From Phycisphaerales bacterium (GTDB lineage: Bacteria > Planctomycetota > Phycisphaerae > WQYP01), in contig DAHXKZ010000216.1 of assembly GCA_027366125.1 (NCBI GenBank), forward strand, positions 1 to 47,172: DNA of 47,172 nt, read 5' to 3'. The translations under genes and the position numbers were made by a program. Of this stretch, positions 1-47,172 are shown in pieces; the first letter of the stretch is position 1, and the number at the start of each line of letters is the position of its first letter. Under the pieces are notes generated by a model. The model saw only the letters and a program-made list of their open reading frames with translations. It did no database searches and had not been told where the DNA came from.

Positions 1-354
1 TTTTTGTGGGGGGGGGTGGCCATAATAACATCTCCATGACATCGGGCCGAGCATCATGCCCGGCCATAAAAAGGTAACAACAAAGGGCGGACATTTCCCT
101 TCGCATCTTGTTCAAACAAGATAAGAAACCAACGAAAAAACCCGTTTCTTCCCGGCCAATGGATATGTTTAGCGGCTGGCGACGTGTGCGTCAAGGGCCT
201 TGCGGGGCAAAATTGTAAATTTCACTTTATCTTGACGTGGCCCCAATGGCGATTCGTCATTGCGAACGATGGTGCGATCGTTACGCCGTGGCCACAGCCC
301 GAAGAATTAGTTGTGAACGGCTGCGAAGACTGCCGCGCGATGGCCTGTGCGGCG

Positions 355-1464
355 CTATGTCGGGTTCTGGATTTTTCGGCCGCGCGTACGCGTGGCAATC
401 TGGCACGCCAGCGCGATGGCCGCCTTCATGCTGCCCGGGTCGGCCTTGTTTTTTCCAACAATGTCAAACGCGGTACCGTGGTCAACGCTGGTGCGGATAA
501 TTGGCAGGCCCAGCGTGATGTTCACGCTGTTATGAAAATCGAGTAGCTTGACAGGAATTAGCCCCTGGTCATGGTACATCGCCACTACAAGGTCAAACCC
601 GCCCTGTGCGGCCTTCAGAAAAATGGTATCCGCGCTAAAGGGCCCGTGAACATCAATGCCCTGCTGCCTGGCCATCATGATGGCCGGTTCAATGATGCGC
701 TTTTCTTCGTCGCCAAATTGGCCGTTCTCGCCGGCGTGTGGGTTTAAGCCGCACACGGCGATACGAGGCCGCTGGATGCCCAGCCAGTCGCGCAGCGTTT
801 CGTGTCCCAGATCGATTGGGTCGAAAACCGTGCCGATTTTGAACATGTTCCGCAGGTCGAAAAGGGCTTCGTGAATGGTACAGAGCACCACACGCAGGCC
901 ACAGTGTTGGGCAATTAATGCCTGCGGTCGGGATGGCTCGGCGGCGGAATTGTTCAGCGACGCCGCGGGCAGCCGGGCCGGGGGCGCCACAAACATCATC
1001 GCATGACGGCGCGCCTTGGTTTTTTCCGCTAAAAATTCGGTATGACCGGCCCAGCGCGTGTGGCCGGCCATCTGCCAGCTTTCCTTGCAAATGGGGGCGG
1101 TGACCATGGCGTCGATTTTCTTGTTTTGCGCCGCCTTTAAAGCCTCCTGCACAAAGCGCATGGAAGCCACGCCCCCCGGTTTGCTGGCCGCCCGCACGTC
1201 CAAACCCAGCATTGAAAATTCATCGAAATCCAACGCCACCACATCATGGTCATAAGCGCGCAGCCGCTCCGGTTGATCGCGCCACCAATAGGGTTCAATT
1301 TCCGCCAAATCGGCGGCATAGGCCAGCAATTCATTGAGGCCAAAAATAATAAAATGCCCCAGGCCACGAATCGCCGGATCCGCCAGCGCCTTGACAATCA
1401 CTTCCGCGCCGACGCCCGCCGGGTCGCCCATCGTAATGCCGATTGTGGGGCGATAAGCGCTCAT
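355..1464 (-). CDS. pdxA: 4-hydroxythreonine-4-phosphate dehydrogenase (PdxA family)
   Basis: 369-aa ORF. N-terminal ITMGDPAGVGAEV, HTEFLA and a C-terminal TSVDHGTAFDIVGK motif are typical of PdxA. The start overlaps the ribE stop by 4 nt (ATGA). Confidence 0.88.
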   Translation of the reverse strand: MSAYRPTIGITMGDPAGVGAEVIVKALADPAIRGLGHFIIFGLNELLAYAADLAEIEPYWWRDQPERLRAYDHDVVALDFDEFSMLGLDVRAASKPGGVASMRFVQEALKAAQNKKIDAMVTAPICKESWQMAGHTRWAGHTEFLAEKTKARRHAMMFVAPPARLPAASLNNSAAEPSRPQALIAQHCGLRVVLCTIHEALFDLRNMFKIGTVFDPIDLGHETLRDWLGIQRPRIAVCGLNPHAGENGQFGDEEKRIIEPAIMMARQQGIDVHGPFSADTIFLKAAQGGFDLVVAMYHDQGLIPVKLLDFHNSVNITLGLPIIRTSVDHGTAFDIVGKNKADPGSMKAAIALACQIATRTRGRKIQNPT

Positions 1465-2123
1465 AGGGCCGCCATTTGTTGCCGGGAAGTGGCGTCAGGG
1501 GCGACGCTCCCACGTTCCGCGTGGTGTTCCTTCTGGATGCTTAACGCATGCACCACCGACCGGGCCAAAATATCGGTTTCCAAGTTCACCTTGTCCTGAA
1601 CCTGCAGGCCCCCAAGAGTGGTCTTCTCCAGCGTTGTGGGAATGACGGCCACCGTAAACGTATCCGCGGCCACGGCCGCCACGGTCATGCTTACGCCATC
1701 CAGGGCTACGCTGCCCTTGGGAACCACCGCCGCACGGCAGGCGGCGGGCAATGAGAACGTGATGCGCCAGTCGTCAGGCTGTTCCTGGATGGCCACAACA
1801 CTGGCAACGGCTTCAATATGCCCCTGCACAAAATGGCCGCCGACGTAATCCACCGGGCGCAGTGACAGCTCAAGATTCACGCGGTCGCCGGAAACTTTGC
1901 CGCCCAGCGTGGTGCGGCGCAGCGTCTCAGCAACGGCGTCAAACCGCACATTACCATTGGCCGTTTGGGCCACGGTGAGGCAGACGCCGCTGACGGAAAT
2001 ACTGTCGCCGGGAGAAACCGCACGGTGCGCCAGCTCTGCCAGGGAACAGGTCAGCCGACGGCCGGAGGGGGTCTCGGTGGCCAGCAGAAGAATGCCCAGC
2101 CCTTGTGTGATGCCCGTAAACAT
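1461..2123 (-). CDS. ribE: riboflavin synthase alpha chain
   Basis: The canonical MFTGI start lies at an internal Met (2123) of the 237-aa ORF. There are two lumazine-binding repeats (GDSISVSGVCLTV and GSVALDGVSMTV). The 17 codons upstream in the ORF track are probably not translated. Confidence 0.88.
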   Translation of the reverse strand: MFTGITQGLGILLLATETPSGRRLTCSLAELAHRAVSPGDSISVSGVCLTVAQTANGNVRFDAVAETLRRTTLGGKVSGDRVNLELSLRPVDYVGGHFVQGHIEAVASVVAIQEQPDDWRITFSLPAACRAAVVPKGSVALDGVSMTVAAVAADTFTVAVIPTTLEKTTLGGLQVQDKVNLETDILARSVVHALSIQKEHHAERGSVAPDATSRQQMAAL

Positions 2124-2240
2124 GCGGACATTGTAGGACATTTGGGGCGGCGCGTCTAAAGCGGCGCAGACCATCGCATCGTTTTCAGGCTCGCGGCTAA
2201 GAAATCAACCATCAGGCGTCCGCAGGTTGCCGCCGGTTTA

Positions 2241-3632
2241 TTAATTTCCCATATTCCCGCGGGCGATGACCGCTTCCATGTACGCGTGCCACACATCGCC
2301 GAGCTGCCGGTATGTCAGATGGTATTCCTTGCGCAGGGCGTGATGAAAGGTCAGTCCGGCTTTTTGGTCGCGCAGCACCCGCAGGAACGCCTTATGGTTG
2401 CGCACCAGCAGCACGCCGACCACCGATTCCGCCGCGCCCGCGGTGTTGCCATTGTACGTGCCGCGGAACAGCCCCCGAATAGGCGGTCCGTTCAACATAT
2501 TTTGGCAGGCAAAATAGTTATCCCATGTCCCGCCGGTGAACCGATCGGCAATGAGCGTAGCCAGGCCGGTGGCCAACCAGCCTTTCAGCGGCCTTTTGGA
2601 ACGGTAGCGCATCAGGAATTCGCGGGAGATTTGCGTGGCGCAGATAAACAGCCACTGCGCGCGGGGATTGTTTAAGTACACGGAATTAGGGTGGCTGTTC
2701 ATAATGAAATTAAAATGCGGCCCCGAACCCACGGTGCCCTGCGAATACAAATCATCCGTGAACGTACAATTGTACTTATTTTGCGCCAAAGTGCGCAGCT
2801 TCCACATCTCGCCGGTGGAAAGCATGAGAAACACTGGCAGCCTTCCGGCGAAAACCGGGGCATGGCGCGGCACATGCAGGCTGCGCGCCACGGCCCGGTA
2901 GACGTTTTCCAGGCTGCGCCCGGCGCCTGCGCGGTCATTGGCACGCCAGTCAGTGAAGATGTCAAAATGCTTGGTCTTAACTTCGCGGAGACCGTAGCGG
3001 GTGGGGCGGCTATTGAGTGTTTTTGCAATTGCCAACGCATCCTTGTGCTCGGTTTCGGCGGCGCCGGAACGCGCGGGGCGGTAGAGCTTTCCCCTGATGC
3101 CGCCGCCGCCCAGTGACCGACCGCGGTGGGATCTTGAACCACGATGCCCGCTGCGGGAGTGCCTATGGCGCCTGCCGCGGTCGGAGCCGGCGCCCGACGT
3201 ACTGCCGCCGTTGTTCCCGCGGCCCGGCGCCGTTTGCAATATCGCATTGACCTTGTGCCGCAATGCGGGGCTCATGGCCGCCGCGCGATTCAGGGCATTC
3301 CGCGCCAGGCGTTTCAATCCCAGCTTCCATCCATACTCGCCAAGACCCAGCCAGGCGCTCGCCTTTTTTTGATCAATAAGTCGGGCGCGCAGGGTAAACG
3401 CGCTGCTGACGGTGATCTGGCTCCAGCGCAGGTGTTTCCGTTTTTTGTTCGCCAGCACAATGACCAGGCGCCGCCGGTTGTAGCGCACCAGATGTCCGGC
3501 CACGGAACTGCCGGAGTGGCGCAGATATACAATCGTGAAAAGAGGCTTGGTTAAAGTTTTGGCGCCCGCCGCCGCAGGCACGACCAAGGCGGCGGCACAA
3601 CAGGTCGCCAGAAGCAAACGTCTATTTTCCAT
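2241..3632 (-). CDS. secreted hypothetical protein with an Arg/His/Ser/Gly low-complexity linker
   Basis: 463-aa ORF with a signal-peptide-like N-terminus (MENRRLLLATCCAAALVVPAAAGA). I recognise no catalytic motif. Confidence 0.6.
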   Translation of the reverse strand: MENRRLLLATCCAAALVVPAAAGAKTLTKPLFTIVYLRHSGSSVAGHLVRYNRRRLVIVLANKKRKHLRWSQITVSSAFTLRARLIDQKKASAWLGLGEYGWKLGLKRLARNALNRAAAMSPALRHKVNAILQTAPGRGNNGGSTSGAGSDRGRRHRHSRSGHRGSRSHRGRSLGGGGIRGKLYRPARSGAAETEHKDALAIAKTLNSRPTRYGLREVKTKHFDIFTDWRANDRAGAGRSLENVYRAVARSLHVPRHAPVFAGRLPVFLMLSTGEMWKLRTLAQNKYNCTFTDDLYSQGTVGSGPHFNFIMNSHPNSVYLNNPRAQWLFICATQISREFLMRYRSKRPLKGWLATGLATLIADRFTGGTWDNYFACQNMLNGPPIRGLFRGTYNGNTAGAAESVVGVLLVRNHKAFLRVLRDQKAGLTFHHALRKEYHLTYRQLGDVWHAYMEAVIARGNMGN

Positions 3633-3963
3633 AGTTCCATCCTTTTAACTGCTGATCGGCAACGCCGTGACTCTGCGGATCCGCAAAATACCGACGCTTC
3701 AATAGCCTTACCGTCCACATTGCTTGCGCTGGCGGCGCGCTGAAGGGGGTACGCCGGGGCCGCCGCGCCAGTCTGCGCCGGATCCTCGTGGAATTCCGAG
3801 GCATTGCTTCCTTCTTTTGGCGCCCGCGCGATCAATGATGCACTACATGTTGCCCGATATTTGCACTTTATCGGCATGGCCACGTCAATTCAACTAAGTT
3901 TGATGCCGTAGACGCGAAAAGGTTTCCCGCCCGTCCATTGATAGAGACAACGGCCACCCCGGG

Positions 3964-5721
3964 CTACCGCTGTTTTCTTATGACAAGGCGTATTCCTCGT
4001 GGGCCTTTGCCGTGCAGACCTTTCACATTTGGCCCAACAGACAACCTCTTCCCATGCGGGTGATTTGCCATCACTGTCAGGGAGTTTCCGCGCAGAATCA
4101 CATTCCGGCAGTTGGCAATGCTAATGGCCGGCGGACGGGGCGTTATGCCGCCGGGCCATGTGCGCGGCGGCTGCATGGCGTTGCGCGAAATTTTTAAGCC
4201 GCGCGCCCATTGCGCCTGGATGTCGCCCTGATAGTTGGACACGAACCGATTATTGGCAACGACAATATTGCGATTTCCGATGGCGCCGTGGCCATGAATA
4301 AATATCGCTGGCCCGCCATACCCCGCCGCGCCATTGCCCACGAATTTGTTGCCAATAACCCTCACATGCCACACGTAATCGGCCTCGTTCCAATAGTATT
4401 CGGGGCCAAGGCTCACGGCGGGCATGCCGCAGCCGGTGATCAGGTTATCTTCCACCAGGCCGTTGTCCGCCTTGAGCAGCACGCCACGGGAACGCGTGCC
4501 CCCGATTTTGCAGCCGATGATTTTGTATCCCGGGCCGTTGATCATGGGATTGCTGACCTTGGCGCCGGCGGGAACATGCAGGTTTTTTGTCAGCGTCACG
4601 ATCCAGCGTTTGCCCACATGGCGCATGGCCGCGACCGTTCCCTGGGCGAAGAAGCCATTTTCATTGGAGATGCGCGCCGGCTGGCCAACCTTCAGACCGC
4701 CGTTGCCGCCCGCGAGCGTAAAGGTGCGGCCCTTCGACTTTTTAATCAACGCAAAATACCCATGAATGGCAATGCAGTCATCAAGAAATACGCCGCGGAA
4801 AATACAGCGTTCAATGTCCGGGCCCGGGTTGGCGCCGGTGGAGTGAAAGCCATCGGCCTCATTGGTGACCAGCGGCGATTCAGTGGCGCCCTTCGGTTTT
4901 GGCCCGAGCGTCCAGATGCAATGAATAATGTGGTTGCCGCCGCCATGTCCCTCCTCGCGGATCGGCGCGAAGCCGTTGCGCAGCAGGGTGATGTCTTGAA
5001 GCGTGCAGTCGCGGCAACTGTTTAGATGCACCTTGAACGCGGGGTTGCCGTACCGGCCCACGAAAAAATCGCCCACGCGGAAATGCAGTTTCTTCTGCGG
5101 CGGGAAAAACAGGCGAAAAACGCCGTGACCCAGCGGCTTCATGGACAGACCGTAAAAGTCGCCGTCACCGACTTTCAGCATGCGCGTCCGGGCGCTCACG
5201 ACGTTCATATCACCGCCGGGGAATTTCGTGGAATTGGCCGGCGGTACGGGGTAGCCCTTGTCGGGGCGCCAATCAGCATATCGCTTGCCTGAGCGTGTTG
5301 TGCCCATGGACACCACCGGGCCCTGATACGCGGTGACTACGGACTGGGAAAGCGTCGGCCCGGCGAGCGTGACATTTCGGCAGTGATTCATATTAAACAT
5401 GATTTGGTTTTGGCCCGCGCCTGTGGCGTGCATGATCAGCGTCACGCCGTAGGCCCTGATGGCGGCGTTTTTCCAGCCGTTCAGACGGAAAATGTTATGA
5501 TTAATGGCAGGCAGCGCATAGATGCCCGGGCGGATGACAATGCGGCGGGCGCCTGCGGCGTAGGCGTGCCGCAGCGCCTGGGGCAGGGCGCCAGGGCTCA
5601 GCGGGTTGCCAATGGTAGCGGCGGGAATTGCAGGCGGCGTGGCTGTTTTTGCCGCCGCCGATGCCGGAACGCCAATGAGCGATGGCAGGACGGCAGCTGC
5701 TACGAGGCATTGCAGTTTCAT
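3964..5721 (-). CDS. secreted right-handed parallel beta-helix repeat protein (pectate-lyase-like fold)
   Basis: 585-aa ORF with a signal peptide (MKLQCLVAAAVLPSLIGVPASAAA). Repeated PbH1-like turns are present (VIGNKFVGNG, IGNRNIVVANNRFVSN, LKISRNAM). Confidence 0.7.
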   Translation of the reverse strand: MKLQCLVAAAVLPSLIGVPASAAAKTATPPAIPAATIGNPLSPGALPQALRHAYAAGARRIVIRPGIYALPAINHNIFRLNGWKNAAIRAYGVTLIMHATGAGQNQIMFNMNHCRNVTLAGPTLSQSVVTAYQGPVVSMGTTRSGKRYADWRPDKGYPVPPANSTKFPGGDMNVVSARTRMLKVGDGDFYGLSMKPLGHGVFRLFFPPQKKLHFRVGDFFVGRYGNPAFKVHLNSCRDCTLQDITLLRNGFAPIREEGHGGGNHIIHCIWTLGPKPKGATESPLVTNEADGFHSTGANPGPDIERCIFRGVFLDDCIAIHGYFALIKKSKGRTFTLAGGNGGLKVGQPARISNENGFFAQGTVAAMRHVGKRWIVTLTKNLHVPAGAKVSNPMINGPGYKIIGCKIGGTRSRGVLLKADNGLVEDNLITGCGMPAVSLGPEYYWNEADYVWHVRVIGNKFVGNGAAGYGGPAIFIHGHGAIGNRNIVVANNRFVSNYQGDIQAQWARGLKISRNAMQPPRTWPGGITPRPPAISIANCRNVILRGNSLTVMANHPHGKRLSVGPNVKGLHGKGPRGIRLVIRKQR

Positions 5722-5762
5722 AGTAATTCCGTGGGGCCGCGCCGGCCCATAAATTCGGCCGC

Positions 5763-8729
5763 TTACGGTTTCTCCATGCTCAACGATGGCGGCTCGTCCG
5801 CAGCGGTCACAGCCCAGCGCTTATTGGGCTTTTTGCCAAGCGTGTATTTCAGCGTACCGCCGTCGGTGAGCAACTTTGTCGGCACGTAACAGCGCGGCCA
5901 GGTCTTGCCATTGACGGTGAGCTTTTGAATGTATGGCTTGAACTGCGTGCCGCGGGAAGATTTAATCACAAACTGCCGACCCTTGTAGGGGGCCTGTAAA
6001 TGCACCGTAATGCTGCGGAAGCTGGGGCTGGAAAGCTCCAAAACCGGCTTGCCCGGATCTTCTGCGTAAAGCCCCATCATGCCCATCACGGCCCACGATG
6101 ACATTTCTCCGCAATCATCGTTGCCCGGCACGCCATCAGGCGACAGCGTGTAGTTCTCGCGAAGCACCTTCCGCACCACCGCCTGGGTCTTCCACGGCTC
6201 GCCGGAAAAATCAAACTCAAACGGGGCTTCCAGGTCAACTTCATTATAAGGGTTGTAATAGTTGTCAAACCAACCCGGGGTTTTATAGCTGAAAAAGCGC
6301 GTCAATCGTCGGTTGAACCGGGCTTTGCCCATGGCATGCACCAGCCACGCCATGTCCTGCGGGGCCAGCCACTGGTAATGCCAGCCATTGCCTTCAATAA
6401 ATCCGTGCCCCTGCGTGGGCTTGAAGGGCGTTCGCCATTGCCCATTGCTCAACCGGGGCCGGAAGTAACCGTCCTTATGGTCAAACACGTTGCGGTAGTA
6501 CAGCGCGCGTTTATAAAACAATTTCTCCGCCGCCGGTTTGTGCAGCCGCTTCGCCAGATGATACAGCGCGGAGTAGGCGACGCAGTCTTCCTGAATCTGC
6601 GAAACCGAGCCATATCCTTCATAATTGTCCGGATCGTAATGCAGTTTATTAATGGCGTTGATATTGCTTTCGCCCTGGTATGGATGGCCCGGCGGGGGGG
6701 CCTGCGTGGCGTCTTTGACCATGCCGCGCCACGCGGTCTTCATGTCAAACCCGTGCAGACCATCATCCCATGCGTTGCACATGACGGTGGTCAGCGGACT
6801 GCCGCACATCACGTTGGTGTAAAGATTGATCTGCGGCCAGCGGTCGATCCAGCCCCCTTGTTTGTACATCAGCGTGATCGATTGACACATGTCCTGCACG
6901 CGCCTGGGCTTAATAATGGCCAGCAGCGGCATTTCGCTGCGGTAAATGTCCCAGCCGGAGTAATTGGCGTAAATCATGTGGCCGGGGGCGGCATGGTGTA
7001 TTTTTTTATCAAAGCCCAGGTATCGTCCGTCGGCGTCGCTGAAAATGCTTGGCATTAGCAGGGAATGGTACAACGCCGTGTAGAACACCATTCTTTCGCC
7101 GGCCGTTCCGCCGCGCACCGTGATGGCCTTCAGCGACTTGTTCCAGGCCGCCGTGGCGGCCCTGCGAACGGCGGTGAAACGCCGCCTGGCCGCCTCTTTC
7201 CTTAAATTGTTTTTGGCGCCATTAAGGCTGACATAAGAAATACCGACCTTCACGGTGATCACGCGCTGATGGTTTGATTTCGGCCACGAAACGTAGCCGC
7301 CGATCCACTGATTGTGATGGATCTGCGTGGCGGTGCGTTTGCGTGCGTGCAGCGTTCCCCGACCATTCATGCCCACACCGGTGCCCTTCCATGTGCCAAA
7401 GGTTTTAAACGGCCGGCTGAATTTCATCACAAAATGGACGGTATACGGCTGGGGATTTCCGCAAAATGCGTGGTCAATGACATAACCGTCAACTTCGCGT
7501 TTGTTCACAATATGCACATGTGCCCCGGCGGTGAAATTCAGCGTTTGGCTGATGGGAATCAGTACATTGGCCTGTTTGCCCGCGGGAAAGGTAAAACGCG
7601 CCAAGCCGCAGCGATCGGTGGAGGTCAGTTGGGCGTTGATGCCCCAGCGCAACAGTTTGACGCGGTAATAACCGGGCGAAGCGGCCTCCTGCGCGTGCGA
7701 GTAGGGGCTCTGGAAATTGGCCATGCGGGTATGCACTTTTCCCGTGGTCGCGGTGAAGAATACGTCGCCTTCATTATTGCACCCGGGCCCGCTCATGTGC
7801 GTCATGCTGAAGCCCAGAATGTCATGTTGGTAATAATGATAACCATAGCCCGAGGTTTCAGTGTCCGGGCTTAATTGCACCATGCCAAAGGGCCGGGACG
7901 GGCCCGGAAATAAATTAATACCACCGCCGGGTCCGTTTCCGGTTCCTACAAAGGGGTCCACATATTCCGACAGACTGCTGGGGTTAAACGCCTTTGCGTG
8001 GGCCGCGGAAAACGTGAAATCGCTGATGGTCTGCCGAGCGGAGCCATCACCCGTGGCGCCGGTAAAGCCAACATACGCTTTGGTGGCGCCAATGGCGTTC
8101 ACCAAATCAATGGGCTGGGCACTGGTTACTGATTGGTGCGTGGTTAAGTCCGTGGCTTTTACGTGCAGCCATAATCCATTGTAGGAAATGACGAACCGAA
8201 TTTTGTGGCCGCTGCGCAAGTTCACCGGCGCAGTGCCGCCGTATCCGCCGGTGGCGCCGCTGGTATTCACGGCAATGCCCACGCCGTTGCCCCGATAAAT
8301 ATTCACTTCAAAGGCGCCGCTGCGGGTAATGCCATTGGGCTGGCCATAACCCAGGCTGCCGCCGTCGAATGTTTGGCCGGGTTGGGCGCTACCCAGAGCC
8401 TTTACGCCGCGCGGATCATTTTGCAGCACCATGGCCACGCCGTCTGCAGCCCCGCCTGTGGTTTTGGCCTGGTACGTGAACGTGGCGTTGAAGGCGCTGA
8501 TCTTTTGGCGCTTCGGGAAAAATGCGCTGGCCGCCTCCATCTGCCCGCCGGTGGTCAGCGTGAGCAGCTTTTTATGATCGGAAAATCCCGCATGTTTATC
8601 GTTGGCAGTATTGACCGGCGCGAATCCGCCGAACCCATGAATTGCTCCACGGGCGGCGGTGCGCATGGCCAGGGTTGCACAGAGGGCCGTCAGGGCGGCG
8701 CCCACAAGCCAATTTTTTGAGTGGTTCAT
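5763..8729 (-). CDS. GH92-family alpha-mannosidase with an N-terminal L-type-lectin-like domain
   Basis: 988-aa ORF with a signal peptide. The N-terminal ~230 aa have lectin-like motifs (ADGVAMVLQND, YVGFTGATG). The GH92 hallmark follows (YVDPFVGTGNGPGGGINLFPGPSRPFGMVQLSPDT), then a long GH92-like body. Confidence 0.88.
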   Translation of the reverse strand: MNHSKNWLVGAALTALCATLAMRTAARGAIHGFGGFAPVNTANDKHAGFSDHKKLLTLTTGGQMEAASAFFPKRQKISAFNATFTYQAKTTGGAADGVAMVLQNDPRGVKALGSAQPGQTFDGGSLGYGQPNGITRSGAFEVNIYRGNGVGIAVNTSGATGGYGGTAPVNLRSGHKIRFVISYNGLWLHVKATDLTTHQSVTSAQPIDLVNAIGATKAYVGFTGATGDGSARQTISDFTFSAAHAKAFNPSSLSEYVDPFVGTGNGPGGGINLFPGPSRPFGMVQLSPDTETSGYGYHYYQHDILGFSMTHMSGPGCNNEGDVFFTATTGKVHTRMANFQSPYSHAQEAASPGYYRVKLLRWGINAQLTSTDRCGLARFTFPAGKQANVLIPISQTLNFTAGAHVHIVNKREVDGYVIDHAFCGNPQPYTVHFVMKFSRPFKTFGTWKGTGVGMNGRGTLHARKRTATQIHHNQWIGGYVSWPKSNHQRVITVKVGISYVSLNGAKNNLRKEAARRRFTAVRRAATAAWNKSLKAITVRGGTAGERMVFYTALYHSLLMPSIFSDADGRYLGFDKKIHHAAPGHMIYANYSGWDIYRSEMPLLAIIKPRRVQDMCQSITLMYKQGGWIDRWPQINLYTNVMCGSPLTTVMCNAWDDGLHGFDMKTAWRGMVKDATQAPPPGHPYQGESNINAINKLHYDPDNYEGYGSVSQIQEDCVAYSALYHLAKRLHKPAAEKLFYKRALYYRNVFDHKDGYFRPRLSNGQWRTPFKPTQGHGFIEGNGWHYQWLAPQDMAWLVHAMGKARFNRRLTRFFSYKTPGWFDNYYNPYNEVDLEAPFEFDFSGEPWKTQAVVRKVLRENYTLSPDGVPGNDDCGEMSSWAVMGMMGLYAEDPGKPVLELSSPSFRSITVHLQAPYKGRQFVIKSSRGTQFKPYIQKLTVNGKTWPRCYVPTKLLTDGGTLKYTLGKKPNKRWAVTAADEPPSLSMEKP

Positions 8730-8822
8730 GCGTTTCCTTTTTATTGTATGGCCTTTTTTTCGCCGCAGATAACGTTCCGGGTGACAATCTTTGGCTGATA
8801 CGAAGATCGCGGGCGTTAATCT

Positions 8823-9848
8823 TTACGCCGCCTTGGTTTTATTATAAAACGCCGGCATTGGGCTGCCTGATTTCTTCCAGTGGGCAATGATCTGCTCGCT
8901 CTTGCCGGCGCTGTTGAGCATGTGCAATTTGCGTTGCACCATGCTGATGATGGCCTCGCGGGCTGGGCCAAGGTAATTGCGCGGGTCAAATTCCGCCGGC
9001 TTGGTGGCGAACACCTCCCGAATTTTGGCCGTCATGGCCAGGCGCAGATCGGTGTCGATGTTCACCTTGCATACGCCGTACTTTGAAACAGCCATGTGTA
9101 TCTGGTCTTCCGGCACGCCCTTGGCGTTGGGCATCGCGCCGCCATACTTGTTTACCAAATCGATAAATTCCTGCGGCACGCTGCTGGAACCGTGCATCAC
9201 CAGCGGCAGGCCGGGGCACGTTTCCATGATCTGTTCAATGCGGTTGAACGCCAGTTTGGCCTCATGGCGGAACTTGTAGGCGCCGTGGCTGGTGCCAATG
9301 GCCACCGCCAGGGAATCAATGCCCGTTCGCTTCGAGAAATCAGCGGCCTGTTTGGGTTCAGTGAGGAACTGCTCCACATTTTTTTCATATTCGGCTGCGT
9401 CCAGGCCCACGACATCTTCTTCGATGCCGCCCAACATGCCCAGTTCAGCTTCCACCACCACGCCCGCCGCATGGGCCACCTTCACGGCCTCGGCCGACAG
9501 CCGAACGTTTTCATCGAATGGGTGATGGCTGCCATCAATCATCACGCTGGTATAACCATCGGCAATGCAGGTCTTAATAAGATCAACGGTGTCGCCATGA
9601 TCGCAGTGAACGGCGATTGGTATTTCCGGATGTTCCACCACGGCCGCATCAATGATGGCTTTGAGGTATCTAATATTGGCGTATTTGCGGGCGCCCTTGG
9701 AAATTTGCAAAATGCAGGGACTTTTTTCTTTGGCGCACGCATCAATAATGCTTTGCGCCAGTTCCATGTTGTTGACATTAAACGCGCCAATGGCAAAACC
9801 GCCGTTGTACGCCAGATCGAACATCGGTTTGGTGGTCATTAAGGGCAT
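8823..9848 (-). CDS. fba: class II fructose-bisphosphate aldolase
   Basis: 341-aa ORF. The motifs FAIGAFNVNNME, VHCDHG, MIDGSH and AIGTSHGAYKF are typical of class II FBA. Confidence 0.92.
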   Translation of the reverse strand: MPLMTTKPMFDLAYNGGFAIGAFNVNNMELAQSIIDACAKEKSPCILQISKGARKYANIRYLKAIIDAAVVEHPEIPIAVHCDHGDTVDLIKTCIADGYTSVMIDGSHHPFDENVRLSAEAVKVAHAAGVVVEAELGMLGGIEEDVVGLDAAEYEKNVEQFLTEPKQAADFSKRTGIDSLAVAIGTSHGAYKFRHEAKLAFNRIEQIMETCPGLPLVMHGSSSVPQEFIDLVNKYGGAMPNAKGVPEDQIHMAVSKYGVCKVNIDTDLRLAMTAKIREVFATKPAEFDPRNYLGPAREAIISMVQRKLHMLNSAGKSEQIIAHWKKSGSPMPAFYNKTKAA

Positions 9849-10136
9849 CAGGCACCTGTTTGCAAGAGAAAACTGATCAATTTACCAAGGTAGGAATTGT
9901 AGAGGAAAGGTTGGCGGCAAGCAAAACCGAACAGAATAAAGGAATACGGGCGGTCATACTGTCTCCCTCTGCTTAAGAAGGCGTGAAAATAAGACGACCT
10001 ATGCGAACCGCGATGCAGAATTTTCATGAAAACTTGGTCTTTTGACCATACTCGGTGGCCAGAATTGCGCGGCGGCATTAGTCTTTCATTATTGACGGCA
10101 TCGGTTATTGCGTTTCCGCTGTTTCGGGAGGTTTTC

Positions 10137-12878
10137 ATGCGATCGATCAAGGGTTCTGCGAAAAATCGGGTCATTGGCGCCCGCGTGCGGCGGTCTTTGA
10201 CCGCGGGCGTTCTGGCGGCGTGCGCCGTTACCGCCGCCGCCGCCAACCGCGCCGCGGCGGGGCCGGGCCACCGGGTCCTCCACAAAACTGCCACGGACCG
10301 GATTATTAATCCGGTTGGCGCAGTGGCCCTGACGCCGAATTTTGCGATTGATGTTGTGAGCGCCGGCGGGCGGGTGGTGGTGGAAGCGGCGGGCGCCGGA
10401 TTGCGTCAAACGCTCACGGTGATCAATGCACGGAATCTTGCGGAAGAAACCCAACTGGGCTTTTTAAAAAATAAGCCCAAACGTTGGAACATTCTGGCGG
10501 GCATTTCAAAGCAGAGTCTTTTTCAGGGGCTGGCGGCGGGGCGACGCGGGATGGTCTACGCCGCCGGCGGCATCTCCGACGATGTGGTGGCGCTGCGTCT
10601 GGCGCGCGGCGGCGGGCTAAAATTAATTCGCAAATATGCCTTGGCGTTTCAGAATTTCCCCAAAACCCAGTATCCGTACCAATATCAGGGCCAGCGTGGC
10701 GCGGCGGATTTTTATCCTGATTCTGTCGCGGTAGGACAACGCGGCGCCCACCTGTTTGCCACGGGCCTGTTAAGCAACAGCGTGGCGCGCATTAATCTCC
10801 ATACGGGCCATACGGTCTATTGCAACGCCGGCGCCATGCCTTTTCAGGTGGTTGCCGCCGACCATGGCCGGCGGCTGGTGGTTAGCGATTGGGGCGGCGA
10901 TGGCGTAACGGTCATTAACGCGCGCACGATGAAGTGGCTGCATTCCATTAGAATTGGCCCGCGCACCGGACCAAGGAATACCCTGCCCGGCGTGCAACCC
11001 ACCGCATTGGCGGCGGTTGGCAATTCAGCGCAGGTGTGGGTGGCCTGCGCCAATGCTGATGTTCTTTCCGAGATCAATTGCAAAACCATGACAGTTCTCC
11101 GCACGGCCACGGACCGACCATACCGCAATGCCCCGCCGGGAACATTTCCCGACGCGCTGGCGGTGGCCGATGGAAAAGTGTTTGCGGCGAATGCCGGCAA
11201 CGACGATGTAGCAGTGTTTAATGCCCGCACCGGCGACGCCCAGGGATTAATTCCCACCGGTTGGTATCCAACAAATTTATGCGTGTATAAACAATCGCTG
11301 TATATTGCGTCCGCGAAAGGGTTGGGATCAGCGGCGAACCCGCAACGGCAGTGGATTGGCAATTCCATGGCCGGTTGCGTGCAGCGCGTGCCGCTGCATC
11401 AGTTGTCGCGCCATCTGGCTGCCTGGACGCGCATCGCATTGGCGGATAACGGCTTTTCAAAGGCCCAGCGCACCACACTGGCGCGCGAAAATGCGGCCGC
11501 CATTAAAGTTGTGCGTCGCCATATAAAATATGTTGTCTTTATTTTGCGCGAAAATAAAACCTTTGACGAGGAACTTGGGGCGTACAAACCGGCGGGCAGC
11601 TGGGCGGACCCCAAGCTGGATTTATACAACCGCACCGAACTGCCAAATCTTTACGCCCTGGCCGATCGATTCGGATTGTGCGTCAACTTTTACATGGATG
11701 GCGAAGTCACGGCGCAGGGGCATCAATGGACAACCTCCGCTGAGGATTCCGATTACGTGCAGCGCACCTGGCCCATGTATTATTCCAGCCGCGGGATAGC
11801 GCCAAACCCTGGGTGGTCGCAAAATTTGGCGGGGCAGGCCTTTCAAACCGGCACTGGCTTTAACGGAGTGGACGACCCCTTTTCTGATTACACCAACCTG
11901 CGGCGCCTGGGCGATTGGTCCAACCCGTGGATATCCTATCCCGGCGGCATGTTTATTTTTAATGATCTGCTGGCCCGTCACCGATCATTCATGGATTTTG
12001 GAGAATTTGTATCGCGCAATCAGGCCGGGCAGATCAGCCCCGCCATGGCCCAACATCTGGGAAAATCTTTTCCGGGCTGGAACCGCTTTATTCTGGATAC
12101 CCAGCGCGCGGACGTTGTGCATCAGTTTATTAAAGCCCACCGGAATAATCTTCCAAAATTCATGTACATGTGGTTGCCGGATGACCATACGGCGGGGCGC
12201 ACGCCGGGCTACTACACGCCGCAGTATTATGTGGCAAACAATGACCTGGCCACGGGGCGAATTGTTGCCGAACTTAGCCGCACGCCAGAATGGAAGCACA
12301 TGGCGATTTTCATCACTGAAGATGACGCGCAATCCGGGGCGGATCATATTGACGCCCACCGTTCTTTCGCCGTTGTCGCAAGCCCGTGGGTGAAGCCCGG
12401 AAAACTTATTACGCAGCGGTATTCCCAGGTGAATTTGCTGCGCACCATAGAGGCCATCACGAATGTGCCGCCCATGTCGCAGTGGGACGCCAATGCGCGG
12501 GTGCTTTCGGGCATATGGACCACCAAGCCCAATTTCGCGCCGTATGATGTGCAGCCGATTCGCGTGCCCATGAAGGTGAATCCGGGCAAACTTTGGCCGG
12601 GAGAGCAGTTGCGCCGCCGCGCCGGAAAAACCGGCCACTGGCTTTCTCCGCATTGGCTGAAAATGCACCGTGTGGCGGCGCGAGCGAAAAAGCCGCGATT
12701 CACGCCCACGCAACTCATGAAAGTCCCCGGCCCAGAGCAGATGCGCCAGGAATGGATCGCGGTGAAAGGAAAACGGTCATATTTGCAGGTGATGGCCTAT
12801 CTGCGGCGGCTGGGAAAATTGCAGCACCAACCATTAACCCATTACATCGCCAGCGATAATGGGGATGTGAGCCGGTAA
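10137..12878 (+). CDS. secreted beta-propeller (YncE/lactonase-like) fused to a phosphoesterase/alkaline-phosphatase-superfamily domain, paralog 1
   Basis: I chose the ATG at 10137 because GGGAGG lies 7 nt upstream and a signal-like MRSIKGS...AACAVTAAAANRAAA follows. C-terminal half motifs are YVVFILRENKTFDE, WLPDDHTAG and ITEDDAQSGADHIDAHRS. Confidence 0.82.
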   Translation: MRSIKGSAKNRVIGARVRRSLTAGVLAACAVTAAAANRAAAGPGHRVLHKTATDRIINPVGAVALTPNFAIDVVSAGGRVVVEAAGAGLRQTLTVINARNLAEETQLGFLKNKPKRWNILAGISKQSLFQGLAAGRRGMVYAAGGISDDVVALRLARGGGLKLIRKYALAFQNFPKTQYPYQYQGQRGAADFYPDSVAVGQRGAHLFATGLLSNSVARINLHTGHTVYCNAGAMPFQVVAADHGRRLVVSDWGGDGVTVINARTMKWLHSIRIGPRTGPRNTLPGVQPTALAAVGNSAQVWVACANADVLSEINCKTMTVLRTATDRPYRNAPPGTFPDALAVADGKVFAANAGNDDVAVFNARTGDAQGLIPTGWYPTNLCVYKQSLYIASAKGLGSAANPQRQWIGNSMAGCVQRVPLHQLSRHLAAWTRIALADNGFSKAQRTTLARENAAAIKVVRRHIKYVVFILRENKTFDEELGAYKPAGSWADPKLDLYNRTELPNLYALADRFGLCVNFYMDGEVTAQGHQWTTSAEDSDYVQRTWPMYYSSRGIAPNPGWSQNLAGQAFQTGTGFNGVDDPFSDYTNLRRLGDWSNPWISYPGGMFIFNDLLARHRSFMDFGEFVSRNQAGQISPAMAQHLGKSFPGWNRFILDTQRADVVHQFIKAHRNNLPKFMYMWLPDDHTAGRTPGYYTPQYYVANNDLATGRIVAELSRTPEWKHMAIFITEDDAQSGADHIDAHRSFAVVASPWVKPGKLITQRYSQVNLLRTIEAITNVPPMSQWDANARVLSGIWTTKPNFAPYDVQPIRVPMKVNPGKLWPGEQLRRRAGKTGHWLSPHWLKMHRVAARAKKPRFTPTQLMKVPGPEQMRQEWIAVKGKRSYLQVMAYLRRLGKLQHQPLTHYIASDNGDVSR

Positions 12879-13135
12879 AGCCCGTATCTTGAGAATTCGC
12901 GAAAAATGGCTTGGGCTATTTTTTGCGCGGCCGAATAACATAACTCCACCTCCCTTGGAAGGCGTCGGGCATGCACCGGTCTGGCCGCGGGTCCGCGCCT
13001 TAGCGCAATGCTCACGAGCAATTATCGAAAACATGACCATTTCCTAATAACACCATTACAATCACCGTGGAAGATTTGGCAGGTGCGTCGGCCAACGCGG
13101 GCGCCGAGATGCAAGCTTAATCACGGAGGTGTCCC

Positions 13136-15967
13136 ATGCGCATGCCAAAGAATCGTCGAACTGCCGGTTTTTCTTCGGACCGCCATCCGCACGTATCGAC
13201 AATTGCGTCGCGACGCGTCGCGACGCAGACGCTGCTGGCCGCCGTAGCGTGCGCGATTCTCGCGGCATCGGCGCCGTGCGCGTTTGCGACCGGCGTTCAT
13301 AAAACGTCCACCGGCCGTGTGATCAGTCCTGTCGGCACAGTGGCCATGACGCCCAATTTTGCCGTGGGGGTTGCGGGCGCTGAGGGACATGTGGTGGTGG
13401 AAGCGGCCGGAGCGGCCTTTCGTCACACGCTGACCGTAATGGACGCAAACGATCTTCGTGAGCAGGGCCAACTGGGTTTTTTGAAGAGCAAGCCGTGGCA
13501 TGGCAGCGTGGCGGCGGGGCTTTCGAAGCAAAGCCTTTTTCAGGGGCTGGCATCCGGGCCCAACGGCAAGATCTATGCCGCCGGCGGCGTTTCCAATAAT
13601 GTGCTGGCGCTACAAATAGGACCGACGGGCTCGCTGAAACTGGTGCGCCAATATTCCCTGACATTTCAGCCGTTCGCCAAAACGCAGTATCCATACCAAT
13701 ACCAAGGGGAGCGGCCGGCGGAAAAGAAGCAAACAGGCCCGGCTTCGCCAGGGCAAATTATCCCCCATGCCAGTGACGGCGCCAAGGGCGGACCGGATTT
13801 TTACCCTGATTCCGTTGCGCTTGGCGCCCGCGGGCTGCACCTGTATGCCACGGGTTTGTTATGCAACAGTTTGGCTCGCATCAATCTCAAGACCGGTCGC
13901 ACACGGTACGCCAACGCCGGCGCCATGCCTTTCCAGGTGATTACGGCCGACCACGGCCGGCGGCTGGTGGTCAGCGATTGGGCCGCCAACGGCGTGACGA
14001 TTTTTGACGCCCAAAACATGAAGCGTCTTGGTTTTATTAACATTGCCGCGCCGACGGGGCCAAAAAACCGCCTGCCGGGCGTGCATCCCACGGCGCTGGC
14101 GGCGGTGGGCGCATCGGCGCGCGTTTGGATTGCCTGTGCCAACACCGACACGCTGACGGAAGTTGATTCCAAAAGCTTGACGATATGCAAGGCCACCATC
14201 GACCAACCGTATCGCGGGGCTCCCCCCGGATCGTTTCCGGACGCGCTGGCGGTGGCGGACGGCAAAATATTTGCGGGCAACGCCGGCAATGACGATGTCG
14301 CGGTATTTGACGCGACCACGGGCCGGCCCGAAGGTTTAATTCCCACCGGCTGGTATCCCACCAGCTTATGCGCATATCGCGGGGCGATTTACGCGGTGTC
14401 AGCTAAGGGCCTGGGATCAACACCGGATAAAAAGCATCAGTGGATCGGCGCCTCCATGCCGGGATGCATGCAGCGAATTGCCCTGCGCCAGCTTGCGCAA
14501 AGGCTGCCGGCGTGGACGCACACCGCTCTGGAAAATGATGGCTTCACGCCGGCGCAACGAAGCAAGCTGGCCGGCGAAAACGCGGCCGCAACGCGATTTA
14601 TTCGCCAGCATATCCATTATGCGGTGTTTATACTACGGGAAAACAAGACGTTTGATGAAAATTTTGGGGCCTATAAACCAGCAGGGAGCTGGGCGGACAC
14701 CAGGCTGGATTTATACAACCGGACCGAACTGCCAAACCTGTACGCCCTGGCCGGTCGGTTCGGATTGTGCGTAAACTTCTACATGGATGGAGAAGTCACG
14801 GCACAGGGACATCAATGGACAACGGCCGCCGAAGACTCGGATTACGTGCAGCGCACCTGGCCCATGTATTATTCCAACCGCGGAATCGGGCCAAATCCAG
14901 GCTGGACCCAAACGCTGGACGACCGGACCTTCCACGCGAAAACCGGCTTTCGCGGCACCGACAATCCCTTTTCCGATTATTCCAATCTCAAACGGCTGGG
15001 GCACTGGTCCAATCCGTGGGTTTCCTATCCCGGTGGAATGTTTATTTTTAATGACCTGCTGGAAAATCACGTTTCCTTCATGGACTTTGGAGAATTTGTT
15101 TCACGCGATCAGGCCGGCCAGATCAGCCCGTCCATGGCGAAACACTTGGACCAACACTTTGCCGGCTGGAATCGCTTTGTCCTGGACACCGACCGGGCGA
15201 ACGTGGTACGGCGGTTTATCAAGGCTCACCCGCGCAATCTGCCGCATTTTATGTACATCTGGCTGCCGGATGACCACACCGCCGGCCGCACGCCGGGCTA
15301 TTACACGCCGCAATATTATGTCGCAAACAACGACCTGGCCACGGGGCGGATTGTGGCCGAACTCAGCCGCACGCCGCAGTGGAAGCACATGGCAATTTTT
15401 ATTACCGAAGACGATGCCCAATCCGGGGCGGATCATATTGACGCACACCGGTCATTTGCGGTGGTCGTGAGCCCTTGGATCAAGCCGGGAAAGCTGATCA
15501 AGCGCCGTTATTCCCAGGTGAGCCTGATGCGCACGATGGAAGCCATCACCAACGTGCCGCCGATGTCGCAATGGGATGCCAATGCCCGCGTGTTAAGCGG
15601 AATCTGGACGCGCCATCCCAACTTTGCGCCGTACAACGTGCAGCCCATCCGGGTGCCCGTGAAAGTGAATCCGGGCAAGCTTTGGCCTGGAGAAAAACTT
15701 CGACGCGAGGCTGGAAAGACCGGGCGCTGGCTGTCGCCGCAATGGCTGCAACGGCATGCCGGCGCGGTAAACGCCATTAAGAAATTAGACTTCACGCCCA
15801 CGCAACTCATGAAAGTGCCCGGCCCGGAACAGATGCGCCAAGAGTGGATGGCAGTAAAGGGAAAGGCGGCATACTTGCGCCTGATGGCCTATCTGCGGCG
15901 GCTGGCAAAATCGCAGCACCAGCCATTAACCCATTACATCGCCAGTGATAATGGGGATGGTGGTTAA
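13136..15967 (+). CDS. secreted beta-propeller/phosphoesterase fusion, paralog 2
   Basis: GGAGG at 13125-13129 precedes the ATG. The protein is collinear with 10137..12878 over its full length and carries the same motifs (YAVFILRENKTFDE, ITEDDAQSGADHIDAHRS). The C-terminal tail is nearly identical (QHQPLTHYIASDNGD). Confidence 0.82.
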   Translation: MRMPKNRRTAGFSSDRHPHVSTIASRRVATQTLLAAVACAILAASAPCAFATGVHKTSTGRVISPVGTVAMTPNFAVGVAGAEGHVVVEAAGAAFRHTLTVMDANDLREQGQLGFLKSKPWHGSVAAGLSKQSLFQGLASGPNGKIYAAGGVSNNVLALQIGPTGSLKLVRQYSLTFQPFAKTQYPYQYQGERPAEKKQTGPASPGQIIPHASDGAKGGPDFYPDSVALGARGLHLYATGLLCNSLARINLKTGRTRYANAGAMPFQVITADHGRRLVVSDWAANGVTIFDAQNMKRLGFINIAAPTGPKNRLPGVHPTALAAVGASARVWIACANTDTLTEVDSKSLTICKATIDQPYRGAPPGSFPDALAVADGKIFAGNAGNDDVAVFDATTGRPEGLIPTGWYPTSLCAYRGAIYAVSAKGLGSTPDKKHQWIGASMPGCMQRIALRQLAQRLPAWTHTALENDGFTPAQRSKLAGENAAATRFIRQHIHYAVFILRENKTFDENFGAYKPAGSWADTRLDLYNRTELPNLYALAGRFGLCVNFYMDGEVTAQGHQWTTAAEDSDYVQRTWPMYYSNRGIGPNPGWTQTLDDRTFHAKTGFRGTDNPFSDYSNLKRLGHWSNPWVSYPGGMFIFNDLLENHVSFMDFGEFVSRDQAGQISPSMAKHLDQHFAGWNRFVLDTDRANVVRRFIKAHPRNLPHFMYIWLPDDHTAGRTPGYYTPQYYVANNDLATGRIVAELSRTPQWKHMAIFITEDDAQSGADHIDAHRSFAVVVSPWIKPGKLIKRRYSQVSLMRTMEAITNVPPMSQWDANARVLSGIWTRHPNFAPYNVQPIRVPVKVNPGKLWPGEKLRREAGKTGRWLSPQWLQRHAGAVNAIKKLDFTPTQLMKVPGPEQMRQEWMAVKGKAAYLRLMAYLRRLAKSQHQPLTHYIASDNGDGG

Positions 15968-16220
15968 TTATTTTGTAAGTATCGACCTTGATGCGCCGCG
16001 GCCCCGCGCGGCGGCGGGGCGCCAAGAAAGCTTCCGCTGCTCAGCGGGGGGACGTGTTATCCACAGATCGCCCAGAGTGTGCCGTCGGATGACGCAGGTT
16101 AATGACGTGGGAGGATGATGCGCGACGGAACAGGCGTTGTCGCCGCAGCCCCGTGGTGGAAATCCGGGCCACATTCCCTTGGCGCCGGAATCCTTTGTGC
16201 TGCCGGGGCAAAGTGCCCGC

Positions 16221-16261
16221 GAAAAGGAGGCGCCCCGCGGGAGGGTAATCCGCGGGGCGCC
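16221..16261 (-). terminator. intrinsic terminator downstream of the small PEP-CTERM gene
   Basis: A perfect 12-bp stem, GGCGCCCCGCGG (16229-16240) pairing with CCGCGGGGCGCC (16250-16261), has a 9-nt loop. On the minus strand it is followed by a T-tract (CTCCTTTTCGCG). Confidence 0.6.
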
Positions 16262-16303
16262 GGTCCACGAGTCTTAAATTGTCATTACAAGATGAGGGGC
16301 CCA

Positions 16304-16939
16304 TCAGGCAAACCACTTCGGTTTCCGCCGATAGTCCGTCAGCAGGAACAGCGACAGGACGCCCAGGGCCGAAACCAGGGTGGCGGGTTCCGGAACGGCG
16401 ACGCCTGACGAAATGAACACAACATCAGGCTCAATCCCCACGCCGTGGCTGGCATCAATTTGATTTCCATTGTTGTCAAACATGAGGTATTGCAGGTCTT
16501 GCGCGCCCGCGGTGTTGAATATATTGCCCAGGTCGATGTAGTGCTGGCCGGAAGCAGCGTCGACCAACAAACTGCCGTATCCCGGGCCGTTGGCAAGCGT
16601 GGCCTCGGAAATGCTTGTAGGCTTGTCCGCGTAAGAGCTGAAGCCGTCAGTGGAAAATTGGCTTCCGACGGAGTTGAGTTTGGCGGGGATGAGGTTTCCG
16701 CCGGCTGAGTCGAACTCATAACTCGACAGGGACGCCGTGTTTCCCAGTACGATCCGCACGTCGCCGGTGTTCAAAAATGCCTCGACGATGCCGTTATCGC
16801 CGGTGACGGTCGGCGGGCTGGTCACCACAGCCGCGCCGGCAGCGCCGCCGCCAGCTAAAGCAAATCCGAGGGCCGCGAGAAGCAGGGCTCCCGGTCGCCT
16901 GATTCGGCGGACGATCCGGGGTATGGGGCGCGTTTTCAT
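16304..16939 (-). CDS. PEP-CTERM sorting-domain protein (small)
   Basis: I chose the start at 16939 because GAGGAG lies upstream and a signal sequence MKTRPIPRIVRRIRRPGALLLAALGFALAGG follows. The C-terminus VPEPATLVSALGVLSLFLLTDYRRK has the PEP motif, a TM helix and a basic tail. Confidence 0.8.
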   Translation of the reverse strand: MKTRPIPRIVRRIRRPGALLLAALGFALAGGGAAGAAVVTSPPTVTGDNGIVEAFLNTGDVRIVLGNTASLSSYEFDSAGGNLIPAKLNSVGSQFSTDGFSSYADKPTSISEATLANGPGYGSLLVDAASGQHYIDLGNIFNTAGAQDLQYLMFDNNGNQIDASHGVGIEPDVVFISSGVAVPEPATLVSALGVLSLFLLTDYRRKPKWFA

Positions 16940-17133
16940 GGAAATCTCCTCAAAGGGAACGACGACTCGCGGCGCGGGGCAGAGGCTCCACGCAAAAGCG
17001 CAGGTCACAGGAGGAGCATACCCCATGATTGTTATGAAAATAGTTGCCGTGGGTGAAGTTTTTATGAGGTTTCCCCGGGGATTCCCGGCGACGGCCGCGC
17101 CGGGCGGTCGAACCCGCGGCGCACGGTCCGCGC

Positions 17134-17174
17134 AAAAAGGAGGGCGCCCCGCGGGAGGGTAATCGCGAGGCGCC
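17134..17174 (-). terminator. intrinsic terminator downstream of the large PEP-CTERM gene
   Basis: The stem GGCGCCCCGCG / CGCGAGGCGCC has one mismatch and is followed on the minus strand by TTTTT. About 50 nt are nearly identical to the 16221-16261 element. Confidence 0.5.
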
Positions 17175-17203
17175 GGTCCGGGGGATTTAGTTGTTAAGCC
17201 AAC

Positions 17204-20200
17204 TTAGCAGGCCCGCTTCCGGCGGCGGCTGACCAAGGCGACGCCGCCGATGGCCAGCAGGCCCAGGGTGGCCGGCTCGGGAATCGTGCCGCCGATGTAA
17301 ATGGCCGGCTGCCCGGCGCCTGTGGTGCCATCAATTTCATTACCGGCATTGTCAAAGGCCAGGTAGCTTAAATCCCGCGTGCCGTGGACATTGAAGATGT
17401 TGCCAAAGTCAATGTAGTATTGACCGTTCGCACCCGGGGTCGTCTGGCTGGCGGTGGGACCATTTCCAAGCGTGGCTTCTGAGATGCTCTTCGCCTTGTC
17501 CGCATAGGAGCTAAAGCCATCACCAGAGAATTGCGACGCCAGCGAGTGCAGGTTCGCCGTGACAAGGCTGCCGCTGGCCGAATCAATTTCATAGCTGGAA
17601 AGTGAGGCGGTACTTCCCAGCATCAGCCGCACATCCCCAGTGCTGGTGTTGACCACCAGGCTGCTGGTATCGGTATTGGCCGCGGATGTGGTTTGCACCG
17701 AAGAACGCAGCGTTGCCAGAGCTTGTGAGGGCGTTTGGCCAAAGTTCTGCCGGATAACGTTCACGTCGCTGACGTTGACGGTTCCGCTGCCAGTGACGGC
17801 CCCCTGGCTCCATGTGGCATTGGTGAGGCCAAAATTGGTGCGAATGATGTTTACGTCCGAAACATTGACATGACCATCATTATTAACATCGCCGGCAAAG
17901 CGCTGTTCAACGGCAAATTGACCCGTGTGATTCACCACCGCCCAGACCGTGTGATTGATCGTGTCCACACCGTAGGCGCCCAGTTGATTTTCGGCAGCAC
18001 TGGAAGGAATAAATGCGCCGCTAAATTCCATCGGCGTGCCGGAACTGTTGCCGGAAATGGAGGAGGCAAAGCGACTGCCGTTGTACCACGCCAGCACCGG
18101 GCTGTTGGCCGCGCCGTTGATGACCCTGGGGTTGTAGCTCATTTGCACGACATAATTGTCGCCACTTTGGCCACTGGAATTGGCGTTAAACCCGCTGAGG
18201 CCCGCAACATCGCTGCGCACCTGAAGCGTGGTGGGGGGCGTGGCGGCAAAGTTTACGCCCACGGTATTGCGGCTGCTGGCAGTTCCGCCGAGGAAACTTA
18301 CCGTGGTTTGCTGGCTGCCGGTATCGCTTGCCGAACGGGTAATGCTGTACCCGCCGTAGCTTTGATTGGCAAGAATATCCGCCGTATTGGGCGTGCCGGC
18401 GATGCCGACATTGCCCGTGACGGTGGTGGCCAGTGCGAAGGTGTTGTTGGCGCCAAGGTCGGCGCCGGTGGTGCTGGTTCCGGCCAAGGCGGTGGAATCA
18501 ACGGAGTTTTGCATCGGCTGCGTGCCGTTGCGCAGGCCCACCCCGGTCAAAGAAGCGTAGTACGTTCCGTTAAGCGGATTTGCGGCGCTGAAATTGGCGG
18601 CGACGACGTTTGGGTTGGTGGCGCCGTCGTTATTCGCCAAAATGTGGGTGCCCGCGACAAAGCCCGTATCCATAATCCAGCCGGTTTGGGTGTTGGCGGC
18701 ATCCAGACTGCCGGGATTCACGACCACGGCGTAATCGCGCAGGCCGCCATTGGCGGAAAACACGGTGGTGGAATTCGGAACGTCTGTTGCGCCGACACTG
18801 GAATTGGCGTCCGGAGCGGCGTTCACCAAAACGCCCGTGCCGTTGGTGGTGGCGGTGGCCGCAATGCTCGCGGCTTGGTACACATCGCCAATGACATAGA
18901 TGGAACCATTGGGGTTGTTTGGCGCCCCAGTGGCGGCGTCATTCTGCGTCAAGGCGAAGTTGGCCCCGCCAATGTAGTAGGCCGCTTCGTTGTAGGCCCC
19001 GCCCACGTTGCCGCCGGGCACCGTATAGGCAAAGTTGCGAGTCGCGGTATTGGCTGTGGGATTGCTATTAAACTGAACATCGGTGGAACCCGCGGCCATC
19101 GTGACATAACTGGTATCACCCTGCGGCGCGGAGAAAAGATTGCCCTTGCCGCTCGTGGGGGCGTTGATAGTTGTGTTGGCGGCCAAGGTGACGGTGGTTA
19201 AGTAGGTGGAGGAGAAGTCGCCGGCGTTGTTGGGGCTGTTGGTGGTGGTGAGGGTATCGGATTTCGTGGCCGAGCCGCCGACCAGCACGTTGCCGAAATC
19301 GATGCCGTTCTGGCCTTCCACGTTGCCAATCTGCCGGTTCTGCACGACATCAGCCGCAGTGAATTTTATCTGTGCGGTGGCATCGTTGGCATTGCTGTTA
19401 TTTTGCACGGTAAGACCGGCGGTGGCGGAACTCCCGGCCGCCACGTTCGCGGTGTTGAACACCGCGCTGATGGCAGTGGCGGCGCCGCCCGCAAGGGGAT
19501 TGGTTCCGGCCACGCCGCTGGCGGAGGCGCCGTTGGCGTCGACCGTCGGATTGTCGTTGAGGTAGTACCGCGCCGTGGCGCCGCTGGCGCCGGCATTGGA
19601 GAGGTTGACCGATTGGGTGATGCCGGTTCCCTGGACCACACGTCCATAATCAAATTCCACGGCTTTGTTGGTGTTGATGTTGGCGTTGCTGGCGCTGATG
19701 TTCAACACGCTGGAGTTTGAAGCGGTGGTGGTCGTGGCGCCGGAAATTTGAATTTGCGGCGGGACCAGTTGGATTTGACCGCCGCCCGCGGAGGTCAGGG
19801 CGGAGGTATTGGTTCCATTAAAATCGGCGGAGACAAAATTATCAGCGGCGCTGCCGGCGCCAGGCGTCATGATCACGCGCACATCCTGGCCGCTGTTGGC
19901 CTGCTGCTGAAGGTACGAAGCGGCCGCCCCGGAAAGCGAAAGGCTCAGGTCATCTGTTCCAGCCGTTGAATTATTAATGGTGTTTCCCGCGGTGCTGTAG
20001 GTGTAGGGCGTGCCAGCGGTGGAAGGATTGCTGCCGCCGGATCCGGCGTAGGCGCCGGTTCCCAAATAATACAAAGTTCCGTTGCTGTCGCCGGTCAGGG
20101 AACCAAGCTGATTTTGCAGGCCTTCATTGGGGGCGGTGGGGCTGGGGCTGCTGGAAGGCGTGTAAGCGATGATGTTGGAAAGGGGCGCGGTGTTGGTGGT

Positions 20201-20566
20201 CAAATAAAAATTAACATCTCCGGGGGCGGAAAAATATTCGTTGAGGTCCTGAAAGTTTAACGCCACGCCTGAGACGCTGTTGAAGCTGGTCAATGCGGGC
20301 AACTGCACGGGCGCGAAGTCGATGACTCCGAAGTTGGCATAGGACGACACCGTGGGACTGGCGGAGGTGGATCCGGTGTACAGCCCTTCGGCGGTGAGGC
20401 GCGTTGCGCCGGAATGTACGCCATCGGACCGCACCAGGGAAATGTTGTTAGCGCTGGCCGACACGCTGGTGGCGTGTGCGGCGTGCGGCCGCGCCAGCCC
20501 GGCGAGGACGCCCGCACAGGCGGCGGCGCCAGCCAGGATGCGGGTGGTGGTGGTGGTGGTTTGCAT
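17204..20566 (-). CDS. large Thr/Ser/Asn/Gly-rich PEP-CTERM surface protein with dockerin-like repeats
   Basis: I chose the start at 20566 (GGGAGA upstream; MQTTTTTTRILAGAAACAGVLAGLARPHAAHA). The gene ends in IPEPATLGLLAIGGVALVSRRRKRAC. Two DVN..G.VNVSDVN.IR.NFG repeats lie before the C-terminal module. Confidence 0.8.
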   Translation of the reverse strand: MQTTTTTTRILAGAAACAGVLAGLARPHAAHATSVSASANNISLVRSDGVHSGATRLTAEGLYTGSTSASPTVSSYANFGVIDFAPVQLPALTSFNSVSGVALNFQDLNEYFSAPGDVNFYLTTNTAPLSNIIAYTPSSSPSPTAPNEGLQNQLGSLTGDSNGTLYYLGTGAYAGSGGSNPSTAGTPYTYSTAGNTINNSTAGTDDLSLSLSGAAASYLQQQANSGQDVRVIMTPGAGSAADNFVSADFNGTNTSALTSAGGGQIQLVPPQIQISGATTTTASNSSVLNISASNANINTNKAVEFDYGRVVQGTGITQSVNLSNAGASGATARYYLNDNPTVDANGASASGVAGTNPLAGGAATAISAVFNTANVAAGSSATAGLTVQNNSNANDATAQIKFTAADVVQNRQIGNVEGQNGIDFGNVLVGGSATKSDTLTTTNSPNNAGDFSSTYLTTVTLAANTTINAPTSGKGNLFSAPQGDTSYVTMAAGSTDVQFNSNPTANTATRNFAYTVPGGNVGGAYNEAAYYIGGANFALTQNDAATGAPNNPNGSIYVIGDVYQAASIAATATTNGTGVLVNAAPDANSSVGATDVPNSTTVFSANGGLRDYAVVVNPGSLDAANTQTGWIMDTGFVAGTHILANNDGATNPNVVAANFSAANPLNGTYYASLTGVGLRNGTQPMQNSVDSTALAGTSTTGADLGANNTFALATTVTGNVGIAGTPNTADILANQSYGGYSITRSASDTGSQQTTVSFLGGTASSRNTVGVNFAATPPTTLQVRSDVAGLSGFNANSSGQSGDNYVVQMSYNPRVINGAANSPVLAWYNGSRFASSISGNSSGTPMEFSGAFIPSSAAENQLGAYGVDTINHTVWAVVNHTGQFAVEQRFAGDVNNDGHVNVSDVNIIRTNFGLTNATWSQGAVTGSGTVNVSDVNVIRQNFGQTPSQALATLRSSVQTTSAANTDTSSLVVNTSTGDVRLMLGSTASLSSYEIDSASGSLVTANLHSLASQFSGDGFSSYADKAKSISEATLGNGPTASQTTPGANGQYYIDFGNIFNVHGTRDLSYLAFDNAGNEIDGTTGAGQPAIYIGGTIPEPATLGLLAIGGVALVSRRRKRAC

Positions 20567-20937
20567 GGAAGATCTCCCGAAAAAAAGATTCAAAACGCTT
20601 TCACGCGGCCCGACATCCGGGTCGGCGATGGTTTTGATGGCGCCACCGTACCGGCCGTGCGCAAAGGCCGGATGTGCATGCGGTTAAAAGTTCATTGGAT
20701 TTGCGCGAAGAAAGCGGTAATCGCCGCTGCTTTTGTGTAAATTGTCAGCAAACCTTCCGAAACGTCTTACTTATTAGCCCAGGCCTAACCATTTATTCAC
20801 AGCAACTTAGCGCCCCGCGCCTAGATTAAGCCGTATGGATTGCGGGAAGCGTCGGCCGCCGCAAATTTCGGGGAAGCGTGCAGCCCCGGCGCGGTGGCGG
20901 CCGTCCAGAACCCTCCAGAGCCTTAAGGAGCGATGAC

Positions 20938-21420
20938 ATGATGACAAAGATTCGGGAATTCTTTCGGAGTCGCAATGGTACTGTACTCGCCGTGACGATA
21001 TGCGCCCTGGCCACCCTTGCGGCCGTGCTGGCACTGGGACGGGAAATAGGGCAAAGCGCCGGCGCGGCACGGGCCAATGATCCGGTTTTCATTGACTCGG
21101 TCACGCATAAGATATTTCATTATGAATTAAAAACGGGCGATTCAATTCCCGTGCTTTCCCCGTACACCCACCGCCGCACCGGTTATCCGCCGGAACTTTG
21201 CTTCTGGACCAAGTCCGGCGGCATCTCGCGCAAACCCACCTACGTGCTGGTGAACCAGGATATCGGGAAGCCCGGACCGACGTTTTGCCCCGTGTGCGGC
21301 CGGCTGGTAGTTCCGCACAATCCGCTGCCCATGCCGGGCATGACGCCGCCGCCGACGCGGGCGCAGTATTACGCCATGTTAAAGAAGGAACGCGCGGCGT
21401 CCGGCGCCGCCGGCCAGTAG
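20938..21420 (+). CDS. hypothetical membrane-anchored protein with a CPVCG motif
   Basis: AAGGAG at 20925-20930 lies 7 nt before the ATG. There is an N-terminal TM segment (VLAVTICALATLAAVLALG). I recognise no family. Confidence 0.5.
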   Translation: MMTKIREFFRSRNGTVLAVTICALATLAAVLALGREIGQSAGAARANDPVFIDSVTHKIFHYELKTGDSIPVLSPYTHRRTGYPPELCFWTKSGGISRKPTYVLVNQDIGKPGPTFCPVCGRLVVPHNPLPMPGMTPPPTRAQYYAMLKKERAASGAAGQ

Positions 21421-21459
21421 TCCGTGTTATTAGGAAAACAATTTACAAAGGAGTCAACG

Positions 21460-22548
21460 ATGCGCACATACAACAATTTCAGGACACGACGAAGAGATTT
21501 CGGCGCCTTCACGCTCATTGAGTTGCTTGTGGTCATCAGCATCATCGTGGTGCTCATGGCCCTTCTGCTGCCGACCCTGGCGCAGGCTAAGCGGGCTGCT
21601 CAAAGCGTGGCCTGCGCCGCCAATCTGCACGGCATGGGACAGGCGCTGTTCGAATACGCCGGTGAATGGAACAACGCCATTCCGGGCGGGCCGGCCACTT
21701 CCAGCAGTTTTATATTTAGCGACGTTGGCAACGGCGTGCTGAATTACAACTACAACCCGGCCAACTGTCCGAATGTGTGCGGAAGCTGGGATTTCATGTC
21801 TCCGCTGTCCAATGTTGAAGGCCAGAAGTTTATTCCCCCAGCGACTGCGGATGACCCCCTGGCCGCCAAACCCGCCGACCGCCTAGCGCGCTACTACGCA
21901 TTGCGCAAGGACAAACGCTTCTTTTGCCCCAGCAATTACATCATGTCAGTGCCTCAGCCGGCGTATGACAATCCCGTGCCCACGGTTGGTCCCATGCTTT
22001 CGTACACCCAGACCGCCAACTTCTGCTTTTACGGGGGCGCTGCGCCAAAGGGTGATTCCTACGGCGCCGGCGTGGTGTACAGCCAATATGTACAGGTTCC
22101 GGGATCATACACGCCGCGCATGGATTTGGTCGGACAACCGTCCGAAAAAATCTTTGTCGCGGACGGCGCCGAAGCTTCAAACCCCAAGCACGGGCCTTAC
22201 ACGGAGCTGGACTACATTCAGACCGCGTTCTATTCCTTCGATGCCGACATCGGCGCGTTCGATCAGTACTCCCTGTCATGGAACCGGGACAACGCCCCAG
22301 GGAATGCCGGTGGATATTATTCCGGCCTATTTGACGCGCGCAATTATGCCTTTCGCCATGGAGACGGCCCCGGCGACTTCCGTTTCAACGCCGCGTTCTT
22401 TGATGGCCACGTGGAAAGTATGGACGACTTGACCGGCGCCAATCCAGACCTGTGGTGCCCGCCGGGAACCATTGTGCCCGCCAGCGAGCCCACCAAAGAT
22501 GTTTACCAGAAATATTTCGGCGGCCAGTCAAACTTTGTGTGCCATTAA
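21460..22548 (+). CDS. DUF1559-type protein with a prepilin N-terminal cleavage/methylation motif and a C-terminal H-X9-DG motif
   Basis: AAGGAG at 21448-21453 precedes the ATG. The N-terminus has FTLIELLVVISIIVVLMALLLP. The C-terminus has FRHGDG...FNAAFFDGHVESM. Confidence 0.85.
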   Translation: MRTYNNFRTRRRDFGAFTLIELLVVISIIVVLMALLLPTLAQAKRAAQSVACAANLHGMGQALFEYAGEWNNAIPGGPATSSSFIFSDVGNGVLNYNYNPANCPNVCGSWDFMSPLSNVEGQKFIPPATADDPLAAKPADRLARYYALRKDKRFFCPSNYIMSVPQPAYDNPVPTVGPMLSYTQTANFCFYGGAAPKGDSYGAGVVYSQYVQVPGSYTPRMDLVGQPSEKIFVADGAEASNPKHGPYTELDYIQTAFYSFDADIGAFDQYSLSWNRDNAPGNAGGYYSGLFDARNYAFRHGDGPGDFRFNAAFFDGHVESMDDLTGANPDLWCPPGTIVPASEPTKDVYQKYFGGQSNFVCH

Positions 22549-23571
22549 TCCGGCCCCGGCTTGTCCCGGCAGGCGCAGGCGCCGCCCGAAATAATCGCGC
22601 CAGGTTGCACTGGCGAAGTTCTGAATATCTTCATCAGAAAATCCGGCGTCGGAAAGGGCGGCGGCCAGGCGGGGCAGATGGCGCGGATGCTCAAGTTGCT
22701 CGGGCAGATCATCGGGCGTAAAGCCGCCGTCCATGTCGGAACCCAGGCCGATGCAGTCAAACCGCCCGGCGATGTCGGCCATGTGCTCAATGTGTTTGAC
22801 AACATCGGCGACGGTGGCGCGGCGACCGCGGGCCAGAAATTTCGAATACAAATTAATCCCGATGACGCCGCCGGCCTGAAAAATGGCCTTGATCTGCCCG
22901 TCGGAAAGATGCCGCTCCGGAACGGGGGCGTCGGGCAGCAGGCTGCGGCAATTGCTGTGGGATGCGATCTTGGGGCCCGAAGCGCGCTGCATCACGCTCC
23001 AGAACGCCTTTTCTGAAAGATGCGAAACGTCATGGACCATGTTTAATTTATCAATGGCTAACAGCATGTTTCGCCCGGCAGGCGTTAAATCTTCGCCGGT
23101 GCGGTCGCCACCGGCATATTGGCTTCCGGGCGCCCAGGTCAGGCCGATGATGCGCACGCCGGATTGGTAAAAAAGGCGCAGGTCCTCTTCGTGGCGAATG
23201 CCGGCGGCGCCTTCCAAAAGCAACAGGGCCTGCAGCGGGGCATCGGCCTTCGCGCCGGCAGTTCCGCAAATGCCGATGTGGCCTTCGCTCTGCCATTGTT
23301 GATAAATAGAAATTTGCCGCAGGCATGCGCGGTGGGCCTCTTCAATGTTACCATAGCACCAATCGCCGTTGATGCGTTGTTCCAACGGGCCATCCAGCAC
23401 GCGGGGCTGCACAAAAATTGTGGCGCAGCACCAACGGATGTTCCCTTCCGCCAGTGCGGGAAATGTCACCGCCGCCGGCTGCGGCCCACCGGCATCTTCG
23501 GTGGGCTTGGTAAAGTCACGGTCAAGTTCGGCCAGACAGGCCATATCCAGATGGGCATCAAACCAGTGCAT
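22528..23571 (-). CDS. M19-family (renal-type) dipeptidase
   Basis: I chose the start at 23571 (MHWFDAHLDMA; GGAGAA upstream). Motifs are HDVSHLS, ASHSNCR and GLGSDMDGG. The 58-codon upstream extension in the ORF track lacks similarity and is Arg-rich. Confidence 0.75.
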   Translation of the reverse strand: MHWFDAHLDMACLAELDRDFTKPTEDAGGPQPAAVTFPALAEGNIRWCCATIFVQPRVLDGPLEQRINGDWCYGNIEEAHRACLRQISIYQQWQSEGHIGICGTAGAKADAPLQALLLLEGAAGIRHEEDLRLFYQSGVRIIGLTWAPGSQYAGGDRTGEDLTPAGRNMLLAIDKLNMVHDVSHLSEKAFWSVMQRASGPKIASHSNCRSLLPDAPVPERHLSDGQIKAIFQAGGVIGINLYSKFLARGRRATVADVVKHIEHMADIAGRFDCIGLGSDMDGGFTPDDLPEQLEHPRHLPRLAAALSDAGFSDEDIQNFASATWRDYFGRRLRLPGQAGAGLMAHKV

Positions 23572-23822
23572 GATTTCTCCGGGAACCAACTGCGGGGGCA
23601 AAAACACATTAGAAGCGGCTGGCCCGCGGCAGGCAAACGTGAATGGGGCGGCCGATGCGAAATGCTTTCGGCTCCGTGAGGAGACGCCAGCCCGGCGGTT
23701 ACGCGTTCGGCTCTGACGGGCGACGACGAGCTGGCGTTTGGACATTGGTGACGCGCTTTCGTTGATGCTCCAGGCCGGGTACAGTATGCGTCAAGCTAAA
23801 CGTTTTGTTTTTAAGGAATGCC

Positions 23823-24128
23823 ATGAAGAACTCGCAGAAGATTTCCACCGCCGCCTCGTTGTTCGCCGCCGCCGCACTCACGGGCATGCTCGCCGGCGCC
23901 GCGAACGCGTCCGGCACAGGGCCGGTGCGGGAAGGTGGCTTTGGCGCCAGCCGCGCCATCGCAGGCACATTGGTCTCGGGCAGCGGACTGTTTAAGGCCG
24001 CGCACCTGTGCAAAGGCAAGAACTCCTGCAAGGGCAAAGGTGGTTGCAAAACGGCGACCCACAGTTGCGTGGGCAAGAATTCCTGTCAGGGCAAAGGCGG
24101 CTGCAACACCACGATGCCCAAAGCCTGA
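23823..24128 (+). CDS. Sec-signal-peptide, 6-Cys RiPP precursor candidate (bufferin-like Cys-rich peptide)
   Basis: AAGGAA at 23813-23818 precedes the ATG. The signal peptide is MKNSQKISTAASLFAAAALTGMLAGAANA. The core holds two repeats, CKGKNSCKGKGGCKT and CVGKNSCQGKGGCNT. The gene lies immediately upstream of DUF692 and DUF2063 genes. Confidence 0.75.
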   Translation: MKNSQKISTAASLFAAAALTGMLAGAANASGTGPVREGGFGASRAIAGTLVSGSGLFKAAHLCKGKNSCKGKGGCKTATHSCVGKNSCQGKGGCNTTMPKA

Positions 24129-24170
24129 ACGCCCGTCGGAAGAATGGGCAAAATGTAAATGGCGATCAAT

Positions 24171-24201
24171 GGGGCGGGATTCCATGTTCCCGCCCCTTTT
24201 T
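24171..24201 (+). terminator. intrinsic terminator/attenuator between the precursor and maturase genes
   Basis: A 9-bp GC-rich stem, GGGGCGGGA (24171-24179) pairing with TCCCGCCCC (24188-24196), has an 8-nt loop and is followed by TTTTT (24197-24201). It ends 15 nt before the DUF692 ATG. Confidence 0.7.
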
Positions 24202-24215
24202 CCGTTGGAGTTGCC

Positions 24216-25088
24216 ATGCCAGCCAACCGCCACAATGGCTTTACCAATCTTGGCATTGGCATAGGATTGCGCGTTCCGCATTACGAGCATATTCTTAATA
24301 ATAAACCTGCGGTGGATTGGTTCGAGATTATCTCCGAGAACTACCTGGTCGACGGCGGCCGCCCCCTTGAAGTACTCGACGACATTCTGGCCCAGTACCG
24401 CGTCGTGCAGCATGGCGTGGCGGCCTACTTTGGTTCGGCCGACCCGCTGAACCGCGAACATTTGCGGCGACTTAAGGCGTTGGTAAAGCGCACGAAGACG
24501 CCATTTCTGTCGGATCATCTCTGCTGGGGCAGCGTTGATGGCACGTATTCGCATGACCTGCTGCCCATGCCATATACGTTCGCCGCCGCGCGGGTGGCGG
24601 CGCGGCATATCCGCGAGGCTCGCGATTTTTTAGAAACGCCGATCATTGTGGAAAACGTCAGCAGTTATGCGGAATTTCATGCGTCAGAAATGACCGAGTG
24701 GGAATTTTTATCCGAAGTGGTCCACCTCGCTGATTGCGGCATTTTGCTTGATGTCAATAACATCTATGTGTCTTCACGCAATCATGGCTTTGACGCCTAT
24801 GACTACATCAACGGCATTGATCCCGAAAGAGTGGGCCAGATACACATTGCCGGGCACAGCAAATTTAAGAAGTACATTCTTGATACGCATGATCATCCGG
24901 TGCTGGACCCGGTGTGGAAATTGTACGCGCATGCCGTGGCCCTGGCGGGTGAAACCTCAACGCTGCTGGAATGGGACGCCCGTATTCCCTCGTTTGAGGA
25001 AGTACACCATGAAGCGCTGAAGGCAAATCGGTTTGCCAGCGCTCTGTGCCGGGCGGCGTCGGGAGGGCGTCATGCGGCGCAACGCTGA
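24216..25088 (+). CDS. DUF692 / MNIO (multinuclear non-heme iron oxidative) family RiPP-modifying enzyme
   Basis: GGAG at 24207-24210 precedes the ATG. Motifs are GIGIGLRVPHYEHIL, DWFEIISENY, QHGVAAYFGS, FLSDHLCW, DLLPMPYT, ENVSSY and LDVNNIYV. Confidence 0.85.
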   Translation: MPANRHNGFTNLGIGIGLRVPHYEHILNNKPAVDWFEIISENYLVDGGRPLEVLDDILAQYRVVQHGVAAYFGSADPLNREHLRRLKALVKRTKTPFLSDHLCWGSVDGTYSHDLLPMPYTFAAARVAARHIREARDFLETPIIVENVSSYAEFHASEMTEWEFLSEVVHLADCGILLDVNNIYVSSRNHGFDAYDYINGIDPERVGQIHIAGHSKFKKYILDTHDHPVLDPVWKLYAHAVALAGETSTLLEWDARIPSFEEVHHEALKANRFASALCRAASGGRHAAQR

Positions 25089-26055
25089 AGCGTCCACATC
25101 CGATGAATTTATGCCAAAAAAATCCGCCGGAAAGCCGCCGGCCCGGGTTCCTGTGGCGCCCGGCGCGCCGCCAAAGACGGTACATTCCAGCGAAGAACTT
25201 CGCCAATTGCAGCGCGCCATGCTGGACGCCGTGCGGACGCCGCTAACGTCCGACATGCGCATGAGCAGGCGCGGACCCGCCGGCGGCTCCGCCGCTGCGC
25301 TGGCCGGAAAATTTATCAAACCAAACGACCGCATGAACAGCTTCGAACGCTTGGAAATTTACAACCGCCAATACTGGTTTCGCCTGTTTGACTGCCTGTA
25401 CGATGATTTTCCCGGCTTACGCGCGGTGTTGGGGGAGACGCGGTTCATGGCCATGGCCGAGGCTTATATAACAGAATATCCTTCGCGCACCTTCAGCTTG
25501 CGCGATCTGGGCGGGCGGTTGCCGCGGTTTCTTCAGGAACATCCGGAATGGGCGGGCAAAAGGCAGGCCGTGGCGCTGGATGTGGCGCGGTTGGAATGGG
25601 CGCAGATCACCGCCTTTGACAGCGCCGCCCGGCCGCCGCTGACTGTTGACGATTTGCTGGGCGCCGACGCGGCCCGACTGAAACTGCGTTTGCAGCCATA
25701 CATTTCACTGCTGGCCCTGGCCTATCCTGTGGATGATTTTGTAAACACATTGCAGCCGCGGCAAACGTTGCAAACGGAAGCCGCCGAGGAACCGCGGCGC
25801 CGCACGTCGCGCGGGCCGGCGCGGCTGCCCAAGCCGCGGCCAGAGTTTTTGGCGGTGCATCGTTTTGAAAACCAGGTCTACTTTAAGTCGCTGGAGCAGC
25901 CCGCGTTTGAGCTGCTAAGAAATTTGGACGCCGGACTGACCATTGATGCGTCATGCCGGAAAGTTATCAGCGTGCAGGCGCAGCGGTTGGATTGGGGTTC
26001 CGTGCTGCAGGCATGGTTTGCCAACTGGACGCAACTGGGCTGGTTTTGCCGATAA
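25072..26055 (+). CDS. DUF2063-family partner protein of the MNIO enzyme
   Basis: The ATG at 25072 follows GGGAGGG and overlaps the DUF692 stop, suggesting translational coupling. LEIYNRQYWFRLFDCLYDDFPGLRAVLGETRFMAMAEAYITEYPS matches the DUF2063 N-terminal signature. Confidence 0.72.
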   Translation: MRRNAEASTSDEFMPKKSAGKPPARVPVAPGAPPKTVHSSEELRQLQRAMLDAVRTPLTSDMRMSRRGPAGGSAAALAGKFIKPNDRMNSFERLEIYNRQYWFRLFDCLYDDFPGLRAVLGETRFMAMAEAYITEYPSRTFSLRDLGGRLPRFLQEHPEWAGKRQAVALDVARLEWAQITAFDSAARPPLTVDDLLGADAARLKLRLQPYISLLALAYPVDDFVNTLQPRQTLQTEAAEEPRRRTSRGPARLPKPRPEFLAVHRFENQVYFKSLEQPAFELLRNLDAGLTIDASCRKVISVQAQRLDWGSVLQAWFANWTQLGWFCR

Positions 26056-26085
26056 CCTTCGGAATATTGTCATGTGGGGCGGTTT

Positions 26086-26119
26086 CCGGGAACCGGTCAC
26101 GGCCAAGGCTCCCGGTTTT
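26086..26119 (+). terminator. possible intrinsic terminator after the DUF2063 gene
   Basis: The stem CCGGGAACC / GGCTCCCGG has one mismatch and a 12-nt loop, and is followed by TTTT. Confidence 0.4.
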
Positions 26120-26191
26120 CGGACATGGCAGTTCTTTTGCATCGCGTGTAATCTACCGCGGACTGTGTGGTCACGAAGCATCGAGCCCGGC

Positions 26192-27025
26192 ATGAACATT
26201 GGTCAAACGCCAGCGCCAATTGAACCGGCGCCCCGCACCGCGCGCAGGCGCCAGTTGCTGCTGCGCTGGGTCGCAGTGTTGCTGGCGTTTGTGCTGTTGC
26301 TGGTGCTGGCCCATTTTATTCCCGTGACCGCGGCCACGGACGCTTTTTCGCGCCGGGTGCGCGCCTTTGGTTTTCTGGGGCCGCCACTATTCGGCGCCGC
26401 CTACATCGTGGCCACCATTATATTCATCCCGGCGGCGCCGTTAACCCTGGCGGCGGGCGCCGTGTTTGGCATATGGACTGGCATGGCCATTGTTTCTGCC
26501 GGTTCCACCGTGGCGGCCGCAGCGTCTTTTCTTATTGCGCGGTATCTCGCCCATGGATTTGTGGAACGGCGGGCGGCGAAGAGCCCACGGTTTCGCGCCA
26601 TTGAGCAGGCGATTGCCCAACGCGGCTGGAAGATGATCGCATTGCTGCGCCTGTCGCCGGTGGTTCCGTTCACGCTGACAAATTATTTATTAGGTCTGAC
26701 CGAAATTCAATTCTGGCCCTATGTGCTGGTAACCTGGATCGCCATGCTGCCAGCGACATTTTTGTATATCTATCTTGGTTATGTCGGCAGGGCGGCGGCC
26801 AGCGGCCATCACCGGTCGCCATTCCAATGGACGATGCTCACGGCCAGTCTGGTCGCCACCGTGGCGTTGACCGTTTACATTTCGATCGTGGCCCGGAACG
26901 CGGTGCGGGCGGCGGAAAACGCGCCGGTTCCACCTACGATTTTGGATGCCAACCAGGCGGCTTTCCCGGGCCCCGGCGACAAGGGCAACGGCCAGTCTGC
27001 GCAGGCCTCCGGCGGCGCGGACTAA
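26192..27025 (+). CDS. TVP38/TMEM64 (DedA-related, SNARE-associated) family membrane protein
   Basis: I chose the start at 26192 (MNIGQTPAP...). There are multiple TM helices. Family-typical motifs include PAAPLTLAAGAVFG and LLRLSPVVPFTLTNYLLGLT. Confidence 0.72.
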   Translation: MNIGQTPAPIEPAPRTARRRQLLLRWVAVLLAFVLLLVLAHFIPVTAATDAFSRRVRAFGFLGPPLFGAAYIVATIIFIPAAPLTLAAGAVFGIWTGMAIVSAGSTVAAAASFLIARYLAHGFVERRAAKSPRFRAIEQAIAQRGWKMIALLRLSPVVPFTLTNYLLGLTEIQFWPYVLVTWIAMLPATFLYIYLGYVGRAAASGHHRSPFQWTMLTASLVATVALTVYISIVARNAVRAAENAPVPPTILDANQAAFPGPGDKGNGQSAQASGGAD

Positions 27026-27026
27026 A

Positions 27027-27050
27027 GTGCGAGGGTGCGAGGGTGCGAGG
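27027..27050. repeat. three direct copies of GTGCGAGG
   Basis: GTGCGAGGGTGCGAGGGTGCGAGG reads directly after the TVP38-family stop codon. Confidence 0.85.
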
Positions 27051-27093
27051 GAAAGCTGTTTGCGCCGCGGCGCGGTCATGCTACACTGCGCCT

Positions 27094-27609
27094 ATGAAGA
27101 TCGGAAAAATTGCACATGCCAATGCGGCGCCCATCCCTGATGACAAGGCCCTGGCCATTGCCGCGTATGGCGAATCGGTGGCGGCGTATCGGTATATTAT
27201 TCTTGCCGAGAAGACGCGCCTTCCCATGCTGCATGAGGCATTTGAAGGCATGGCGGCTGAAGAGCGTGGGCACCGTGACCGGCTGCAGGCCATTCTGTCG
27301 CGGCTGGCAACCAACGCTGCGTTTTATTTAACCAACGAAGACAAGAGCGCCGTATGCGTGGGGCCGCGGCTGCTTGATGCGCGGGATGATGCGCATTTTG
27401 ATGAGGCGATGCGGCTGGTGATTGCCAGCGAGAAACGCACCAGCAGCTTTTACCATCGGGCGGCGGCGCGGGCCGCGGATGAGCAGGTCAAGGCCCTGTT
27501 TGAAGAACTTGCCTTGGAGGGACTGGAACACGTTCAGAAACTGCGTGGGCTGTTCAAGGAAATCGGCAAGGACAATCTTGAACCGTGCCCCATGCAGAAC
27601 TTGCGATAG
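27094..27609 (+). CDS. ferritin-like / rubrerythrin-type four-helix-bundle protein (putative)
   Basis: 171-aa product starting MKIGKIAHANA. Helical segments include AAYGESVAAYRYIILAEKT, AAEERGHRDRL, ASEKRTSSFYHRAA and LALEGLEHVQKL, with Glu/His metal-ligand-like positions. No Shine-Dalgarno sequence is present. TACACT lies 6 nt upstream of the ATG. Confidence 0.55.
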   Translation: MKIGKIAHANAAPIPDDKALAIAAYGESVAAYRYIILAEKTRLPMLHEAFEGMAAEERGHRDRLQAILSRLATNAAFYLTNEDKSAVCVGPRLLDARDDAHFDEAMRLVIASEKRTSSFYHRAAARAADEQVKALFEELALEGLEHVQKLRGLFKEIGKDNLEPCPMQNLR

Positions 27610-27633
27610 ACATGGAAGCCGACGCCCGCGAGC

Positions 27634-29871
27634 TTACCGCGCTGCGGCGCCGGCGGGCTGCGTTCTCATGTGCGCGATCACCAGCCGGATTTGATCATAG
27701 GAAACGGTCTCTCCCAGCGCAATGAAAATGGGCTTGGCCCATCCGTCGCCCATTTCCTTCACCACCGCGGAAATTTTTTCGTAAGTGGGTCGGTCCAGCC
27801 AGCAGTCGATATTCGCCGGGCGGGTTTGTTCAATGTAATGAGCCAGATATTCATGGACCGTGCTGGACTTGCGGCCGGTGGTTTGCGCCACCGCGGCAAT
27901 AGTGGCGCCGCTGCGGAACATGTCAAACGCTTCCTGCCGGGTTGCGGTGATGGTCACCACGGCACGTTCCGTAAACTTTGTCGTGAGGGGTTGATCTCGC
28001 GTGAGTTGCCGTTGGGCACATTGACCATTAAGAAAATCAATGGTGCGTTGGCCGAAGGCGGCAATTTTGGCGTCGCCGATGCCGTGGATCATGCGTAAAT
28101 TGGCCAAGGTACTGGGGCGGGATTGCGCCATGGCGCGTAACGTGGAGTCGCTGAACACAATATAAGGGGGCAAATCCTGCTCCCCGGCCACGGTTTTGCG
28201 GAACTCCCGCAGGGCGTCAAACAGACCGCGGTCCACGCCGTCCCAGTTGGCCGCTTCAGACTTGGCCGCCGCCGAATGCTCCACGGTTTCCAGCAATCGG
28301 ACAGTTTTTTTTCCGCGCATGACTTCCCAGGACGCCCCGTTAAGCTTGAGAATCGGGTATTCGGCGCCCTCCTGGGCCAGTACATCCTGGCCAATAAGCT
28401 GGTAAATAAAGTCGCGCAACTGAGCCTTCCCCGCCGCGGCCAGCAGGCCGAATGTTGGTAGTTTATCATGGCCCATGTCGCGGATGCGTTCGGTGTTTTC
28501 GCCGCGCAGCACGCTGATAACATGCCCCGCGCCAAAGCGTTCCTGCGCACGGGCCACCGCGGAAAGAATTTTTTGGGCGATCACCTGCCCATCGGCAACC
28601 ACCTTGTGATCGCCCAAACAAACGTCGCACCCGCCGCAGTTTTCGCTTTCATAGGTCTGCCCAAAGTATTCCACCAGGGCCCGATGCCGGCACGCGGCGC
28701 CGCGGGCGAAGCGGTCCATGTGGGCCAAATGTTCCAGGGCGCCGGCAACATGCGCCGTTTGTCCCGCTTCTGCCGCGGATTTTTCTATCAATGATTGCCA
28801 CGTTACGCTATCGGCGCCGGAGTACAGCAGCACGCATTCGGCCTCCAGGCCGTCGCGCCCGGCGCGGCCGGTTTCCTGCTGGTAATGTTCAATGGACTTG
28901 GGCATGCCGGTGTGAATGACAAACCGAATGTTGGACCGGTCAATGCCCATGCCAAAAGCCACGGTGGCCACCATCACGTCAATTTGTTCACGGATGAAGG
29001 CGTCCTGCGCCTTTTGCCGCTCCGGCGGGGTCATGCCCGCGTGATAGCGCGCGGCGCGGCGTCCGTTGGCGACCAGCGTGCGGGAAAGATCGTCCACTTC
29101 CCGCCGGCTTATGCAATAAATAATCCCGGCCTCCCCCTCATGCTTTGTTAGCAAATCCATGACCTGCTGCACCGCTAAACGTCGGCTGATCACGCGGTAG
29201 GTAAGGTTCGGCCGGTCAAAGTTGCCCACCAACACCTCGGGGTCGCGCAGACCGAGTTGATCGATAATATCCTGCCGCACCTGTTCGGTGGCCGTGGCGG
29301 TGAAGCCGTGAAAGGAGGCCTTGGGAAAAGTTTTCCGAAGCTCGGCCAGTTGCCGGTATTCCGGCCGAAAATCATGACCCCAGTGGCTGATGCAGTGGGC
29401 CTCATCAATGGCCACGCGCCGCACGTCAAGGTTCAGCAACCATTGGCGGAAACCGGGATTTGCCAGCCGTTCCGGGGAGACAAAAAGCATTTTGGCGGCG
29501 CCGGACCGCACCAGCGACATGCCTTCGTCGCGTTGGTCAGATGATTTCGAGCTATCCAACTGCACCGCGGGAATGTCCATTTCCAGCAGGCTGTCCACCT
29601 GGTCTTTCATCAACGCAATCAGCGGCGAAACGACAATGGTCAGCCCGGGCGAAACCACGGCGGGCGCCTGATAACAAATTGATTTGCCGCCGCCGGTGGG
29701 CAGCACCAAAAGCGAATCGCGCCCATCGAGCATGGCCTGCATGGCGGGGGCCTGCAATGGCCGCAGCGTGGAAAAACCCCAGTGGCGGGCGACAGCGTCA
29801 CGCAATGCTTTTTGGGAAGCCGTTGGCGTGGGCGAAACGGCCTGGGGTTGGGCGGCGGAGGCTTGCGGCAT
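27634..29871 (-). CDS. recQ: ATP-dependent DNA helicase RecQ with a C-terminal extension
   Basis: Motifs are LPTGGGKSICYQ, DEAHCISHWGHDFRPEY, a zinc-binding CRH...CGGCDVC and an HRDC-like region (LFDALREFR...VFSDSTLRAMA). About 130 additional C-terminal residues follow. Confidence 0.92.
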   Translation of the reverse strand: MPQASAAQPQAVSPTPTASQKALRDAVARHWGFSTLRPLQAPAMQAMLDGRDSLLVLPTGGGKSICYQAPAVVSPGLTIVVSPLIALMKDQVDSLLEMDIPAVQLDSSKSSDQRDEGMSLVRSGAAKMLFVSPERLANPGFRQWLLNLDVRRVAIDEAHCISHWGHDFRPEYRQLAELRKTFPKASFHGFTATATEQVRQDIIDQLGLRDPEVLVGNFDRPNLTYRVISRRLAVQQVMDLLTKHEGEAGIIYCISRREVDDLSRTLVANGRRAARYHAGMTPPERQKAQDAFIREQIDVMVATVAFGMGIDRSNIRFVIHTGMPKSIEHYQQETGRAGRDGLEAECVLLYSGADSVTWQSLIEKSAAEAGQTAHVAGALEHLAHMDRFARGAACRHRALVEYFGQTYESENCGGCDVCLGDHKVVADGQVIAQKILSAVARAQERFGAGHVISVLRGENTERIRDMGHDKLPTFGLLAAAGKAQLRDFIYQLIGQDVLAQEGAEYPILKLNGASWEVMRGKKTVRLLETVEHSAAAKSEAANWDGVDRGLFDALREFRKTVAGEQDLPPYIVFSDSTLRAMAQSRPSTLANLRMIHGIGDAKIAAFGQRTIDFLNGQCAQRQLTRDQPLTTKFTERAVVTITATRQEAFDMFRSGATIAAVAQTTGRKSSTVHEYLAHYIEQTRPANIDCWLDRPTYEKISAVVKEMGDGWAKPIFIALGETVSYDQIRLVIAHMRTQPAGAAAR

Positions 29872-30117
29872 GGCGGTTTAAACTCCCTCAAAAAACGGCG
29901 ATGTAATGGCGCTAAACTTGACGGAATTTTACCAGAAGCCGCCCGAAGAAGGAAAACCGGCGCCGAATTCTAAAGTTTGCGCATGGCCTGATACTCAATC
30001 GCCCGCCAATGCGCCCACGCCGCGGCACGGAAACAATCAAAATTAGGGCGTGTCACTTCCGCCAGCGCACGGTATAATAACGGCGTTGATATTTTACCGC
30101 AGTCGGAGATTCCGGCC

Positions 30118-31081
30118 ATGACTGTTGCCAAAGCACAATATACCTTGGACGATCTGTGGAACTGGCCCCAGGACGGAATGCGGCACGAATTAATTGACGG
30201 TGAGGTAACAACAATTGCGCCAAGCGGCTGGGACCATGGCGTCGCCGTATCTGACATCGGCATTCTCGTCGGGTCTTACGTAAGGTCGCGGCGTCTGGGC
30301 GTGACCGTGGGCGCCGAGACCGGATTTATTGTTCGGCAAAATCCGGACACGGTGTTGGCGCCGGATTTTGCCTTCGTCCGCGCCGCACGCCTGCCCGCCA
30401 AGCCATATCCCGTTAAGCCGTAGTTCCTAGCCATTCCGCCTATTAAGTTTTTGCAAACCCCTTGTAAATGGCGGTTTTTATGCCGTTTCGGCACACGAAA
30501 CAGCTTGTTTTGTACCCATGTGAATTGTGTTTATGTGCTTGACTTTATTGCGGTTTATTCTTACGCTGTGTGCATGTGCATTAAAAGAGATTTAACTCGC
30601 TCTCCGATGGTTTCGCCGCACTGTCGTGGACCTGCCATCCGCCGTTCCGCGTCGTTAAATCGCCAAATACACCGGTATTTCCCTTACGCGTTAACGCCCA
30701 GGCGTTGCAGGGCACCCCCAGGCTGAATTCCTGCCTGTGCCCAGTAAACCGGGGGCGAAAAATTGAGAAAAACCTTATTCCATGCGGGTTTTGTGATTTT
30801 TGCGGCAGGAACTACGGGTTAAGTTTTGGCCGGGCGTGCCCGACCTTGCCGCGGAGGTGGTGTCGCCGTCTGATCGGCCCAAAGACGTCGCCGCGAAGGC
30901 CCAAACCTGGCTGGATGCCGGAGTCAGGCTGGTATGGGTGGTCAATCCGCGGCAGCAGACTGTGACGGTATATTCGGCCGCTTGCCAACCGCGGGTGTTG
31001 CATTCAACGGACACCCTGGACGGCGGCGAAGTGCTGCCCGGATTCACGCTGGCGGTGGCGGAAATTTTCGCCCGGCCGTGA
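30118..31081 (+). pseudogene. Uma2-family (DUF820) endonuclease gene interrupted by a 400-bp insertion
   Basis: The N-terminal part (30118-30417, ...ELIDGEV...PDFAFV...AKPYPVK) runs into a stop inside the insertion. The C-terminal part (30824-31081, FWPGVPDLAAEVVSPSD...VWVVNP...) is in frame once 30418-30823 is removed. Confidence 0.8.
30418..30817. mobile_element. MITE-like non-autonomous element with 11-bp perfect terminal inverted repeats and a 6-bp target-site duplication
   Basis: The left end is CCGTAGTTCCT (30418-30428). The right end, AGGAACTACGG (30807-30817), is its exact reverse complement. Direct GTTAAG copies flank it at 30412-30417 and 30818-30823. The interior is noticeably more AT-rich and has no convincing ORF. 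Confidence 0.72.
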
Positions 31082-31088
31082 GCGGGCA

Positions 31089-32165
31089 TTATGGGCACAT
31101 GGGCGAACTGGCGATTACTTCATTTCCAAATGGCCTCTCCACGCTGACATTGGCCGCGCTTCCGTGCGAGACCGTTTTGAATCCCACCGGCAAAAACTGT
31201 TCAATCACGGCAATGTTGGTCGTGGCGTGCAGCGACAGCGGCAGCGTGCGGAATGTTCCGCCGGCCAGGGCCAATGGTATTAACAATTGGTCGGCAAGAT
31301 GGACTCCCACGGGGGCGTCGCTTTTCAAATACCGTCGCACATCTTGACTGACATGCTCCGCCACGCCTTCCGCGGTGACATTTTTGGCGCCAAAGCCGGT
31401 GATCACTTCCGTTACATTGGCATAGGCCAGTTGCGTCTGCAGTACATTTCCCGGACCGTGGGCCTCGGGCAATTCTTCCACATGAAATGCGTCTTGCGGC
31501 CAGGAAAGCCGTGACGCCAGCGTATGCAGTTCGCGTTGGGCGATGCTAACGGGCAATCCGGCGATAAATGCCGTGGCCTGGTAGCCGCGCAACTCTCCGC
31601 GCGTCAGAAGATTCAGCGGTTGCCAGACTTTCACGGGCTGTATGTCCACGGAAACATGGCCGCCGCCGGCCGGATAAAAGCCGCAGCGATGCAGCTTTGC
31701 CGTAACCGATGCGCCCATTCCCGCGAGCACCGGCAGGAATGCGTCCTGGATAAAATGATAGGTTGGCGCCATGGGGTTGTGCGTGCCGCCTTCCAGTTGC
31801 AGCGAGCTGGCGCCGTCGCCGGTCAGCAGCGCCGGCAGCACCGTTTGCAGCACCAACAGGGCGGACCCCGCGCTGCCAACTGAAAATTCATAATTTCCGG
31901 CCTTTATTGGCCCGGGCCGAAAGGCCAATTCGCCTGAACCTAAGTTCGCGCCGGAACTCGCGGCGCCACAGACTTCTGTGGCGGCTCGCACGGCGGTTAA
32001 ATGCTGGCGCAGCAGGCCCGGTTTGCGGCGGCCGGCGCGGATTTGCGTCATGTGAAATCCGCGACCGGTCAGCATGGAAAGGGCCAGGGCGGTGCGCAGA
32101 ATCTGGCCGCCGCCCTCGCCGGCCGTGCCATCCAGTAATACCAATGGGTCCGTGGGTGCAGGCAT
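31089..32165 (-). CDS. rtcA: RNA 3'-terminal phosphate cyclase
   Basis: 358-aa ORF. The N-terminus LDGTAGEGGGQILRTALALSMLTG, followed by RKPGLLRQHLTAV, is typical of RtcA. The start abuts the rtcB stop (TAAATG). Confidence 0.9.
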   Translation of the reverse strand: MPAPTDPLVLLDGTAGEGGGQILRTALALSMLTGRGFHMTQIRAGRRKPGLLRQHLTAVRAATEVCGAASSGANLGSGELAFRPGPIKAGNYEFSVGSAGSALLVLQTVLPALLTGDGASSLQLEGGTHNPMAPTYHFIQDAFLPVLAGMGASVTAKLHRCGFYPAGGGHVSVDIQPVKVWQPLNLLTRGELRGYQATAFIAGLPVSIAQRELHTLASRLSWPQDAFHVEELPEAHGPGNVLQTQLAYANVTEVITGFGAKNVTAEGVAEHVSQDVRRYLKSDAPVGVHLADQLLIPLALAGGTFRTLPLSLHATTNIAVIEQFLPVGFKTVSHGSAANVSVERPFGNEVIASSPMCP

Positions 32166-33698
32166 TTAGTCATCCGCCTTGTCTGAATCTTTAATGACAA
32201 ACCGCGCGCGCAGCCGCGCCACTTCCGTGGCCAGGTCGGCCGCCTCCACGCTGTGCAGCACCGCGTCGAAGTTTTTGTATGCGGCGGGGGCCTCATCCAT
32301 GGGATAACGCCGGCAGTTTGTTAAAATGTCCGCGGCGGCGAAACTTTCATCAATGGCCTGTTGGTTAAATTCCCGAATGGCGGCCTTGCGGCCCTTCACC
32401 CGGCCGGCGCCGTGGTTCACGCTAAACGCGCTCTTTTGGGCCCCTGGCTGCGCCACCATTACGCTGCTGCCCGCCTGCGGATTTCCTGGCAACAAAATAG
32501 GATGGCCGGTTTCATAAAACGGCGTGTCTTTCAGCGCATGATGCCGCGCGGGAAACGCCCGCGTTGCCCCTTTGCGATGTACCCACGCCAGACTGCTTCC
32601 GCCAGAGCCATGGCCTGAACTGCGCGTTGTGGTTTCCAACCGGGCGATGTTGTGGCTGATAAAATAAACCAGCTTTCCGATGGCGCCGGGAATTACTTCC
32701 TGAAACGCCTCCAGCACCAGCGCGTTAATAAGCATGTGGTTCACTGTAGCAAAGTTGGCGCCCAGAGCCATGTCGTCTAAGTAAGCATCCGCCTCCGTCG
32801 TTCCCAGTGGGGCGTACACCAGATGTTTATCATTGGCCGGCAACGGAATGCTCCATTCTAAAAAGTGCTTTTGCAACTGCCGAAACTGATGATCCGCAAG
32901 TTGATAACCAAACCCGCGCGAGCCGCAATGGGACAAAAACGCAATCCGGCCATCCAGCAGGCCGAAGGCGTCGGCCACCGCTTCCTGTCCCTTGCGCACC
33001 TGCACCACTTCACATTCGCCAAAGTGGTTGCCGCCGCCGTAAGAACCCAGTTGCGAGATTTTCTCCGCAAAATTCTTCAGCACGCCGGCGTCAATGAGTT
33101 TCTGCACGCGCGTTTGCAGGGTATCGGCGGCGCCGTCGTGGCCCACATGGTGGGAATCTTCGCAACGCTGCGCCCATTCCGGCGGAATGCCAATACTTTC
33201 ACAAACGCCCGTCGAGGCGCCTTCAACGGCCACGCGCCGGCCGAGTTCCGGCCCAACATGGCGCGACTTTTTCACGCTGCGCTGGCCGTGGCCGGCGCCG
33301 GTGGGCACGCGCTGCAAAATGGCGTTAATAATGGCCCGGCGCGTGCCGGCATCCTCCATTTCACTGGCCGGAATGTCCAACTGCAGCAGGCTCATGGAAC
33401 ATTTAATATCAACGCCTACCGGTCCAGGGTAAATGTGCGTGGGCGATACCAGCACACAGCCAATGGGGGCGCCGTAACCGCAGTGGGCATCGGGATTCAG
33501 CACCACTTCGGTAACGCCCGGCGCATCGCGTGAATTGAGCGCCTGTTGAACGCACAGGTCGTCAAACGTGGCGCGCACCTCCGGCGTGCCGATGACAGTA
33601 ATTGGGCTGAGGTTGGAATGCCGGGCCGGCAATATGGCCGTCGCCTCGCCGGTGCTGATAAATCCATATTTGTTTTCAGGGGCTGATTCAGAGTTCAT
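32166..33698 (-). CDS. rtcB: RNA-splicing ligase RtcB
   Basis: I chose the start at 33698 (MNSESAPENKYGF; AAGGAAGA upstream). Motifs are NPDAHCGYGAPIG, GGGNHFGE, HCGSRGFG and HRKGATRA. The 107-codon upstream extension in the ORF track runs through the ncRNA array and is rejected. Confidence 0.9.
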   Translation of the reverse strand: MNSESAPENKYGFISTGEATAILPARHSNLSPITVIGTPEVRATFDDLCVQQALNSRDAPGVTEVVLNPDAHCGYGAPIGCVLVSPTHIYPGPVGVDIKCSMSLLQLDIPASEMEDAGTRRAIINAILQRVPTGAGHGQRSVKKSRHVGPELGRRVAVEGASTGVCESIGIPPEWAQRCEDSHHVGHDGAADTLQTRVQKLIDAGVLKNFAEKISQLGSYGGGNHFGECEVVQVRKGQEAVADAFGLLDGRIAFLSHCGSRGFGYQLADHQFRQLQKHFLEWSIPLPANDKHLVYAPLGTTEADAYLDDMALGANFATVNHMLINALVLEAFQEVIPGAIGKLVYFISHNIARLETTTRSSGHGSGGSSLAWVHRKGATRAFPARHHALKDTPFYETGHPILLPGNPQAGSSVMVAQPGAQKSAFSVNHGAGRVKGRKAAIREFNQQAIDESFAAADILTNCRRYPMDEAPAAYKNFDAVLHSVEAADLATEVARLRARFVIKDSDKADD

Positions 33699-33757
33699 GT
33701 TGGTCTTCCTTATTAATGGCCGGCCATACGACCGGCATTCTGATGTTGTGCAATACC

Positions 33758-33892
33758 GGCAGCGACAAAAAATTGACGAAACAGGCAACGTGCTCTGCCA
33801 CTGAGCTACCGGTACGGCGGTTATGCCGCGCCCGGGCGGGAGTCGAACCCGCGACCTCGTTCTTACATGTAGTTCCGTCGGCATTCGCTGCC
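33758..33892 (-). ncRNA. Y-RNA-like ncRNA with a tRNA-like module (unit 3, proximal to rtcB)
   Basis: On the minus strand the 5' end GGCAGCGAATGCCGACGGAACTACATG pairs with the 3' end TTGTCGCTGCC. The T-arm is GCGGGTTCGACTCCCGC (33836-33852). A closed acceptor-like hairpin follows, then the D-arm GGTAGCTCAGTGGCAGAGCA (33791-33810). Confidence 0.65.
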
Positions 33893-33933
33893 GGTGGATT
33901 CTCCTGGCGTTATGCCATTTTCCGTGACCGCCA

Positions 33934-34044
33934 CGCCGGCGACAAATGGTGCGGAAACATTCGGAACCGCCGGCCTTGCGGCGTTGGCGGTCCCGGCGGG
34001 AGTCGAACTCGCGACGCATGTAGTTCCAGCGGCATTCGCCGGCG
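33934..34044 (-). ncRNA. Y-RNA-like ncRNA, shorter variant (unit 2)
   Basis: It has the same 5' motif (CGCCGGCGAATGCCGCTGGAACTACATG) pairing with the 3' end TTGTCGCCGGCG. A T-arm-like GCGAGTTCGACTCCCGC lies at 33996-34012. There is no D-arm. Confidence 0.5.
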
Positions 34045-34063
34045 TGTCGGCTTGGCTTAACAA

Positions 34064-34208
34064 GGGCGGCGACAAAAATTGGCGAAACATAGTACGGGCT
34101 CTATCCAGTTGAGCTACCGTCCGGCATGTTGCCATGCGAGACAGGCGGGAATCGAACCCGCAACCTCGTCCTCGGTAAGGATGTAGTTCCGCCGGCATTC
34201 GCCGCCCC
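34064..34208 (-). ncRNA. Y-RNA-like ncRNA with a tRNA-like module (unit 1, proximal to rsr)
   Basis: The 5' end GGGCGGCGAATGCCGGCGGAACTACATCC pairs with the 3' end TTGTCGCCGCCC. The T-arm is GCGGGTTCGATTCCCGC (34145-34161). The D-arm is GTAGCTCAACTGGATAGAGC (34098-34117). Confidence 0.65.
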
Positions 34209-34222
34209 GGATTCTTTACCAG

Positions 34223-35779
34223 TCAAATCCGCTGCTGTTCAATGATGCCAACCCAGTGATCGACTGACAACGCGCCCTTTTGAAACTGCGCCAGGACATC
34301 AAACACCGCGTCGCTAAAGCCGCCGATGTTCATAATATCCGGGCGCTCGGGCGCCTGCGTGGTGGCGTTGGGAACCAGGTCGATACACGCCATTCGCGCG
34401 TTCGGGCAGCGGGCCGCAACCGCGTTCCATTGCCGCAGCGTTTCCGTGCCCGGCAACAATGGATTGGTATCAATCCAGGACTGGTTGTCCGAGATAAATA
34501 TGACTAGGTCAACGTGCGCCTGGTGCGCGTTGAGCCACTGCAAGCCGGCTGAACAGTTCGTCCCGCCGCCGCCCACCGCCGCCAGCTTCTGCGCGTTGGT
34601 GAAAACGCTGTCGCGCGGATTAATGGCAAGTGGTACCACGTCAACATCAAAGGGCATGACGACGGCCTGCCGATTCTTGCGAACAATTGCCGCGGCTACC
34701 AGCGCTGCCACGTCCACACAGCGCACCGCCGATGTTGCCCCGCGCACGGTTCCGGTAATCGCCGACCGCATGGAACCGGAAACATCCGGGAACACGGCCA
34801 CATCGCCGGCAATTTCCGGTACATTGTCCACGGCAATTTCCACGGCGTCCTGCAACGCTTCGCACAGTTGCGCGGGTATTGCACGGTCCGCATGCGTGTA
34901 TGCCGCCAAAAGCTGATACGGCAGCGCCCGGGCCTTACGAATTAATTCCGCGTTACGCAACCGGTCAGCGATCACCGGTACAAGCGAAGCATCATTGAAC
35001 ACAGCGTGCCGGGCGAATGTGTTCAGGTTCATCCGCGTCATCTGCCACGGCGCATTGCGGGCAATTTCCGACCACTGGGCCGTGTTAAGCGGCAGGGCGG
35101 TGAGCATCTGAAACGGCACATCCGGCGGCGCCTGCGCCGCGCCGGCCTTAAACTCCTCAAACTGCCGCACCAGCAAAGGCAGCGCCTGTGCGTCATACGG
35201 TTGCCCAATAAGATACCCGAATAACGCCTGCCGGCTGGCGGTCCGCGGCTTCGGGTGGACCATCTTAATAATATCGGCCAGCGATGGATCGGCGCCAACA
35301 CAGCCGCGGAAAAGCTGCTCATCACTGTGGCGTTCCAAATAGTTGCGCACCATGCGCCGCGGCAGCGTGCCCAACGACTTGCGCCCAACCGCGCCGGAGC
35401 GCATGATCTGCACAAAGTTGCGCAGCATCCTGGGCGTGTCAATTACGCGGTCAAAAATTTCCGCCATTAGGCCCGGCGACCGCACCGAAAGCAACGCGCA
35501 CAACAACGCCGGGGCATCCTTCATGTGTCCGCTGGTTCGACCATACAAGGCTGCCTTGGCAATAAATTCCGGTTCAACCTGCGCGGCCACCTTCAGCGCC
35601 ATATCCAGTTGCTGGTGTTCCGTGGCGTAAAACGTGCGGGTCAGGCAGCCGGTGGCCGCAAACTGTGCCACGGCATGCCGGGGGCCAAAGCCGTAGGCTG
35701 GGGCGCGTTCGCTGTTGATGGCGTCCGTCGGCGGTACGTAGGCCCCACGCACAGAATGGAATAATGTTCGGCTGGCCAT
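34223..35779 (-). CDS. rsr: Ro60-related (TROVE domain plus vWA-like) protein Rsr
   Basis: I chose the start at 35779 (MASRTLFHSVRG; AAGGTG upstream). The TROVE-like N-terminal two-thirds include NSERAPAYGFGPRHAVAQF and FYATEHQQL. The C-terminus is vWA-like with a MIDAS motif (VFPDVSGSM). Confidence 0.82.
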   Translation of the reverse strand: MASRTLFHSVRGAYVPPTDAINSERAPAYGFGPRHAVAQFAATGCLTRTFYATEHQQLDMALKVAAQVEPEFIAKAALYGRTSGHMKDAPALLCALLSVRSPGLMAEIFDRVIDTPRMLRNFVQIMRSGAVGRKSLGTLPRRMVRNYLERHSDEQLFRGCVGADPSLADIIKMVHPKPRTASRQALFGYLIGQPYDAQALPLLVRQFEEFKAGAAQAPPDVPFQMLTALPLNTAQWSEIARNAPWQMTRMNLNTFARHAVFNDASLVPVIADRLRNAELIRKARALPYQLLAAYTHADRAIPAQLCEALQDAVEIAVDNVPEIAGDVAVFPDVSGSMRSAITGTVRGATSAVRCVDVAALVAAAIVRKNRQAVVMPFDVDVVPLAINPRDSVFTNAQKLAAVGGGGTNCSAGLQWLNAHQAHVDLVIFISDNQSWIDTNPLLPGTETLRQWNAVAARCPNARMACIDLVPNATTQAPERPDIMNIGGFSDAVFDVLAQFQKGALSVDHWVGIIEQQRI

Positions 35780-35885
35780 GATGCGACACCTTATTAAGTA
35801 GGCATTCCGGGCCGCGTTTGGCTTACCGAAAAGCCGCTTCGCGTGCGGGACATATAACAACGCTCGTACCAGGCTTGGCCCCGAC

Positions 35886-35900
35886 GCTTCAGATGTGCCC
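35886..35900 (-). promoter_or_regulatory. candidate sigma-54 (-24/-12) promoter for the rsr operon
   Basis: The minus strand reads GGGCACATCTGAAGC, against the consensus TGGCACG-N4-TTGC. The GG and GC dinucleotides have the correct 12-nt register, but the -12 flank is AAGC rather than TTGC. It lies about 107 nt upstream of the rsr ATG. Confidence 0.3.
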
Positions 35901-36009
35901 TAACCTATTGCTTATAAATGACTTGCGCACGGCACAGCGCATTGTGGCGAAAAACCCAGCCAACCGTTATCCTATCCCTTTGGATAAAATTACGAGAAGG
36001 CAGGATAGC

Positions 36010-37629
36010 ATGGCAACAACAAAGAAAGACCAATCCCACAAGCCGCTGGTGGTCATTGGCCTGCTTGGAACCACGCTTGACGGCGGCGGCGGCGTGCAAC
36101 GCTGGGAACGCTGGCGGCCAACGGTAGACCTGTGCCGCCATGATGATCTGGTCATTGACCGCTTGGAACTGCTGCACCAGGAAAAGTTTAACAAGCTCGG
36201 CGACACTGTAACCGCGGACATTGCCCGGTGTTCGCCGGAAACGCAGGTCCGCCGGCACATGGTGGAATTTGCCAACCCATGGGATTTTCAGGAAGTGTAC
36301 GGCACGCTGCTGGATTTCGCCCGCGCGTATCGTTTCGATCCGGATAAAGAGGATTATCTGGTGCATATAACCACCGGCACCCATGTGAGCCAGATCTGCC
36401 TTTTCCTGTTAACCGAGGCCCGCTGGCTGCCCGCACGGCTGCTGCAAACCGCGCCGCCCGGCGGCCATCGCCCATCCACGCCCGGCACGCACGCCATCAT
36501 TGACCTGGACCTTTCACAATACGACCGCATCGCATCGCGCTTTATGCAGCAGACCACGGAATCGGTTTCGTTCTTAAAGTCCGGCATTGATACAAAAAGC
36601 GCGGCGTTTAACGCGCTTATTGGGCGAATTGAACGCGTGGCCGGCGCTTCCAAGGCCCCGATTTTGCTCATTGGCCCCACCGGCGCCGGCAAGAGCCAAC
36701 TGGCCCGGAGAATTTATGAATTAAAAAAAACGCGGCGACAGGTGCTGGGCGCGTTTGTGGAGGTCAACTGCGCCACCTTGCGCGGCGATGCCGCCATGTC
36801 CACGCTTTTTGGCCATGTGAAGGGGGCGTTCACCGGCGCGGTGTCCGCCCGGCCGGGGCTGTTGCGCGCCGCGGACAAAGGAATGCTGTTTTTGGATGAA
36901 ATTGGTGAACTGGGGGCCGATGAACAGGCCATGCTGCTGCGCGCCGTGGAAGAGAAACGCTTTCTGCCCGTCGGGGCCGATGGCGAAGCGGCCTCGGACT
37001 TTCAACTGCTGGCGGGGACAAATTGCGATTTACAACGCGCCGTGATCGACGGCCGCTTCCGCGAAGATTTATTCGCGCGCATCAACTTGTGGACATTCAA
37101 TCTGCCGGGCCTGAAAGACCGCCGGGAGGATTTGGAACCCAACATTGAATATGAACTGGCGCAATTTGCCCGCAACCACGGCACAAAAGTGACATTTAAT
37201 AAGGAAGCCCGGGCGAAATTTCTGGCGTTTGCCCAGTCGCCCGAAGCTCTGTGGCGGCGCAACTTCCGCGACTTAAACGCCAGCATTTCCCGCATGGCAA
37301 CATTGGCCGTGGCCGCCGGCGGGGCACGCATCGGCTTGGAAGATGTGAATGCGGAAATCGCGGCATTGGCGGCGTCCTGGCAGGATATTTCCGGGGCCCC
37401 GCAGGGCGAGCTGCCGGAGGCCGTTGCGGCTAAGGCCGGTGAACTTGACGTGTTTGACCGGGTACAACTGGCGGAAGTGGTGCGCGTGTGCCAGGCTGCG
37501 TCAACAATTTCCGATGCGGGCCGAACGCTGTTTGCGGCCAGCCGGAAAACGAAAAAAGCCCCCAATGACGCCGATCGTCTGCGCAAATATCTGGCCCGCT
37601 TCAGCCTGACATTTGATGACCTGCGGTGA
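36010..37629 (+). CDS. rtcR: sigma-54-dependent transcriptional activator RtcR (CARF-like N-terminal domain plus AAA+ domain)
   Basis: I chose the start at 36010 ([21 protein letters not shown]). The AAA+ core carries [15 protein letters not shown], the GAFTGA loop ([10 protein letters not shown]) and LFLDEIGEL. The gene is divergent from rsr, as in known rtc loci. Confidence 0.88.
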
Positions 37630-37708
37630 GGCGGTTTATGATTATATACGCGGTGGCTTGCCGTTGGTTGGTAAACGACCCGTAGCGCAAGCGAAATTGC
37701 GAGGAAAT

Positions 37709-38332
37709 ATGGCCAGAAACAGGGGTTGCCGCGCGGCGCTTTTCGTGTTGAGTTGCGTTTCTCTTGCTGCCGCGCCGCTCGCCGCTAGCAAGAAATTCGC
37801 AGCCAAACGGGCTCCGGGCGGACACCGTTATGTTATTGCCCTTACCGCGCGCCGGATGACCGCGATACATTGGCGGGCCAAGGCTAAAACATTGCGCGGG
37901 CTGATCGCAAGAACTAAACCATTGTTTGTGTGCCGTGGCCATCATGGCGAAACCTATTTGATTTGGATTAGCCCCCGAAACGTCGCCACGCCAACTTTTA
38001 CAATGGACTGCGCGTATCAGGTGGGCGATGGGCCCGTCCTTCGCCGCTGGGTTTTATTGCCGCCCGCGAAGCAGTTGCCGGGCGTTTTGTACCGCCAAAT
38101 TCGGGGCGGCCATCGGCGTGCCGAGCTTTTATTGGGAGCGCCCGCGAAATTGATTACCGATGGCGGGGGAACCGGCAGCAGTGCCGCGACGGTTCTGTCG
38201 CGCATTTCCGGCCATGGCATGGTTTGCTGGATTAAATGGGAATCAATGATGGGCGGCGGCGGGCCACGAGGTCACAGACGTGAATCTGTTTTTCTGGCGC
38301 ACGCGACGGAAGCATTGGCGGTTCCTGGGTAA
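37709..38332 (+). CDS. hypothetical secreted protein
   Basis: GAGGAA precedes the ATG. The N-terminus is signal-like (MARNRGCRAALFVLSCVSLAAAPLAAS). I recognise no family. Confidence 0.4.
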   Translation: MARNRGCRAALFVLSCVSLAAAPLAASKKFAAKRAPGGHRYVIALTARRMTAIHWRAKAKTLRGLIARTKPLFVCRGHHGETYLIWISPRNVATPTFTMDCAYQVGDGPVLRRWVLLPPAKQLPGVLYRQIRGGHRRAELLLGAPAKLITDGGGTGSSAATVLSRISGHGMVCWIKWESMMGGGGPRGHRRESVFLAHATEALAVPG

Positions 38333-38366
38333 GGGGCCGCGATCTGATTGCGGAAGCTTGGGCTAC

Positions 38367-38768
38367 ATGAAGGCGATCGGCACAAATACTTTTCGTGTGC
38401 TCTGGCGGACGGCTAAACGGGCGGCGCCAGTTATTCTTTTCACGCACCACCAAATACGAACGCCGGACCAGGACGCGTTTTTAACGCTGCGGCCCGCCCG
38501 CCGTGACATCCGCCGGGACGGCCTGTTGGTGCGCGGGCGCTGGCATTGGCGTGGCCAGCCGTATGTTCTGGCGCGGCAGGGGCGGACCATCGCCAATGTG
38601 GCTCGTTTGCTGGCCCTTTATAACCACAAAAATCGCCATTTCCCGCGTGTCACGGCGGCAGCGCTGGCCATGGCCGTGGAAGCGTTGCGGCAACGCAATC
38701 CTAAAATGTCGCTTAACGCATTTATGCGTGCAACGCGCGTCAACGTGCCGCGTAGCCTCGCACCATGA
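38367..38768 (+). CDS. hypothetical Arg-rich protein; the start is uncertain
   Basis: This is an ORF in a different frame that overlaps the previous stop. There is no recognisable motif, and it could be spurious in this GC-rich DNA. Confidence 0.3.
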   Translation: MKAIGTNTFRVLWRTAKRAAPVILFTHHQIRTPDQDAFLTLRPARRDIRRDGLLVRGRWHWRGQPYVLARQGRTIANVARLLALYNHKNRHFPRVTAAALAMAVEALRQRNPKMSLNAFMRATRVNVPRSLAP

Positions 38769-40353
38769 GGCGCCGGGTTCTTATGCGTGTCTTGGATGAA
38801 AAAAACGCCTCAGATATTGGCGTGTTTGCCCATAATTGGTAGGTGTTACCCTGGGGTGAATAATGCAGCGGCTGATGGGTGTAGACATTGTCGGGAATTC
38901 GTGGCAGATACCGGGGCAAGAGGGCGCGCAGGCTGGCGGGGTATCGACCGTGGCGGCTCTCGTAGATGCGCAGGGCCAGCGCGGTTTTCGCCAGCCGCAC
39001 CGCCATTACGCCGCGGTTATGCAAAACGACCGTCTGCGTTAAAGAGGGCGCAATAAGGGCGATAAGTAACCGGGCGATGCGCTGCGAATAGGGGCCGCGC
39101 CTCTCGAAAAAGTGTCGGCTAAAAGTCCTGACAACAACCGAATGGTGGTCGGTGCTGGTGAATCCATTCTGAAATTTTTGCCAGTGCATTGACGCGCCGT
39201 GGGCGGGCAACCCCGTCACGACTTCTCGAATGCGACGGTTGATTGCTTCCAGGGCGCGCCCCTGCGCGGCAAACGTCGGGCGTCGAAACGCCGCCACCGC
39301 AGCGTCGCAATACTGATTCACGGTGCGCATGATCTCATTCCAATTGGCGCCGGCCAGGCCCGGCACATGGGTCTTGGCGTCGCGCTTGCTGGGCAGCATG
39401 AACAGGCCGGTCGCCGCGCCGCGCGCCGCTGCCATGCGCGTCACGAAATCCAGCGCCACCAGGCGTTGACCATGACCCATGCTGTACGCCGGCCCGCGCA
39501 AGCGCGGCAGACGGTGCAAGACGTTCAAAAGCGCGCGGGCAGGCCCTGCGGGCAGGGCGTTGTGACTGGCCAGGTAAATGGTCGCATTGGCCGCGTCCTC
39601 GGCGGCTTTCCACGCGACCACCTGAGCAATTAATACCGGGACATCGCTGGCCATGGCCGTAAGCCTAAACACGCCGGCCAGCGCCCGTTCCGCGGGCGCA
39701 GGATGCTTTTTTTGCGCTTCGAGCATGGCCCGCGCCACGAGCATGCGCCATGCCAGGCGTTCGTAATATAATCGCGGCATGGGCCCGCTGATTAACAGAC
39801 CGGTTTTGCGCGACGGCAAGATAGGCCAATAAAATTTCGTAAGATTTCCTGCATGTATCCAAAGCCGCAGCGCTGCGGCATTGTTACGAAGATATTTTGC
39901 AATCCACGGATGGCGTTGCGCCGGCCACGGTTTTTGGCACACAATCGACAAACGAGAACTGAAATGACGCAGCCGTTGCGGCAGACGCAGGTAGTACAAC
40001 CCGCTGGGAATAGGGATGCCCAGCATGCGATAAAATTCTGGCCAATATTTGGCGGGCAGCGCCGTCGGTGGAATGGTTTGAAAAAGAAAAGCCGCCGCGT
40101 TGTTACCCGGCGTTACGCCCTTGCTGAAATGCAGGTTCAACGCCGCGGCATAATCTGGCAGCCCGTCCTTTTTCAGTGGATGCGTGATGAAAGTTGTGGC
40201 GCGGCCGATGGTCAGGCGCATGCCTGGCACGAAGCCCCGGGCCGGCGGTGCGTGCTTTGCTGTGGTTCCCGTTGCGAATGCGGCCTTGGCCAAAAGACAC
40301 GCACAAGCTGCGCCGGCACAAGTCACTTGCCATCTTCGGTTGCTGTCTCGCAT
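38740..40353 (-). CDS. hypothetical secreted protein with a pseudopilin-like C-terminal motif
   Basis: 537-aa ORF with a signal-like N-terminus (VTCAGAACACLLAKAAFA). The C-terminus ALRIYESRHGRYPASLRALLPRYLPRIPDNVYTHQPLHYSPQGNTYQLW resembles the globular part of GspG-type pseudopilins. Confidence 0.55.
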   Translation of the reverse strand: MRDSNRRWQVTCAGAACACLLAKAAFATGTTAKHAPPARGFVPGMRLTIGRATTFITHPLKKDGLPDYAAALNLHFSKGVTPGNNAAAFLFQTIPPTALPAKYWPEFYRMLGIPIPSGLYYLRLPQRLRHFSSRLSIVCQKPWPAQRHPWIAKYLRNNAAALRLWIHAGNLTKFYWPILPSRKTGLLISGPMPRLYYERLAWRMLVARAMLEAQKKHPAPAERALAGVFRLTAMASDVPVLIAQVVAWKAAEDAANATIYLASHNALPAGPARALLNVLHRLPRLRGPAYSMGHGQRLVALDFVTRMAAARGAATGLFMLPSKRDAKTHVPGLAGANWNEIMRTVNQYCDAAVAAFRRPTFAAQGRALEAINRRIREVVTGLPAHGASMHWQKFQNGFTSTDHHSVVVRTFSRHFFERRGPYSQRIARLLIALIAPSLTQTVVLHNRGVMAVRLAKTALALRIYESRHGRYPASLRALLPRYLPRIPDNVYTHQPLHYSPQGNTYQLWANTPISEAFFSSKTRIRTRRLMVRGYAAR

Positions 40354-40413
40354 GGCGTGGTCTCACAAAACAAGTTGTTGACATATTACCGACCGGCCAT
40401 TTCGGCAACGCCT

Positions 40414-41436
40414 TTACTGCCCCCGATACAACCGGCGCGGGATATTCCAAGGGTGAAATTTGCTGCCGGGCCTGACCCAAAATATCTTGCGCCCGTGGTA
40501 GATGGCCTCGATGCCATGGCGATTGATCATGAACGTTTTCATCGGCAGCGGCGTGTTGACTTGCAAATGGCTGATGTGCTCAACAAATTCTGCCGTAACA
40601 GGCTTGCGCTTTCCGCCCGTCACGCTTACCTTCTCATGGACCAGCACCGGCAGATAAGCGGGGCCGCCTTTGGTGGCAAAGCGTTTATAATGAAATGTAT
40701 ACGCCAGGCGTACCGCGCGGCCCAGCGAAATGCGGGCGTGCAGCACGACTTGTTTCGGTAAATAATCCGGACGCCGCATGAAGACAATCGTGTACGTTTT
40801 CCGCGGGCGTTTGTCTTTTCCGTTCACAGCCCCGCGCGGAATATATTCCGCCACGCGCCGCCCGTGAACGTTGTGCAACCAGCGGGCGGTTCGCACGCGC
40901 TGTTCAAGCTGCTTGTATCCAACCCGCACGTTTGCCCATCGCATGCTGTGAATGGTTCCGTCCGCATGATGCTCGCGCTTCAAAAACACCAGCGGCAGCA
41001 GCACGCCGGGCATCGGCTGCGGGTCGGCCGTGTTGGCTGGCTGGTGGTAAGAATGCACGCAAAACTCAATGCCGTTCCCCTGCGTCTGCTGGTCCCACTT
41101 GCCGTTCCAAGCATGTTGAAAATCAAATTGCACCTTGCCGCCCGCCTTGACGAACATGCTGGTGAAAAAGAATGGCCCCTGGTCCGCGAAGCGCGAAACC
41201 TCCTTAAAGCTCTTGACCGGCGGCGCTTTCGCCGCATCAGGCAGCCGTCCGGCCACCAGAGAACGGGTGGCCGAAAATGTAATGGAGTGAATTTTGCGGT
41301 ATTGGTTGATAAGACGGTCCAGGCGCCCCTGCACGCCCGCGGCGCCGACAGCCGCCGTTTTCGCCGCCACCACCGGCGCCGCCAGCAGCAGCCAGCCGCC
41401 GCAGAATGCCGCCCAATGTATTCTACCGCCAGCCAT
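40414..41436 (-). CDS. hypothetical secreted protein
   Basis: I chose the start at 41436 (MAGGRIHWAAFCGGWLLLAAPVVAA, a signal peptide). The composition looks like a genuine globular protein. No family is recognised. Confidence 0.55.
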   Translation of the reverse strand: MAGGRIHWAAFCGGWLLLAAPVVAAKTAAVGAAGVQGRLDRLINQYRKIHSITFSATRSLVAGRLPDAAKAPPVKSFKEVSRFADQGPFFFTSMFVKAGGKVQFDFQHAWNGKWDQQTQGNGIEFCVHSYHQPANTADPQPMPGVLLPLVFLKREHHADGTIHSMRWANVRVGYKQLEQRVRTARWLHNVHGRRVAEYIPRGAVNGKDKRPRKTYTIVFMRRPDYLPKQVVLHARISLGRAVRLAYTFHYKRFATKGGPAYLPVLVHEKVSVTGGKRKPVTAEFVEHISHLQVNTPLPMKTFMINRHGIEAIYHGRKIFWVRPGSKFHPWNIPRRLYRGQ

Positions 41437-41533
41437 GCAAGTTTCCCTGGCAATACGATCGAGCATAAACCAAATCACCATTCGGCGATTTATAAACAAC
41501 GTGTCTTGAAGACCGCCTCGCTTTTAAGAGGCC

Positions 41534-41746
41534 TTACGCCGCCGATGGCATGGTCTCCATGGCCGCGATTTGATTCATGCGCAGATACGCCAGGCGGTCG
41601 GAACGGGGAAAGCAGAACACGATCTGGCTTTGGCCCAGCGCCAACAAATGTGGGTCCACCACATCATAGTGATCGCCGTTCGACAAGATAATGCGGAAAG
41701 GCTGAAACGGCTCGCGGTCCAACAGTTCTTTAAGTTGCTCAATCAT
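41534..41746 (-). CDS. small hypothetical protein (70 aa)
   Basis: A compact ORF with non-biased composition (MIEQLKELLDREPFQPFRIILSNGDHYDV...). It is on the same strand as its flanking genes. Confidence 0.45.
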   Translation of the reverse strand: MIEQLKELLDREPFQPFRIILSNGDHYDVVDPHLLALGQSQIVFCFPRSDRLAYLRMNQIAAMETMPSAA

Positions 41747-41838
41747 ACTTTAATGCTATCGTTTCTCCGCGCCGGCAGTCAATACGGCGCGGCCTTTTCC
41801 GGCCCGCCGGGTGATGCATTCCCTGGACGGCATGCCTC

Positions 41839-42981
41839 CTACGCGGCACACGAAACAGAGCTTTCAACGCCCAGGTTCTGCCCGTTGTCGCCCGGTTCAA
41901 ACAGGTGCATGCGGGTGACATCAATGGCGAACGCCACAGGTTCCGTGGGCGTTAAGCCACCGTATTGCCGTGCATCCGCCCGGCACACCAGCGATTCTCC
42001 ACTGGCTGTTACCGCGTAGACATCAACCTTGTCGCCCAACGGCTCCACCACGGTAACTTGTGCGGAAATGATGTTCTGCTGGCCATGAAACTTTTCTTCG
42101 GGCCCCGGCGTCATGCTTTCGGGCCGCACGCCCAGCACCGCCTGGGCTAAGCCGCGCGCGCCAGCGGCCGCGGAAAGCCGCGCCGGCAGGGCGATGCTCT
42201 GCTGCCCAAAGGTAAACATGCCGCCTTGCAATTGCCCGTTAATAAAATTCATGGGCGGCGTGCCGACAAACCCGGCCACAAAGCGGTTGGTGGGTGAATC
42301 GTATACTTCAAGCGGCGTGGCGCACTGCTGAATTTTGCCATCTTTCATCACCACAATGCGGTCGCCTAACGTCATGGCTTCTTCCTGGTCGTGCGTGACG
42401 TAAATGGAAGTGGTTTGTAATTTCAGGTGAAGGCGTTTCAGGCTGGCGCGGGTTTCAATGCGTAACTTCGCATCAAGATTGGACAACGGTTCATCAAATA
42501 AAAATGCCTTGGGATTGCGCACAATTGCCCGACCCACCGCCACGCGTTGCCGCTGCCCGCCGGAAAGCGCCTTGGGCTTGCGGTCAAGATACGGCGTGAT
42601 GTTCAGCATTTCAGCCGCTTCGCGCACGCGGCGGTCAATGTCGGCCTTGGTAAGGCCCAGTTCACGGCGCCGGATTTTCAAGCCGAACGCCATATTTTGA
42701 TAAACGCTCATGTGCGGATAAAGGGCATAGTTCTGAAACACCATGGCAATGTCGCGGTCTTTTGGCGCCACGTTGTTCACGATGCGGTCGCCAATTTTCA
42801 GCGTGCCGGAGGATATTTCTTCCAGTCCCGCCACCATGCGCAACGTGGTGGATTTGCCGCAACCGGAGGGGCCCACCAGCACCAGGAATTCCCGGTCGCG
42901 CACGGACAGGCTGATGCGGTCCACCGCCATGACATTGCCGGGGTACACTTTGCTGACTTCCAGCAATTCTACCGATGCCAT
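41839..42981 (-). CDS. sugar ABC transporter ATP-binding protein (MalK/UgpC-like)
   Basis: I chose the start at 42981 (AGGAG upstream). Walker A is GPSGCGKST, the signature is [14 protein letters not shown] and Walker B is [13 protein letters not shown]-terminal regulatory (TOBE-like) domain is present. Confidence 0.9.
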
Positions 42982-43078
42982 TGTTCGCTCCTGTTGATTG
43001 CCAAGAAATTTTGCGGGCGCCTGATTCGCCATGCCCGGCGCCTGCGCCGCTGCGTGCCTGGTTCGTGCGGGCCCAAGC

Positions 43079-44041
43079 TTACCCCTTCAGGCCGCTGGTG
43101 GCCACGCTTTCCACAAAGTACCGCTGAGCCACAAAGAATAGTATCACGCATGGCAGCATGGTAACGCAACTGGCCGCCATGAGCAGTTCGGCATGGCGCA
43201 CGCCGTACTGACCGCTGAAGGCCGAAAGCGCCAGCGCCAGCGTGCGGTTGTGCGGGGAATTTAAGTATATCAGCGGGTTGAGGTAATCGTTCCACGCGCC
43301 CAGAAACGTGTAAATGGCCACGATGGCAATGACTGGTAGCGAGAGCGGCAGCATGAATTTCCAATAAATCTTCCAGTTTGAAGCGCCGTCAATCCGCGCG
43401 GCTTCAATCAACTCTTCGGGCACCTGCGCAAAAAACTGCCGAAACATGAACACAAAAAATGGCGAGGCCAGCCAGGCCGGTACGATCAGCGGCAAAAAGG
43501 TGTTGATCCAGCCCAGATCGCGGAACAATAGAAACACGGGGATCATGGTCACCTGCGGGGGCAGCATCATGGTCGATAACATAATCATAAATATGATGTT
43601 GCGTCCGGGAAAGCGGAACCGCGCGAAACCAAAGCCCACCAGGCTGCTGGATAAAATCTGCCCCGCCACCGAAAGGGACGTGATGAATATGGTATTGGCC
43701 AGCGCGTTGAAGAAATGCATCCGGGCCAGCGCCCGCGGATAGTTCGACCAATGCAAGGCGTTGGGCAGCGGATGGGCCATGCCCTGTTCAACCCCGCCCG
43801 CGCTACGCAGGCTGTCGCTTAGCATGAACGCGAACGGCACAAGCATCAGCAGCGCGCCCAGCAGCAGCAGGCCATAGACCGCCAGCGGGCCCACACGCAC
43901 GGGCCGGCGGCGCGCCGTCGGGGGGCCGGCGCCCGCGGGCGGTTCCAGCAGATCCGGCGCGTTCTGCCGCAGCGCCGGGTCCATGCCCAGCGGGTGCGGC
44001 GGAAGCGTGTCGCGTAAACTGGCGGTGGAGCCTGTGGTCAT
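43079..44041 (-). CDS. carbohydrate ABC transporter permease (MalG-like)
   Basis: There are six predicted TM segments and an EAA loop ([20 protein letters not shown]). The start overlaps the upstream stop (ATGA). Confidence 0.85.
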
Positions 44042-46470
44042 GTCTTAAGCCCCTCATAATAAACCCAGTTGCGCGAAGCCCGGAATACCAGCAGCGTCAG
44101 CAGCAGCACAATAACAAACAATATCCACGCCAAAGCGGAGGCGTACCCCATGTTGTGCGCTTCAAAGGCCTGCTGATACAGGTACAGCACATAAAACAGC
44201 GTGTCATTGTTGGGACCGCCCTGCGTCATGACCTGCGCCTGCGTGAACACCTGAAAGCTGCCGATAATCGACATCACCAGATTGTAAAACAACAAAGGCG
44301 ACAGCATGGGAATGGTCACGGCAAAGAAGCACCGCACCGGCCCGGCGCCGTCAATGGTGGCGGCTTCATACAGTGACGCGGGCACCCCCTTGAGGCCGGC
44401 CAAATAAATGACCATGCCGCTGCCCACGCCCCACAGGCCCATGATCACAAACGCGGGAATGGCCCAGACCCCGGCGTTTAGGCCGAACCAATCCGGCGGA
44501 TGTGCGCCAAACAGATGCGTAAGCGGCGCCAGCAGGGCGTTCATCAGGCCATAATCATTATTAAATATCAGAAGCCACAACGTGGCCAGGGCCACGCCGC
44601 TGACCACCGACGGCACAAAGTAAATCGTGCGAAACAGTCCGATGGCCCGAATGCGCAAATTCATTAACAGCGCCACGCCCAGCGCCGCCACCTGCGTAAG
44701 CGGCACGGAAAGCAGCGCGAAATAACAAGTTACGCGCAGCGATTTCCAAAAGACCGGGTCATCGCTAAAAATTTGCCGGTAATTGGTGGCGCCCACATAC
44801 CGCGCCCCGGAAATCGGTTCCAGCGCGCTCCATTTGGTGAACGACAGCAAGAGCGAGACGATCATCGGAACCAGCGCGAACGCCAGGAACCCGATCACCC
44901 ACGGCGAAATGAACGCATACCCCGAAAACGTCTGCCGCGCCGCCAGCGACCCTTTTTCACGCCGTTTTATGACCAGCGCCACGGCGGCGATTGCCGCAAT
45001 GGCGCCCACGATGAAAATCGCTTCCATCCAGGGCGCCCAGGGCATCGTGGGAAACTTTTTGGTTTGCAGCGGGGCGTTGAGATAATTGCCCCATTGCCGT
45101 TGCAGTGCCCCGGCCGCCGCCAGCGTACTGGTCTGCCCCATTTGCAATGAATCTTCCAACTGCTGCGTGAAGTATTGATTAAACTGCCCCTTCTGCGGCG
45201 GGTTTCGGGCGATGCGAATGTGCTTCATGGCCTTTAAGAAAACGTCCGTATGTTTGGGCAGTTGCCCGGGGCTAAGGAAGGCCGACGATTGGGCCACCGA
45301 CTTTAACGATGGAATGGCCAGCCCCAGCCGGGCCTCGCGCGCCTGCCCGGCGGGCCCGCATAAGTATTTTAGTAACTTAAATGCCTGCCGCGGATGTGGG
45401 CATGTCCGGGCGATTGCCCAGCCCACCGTGCCCACGGCCGAAACGTCCGCCACCCCGTGCGGCACGGGAACCACATCCCAACGGAACATCTTAAAGCCGC
45501 GATACACCGGCGTAAGCCACCGGCCCAACGGACCGATGCACCCGATATTACCTGTGAAAAATTCCTGGTTCTGCGATTTGGCCAGTCCCGTGGAGTTGTA
45601 CACCGTGCGCGTTTTAAAGCGCAGGCGATAGACCATGCGCATGGCCCGCTGATCGGCGGCGCCACCCAGCAATAATTGTTTGAAATGACTTCCCGGCTTG
45701 AACACTCCGCCGCCATAGCTCCACAGCACATTGCGCATGGTCATGGGCCACAGCGTCAACATTCCGCCATAAATGCGGCCCGCACTGGTATATTCCTTGG
45801 ATAGCGGCGGGCGGGGCTTCGAGTTTAATTTGGTAATTGCCGCCATGTCGCGCTGGTACTGTTTCCACGTCCATCCGTTGTACGGCACCTTGACGCCGGC
45901 CCAGTGGAATAGTTGGGTATTGACATACATCACCAATGTGGTGCAGTCCTTGGGCAGGGCATACAGCGGGCCTTTGCCTGCGTGCCCATGGGCGTAACGG
46001 AAAGCGTTTAATAATTTTGGGTAGAAATCAGAGAACCACTTGAAATGGCCGGCCGCACGTTCTTTGGCGATTTCCGGGGACAAGTTCAACGCCAGATGCC
46101 GGTGGGCGAATTCCGGCACGTTGGAATAAGAGAGGTAGAACAAATCCGGCGGGGCGCCGGCGGAAAACATGGTGCGCAGTTTGGTGCCATAGGCGTTGGC
46201 GTGAATGCGGCGGATGCGCAGCTTGGGGTGGGTTTTGCGGTAGTGGCGCAGCAGGTCGCGCACGATCTGTGTTTCCTGTTTGGACCCCCAGTGCAGCACG
46301 GTAAGCGTAATTTTCTTGCCCGCCGGATGCACATGCCGCAGAACCCGCGCGCCAACAACAAAGAACGACCAGAGCAGCAGGGCCGCGGCAGCCAGCCCCA
46401 GCAGCAGCCGCAGGTTCCCGGCCACGCCCAGCTTCCGCAGATACCGCAGAACGCGGCTAAACATATCCAT
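44038..46470 (-). CDS. fusion of a membrane-anchored extracellular solute-binding domain and a MalF-like ABC permease domain
   Basis: 810-aa ORF. An N-terminal TM anchor is followed by ~400 aa of family-1 SBP-like sequence (KKITLTVLHWGSKQE..., PPDLFYLS). TM helices and an EAA loop (YEAATIDGAGPVRCFFAVTIP) follow. Confidence 0.8.
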   Translation of the reverse strand: MDMFSRVLRYLRKLGVAGNLRLLLGLAAAALLLWSFFVVGARVLRHVHPAGKKITLTVLHWGSKQETQIVRDLLRHYRKTHPKLRIRRIHANAYGTKLRTMFSAGAPPDLFYLSYSNVPEFAHRHLALNLSPEIAKERAAGHFKWFSDFYPKLLNAFRYAHGHAGKGPLYALPKDCTTLVMYVNTQLFHWAGVKVPYNGWTWKQYQRDMAAITKLNSKPRPPLSKEYTSAGRIYGGMLTLWPMTMRNVLWSYGGGVFKPGSHFKQLLLGGAADQRAMRMVYRLRFKTRTVYNSTGLAKSQNQEFFTGNIGCIGPLGRWLTPVYRGFKMFRWDVVPVPHGVADVSAVGTVGWAIARTCPHPRQAFKLLKYLCGPAGQAREARLGLAIPSLKSVAQSSAFLSPGQLPKHTDVFLKAMKHIRIARNPPQKGQFNQYFTQQLEDSLQMGQTSTLAAAGALQRQWGNYLNAPLQTKKFPTMPWAPWMEAIFIVGAIAAIAAVALVIKRREKGSLAARQTFSGYAFISPWVIGFLAFALVPMIVSLLLSFTKWSALEPISGARYVGATNYRQIFSDDPVFWKSLRVTCYFALLSVPLTQVAALGVALLMNLRIRAIGLFRTIYFVPSVVSGVALATLWLLIFNNDYGLMNALLAPLTHLFGAHPPDWFGLNAGVWAIPAFVIMGLWGVGSGMVIYLAGLKGVPASLYEAATIDGAGPVRCFFAVTIPMLSPLLFYNLVMSIIGSFQVFTQAQVMTQGGPNNDTLFYVLYLYQQAFEAHNMGYASALAWILFVIVLLLTLLVFRASRNWVYYEGLKT

Positions 46471-46509
46471 TCATTGGCTCCAGAAGGTGCTCTAACCAGA
46501 CACGCACGC

Positions 46510-47172
46510 ATGCCTTTTGCGCCGCGCAACACGGGTATTTTCGGGCGGCAAGACCGCAGCAGCGGCTCCAATTTATTAAACCGCGGATTACGCTGATCAC
46601 GCGGATAGGGGGCGACGGAAATCCGCGGCAGTCCACCGTTCCCGTCGTCATCATCCATTCCGTCGTATCCGCGTCCATCCGCGTCATCCGCGGTTCACGT
46701 CATCGTGTTCTGGCGCTTTATCGGGCGCACGCCACACGAATATTGCTAAGGGCAAGACGCGCGGCAGCGGCTCCGATTCATTAAACCGCGGATTACGCTG
46801 ATCACGCGGATGGGGGGCGACGGAAATCCGCGGCAGTCCACCGTTCCCGTCGCCATCATCCATTCCCTCGTATCCGCGTTCATCCGCGCCATCCGCGGTT
46901 CACATCATCCTGTTCTGGCGCTTTATCGGGCGCCGTGCGACACGAATATTGCTAAGGGCAAGTCCGCGGCAGCGGCTCCAATTCATTCAACCGCGGATTA
47001 CACTGATTACGCGGATGGGGACGACGGAAATCCGCGGCAGTCCACCGTTCCCGTCGTCATCATCCATTCCGTCGTATCCGCGTTCATCCGCGCCATCCGC
47101 GGTTCACATCATCCTGTTCTGGCGCTTTATCGGGCGCCGTGCGACACGAATATTGCTAAGGGCAAGTCCGCG
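46510..47172. repeat. noncoding tandem repeat array, period ~205 bp, with three full copies plus a partial copy, truncated by the window end
   Basis: The landmark AGCGGCTCC occurs at 46561, 46766 and 46971. ATCCGCGGCAGTCCACCGTTCCCGTCG occurs at 46621, 46826 and 47027. The copies differ by scattered substitutions and small indels. No conserved ORF is present. Confidence 0.85.

Follow-up and report, generated by a model that had tools for sequence, protein, structure and literature searches.

A probable Buf2-type bufferin gene cluster in a planctomycete-like bacterium

The closest described relative of the locus reported here is the Buf2 system of the alphaproteobacterium Caulobacter vibrioides (buf2ABC, CCNA_02999-03001; NCBIfam BufA2/BufB), a copper-induced operon whose peptide undergoes mass shifts of -18/-16 Da and in which CysI and CysVI stay unmodified (PMC11626156). 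The 5-thiooxazole chemistry of bufferins has been confirmed (10.64898/2025.12.15.693703), as it has for the wider class (PMC13097082). Related peptides are made by Buf1 (DUF2282, buf1ABCD), whose BufB/BufC pair comes from the same large cluster of MNIO enzymes (that is, multinuclear non-haem iron oxidases) and acts on an exported precursor with thiooxazole and disulfide chemistry and a role in copper protection; by the EGKCG 'Lys-Cys' captophorins (oxazolin from HvfABC, fontiphorin, gonophorin and bulbicupramide), which combine signal-peptide precursors, a closely related MNIO and a PME-1 partner and give copper-binding 5-thiooxazole products; and by methanobactin (MbnABC), in which an MNIO with the same iron ligands oxidises Cys of the precursor, giving a heterocycle and, for copper, a sulfur ligand.

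In the window (that is, the whole 47,172-nucleotide, or 47-kb, stretch of DNA that was analysed), a cluster of three genes encoding a Cys-rich peptide predicted to be exported, an iron enzyme and a partner protein is a regular Buf2-type cluster. We assign this bufABC operon to the Buf2 (BUF_6/12Cys, 'Cys-Lys captophorin') bufferin family with a probability of roughly 0.82. The family has already been described, and the locus adds a member to it rather than a novel type of system. With Caulobacter Buf2 it shares a Sec signal peptide, a six-Cys core with Cys-Lys motifs, the bufA-bufB-bufC order of precursor, MNIO and DUF2063 partner, an operon free of DoxX and, as a family-level prediction, four thiooxazoles plus one disulfide, whereas its host is planctomycete-like. 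Buf1 differs in a precursor with four Cys and DUF2282 and in an operon that usually includes DoxX and sigma/anti-sigma genes; the precursor in the window has six Cys and no DUF2282 match (Pfam, E<=0.01). The captophorins differ in their repeat, E-G-K-C-G, with Lys before Cys, a motif absent from the BufA sequence. Methanobactin differs in its MNIO subfamily, in its partner (MbnC rather than DUF2063), in a precursor with a leader peptide and no Sec signal, and in an oxazolone-thioamide product that is secreted for copper acquisition rather than retained for detoxification. The features of the cluster are as follows.

23823..24128, + strand: bufA, Buf2-type bufferin precursor, 101 aa (ORF and translation)
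23823-23909, + strand: predicted BufA signal peptide, residues 1-29 (read from the sequence)
Within bufA, + strand: Gly/Ser/Ala-rich linker, residues 30-60 (read from the sequence)
24003-24107, + strand: BufA six-Cys core, residues 61-95 (two 19-aa repeats)
24003-24059 and 24060-24116, + strand: the BufA 19-aa repeats, HLCKGKNSCKGKGGCKTAT and HSCVGKNSCQGKGGCNTTM
24171..24206, + strand: GC-rich stem-loop (8 of its 9 bp are G-C) with UUUUU after it, in the bufA-bufB spacer (terminator scan)
24216..25088, + strand: bufB, MNIO (DUF692) bufferin maturase, 290 aa (NF050167, PF05114)
25072..26055, + strand: bufC, DUF2063 plus RRE-like partner (PME type 1), 327 aa (PF09836, fold match)

The first-pass annotation had described a 101-aa ORF with a Sec-type signal peptide, two repeats of about 19 aa and six Cys, and all of these are present in the sequence. 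The predicted Sec signal peptide opens with an n-region that contains two Lys (K2 and K6); residues 7-24 are hydrophobic, with a Kyte-Doolittle mean that exceeds 1.5 at residues 7-17, and residues 27-30 (A-N-A|S) form the cleavage motif. The repeats are identical at 13 of 19 amino acids and 41 of 57 nucleotides, and place the Cys at positions 63, 69, 75, 82, 88 and 94 in a core that reads H-x-C-K-G-x-N-x-C-K-G-x-G-G-C-x6-C-x-G-K-N-S-C-x-G-K-G-G-C. The underlying pattern, H-x-C-x5-C-x5-C-x6-C-x5-C-x5-C, is kept among homologues (435 at E<=1e-3) and related loci. In an alignment of 26 of these homologues 17 core positions are invariant, including H61, C63, C69, C75, C88 and C94, with C82 nearly so; this conservation rules out a chance ORF. 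All 26 match the BufA2 model (best E 2.4e-17). BufA itself matches that model (NCBIfam NF050166) at E 2.8e-9 with 37.1 bits, under the cut-off of 60; given that its linker between signal peptide and core runs to about 31 residues, a difference from Buf2, the model aligns to the core alone (residues 59-95, that is, 37 residues, at profile positions 29-65 of 79). The NCBIfam and Pfam searches thus find the BufA2 core, below the formal threshold, and no DUF2282 domain. The earlier label 'bufferin-type' can be narrowed to the Buf2/BufA2 (BUF_6/12Cys) subfamily. Another difference lies between the repeats, where Buf2 precursors commonly have S-G-D-N-G and BufA has T-A-T-H-S, which creates a second H-x-C. 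An AlphaFold2 model of BufA (26-sequence alignment) has a pLDDT of 47.7 and no secondary structure, so that it serves neither for comparing folds nor for judging disulfide geometry.

That BufA might not be the true substrate, being either untranslated or an unmodified, Cys-rich periplasmic metal binder while BufBC acts elsewhere, has a precedent of sorts in the precursor genes unlinked to MNIO genes of a published survey (PMC12452194). We consider this extremely improbable: the ORF immediately precedes bufB in a conserved order, has a good Shine-Dalgarno sequence (AAGGA, 5 nt upstream) and a high GC3 (0.79), shares invariant core residues with its 435 homologues and is paired identically in nearly all of 80 related loci, and the window has no alternative Cys-rich ORF or second MNIO. 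A sigma-70 scan upstream of bufA returned no site, a result that is uninformative for planctomycete or ECF-dependent promoters.

The DUF692 gene had been placed within 90 nt of the precursor, and its start at 24216 indeed lies 87 nt past the bufA stop, with a GGAG Shine-Dalgarno sequence 7 nt upstream. An alternative start at ATG 24159 was rejected, because it would make the hairpin at 24171-24196 coding, because orthologues and profiles begin near 24216 and because GGAG precedes 24216. BufB exceeds the cut-off of the NCBIfam MNIO_BufB model (NF050167; 340.6 bits against 310) and matches Pfam PF05114 over its full length (E 4.6e-103), whereas it falls far under the cut-offs of the HvfB (238.1 bits against 360), ApyH, ChrH and MbnB (37.5 bits against 325) models. 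The HvfB score and the best PDB sequence match, 3BWW, mark its kinship with the enzymes of the EGKCG captophorins; it is set apart from them by the same HvfB cut-off and by an Arg16-equivalent that is not conserved (Val20 in the window). The iron-site residues H66, H101, E146, D179, N182, H210, D223, H225 and E252 are all present and align in order to TglH H71, H107, E151, D184, N187, H216, D229, H231 and E258 (ligand list from PMC10880893); the first His also aligns to the diiron structure 3BWW. D254, the counterpart of FonB D249 and the proposed base, is present as well, and these ten residues are invariant across 81 orthologues. The iron-ligand His/Asp/Glu set on which the enzyme's identity had been staked is therefore complete and identical to that of TglH.

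The partner gene had been described as having an ATG that overlaps the DUF692 stop. The two genes do overlap, by 17 nt; the bufC ATG (25072) lies 14 nt before the bufB stop codon (25086-25088) rather than across it, a small inaccuracy in the earlier description. The cluster had been drawn to end at 26119, whereas bufC terminates at 26055. A PDB sequence search with BufC returned no match, so the partner was identified through Pfam (PF09836 at 68.6 bits, with a cut-off of 27.2) and a fold search with its AlphaFold2 model (pLDDT 82.3). The best PDB fold matches of the model are TglI (8HI7_A, E 3.5e-6) and NGO1945 (3DEE, E 1.5e-5), and its C-terminal part weakly resembles RRE domains, for example that of TbiB1. 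BufC thus models as a TglI/NGO1945-like DUF2063 plus RRE protein, and differs from its Buf2 counterpart in two disordered segments, an extension of about 30 residues at the N-terminus and an internal loop of about 15-25 residues.

The family membership of the three proteins, the intact catalytic residues, the gene order and the conservation were computed directly at the locus. In a neighbourhood survey, the bufA-bufB-bufC order recurs in nearly all of 80 related loci, and the 47-kb window holds no second MNIO and no further Cys-rich ORF. The first-pass reading of a bufferin-type MNIO and DUF2063 RiPP system with an exported Cys-rich precursor is supported alike by the profiles, the conserved ligands, the fold of the partner and the neighbourhoods of homologues, and its placement of the system in a PVC-like genome stands with it.

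The same annotation took the chemistry and role to be unreadable from sequence. At the family level they can be predicted: the four central Cys would become 5-thiooxazoles, the outer pair would form a disulfide and the peptide would chelate copper in the periplasm. We suggest that BufA, Sec signal peptide included, would be synthesised in the cytoplasm, and that BufC, through its DUF2063 and RRE-like parts, would form a complex with BufB and present the precursor. With O2, BufB would then carry out a four-electron oxidation per Cys to give the 5-thiooxazole heterocycle. By analogy with Caulobacter Buf2, its targets would be C69, C75, C82 and C88, whereas C63 and C94 would remain unmodified and be joined as a disulfide; the expected mass shift of BufA would be -16 Da, or -18 Da with the disulfide. 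Modified BufA would be exported by the Sec route and cut after Ala29, yielding a 72-residue periplasmic peptide that would chelate excess copper. The choice of Cys, the thiooxazole chemistry, the export and the copper role are carried over here from the family. Among the large ORFs of the 47-kb window there is no copper-homeostasis or resistance gene and no ECF sigma/anti-sigma pair, so the genomic context lends the copper link no support; Buf2 differs in that no SigF/NrsF-type regulator lies near the cluster in the window.

Pairs of oxazolone and thioamide, as in methanobactin, would be isobaric with 5-thiooxazoles, and oxazolin, the product of a closely related MNIO, was first assigned as oxazolone/thioamide (PMC11252979). 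That assignment has since been revised to 5-thiooxazole (PMC13097082), a revision also supported by 10.64898/2026.07.17.739211, and selective labelling confirmed bufferins to be 5-thiooxazoles (10.64898/2025.12.15.693703). Given, in addition, how far BufB scores below the MbnB cut-off, we regard methanobactin-like products as very unlikely here and retain the 5-thiooxazole prediction.

The spacer between bufA and bufB folds at -36.8 kcal/mol (z = -3.16), and the hairpin in it resembles an intrinsic terminator or attenuator. Such a structure would, we infer, yield more precursor transcript than enzyme transcript; in the proposed pathway the hairpin and U-run after bufA would thus probably lift the precursor mRNA over the enzyme mRNA. 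Of 62 related bufA-bufB spacers, about 24 have a similar hairpin with a U-run (-19 kcal/mol or stronger), in sequences that are non-homologous to each other. The recurrence of the hairpin suggests a conserved means of setting the precursor-to-enzyme ratio, and offers a modest lead.

Around the cluster lie the following genes, with a convergent RecQ gene next after the last of them.

Divergent neighbour: M19 dipeptidase (Pfam E 3.3e-57)
26072..27025, + strand: VTT-domain (TVP38/DedA-type) membrane protein (Pfam PF09335, E 2.4e-30)
27094..27609, + strand: ferritin-like (rubrerythrin-domain) protein, 171 aa, without signal peptide (Pfam PF02915, E 1.6e-13)

The different neighbours to which the annotation had drawn attention (M19, VTT and ferritin-like) are present, but they do not stay together with bufABC at the other loci that were inspected. 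VTT and the ferritin-like gene in particular are probably mere neighbours that lie outside the system. A five-gene operon, in which both would be co-transcribed and function with bufABC as a new variant of the bufferin operon, can nonetheless be envisioned: all five genes lie on a single strand with short gaps (16 nt between bufC and VTT, or 136 nt if VTT starts at ATG 26192; 17-68 nt between VTT and the ferritin-like gene) and end at the convergent RecQ gene, and VTT sits where most relatives carry DoxX. VTT might then replace DoxX; the ferritin-like protein, in the cytoplasm, might provide BufB with iron or buffer that iron, or connect the peptide with iron or with oxidative stress. We consider this arrangement improbable, since a threshold as loose as E<=0.05 showed no homologue of either extra gene near bufABC in the 80 related genome loci, the downstream genes of loci without DoxX are heterogeneous, and clear Shine-Dalgarno sequences precede bufA, bufB and bufC but neither the VTT nor the ferritin-like start; in a published survey, moreover, the proportion of clusters with further conserved genes was extremely low (PMC12452194). 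In a word-indexed protein search the ferritin-like family has 152 members, from Phycisphaerae or Planctomycetes wherever the source is named, and a metagenome scan gave a single relative at 28% identity. Three homologues (63-66% identity) lie in unrelated contexts free of buf and VTT genes, which likewise speaks against the five-gene operon. On this neighbourhood evidence a conserved module of VTT and the ferritin-like gene, with or without buf, was rejected.

The lack of DoxX that had been remarked on is upheld by tblastn over the 47-kb window (E up to 10), but is nothing out of the ordinary: buf2ABC of Caulobacter, the founding operon, carries none (PMC11626156), DoxX is dispensable for modification and function in buf1 (PMC11626156) and it is missing from 13 of 76 informative related loci. 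DoxX is therefore frequent but non-defining for Buf2 clusters. The locus is less unusual than had been implied, given an archetype without DoxX, neighbours that are not conserved and a chemistry that is predictable at the family level.

Where the locus departs from most of the family is at residue 255 of BufB, equivalent to FonB-Phe250 and BufB2-Asp251. Asp here is typical of Cys-Lys MNIOs (65 of 81 orthologues, against 13 Ala and 3 Ser) and has been proposed to contact the Lys after Cys; it is a sequence-logo tendency and non-defining. In the window this residue is Ala, and BufA has Val after CysIV and Gln after CysV where Lys is usual, so that the number of modified Cys could differ; an extra His80 lies two residues before CysIV. 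Loci with the label Phycisphaerae, Phycisphaerales or Tepidisphaeraceae account for most Ala/Ser255 forms, which are often paired with a non-Lys residue after CysIV. Given that the 255 site tunes selectivity for Cys-flanking residues (PMC13097082) and that MerC-Buf2 fusions indicate that some bufferins serve other metals (PMC12452194), a planctomycete sub-clade with these substitutions (Ala/Ser255, CysIV-Val, CysV-Gln and His80) might differ in which Cys it modifies or might bind another metal instead of copper. We think this unlikely: BufA retains the Cys spacing of the family, its GKN and GGC motifs and its invariant His61, FonB F250A and F250D still install thiooxazoles (PMC13097082), and residue 255 correlates only loosely with the residue after CysIV, largely tracking phylogeny. 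It is likewise doubtful that the sub-clade represents a functionally shifted bufferin (in modification pattern or metal) with, in this genome, VTT and the ferritin-like protein as lineage-specific accessories in place of DoxX. We therefore continue to read the locus as a regular Buf2-type cluster, and its relatives with Ala/Ser255, as natural variants, offer a ready-made test of the published Lys-reading selectivity model, again a modest lead.

In summary, the locus is a further Buf2-type bufferin cluster, carried by a Phycisphaerae-like planctomycete. As the Buf2 family already comprises thousands of members in many phyla, the find mainly confirms the spread of copper-buffering peptides, here among soil and peat bacteria.

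Judged from profile matches and a modelled fold, the cluster at 23823-26055 is a Buf2 (BUF_6/12Cys) bufferin cluster, a group also named 'Cys-Lys captophorin' (PMC13097082), and an ordinary representative of a family that was described in 2024–2026 and has curated NCBIfam models. The region comprises five closely spaced plus-strand genes, bufA first:

Divergent from bufA: M19 dipeptidase gene (Pfam)
23823-24128, +: bufA, precursor of 101 aa (ORF and translation)
24171-24206: hairpin of 9 bp (8 GC) followed by UUUUU, in the bufA–bufB spacer (terminator scan)
24216-25088, +: bufB, DUF692/MNIO enzyme, starting 87 nt past the bufA stop (Pfam, NCBIfam)
25072-26055, +: bufC, DUF2063 protein, ATG at 25072, 17-nt overlap with bufB
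26072-27025, +: VTT/TVP38-type membrane protein, downstream of bufC (Pfam)
27094-27609, +: rubrerythrin-type ferritin-like protein, downstream of the VTT gene (Pfam)

The first-pass annotation had proposed a bufferin-type MNIO/DUF2063 system, which is borne out and sharpened to Buf2 by the BufB profile, the match of the precursor core to the BufA2 profile and the BufC fold. Its gene layout also stands (that is, a signal-peptide ORF of 101 aa with two ~19-aa repeats and six Cys, a DUF692 gene less than 90 nt further on, and the M19, VTT/TVP38-type and ferritin-like neighbours), as does the overlap of the DUF2063 gene with the DUF692 gene; given the 17-nt overlap, however, the bufC ATG lies 14 nt before the bufB stop rather than on it, and the cluster ends at 26055, not at 26119.

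The bufA product has a basic n-region (K2 and K6, by inspection), a hydrophobic core (residues 7-24), the cleavage motif A-N-A↓S and a Gly/Ser/Ala-rich linker leading to the Cys core. Two 19-aa repeats make up this core (HLCKGKNSCKGKGGCKTAT and HSCVGKNSCQGKGGCNTTM); they agree at 13/19 residues and 41/57 nucleotides, and the six Cys stand at 63, 69, 75, 82, 88 and 94 (CysI–CysVI). The match to the NCBI BufA2 model (E = 2.8e-9) is confined to the 37-residue core, which keeps the score at 37.1 bits, short of the cut-off of 60. Conservation of the small ORF, which the earlier reading had left for checking, is evident from 435 homologues at E ≤ 1e-3; among 26 that were aligned, all of which match the BufA2 model, 17 core positions are invariant, among them His61 and every Cys but one, which is itself conserved at above 90%. 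Two of the closest homologues come from Phycisphaerae-labelled MAGs. In the clade of this BufA, T-A-T-H-S stands in place of the inter-repeat S-G-D-N-G, producing a second H-x-C, and the residue after CysIV is Val or Ala; in this genome, Gln comes after CysV.

BufB scores 340.6 bits against the NCBI curated 'MNIO family bufferin maturase' model (cut-off 310), falls well under the cut-offs of the HvfB, ApyH, ChrH and MbnB models and aligns over the full length of the Pfam MbnB_TglH_ChrH model. In TglH, Fe1 and Fe2 are bound by H71, H107, E151, D184, H216 and E258, and Fe3 by D184, N187, D229 and H231 (PMC10880893). Pairwise alignment places BufB H101, E146, D179, N182, H210, D223, H225 and E252 at equivalent positions, and the first His, H66, lines up with the H-G motif in 3BWW, a diiron structure. 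The conserved iron ligands, likewise put up for checking, are therefore all present, and every one of these residues is invariant when 81 BufB orthologues drawn from related loci are aligned. Also invariant there is D254, equivalent to the proposed catalytic base D249 of FonB, a related MNIO (PMC13097082). Residue 255 is Ala in the window and Asp in 65/81 orthologues, Asp at this site being a proposed contact of the Lys that follows the target Cys (PMC13097082); Ala or Ser occurs largely in Planctomycetota-labelled loci and is only loosely correlated with a non-Lys residue after CysIV. BufB is unusually conserved (72–81% identity across Planctomycetota, Verrucomicrobiota and Acidobacteriota; 117/290 positions invariant in 81 sequences), with its partner BufC at only 40–53% in the same loci.

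BufC carries a Pfam DUF2063 domain above cut-off and has no relative in the PDB by sequence search. Its AlphaFold2 model (pLDDT 82.3) matches the folds of TglI, the TglH partner (8HI7_A, E = 3.5e-6), and NGO1945, the reference 'PME type 1' partner (3DEE, E = 1.5e-5), and RiPP recognition elements (for example, TbiB1) are weak matches to its C-terminal part. At 327 aa versus the typical 250–260 aa, its excess lies in a disordered N-terminus (~30 residues) and a disordered internal loop (~15–25 residues).

The bufA–bufB spacer folds at −36.8 kcal/mol (z = −3.16). A comparable hairpin with a U-run, though of unrelated sequence, recurs in ~24/62 related bufA–bufB spacers, which suggests that a conserved element, either attenuator or stabiliser, keeps the precursor in excess; we found no mention of it in the literature searched.

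The first-pass annotation was right that DoxX is missing (none in the 47-kb window), yet the implied oddity falls away, because the founding buf2ABC operon also has none (PMC11626156). Among 80 loci from Verrucomicrobiota, Acidobacteriota and Planctomycetota, gathered via BufC relatives 40–53% identical to the window BufC, DoxX flanks 63, mostly directly 3' of bufC, and is absent from 13 in which the sequence runs on for 1 kb or more downstream (the other 4 are too short to judge); downstream genes are heterogeneous where it is absent. Homologues of the window's VTT, ferritin-like and M19 proteins are found in none of the 80, even at E ≤ 0.05. The ferritin-like family is small (152 proteins, from Phycisphaerae or Planctomycetes wherever the source is named), and the neighbourhoods of three homologues of 63–66% identity are unrelated and contain neither buf nor VTT genes. 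Although the VTT and ferritin-like genes may be co-transcribed with the cluster, we believe that their tight spacing is best read as local gene packing, given the lack of buf-linked homologues, these unrelated contexts and a survey of ~14,000 MNIO clusters in which additional conserved genes occur in extremely low proportions only (PMC12452194). It is quite improbable that the locus represents a planctomycete sub-clade whose function has shifted and whose accessory genes are lineage-specific; the differences in hairpin, precursor, BufB residue 255 and BufC length are variation within the family.

Several further features were seen around these genes. The octamer GTGCGAGG occurs as three exact tandem copies (27027-27050) directly after the VTT stop TAA (27023-27025), in the spacer that leads to the ferritin-like gene; GTG 27043, taken by one gene caller as the start of that gene, lies inside these copies. 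All three contexts of ferritin-like homologues examined (L093, L094, L096) include an FHA-GAF-HATPase sensor gene no more than a few kb from the 172-aa ferritin-like gene; no such gene was noticed in the window. In L003 (1091-5654, Phycisphaerae MAG GCA_049965595.1), which is among the nearest relatives, bufABC comes after an ECF sigma-70 gene and a possible anti-sigma factor gene (an ORF of 88 aa), and a radical-SAM-like protein gene (CNLACHHC motif) takes the place of DoxX; sigma/anti-sigma genes have been reported in Buf1, not Buf2, clusters (PMC12452194). Another Phycisphaerae MAG (GCA_035504095.1; L001 6001-9887 and L002) has two tandem BufA2-type precursor genes upstream of bufB and two DoxX genes downstream of bufC.

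The same contig also occurs in an ENA metagenome assembly and in GenBank MAG GCA_027426395.1. For the precursor, BufC and the ferritin-like protein alike, the closest named relatives come from Phycisphaerae or Tepidisphaeraceae, and an N-terminal-methylation-motif protein and a PEP-CTERM protein are encoded elsewhere in the window; the sequence is consistent with the 'PVC-like' host proposed earlier and, more precisely, with Planctomycetota. Among the window's large ORFs, neither copper-resistance genes nor ECF sigma/anti-sigma pairs were detected. Elsewhere, the window holds a complete RNA-repair locus (31089-37629):

35818-37629, +: RtcR, sigma-54 activator, divergent from Ro60
34223-35860, −: Ro60/TROVE-vWA protein
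34063-34205, −: YrlA, Y-RNA-like sRNA (Rfam RF02553, 74.3 bits versus gathering score 69)
32166-34019, −: RtcB, after YrlA
31089-32165, −: RtcA, after RtcB

Adjacent genes at 10026-12878 and 13136-15967, which look like tandem paralogues, encode proteins of ~945 aa whose C-terminal domain is a Phosphoesterase (PF04185) domain, and a single 810-aa ORF (44038-46470, −) joins SBP_bac_1 (extracellular solute-binding) and BPD_transp_1 (ABC permease) domains, with genes for a second permease and a MalK-like ATPase alongside.

The mode of action can be envisioned from the family. In Caulobacter vibrioides, buf2ABC is induced by copper and improves growth under copper stress, and its product, Buf2, shows −18/−16 Da shifts, with −4.03 Da on each of the four central Cys and CysI and CysVI unmodified, probably as a disulfide; buf1 modification needs BufB and BufC, not DoxX (PMC11626156). 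The bufferin modification has since been confirmed as 5-thiooxazole (10.64898/2025.12.15.693703), and the related oxazolin was re-assigned to the same chemistry (PMC13097082). By analogy, BufC would most likely present the precursor to BufB, which would turn C69, C75, C82 and C88 into thiooxazoles; a disulfide would link C63 and C94, and Sec export with cleavage after Ala29 would yield a 72-residue periplasmic copper chelator.

Follow-up and report, generated by a model that had tools for sequence, protein, structure and literature searches.

Three tandem RNAs, very probably of the YrlA family, between rsr and rtcB in an RNA-repair operon of a Phycisphaerales bacterium

What is encoded between rsr, the gene for a Ro60 ortholog, and the RNA ligase gene rtcB in this Phycisphaerales bacterium? 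The question is raised by a 47,172-nucleotide stretch of DNA, here called the window, in which a sequence-only reading had placed three tandem Y-RNA-like units on the minus strand between the two genes. YrlA is a small RNA that mimics tRNA and partners Ro60 (Rsr) (PMC4201824). We found that the region very probably, with a probability of about 0.9, consists of three tandem YrlA-family Y RNAs within an RtcR-controlled rsr-[Y RNAs]-rtcB-rtcA RNA-repair operon.

The protein-coding genes on both sides were identified by their Pfam domains (Table 1). The mechanical open reading frame of rsr reaches a TTG at 35860, and matches to homologs begin at about residues 22-28 of this long frame, which is listed here from its ATG. 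The ATG of rtcB at 33698 is preceded by AAGGAAGA. On the other side of rsr, rtcR is divergently oriented, with its ATG at 36010 read from the sequence. We only infer that the element TGGTAC-N5-TTGTT upstream of rsr, which lies where such an element would be expected, is its sigma-54 promoter; patterns of this kind were found 30 times across the window against 38 expected, and the candidate has GT instead of GC at the -12 position.

Between these genes, three head-to-tail units can be read directly on the minus strand at 33756-34208, and the array begins 14 nt past the rsr stop codon; spacers of 16 nt and 38 nt separate its units. Near the 5' end all three units carry the motif GAATGCCG-NN-GGAACTACAT (33867-33886, 34018-34037 and 34181-34200), and near the 3' end all three carry TGTTTC...TTGTCGC. 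The 5' motif was observed three times against zero expected from 100 shuffles, and no fourth copy was found in the 47-kb window even with two mismatches. The extreme 5' and 3' ends of each unit pair with one another, as GGGCGGCGA/TCGCCGCCC, CGCCGGCGA/TCGCCGGCG and GGCAGCGA/TCGCTGCC, and the second helix is GGCGGAAC/GUUUCGCC in unit 1 versus GACGGAAC/GUUUCGUC in unit 3, a swap from G-C to A-U. The common motifs lie where the sequence-only reading had located them, and its terminal helices, which differ among the units yet stay complementary, were recovered exactly as it had quoted them. A further motif close to the 5' end, GNCGAAN0-1G, takes the form GGCGAAUG in units 1 and 2 and AGCGAAUG in unit 3, where the first G has become A and its partner is U, with pairing kept. 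All three units also have CUAC, the conserved YUAY of YrlA. Inside the array, sigma-70 promoters and terminators do not rise above chance, which is consistent with a polycistronic precursor. The array sequence is 100% identical in three public contigs with the same RtcB, and comparison at the strain level is uninformative.

The Rfam YrlA model (RF02553; curated gathering score, 69 bits) matched all three units end to end. Unit 1 is above the gathering score (E 2e-15; local E 3e-17) and unit 3 is 2.4 bits below it (local E 5e-15), both over model positions 1-114; unit 2 is also under it (local E 3e-9), in a match that runs from end to end and skips the D-arm region. No other Rfam family fits the array. 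Partial matches to the Rfam tmRNA and tRNA-like models fall on the T-arms, and with the Rfam tRNA model no part of the window reaches the gathering score. This comparison with Y RNA and tRNA models, which had been proposed as a check on the sequence-only reading, agrees with its description of a YrlA-type tRNA body opened at the anticodon arm, with one of the three units above the YrlA threshold. Chen et al. (2014, PMC4201824) count as YrlA an RNA encoded at most 4 kb from the rsr (Ro60) gene; the present array adjoins a gene identified as rsr by its Pfam vWA_Ro60 and TROVE matches. In the members studied so far, the stem with the (G/A)GCGAAUG and CUAC motifs is thought to be the part recognised by Rsr (Ro60) (PMC4201824), and by analogy the units described here would be expressed and bound by Rsr. 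Membership would further entail a stable small RNA in vivo with tRNA-type modifications, namely pseudouridine 55 by TruB and dihydrouridine by DusA.

Table 1. Features of the rsr-rtcB locus in window coordinates; boundaries of the three units are those set by the models.
Feature	Position	Strand	Evidence and remarks
rtcR, sigma-54-dependent activator with RtcR (CARF-like) N-terminal domain	36010..37629	plus	RtcR 3.8e-82; Sigma54_activat 6e-47
Candidate sigma-54 -24/-12 element, TGGTAC-N5-TTGTT	35856..35871	minus	pattern with 2 mismatches; ~77 nt upstream of rsr ATG
rsr (Ro60 ortholog)	34223..35779	minus	518 aa from ATG 35779; Pfam vWA_Ro60 4.7e-18, TROVE 7e-8
Unit 1, probable full-length YrlA-type Y RNA	34063..34208	minus	146 nt; Rfam YrlA RF02553 74.3 bits
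Unit 1 T-arm	34145-34161	minus	
Unit 1 closed acceptor-like hairpin, GCAA loop	34117-34144	minus	
Unit 1 D-arm	34098-34114	minus	
Unit 2, probable T-arm-only Y RNA	33933..34046	minus	about 113 nt; Rfam YrlA 46.5 bits
Unit 2 T-arm	33996-34012	minus	one A.C mismatch (GCGAG...CCCGC)
Unit 2 long closed hairpin, 10+3 bp, GCAA loop	about 33962-33995	minus	
Unit 3, probable full-length YrlA-type Y RNA	33756..33894	minus	about 138 nt; Rfam YrlA 66.6 bits
Unit 3 T-arm	33836-33852	minus	
Unit 3 D-arm	33792-33806	minus	
rtcB, RNA ligase	32166..33698	minus	510 aa from ATG 33698; Pfam RtcB 7e-98, residues 52-503
rtcA, RNA 3'-phosphate cyclase	31089..32165	minus	Pfam RTC 1.5e-75; RTC_insert

Units 1 and 3 share a body in which the variable-loop sequence AGGUY is followed by a T-arm (GCGGG-UUCGAnU-CCCGC), a closed hairpin with an acceptor stem of the 7-bp type, UA at tRNA positions U8-A9, and a D-arm (GCUC-A..GG..A-GAGC) that includes G18 and G19. 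Unit 1 (fold z = -4.1) runs from the closing stem with GGCGAAUG through the second stem, CUAC and a possible small V hairpin to the T-arm, the closed hairpin, UA and the D-arm. Unit 3 runs likewise from a closing stem with AGCGAAUG through the second stem and CUAC to the T-arm, the closed acceptor-like hairpin, UA and the D-arm, and its V segment is 5 nt shorter than that of unit 1 and lacks the hairpin. A V-arm hairpin of 4 bp is possible in unit 1 but not in unit 3, and across 45 homologs only 6 V segments fold convincingly alone. The order of T-arm, closed acceptor-like hairpin and D-arm that had been reported for these two units was confirmed; the D-arm pattern quoted for them, CAnnGGnAGAGC, is exact in unit 3, but unit 1 has a longer D-loop and reads CAACUGGAUAGAGC. 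In both units the T-arm and the D-arm thus surround a closed acceptor-like stem-loop as a tRNA-like domain, which also has its tertiary Levitt pair, A15:U48 in unit 1 and G15:C48 in unit 3. Among the homologs described below, 67 sequences have G:C at this 15:48 pair, which lies outside our covariance model, while 43 have A:U and 3 another combination. Covariation of 15:48 in YrlA has already been reported (PMC4201824, section 6; Wang et al. 2018, bioRxiv 10.1101/312249, which also describes the crystal structure PDB 6CU1), so it confirms membership in the family and adds nothing new.

Unit 2 has both stems and the GGCGAAUG and CUAC motifs as in unit 1, followed by a T-arm and a long closed hairpin. 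The D-arm and the V hairpin are absent; that this unit is shorter and has no D-arm, as first proposed, is evident both from the sequence and from the Rfam alignment. Its second helix has one U.C mismatch. The fold of unit 2 (z = -3.7) is more stable than 200 of 200 shuffles. With its T-arm stacked on the long closed hairpin, unit 2 appears to be a mimic of the top half of tRNA.

To place the array among its relatives, we surveyed 80 loci that encode an Rsr 54-62% identical to that of the window, all from metagenome-assembled genomes (MAGs) of Planctomycetota, Verrucomicrobiota and Acidobacteriota. A covariance model, R1, was built from units 1 and 3 and searched against all 80 loci; a MAFFT alignment of all three units, in which the 3' half of unit 2 was misplaced, did not enter the modelling. 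Of the 80 loci, 69 yielded R1 matches, 208 further copies altogether, each on the same strand as rsr and most of them immediately downstream of that gene. Some five matches to part of the model that lie upstream of rsr probably represent true tRNAs, and matches near E = 0.01 are weak. In an alignment of the best 150 matches (A3), 96.2% of the cells form standard pairs; sliding the 3' partners by 1-3 columns lowers this to 36-53%. This control, together with the MAFFT-based folds below, lessens the concern that pairing is inflated in an alignment fitted to the R1 structure. Both sides change in 30 of the 32 pairs of A3, and its covariation score is 0.49; slid versions do not exceed 0.08, nor shuffles 0.14. 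Independently of R1, MAFFT and RNAalifold applied to 46 full-length RNAs from 45 loci yielded both stems, the T-arm, a 7-bp acceptor-like stem and the D-stem, with compensatory changes in 22 of 31 pairs. The covarying stems first noticed within the three units therefore hold on 150 homologs as well as on the MAFFT and RNAalifold alignments, and the folding of collected homologous loci, likewise put forward as a check, recovered the stems, the T-arm, the acceptor-like stem and the D-stem.

The survey gave a different answer on copy number. Three copies with two architectures had been regarded as unusual, but 64 of the 69 loci have two to five R1 matches (one match in 5 loci, two in 19, three in 21, four in 18 and five in 6), three is the commonest count and mixed arrays are common. 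Thirty-three loci include rsr together with an rtcB downstream of it; two to five RNAs lie between the genes in 31 of these, and one and none in the other two; the mode is four RNAs (15 loci), and three are found in seven loci. The order rtcR (divergent), rsr, two to five Y RNAs and rtcB, in some cases with rtcA, is the dominant synteny. Three classes recur: full-length RNAs of ~130-150 nt with T-arm and D-arm, T-arm-only RNAs of ~100-113 nt, and short stem-only RNAs of ~66-75 nt, the last of which is absent from the window. The order full-length, T-arm-only, full-length was also found in four other loci. What seemed exceptional about the array is thus typical of related bacteria. Chen et al. 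(2014, PMC4201824) had already catalogued 355 YrlAs, more than the 276 genomes that contain them, as well as a second Y RNA that is shorter and has a T-arm. At least two Y RNAs are on record for every species examined, and M. smegmatis YrlB may have a T-arm (PMC4201824). At its gathering score, the Rfam model labels 25 of 83 R1-found copies (~30%) in 20 of the related loci.

The T-arm-only architecture is found in 38 related loci, or about 40 of the 80, and its members score under the Rfam YrlA threshold. When 39 such RNAs including unit 2 were aligned with MAFFT and folded with RNAalifold, they shared the closing stem, the second stem and the T-arm, with compensatory changes in 12 of 20 pairs. 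Their second stem differs from that of the full-length class: AGUACA...CUCUC is present in 32 of 41 T-arm-only RNAs, versus ACUACA...GUUUC in 67 of 110 full-length YrlAs. Unit 2 is the sole T-arm-only RNA, of 41, that has the full-length signature ACUACA/GUUUC. The simplest reading is that unit 2 may derive from a duplicate of a local YrlA that lost its D-arm; alternatively, its stem module may have been homogenised with those of its neighbours by gene conversion. It is possible, though we advance it only tentatively, that the T-arm-only RNAs represent a distinct, conserved and uncatalogued subclass of Y RNA that mimics the acceptor/T minihelix of tRNA and gives Rsr a partner different from that of the full YrlAs, with unit 2 as an independent and recent re-invention from a local YrlA duplicate. 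If this is true, the partner, in the arrays of three to five members from Planctomycetota, Verrucomicrobiota and Acidobacteriota, may be an enzyme that reads only the top half of tRNA, such as TruB, the CCA-adding enzyme or RNase P. No later description of T-arm-only Y RNAs came up in the literature searched, and the class may already have been described elsewhere.

The same features of unit 2 lend themselves to another, rather doubtful explanation, in which units 1 and 3 are functional YrlAs, whereas an internal deletion removed the D-arm of unit 2, a duplicated YrlA copy that now drifts and decays. Its isolated full-length signature would fit such an origin, as would its A.C mismatch in the T-stem and its U.C mismatch in helix 2, positions at which almost none of the 39 aligned T-arm-only RNAs is otherwise mismatched, and its scores, which are the lowest of the three units with Rfam and with R1 alike (54 bits for the latter). 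However, the closing stem (10 bp), GGCGAAUG, CUAC, the T-loop UUCGACU and the 10+3-bp hairpin with its GNRA loop are all intact, the fold outdoes every shuffle, and the overall architecture is conserved in the 38 other loci, all of which argues against decay.

The position of the array between coding genes of one operon, with no internal promoter or terminator above chance, could also suggest that it serves rtcB-rtcA chiefly in cis, as a structured leader or processing platform that would set mRNA stability or the rsr:rtcB expression ratio and would not yield trans-acting, Rsr-bound RNAs. A small hairpin, GCCGG...CCGGC, between unit 3 and the rtcB ribosome-binding site might be seen in the same light. 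We consider this quite unlikely: in several related loci the Y RNAs lie upstream of rsr, or rtcB was not found downstream, the counterparts in Salmonella and M. smegmatis are processed and Rsr-bound (PMC4201824), and the conserved tRNA tertiary pairs would be left unexplained.

Tandem tRNA genes or tRNA pseudogenes are a still less plausible identity for the units, and one that we reject. The T-arms and D-arms are indeed tRNA-like, the Rfam tmRNA and tRNA-like models match in part, and ARAGORN calls a tRNA-Gly(acc) at 34136-34208 in unit 1. However, this call takes the Rsr-binding stem as a pseudo-acceptor, and the Rfam tRNA model is silent. From 5' to 3' the T-arm comes first, then a closed hairpin and then the D-arm, which is not the order of a cloverleaf, and there is no anticodon arm; the ~84 nt from the D-arm of unit 1 to the T-arm of unit 2 are filled by conserved stem motifs. 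The spurious tRNA-Gly call on unit 1 is the real annotation hazard at this locus. The sequence-only reading had seen the hazard elsewhere, and it was right that open reading frames run through the array and that the RNAs go unannotated, but the mis-extension of rtcB that it expected does not occur: public gene calls on identical contigs (GCA_027426395.1 and GCA_021828935.1) give a 510-aa RtcB that starts at 33698, a 518-aa Rsr and a 524-nt uncalled gap.

That the array codes for protein, either as an N-terminal extension of RtcB (a mechanical 617-aa frame that reaches 34019 through units 3 and 2) or as a mechanical 111-aa frame at 33863-34198 across units 1 and 2, is extremely improbable and was rejected on the Pfam, tblastn and public gene-call results, since neither the extension nor the 111-aa frame matches Pfam, the extension shows no conservation by tblastn in the 80 related loci, the public RtcB starts downstream of the array, the substitutions are base-pair covariation and not codon-like, and the only two tblastn matches of the 111-aa frame, both weak (E ~1e-6), fall on YrlA genes of other loci and thus reflect nucleotide conservation.

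Read as YrlA-family Y RNAs, the units can be compared with known systems. Like Salmonella YrlA and RF02553, units 1 and 3 have the order variable loop, T-arm, closed acceptor stem, UA and D-arm, a covarying Levitt pair, full-length Rfam matches and a place next to rsr. They differ in that three tandem copies stand here where Salmonella has one YrlA and one YrlB, in the AGCGAAUG of unit 3 (A for the first G, paired A-U) and its score 2.4 bits under the Rfam threshold, in acceptor-like hairpins that are longer (11-13 bp with an internal mismatch), and in the distant host lineage, the nearest Rsr proteins being at most 62% identical and coming from the MAGs of the three phyla surveyed. Unit 2 resembles the YrlB type, defined by an Rsr-binding stem without a full tRNA-like domain, in being a shorter Y RNA beside YrlA with both stems and a T-arm but no D-arm; its likeness to named YrlB RNAs is one of architecture. 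Unlike them, it is built on a YrlA scaffold, with the stem motifs of its neighbours and a long closed acceptor-like hairpin, whereas Salmonella YrlB consists of a simple hairpin whose loop is rich in pyrimidines.

The operon as a whole is close to rsr-yrlBA-rtcBA of Salmonella (PMC7790460), in which a divergent rtcR is likewise followed by rsr, the Y RNAs, rtcB and rtcA on one strand and RtcR has RtcR/CARF-like and sigma-54 interaction domains. It departs from that operon in having three Y RNAs against two and a weak sigma-54 match, and induction by tRNA halves is proposed here by analogy. The Yrn1 and Yrn2 RNAs of Deinococcus radiodurans and metazoan Y RNAs are alike in outline, with a stem that binds Ro60 and a second module that faces an effector. 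In Deinococcus this effector is PNPase (the RYPER complex), and several Y RNAs come from one precursor, as we likewise propose for the present array. However, the Deinococcus stem motif is GGUCCGA-like, Yrn1 has no full D-arm and the lineage is a separate one (Chen et al. 2014, PMC4201824).

Taking Salmonella Typhimurium rsr-yrlBA-rtcBA and Deinococcus as models, and drawing on published accounts of operon regulation and Y RNA roles (PMC7790460, PMC4201824), we propose the following mechanism. RtcR would sense 5' tRNA halves that end in 2',3'-cyclic phosphates and would then activate the sigma-54 promoter upstream of rsr. The array would be co-transcribed with rsr and rtcBA, and the precursor would be processed into individual RNAs of ~110-145 nt, each of which would bind Rsr through the stem with the GNCGAA motif. 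The tRNA-like module, the function of which is unresolved even in Salmonella (PMC7790460), would be the effector-facing end and may tether Rsr to PNPase or another partner; it may alternatively serve as a nuclease-resistant decoy for nucleases directed at tRNA. Several architectures in one array may mean several partners for Rsr.

The value of the locus lies mainly in annotation, in that the ~450 nt between rsr and rtcB, where gene callers place nothing, very probably hold three Y RNA genes. The YrlA family itself is known, and such arrays are normal in related bacteria; the widespread, conserved T-arm-only subclass, the low recovery of array members by Rfam and the hybrid character of unit 2 would be modestly new. 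Multi-copy Y RNA arrays of mixed architecture are the norm in a large and little-studied group of soil and aquatic bacteria, and the more than 200 RNAs collected here form a comparative set for the question of why Ro60 proteins keep several different Y RNAs, while existing knowledge of how Y RNAs act is unchanged by the survey. Elsewhere the window consists of unremarkable chromosomal DNA, with genes for PdxA, riboflavin synthase, a GH92 enzyme, a class II aldolase, RecQ and an ABC transporter.

In 20 related loci (L002 to L079), the locus-derived covariance model built from units 1 and 3 matched 83 array members, of which Rfam YrlA (RF02553) recovered just 25 at its gathering score. Some top-scoring full-length copies were among those missed, including one in L008.

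Besides the full-length and T-arm-only Y RNAs, a third Y-like class was found in 16 related loci. These short, stem-only RNAs (~66-75 nt) lie directly past the rsr stop codon and carry the CGAAUG and CUACA motifs without a tRNA-like insert. No copy was present in the window.

Coordinates of features in the window and in related loci (L numbers)
Feature	Sequence	Position	Strand
Full-length copy missed by Rfam YrlA	L008	5000-5135	
Stem-only Y-like RNA	L008	4631-4699	
Stem-only Y-like RNA	L009	4617-4684	
Stem-only Y-like RNA	L039	4631-4696	
Stem-only Y-like RNA	L074	4731-4799	
tRNA-Gly(acc) call	Window	34136-34208	-
tRNA match, 50.8 bits	L033	4686-4757	
tRNA match, 41 bits	L062	5043-5165	
tRNA cluster	L027	417-2537	
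GC hairpin	Window	33722-33739	-
Paralogous ORF	Window	10026-12878	+
Paralogous ORF	Window	13136-15967	+
Tandem repeat	Window	46555-47172	+ (coordinates)
Group II intron domain match	L009	1108-1210	

Within the window, ARAGORN called a tRNA-Gly(acc) that we rejected: the Rsr-binding stem and T-arm on which it falls make up the 5' half of unit 1, a Y RNA. It is likely that the same false annotation recurs at YrlA loci. The Rfam search returned a 123-nt tRNA match in L062, which is a chimeric false positive across two successive YrlA copies, running from the D-arm of the first to the T-arm of the second. The tRNA match within the Y RNA array of L033 looks genuine, and recalls the Yrn2-tRNA-Yrn1 precursor of Deinococcus. 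Separately, ~14 tandem tRNA genes, identified as Rfam tRNA matches, lie immediately upstream of rsr and the Y RNA array in L027 (Acidobacteriota MAG JBKPMX010000072.1); the proximity of a tRNA gene cluster to Y RNAs that mimic tRNA may be noteworthy.

Past unit 3 and ahead of the rtcB ribosome-binding site, the window carries a small GC hairpin (GCCGG-UCGUAUGG-CCGGC) without a U-tract, with the rtcB ATG 24 nt downstream. It could serve as a processing or stabilising element at the 5' end of the rtcBA mRNA.

Elsewhere in the window, a ~205-bp tandem repeat in three copies reaches the window end, upstream of a solute-binding/permease fusion gene. It comprises 174-nt cores, of which the other two share 94% and 74% identity with the first, and a 26-nt junction, GC[CG]ACACGAATATTGCTAAGGGCAAG; small repeated minus-strand ORFs (MDDDDGNGGLPRISVAP..., M.RM.AD..EWMM.TGTVDCRGFPSPPIRVISVIRG) overlap it, and an Rfam search gave no match at E <= 0.1. 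Two neighbouring paralogous ORFs of ~945 aa each have a Phosphoesterase-family (PF04185) domain at the C-terminus, preceded by a long N-terminal part without a Pfam match. Among the related loci, L009 (a Verrucomicrobiia MAG) contains an Rfam group II intron domain match upstream of rtcR/rsr, scoring 47.6 bits against a gathering score of 40.
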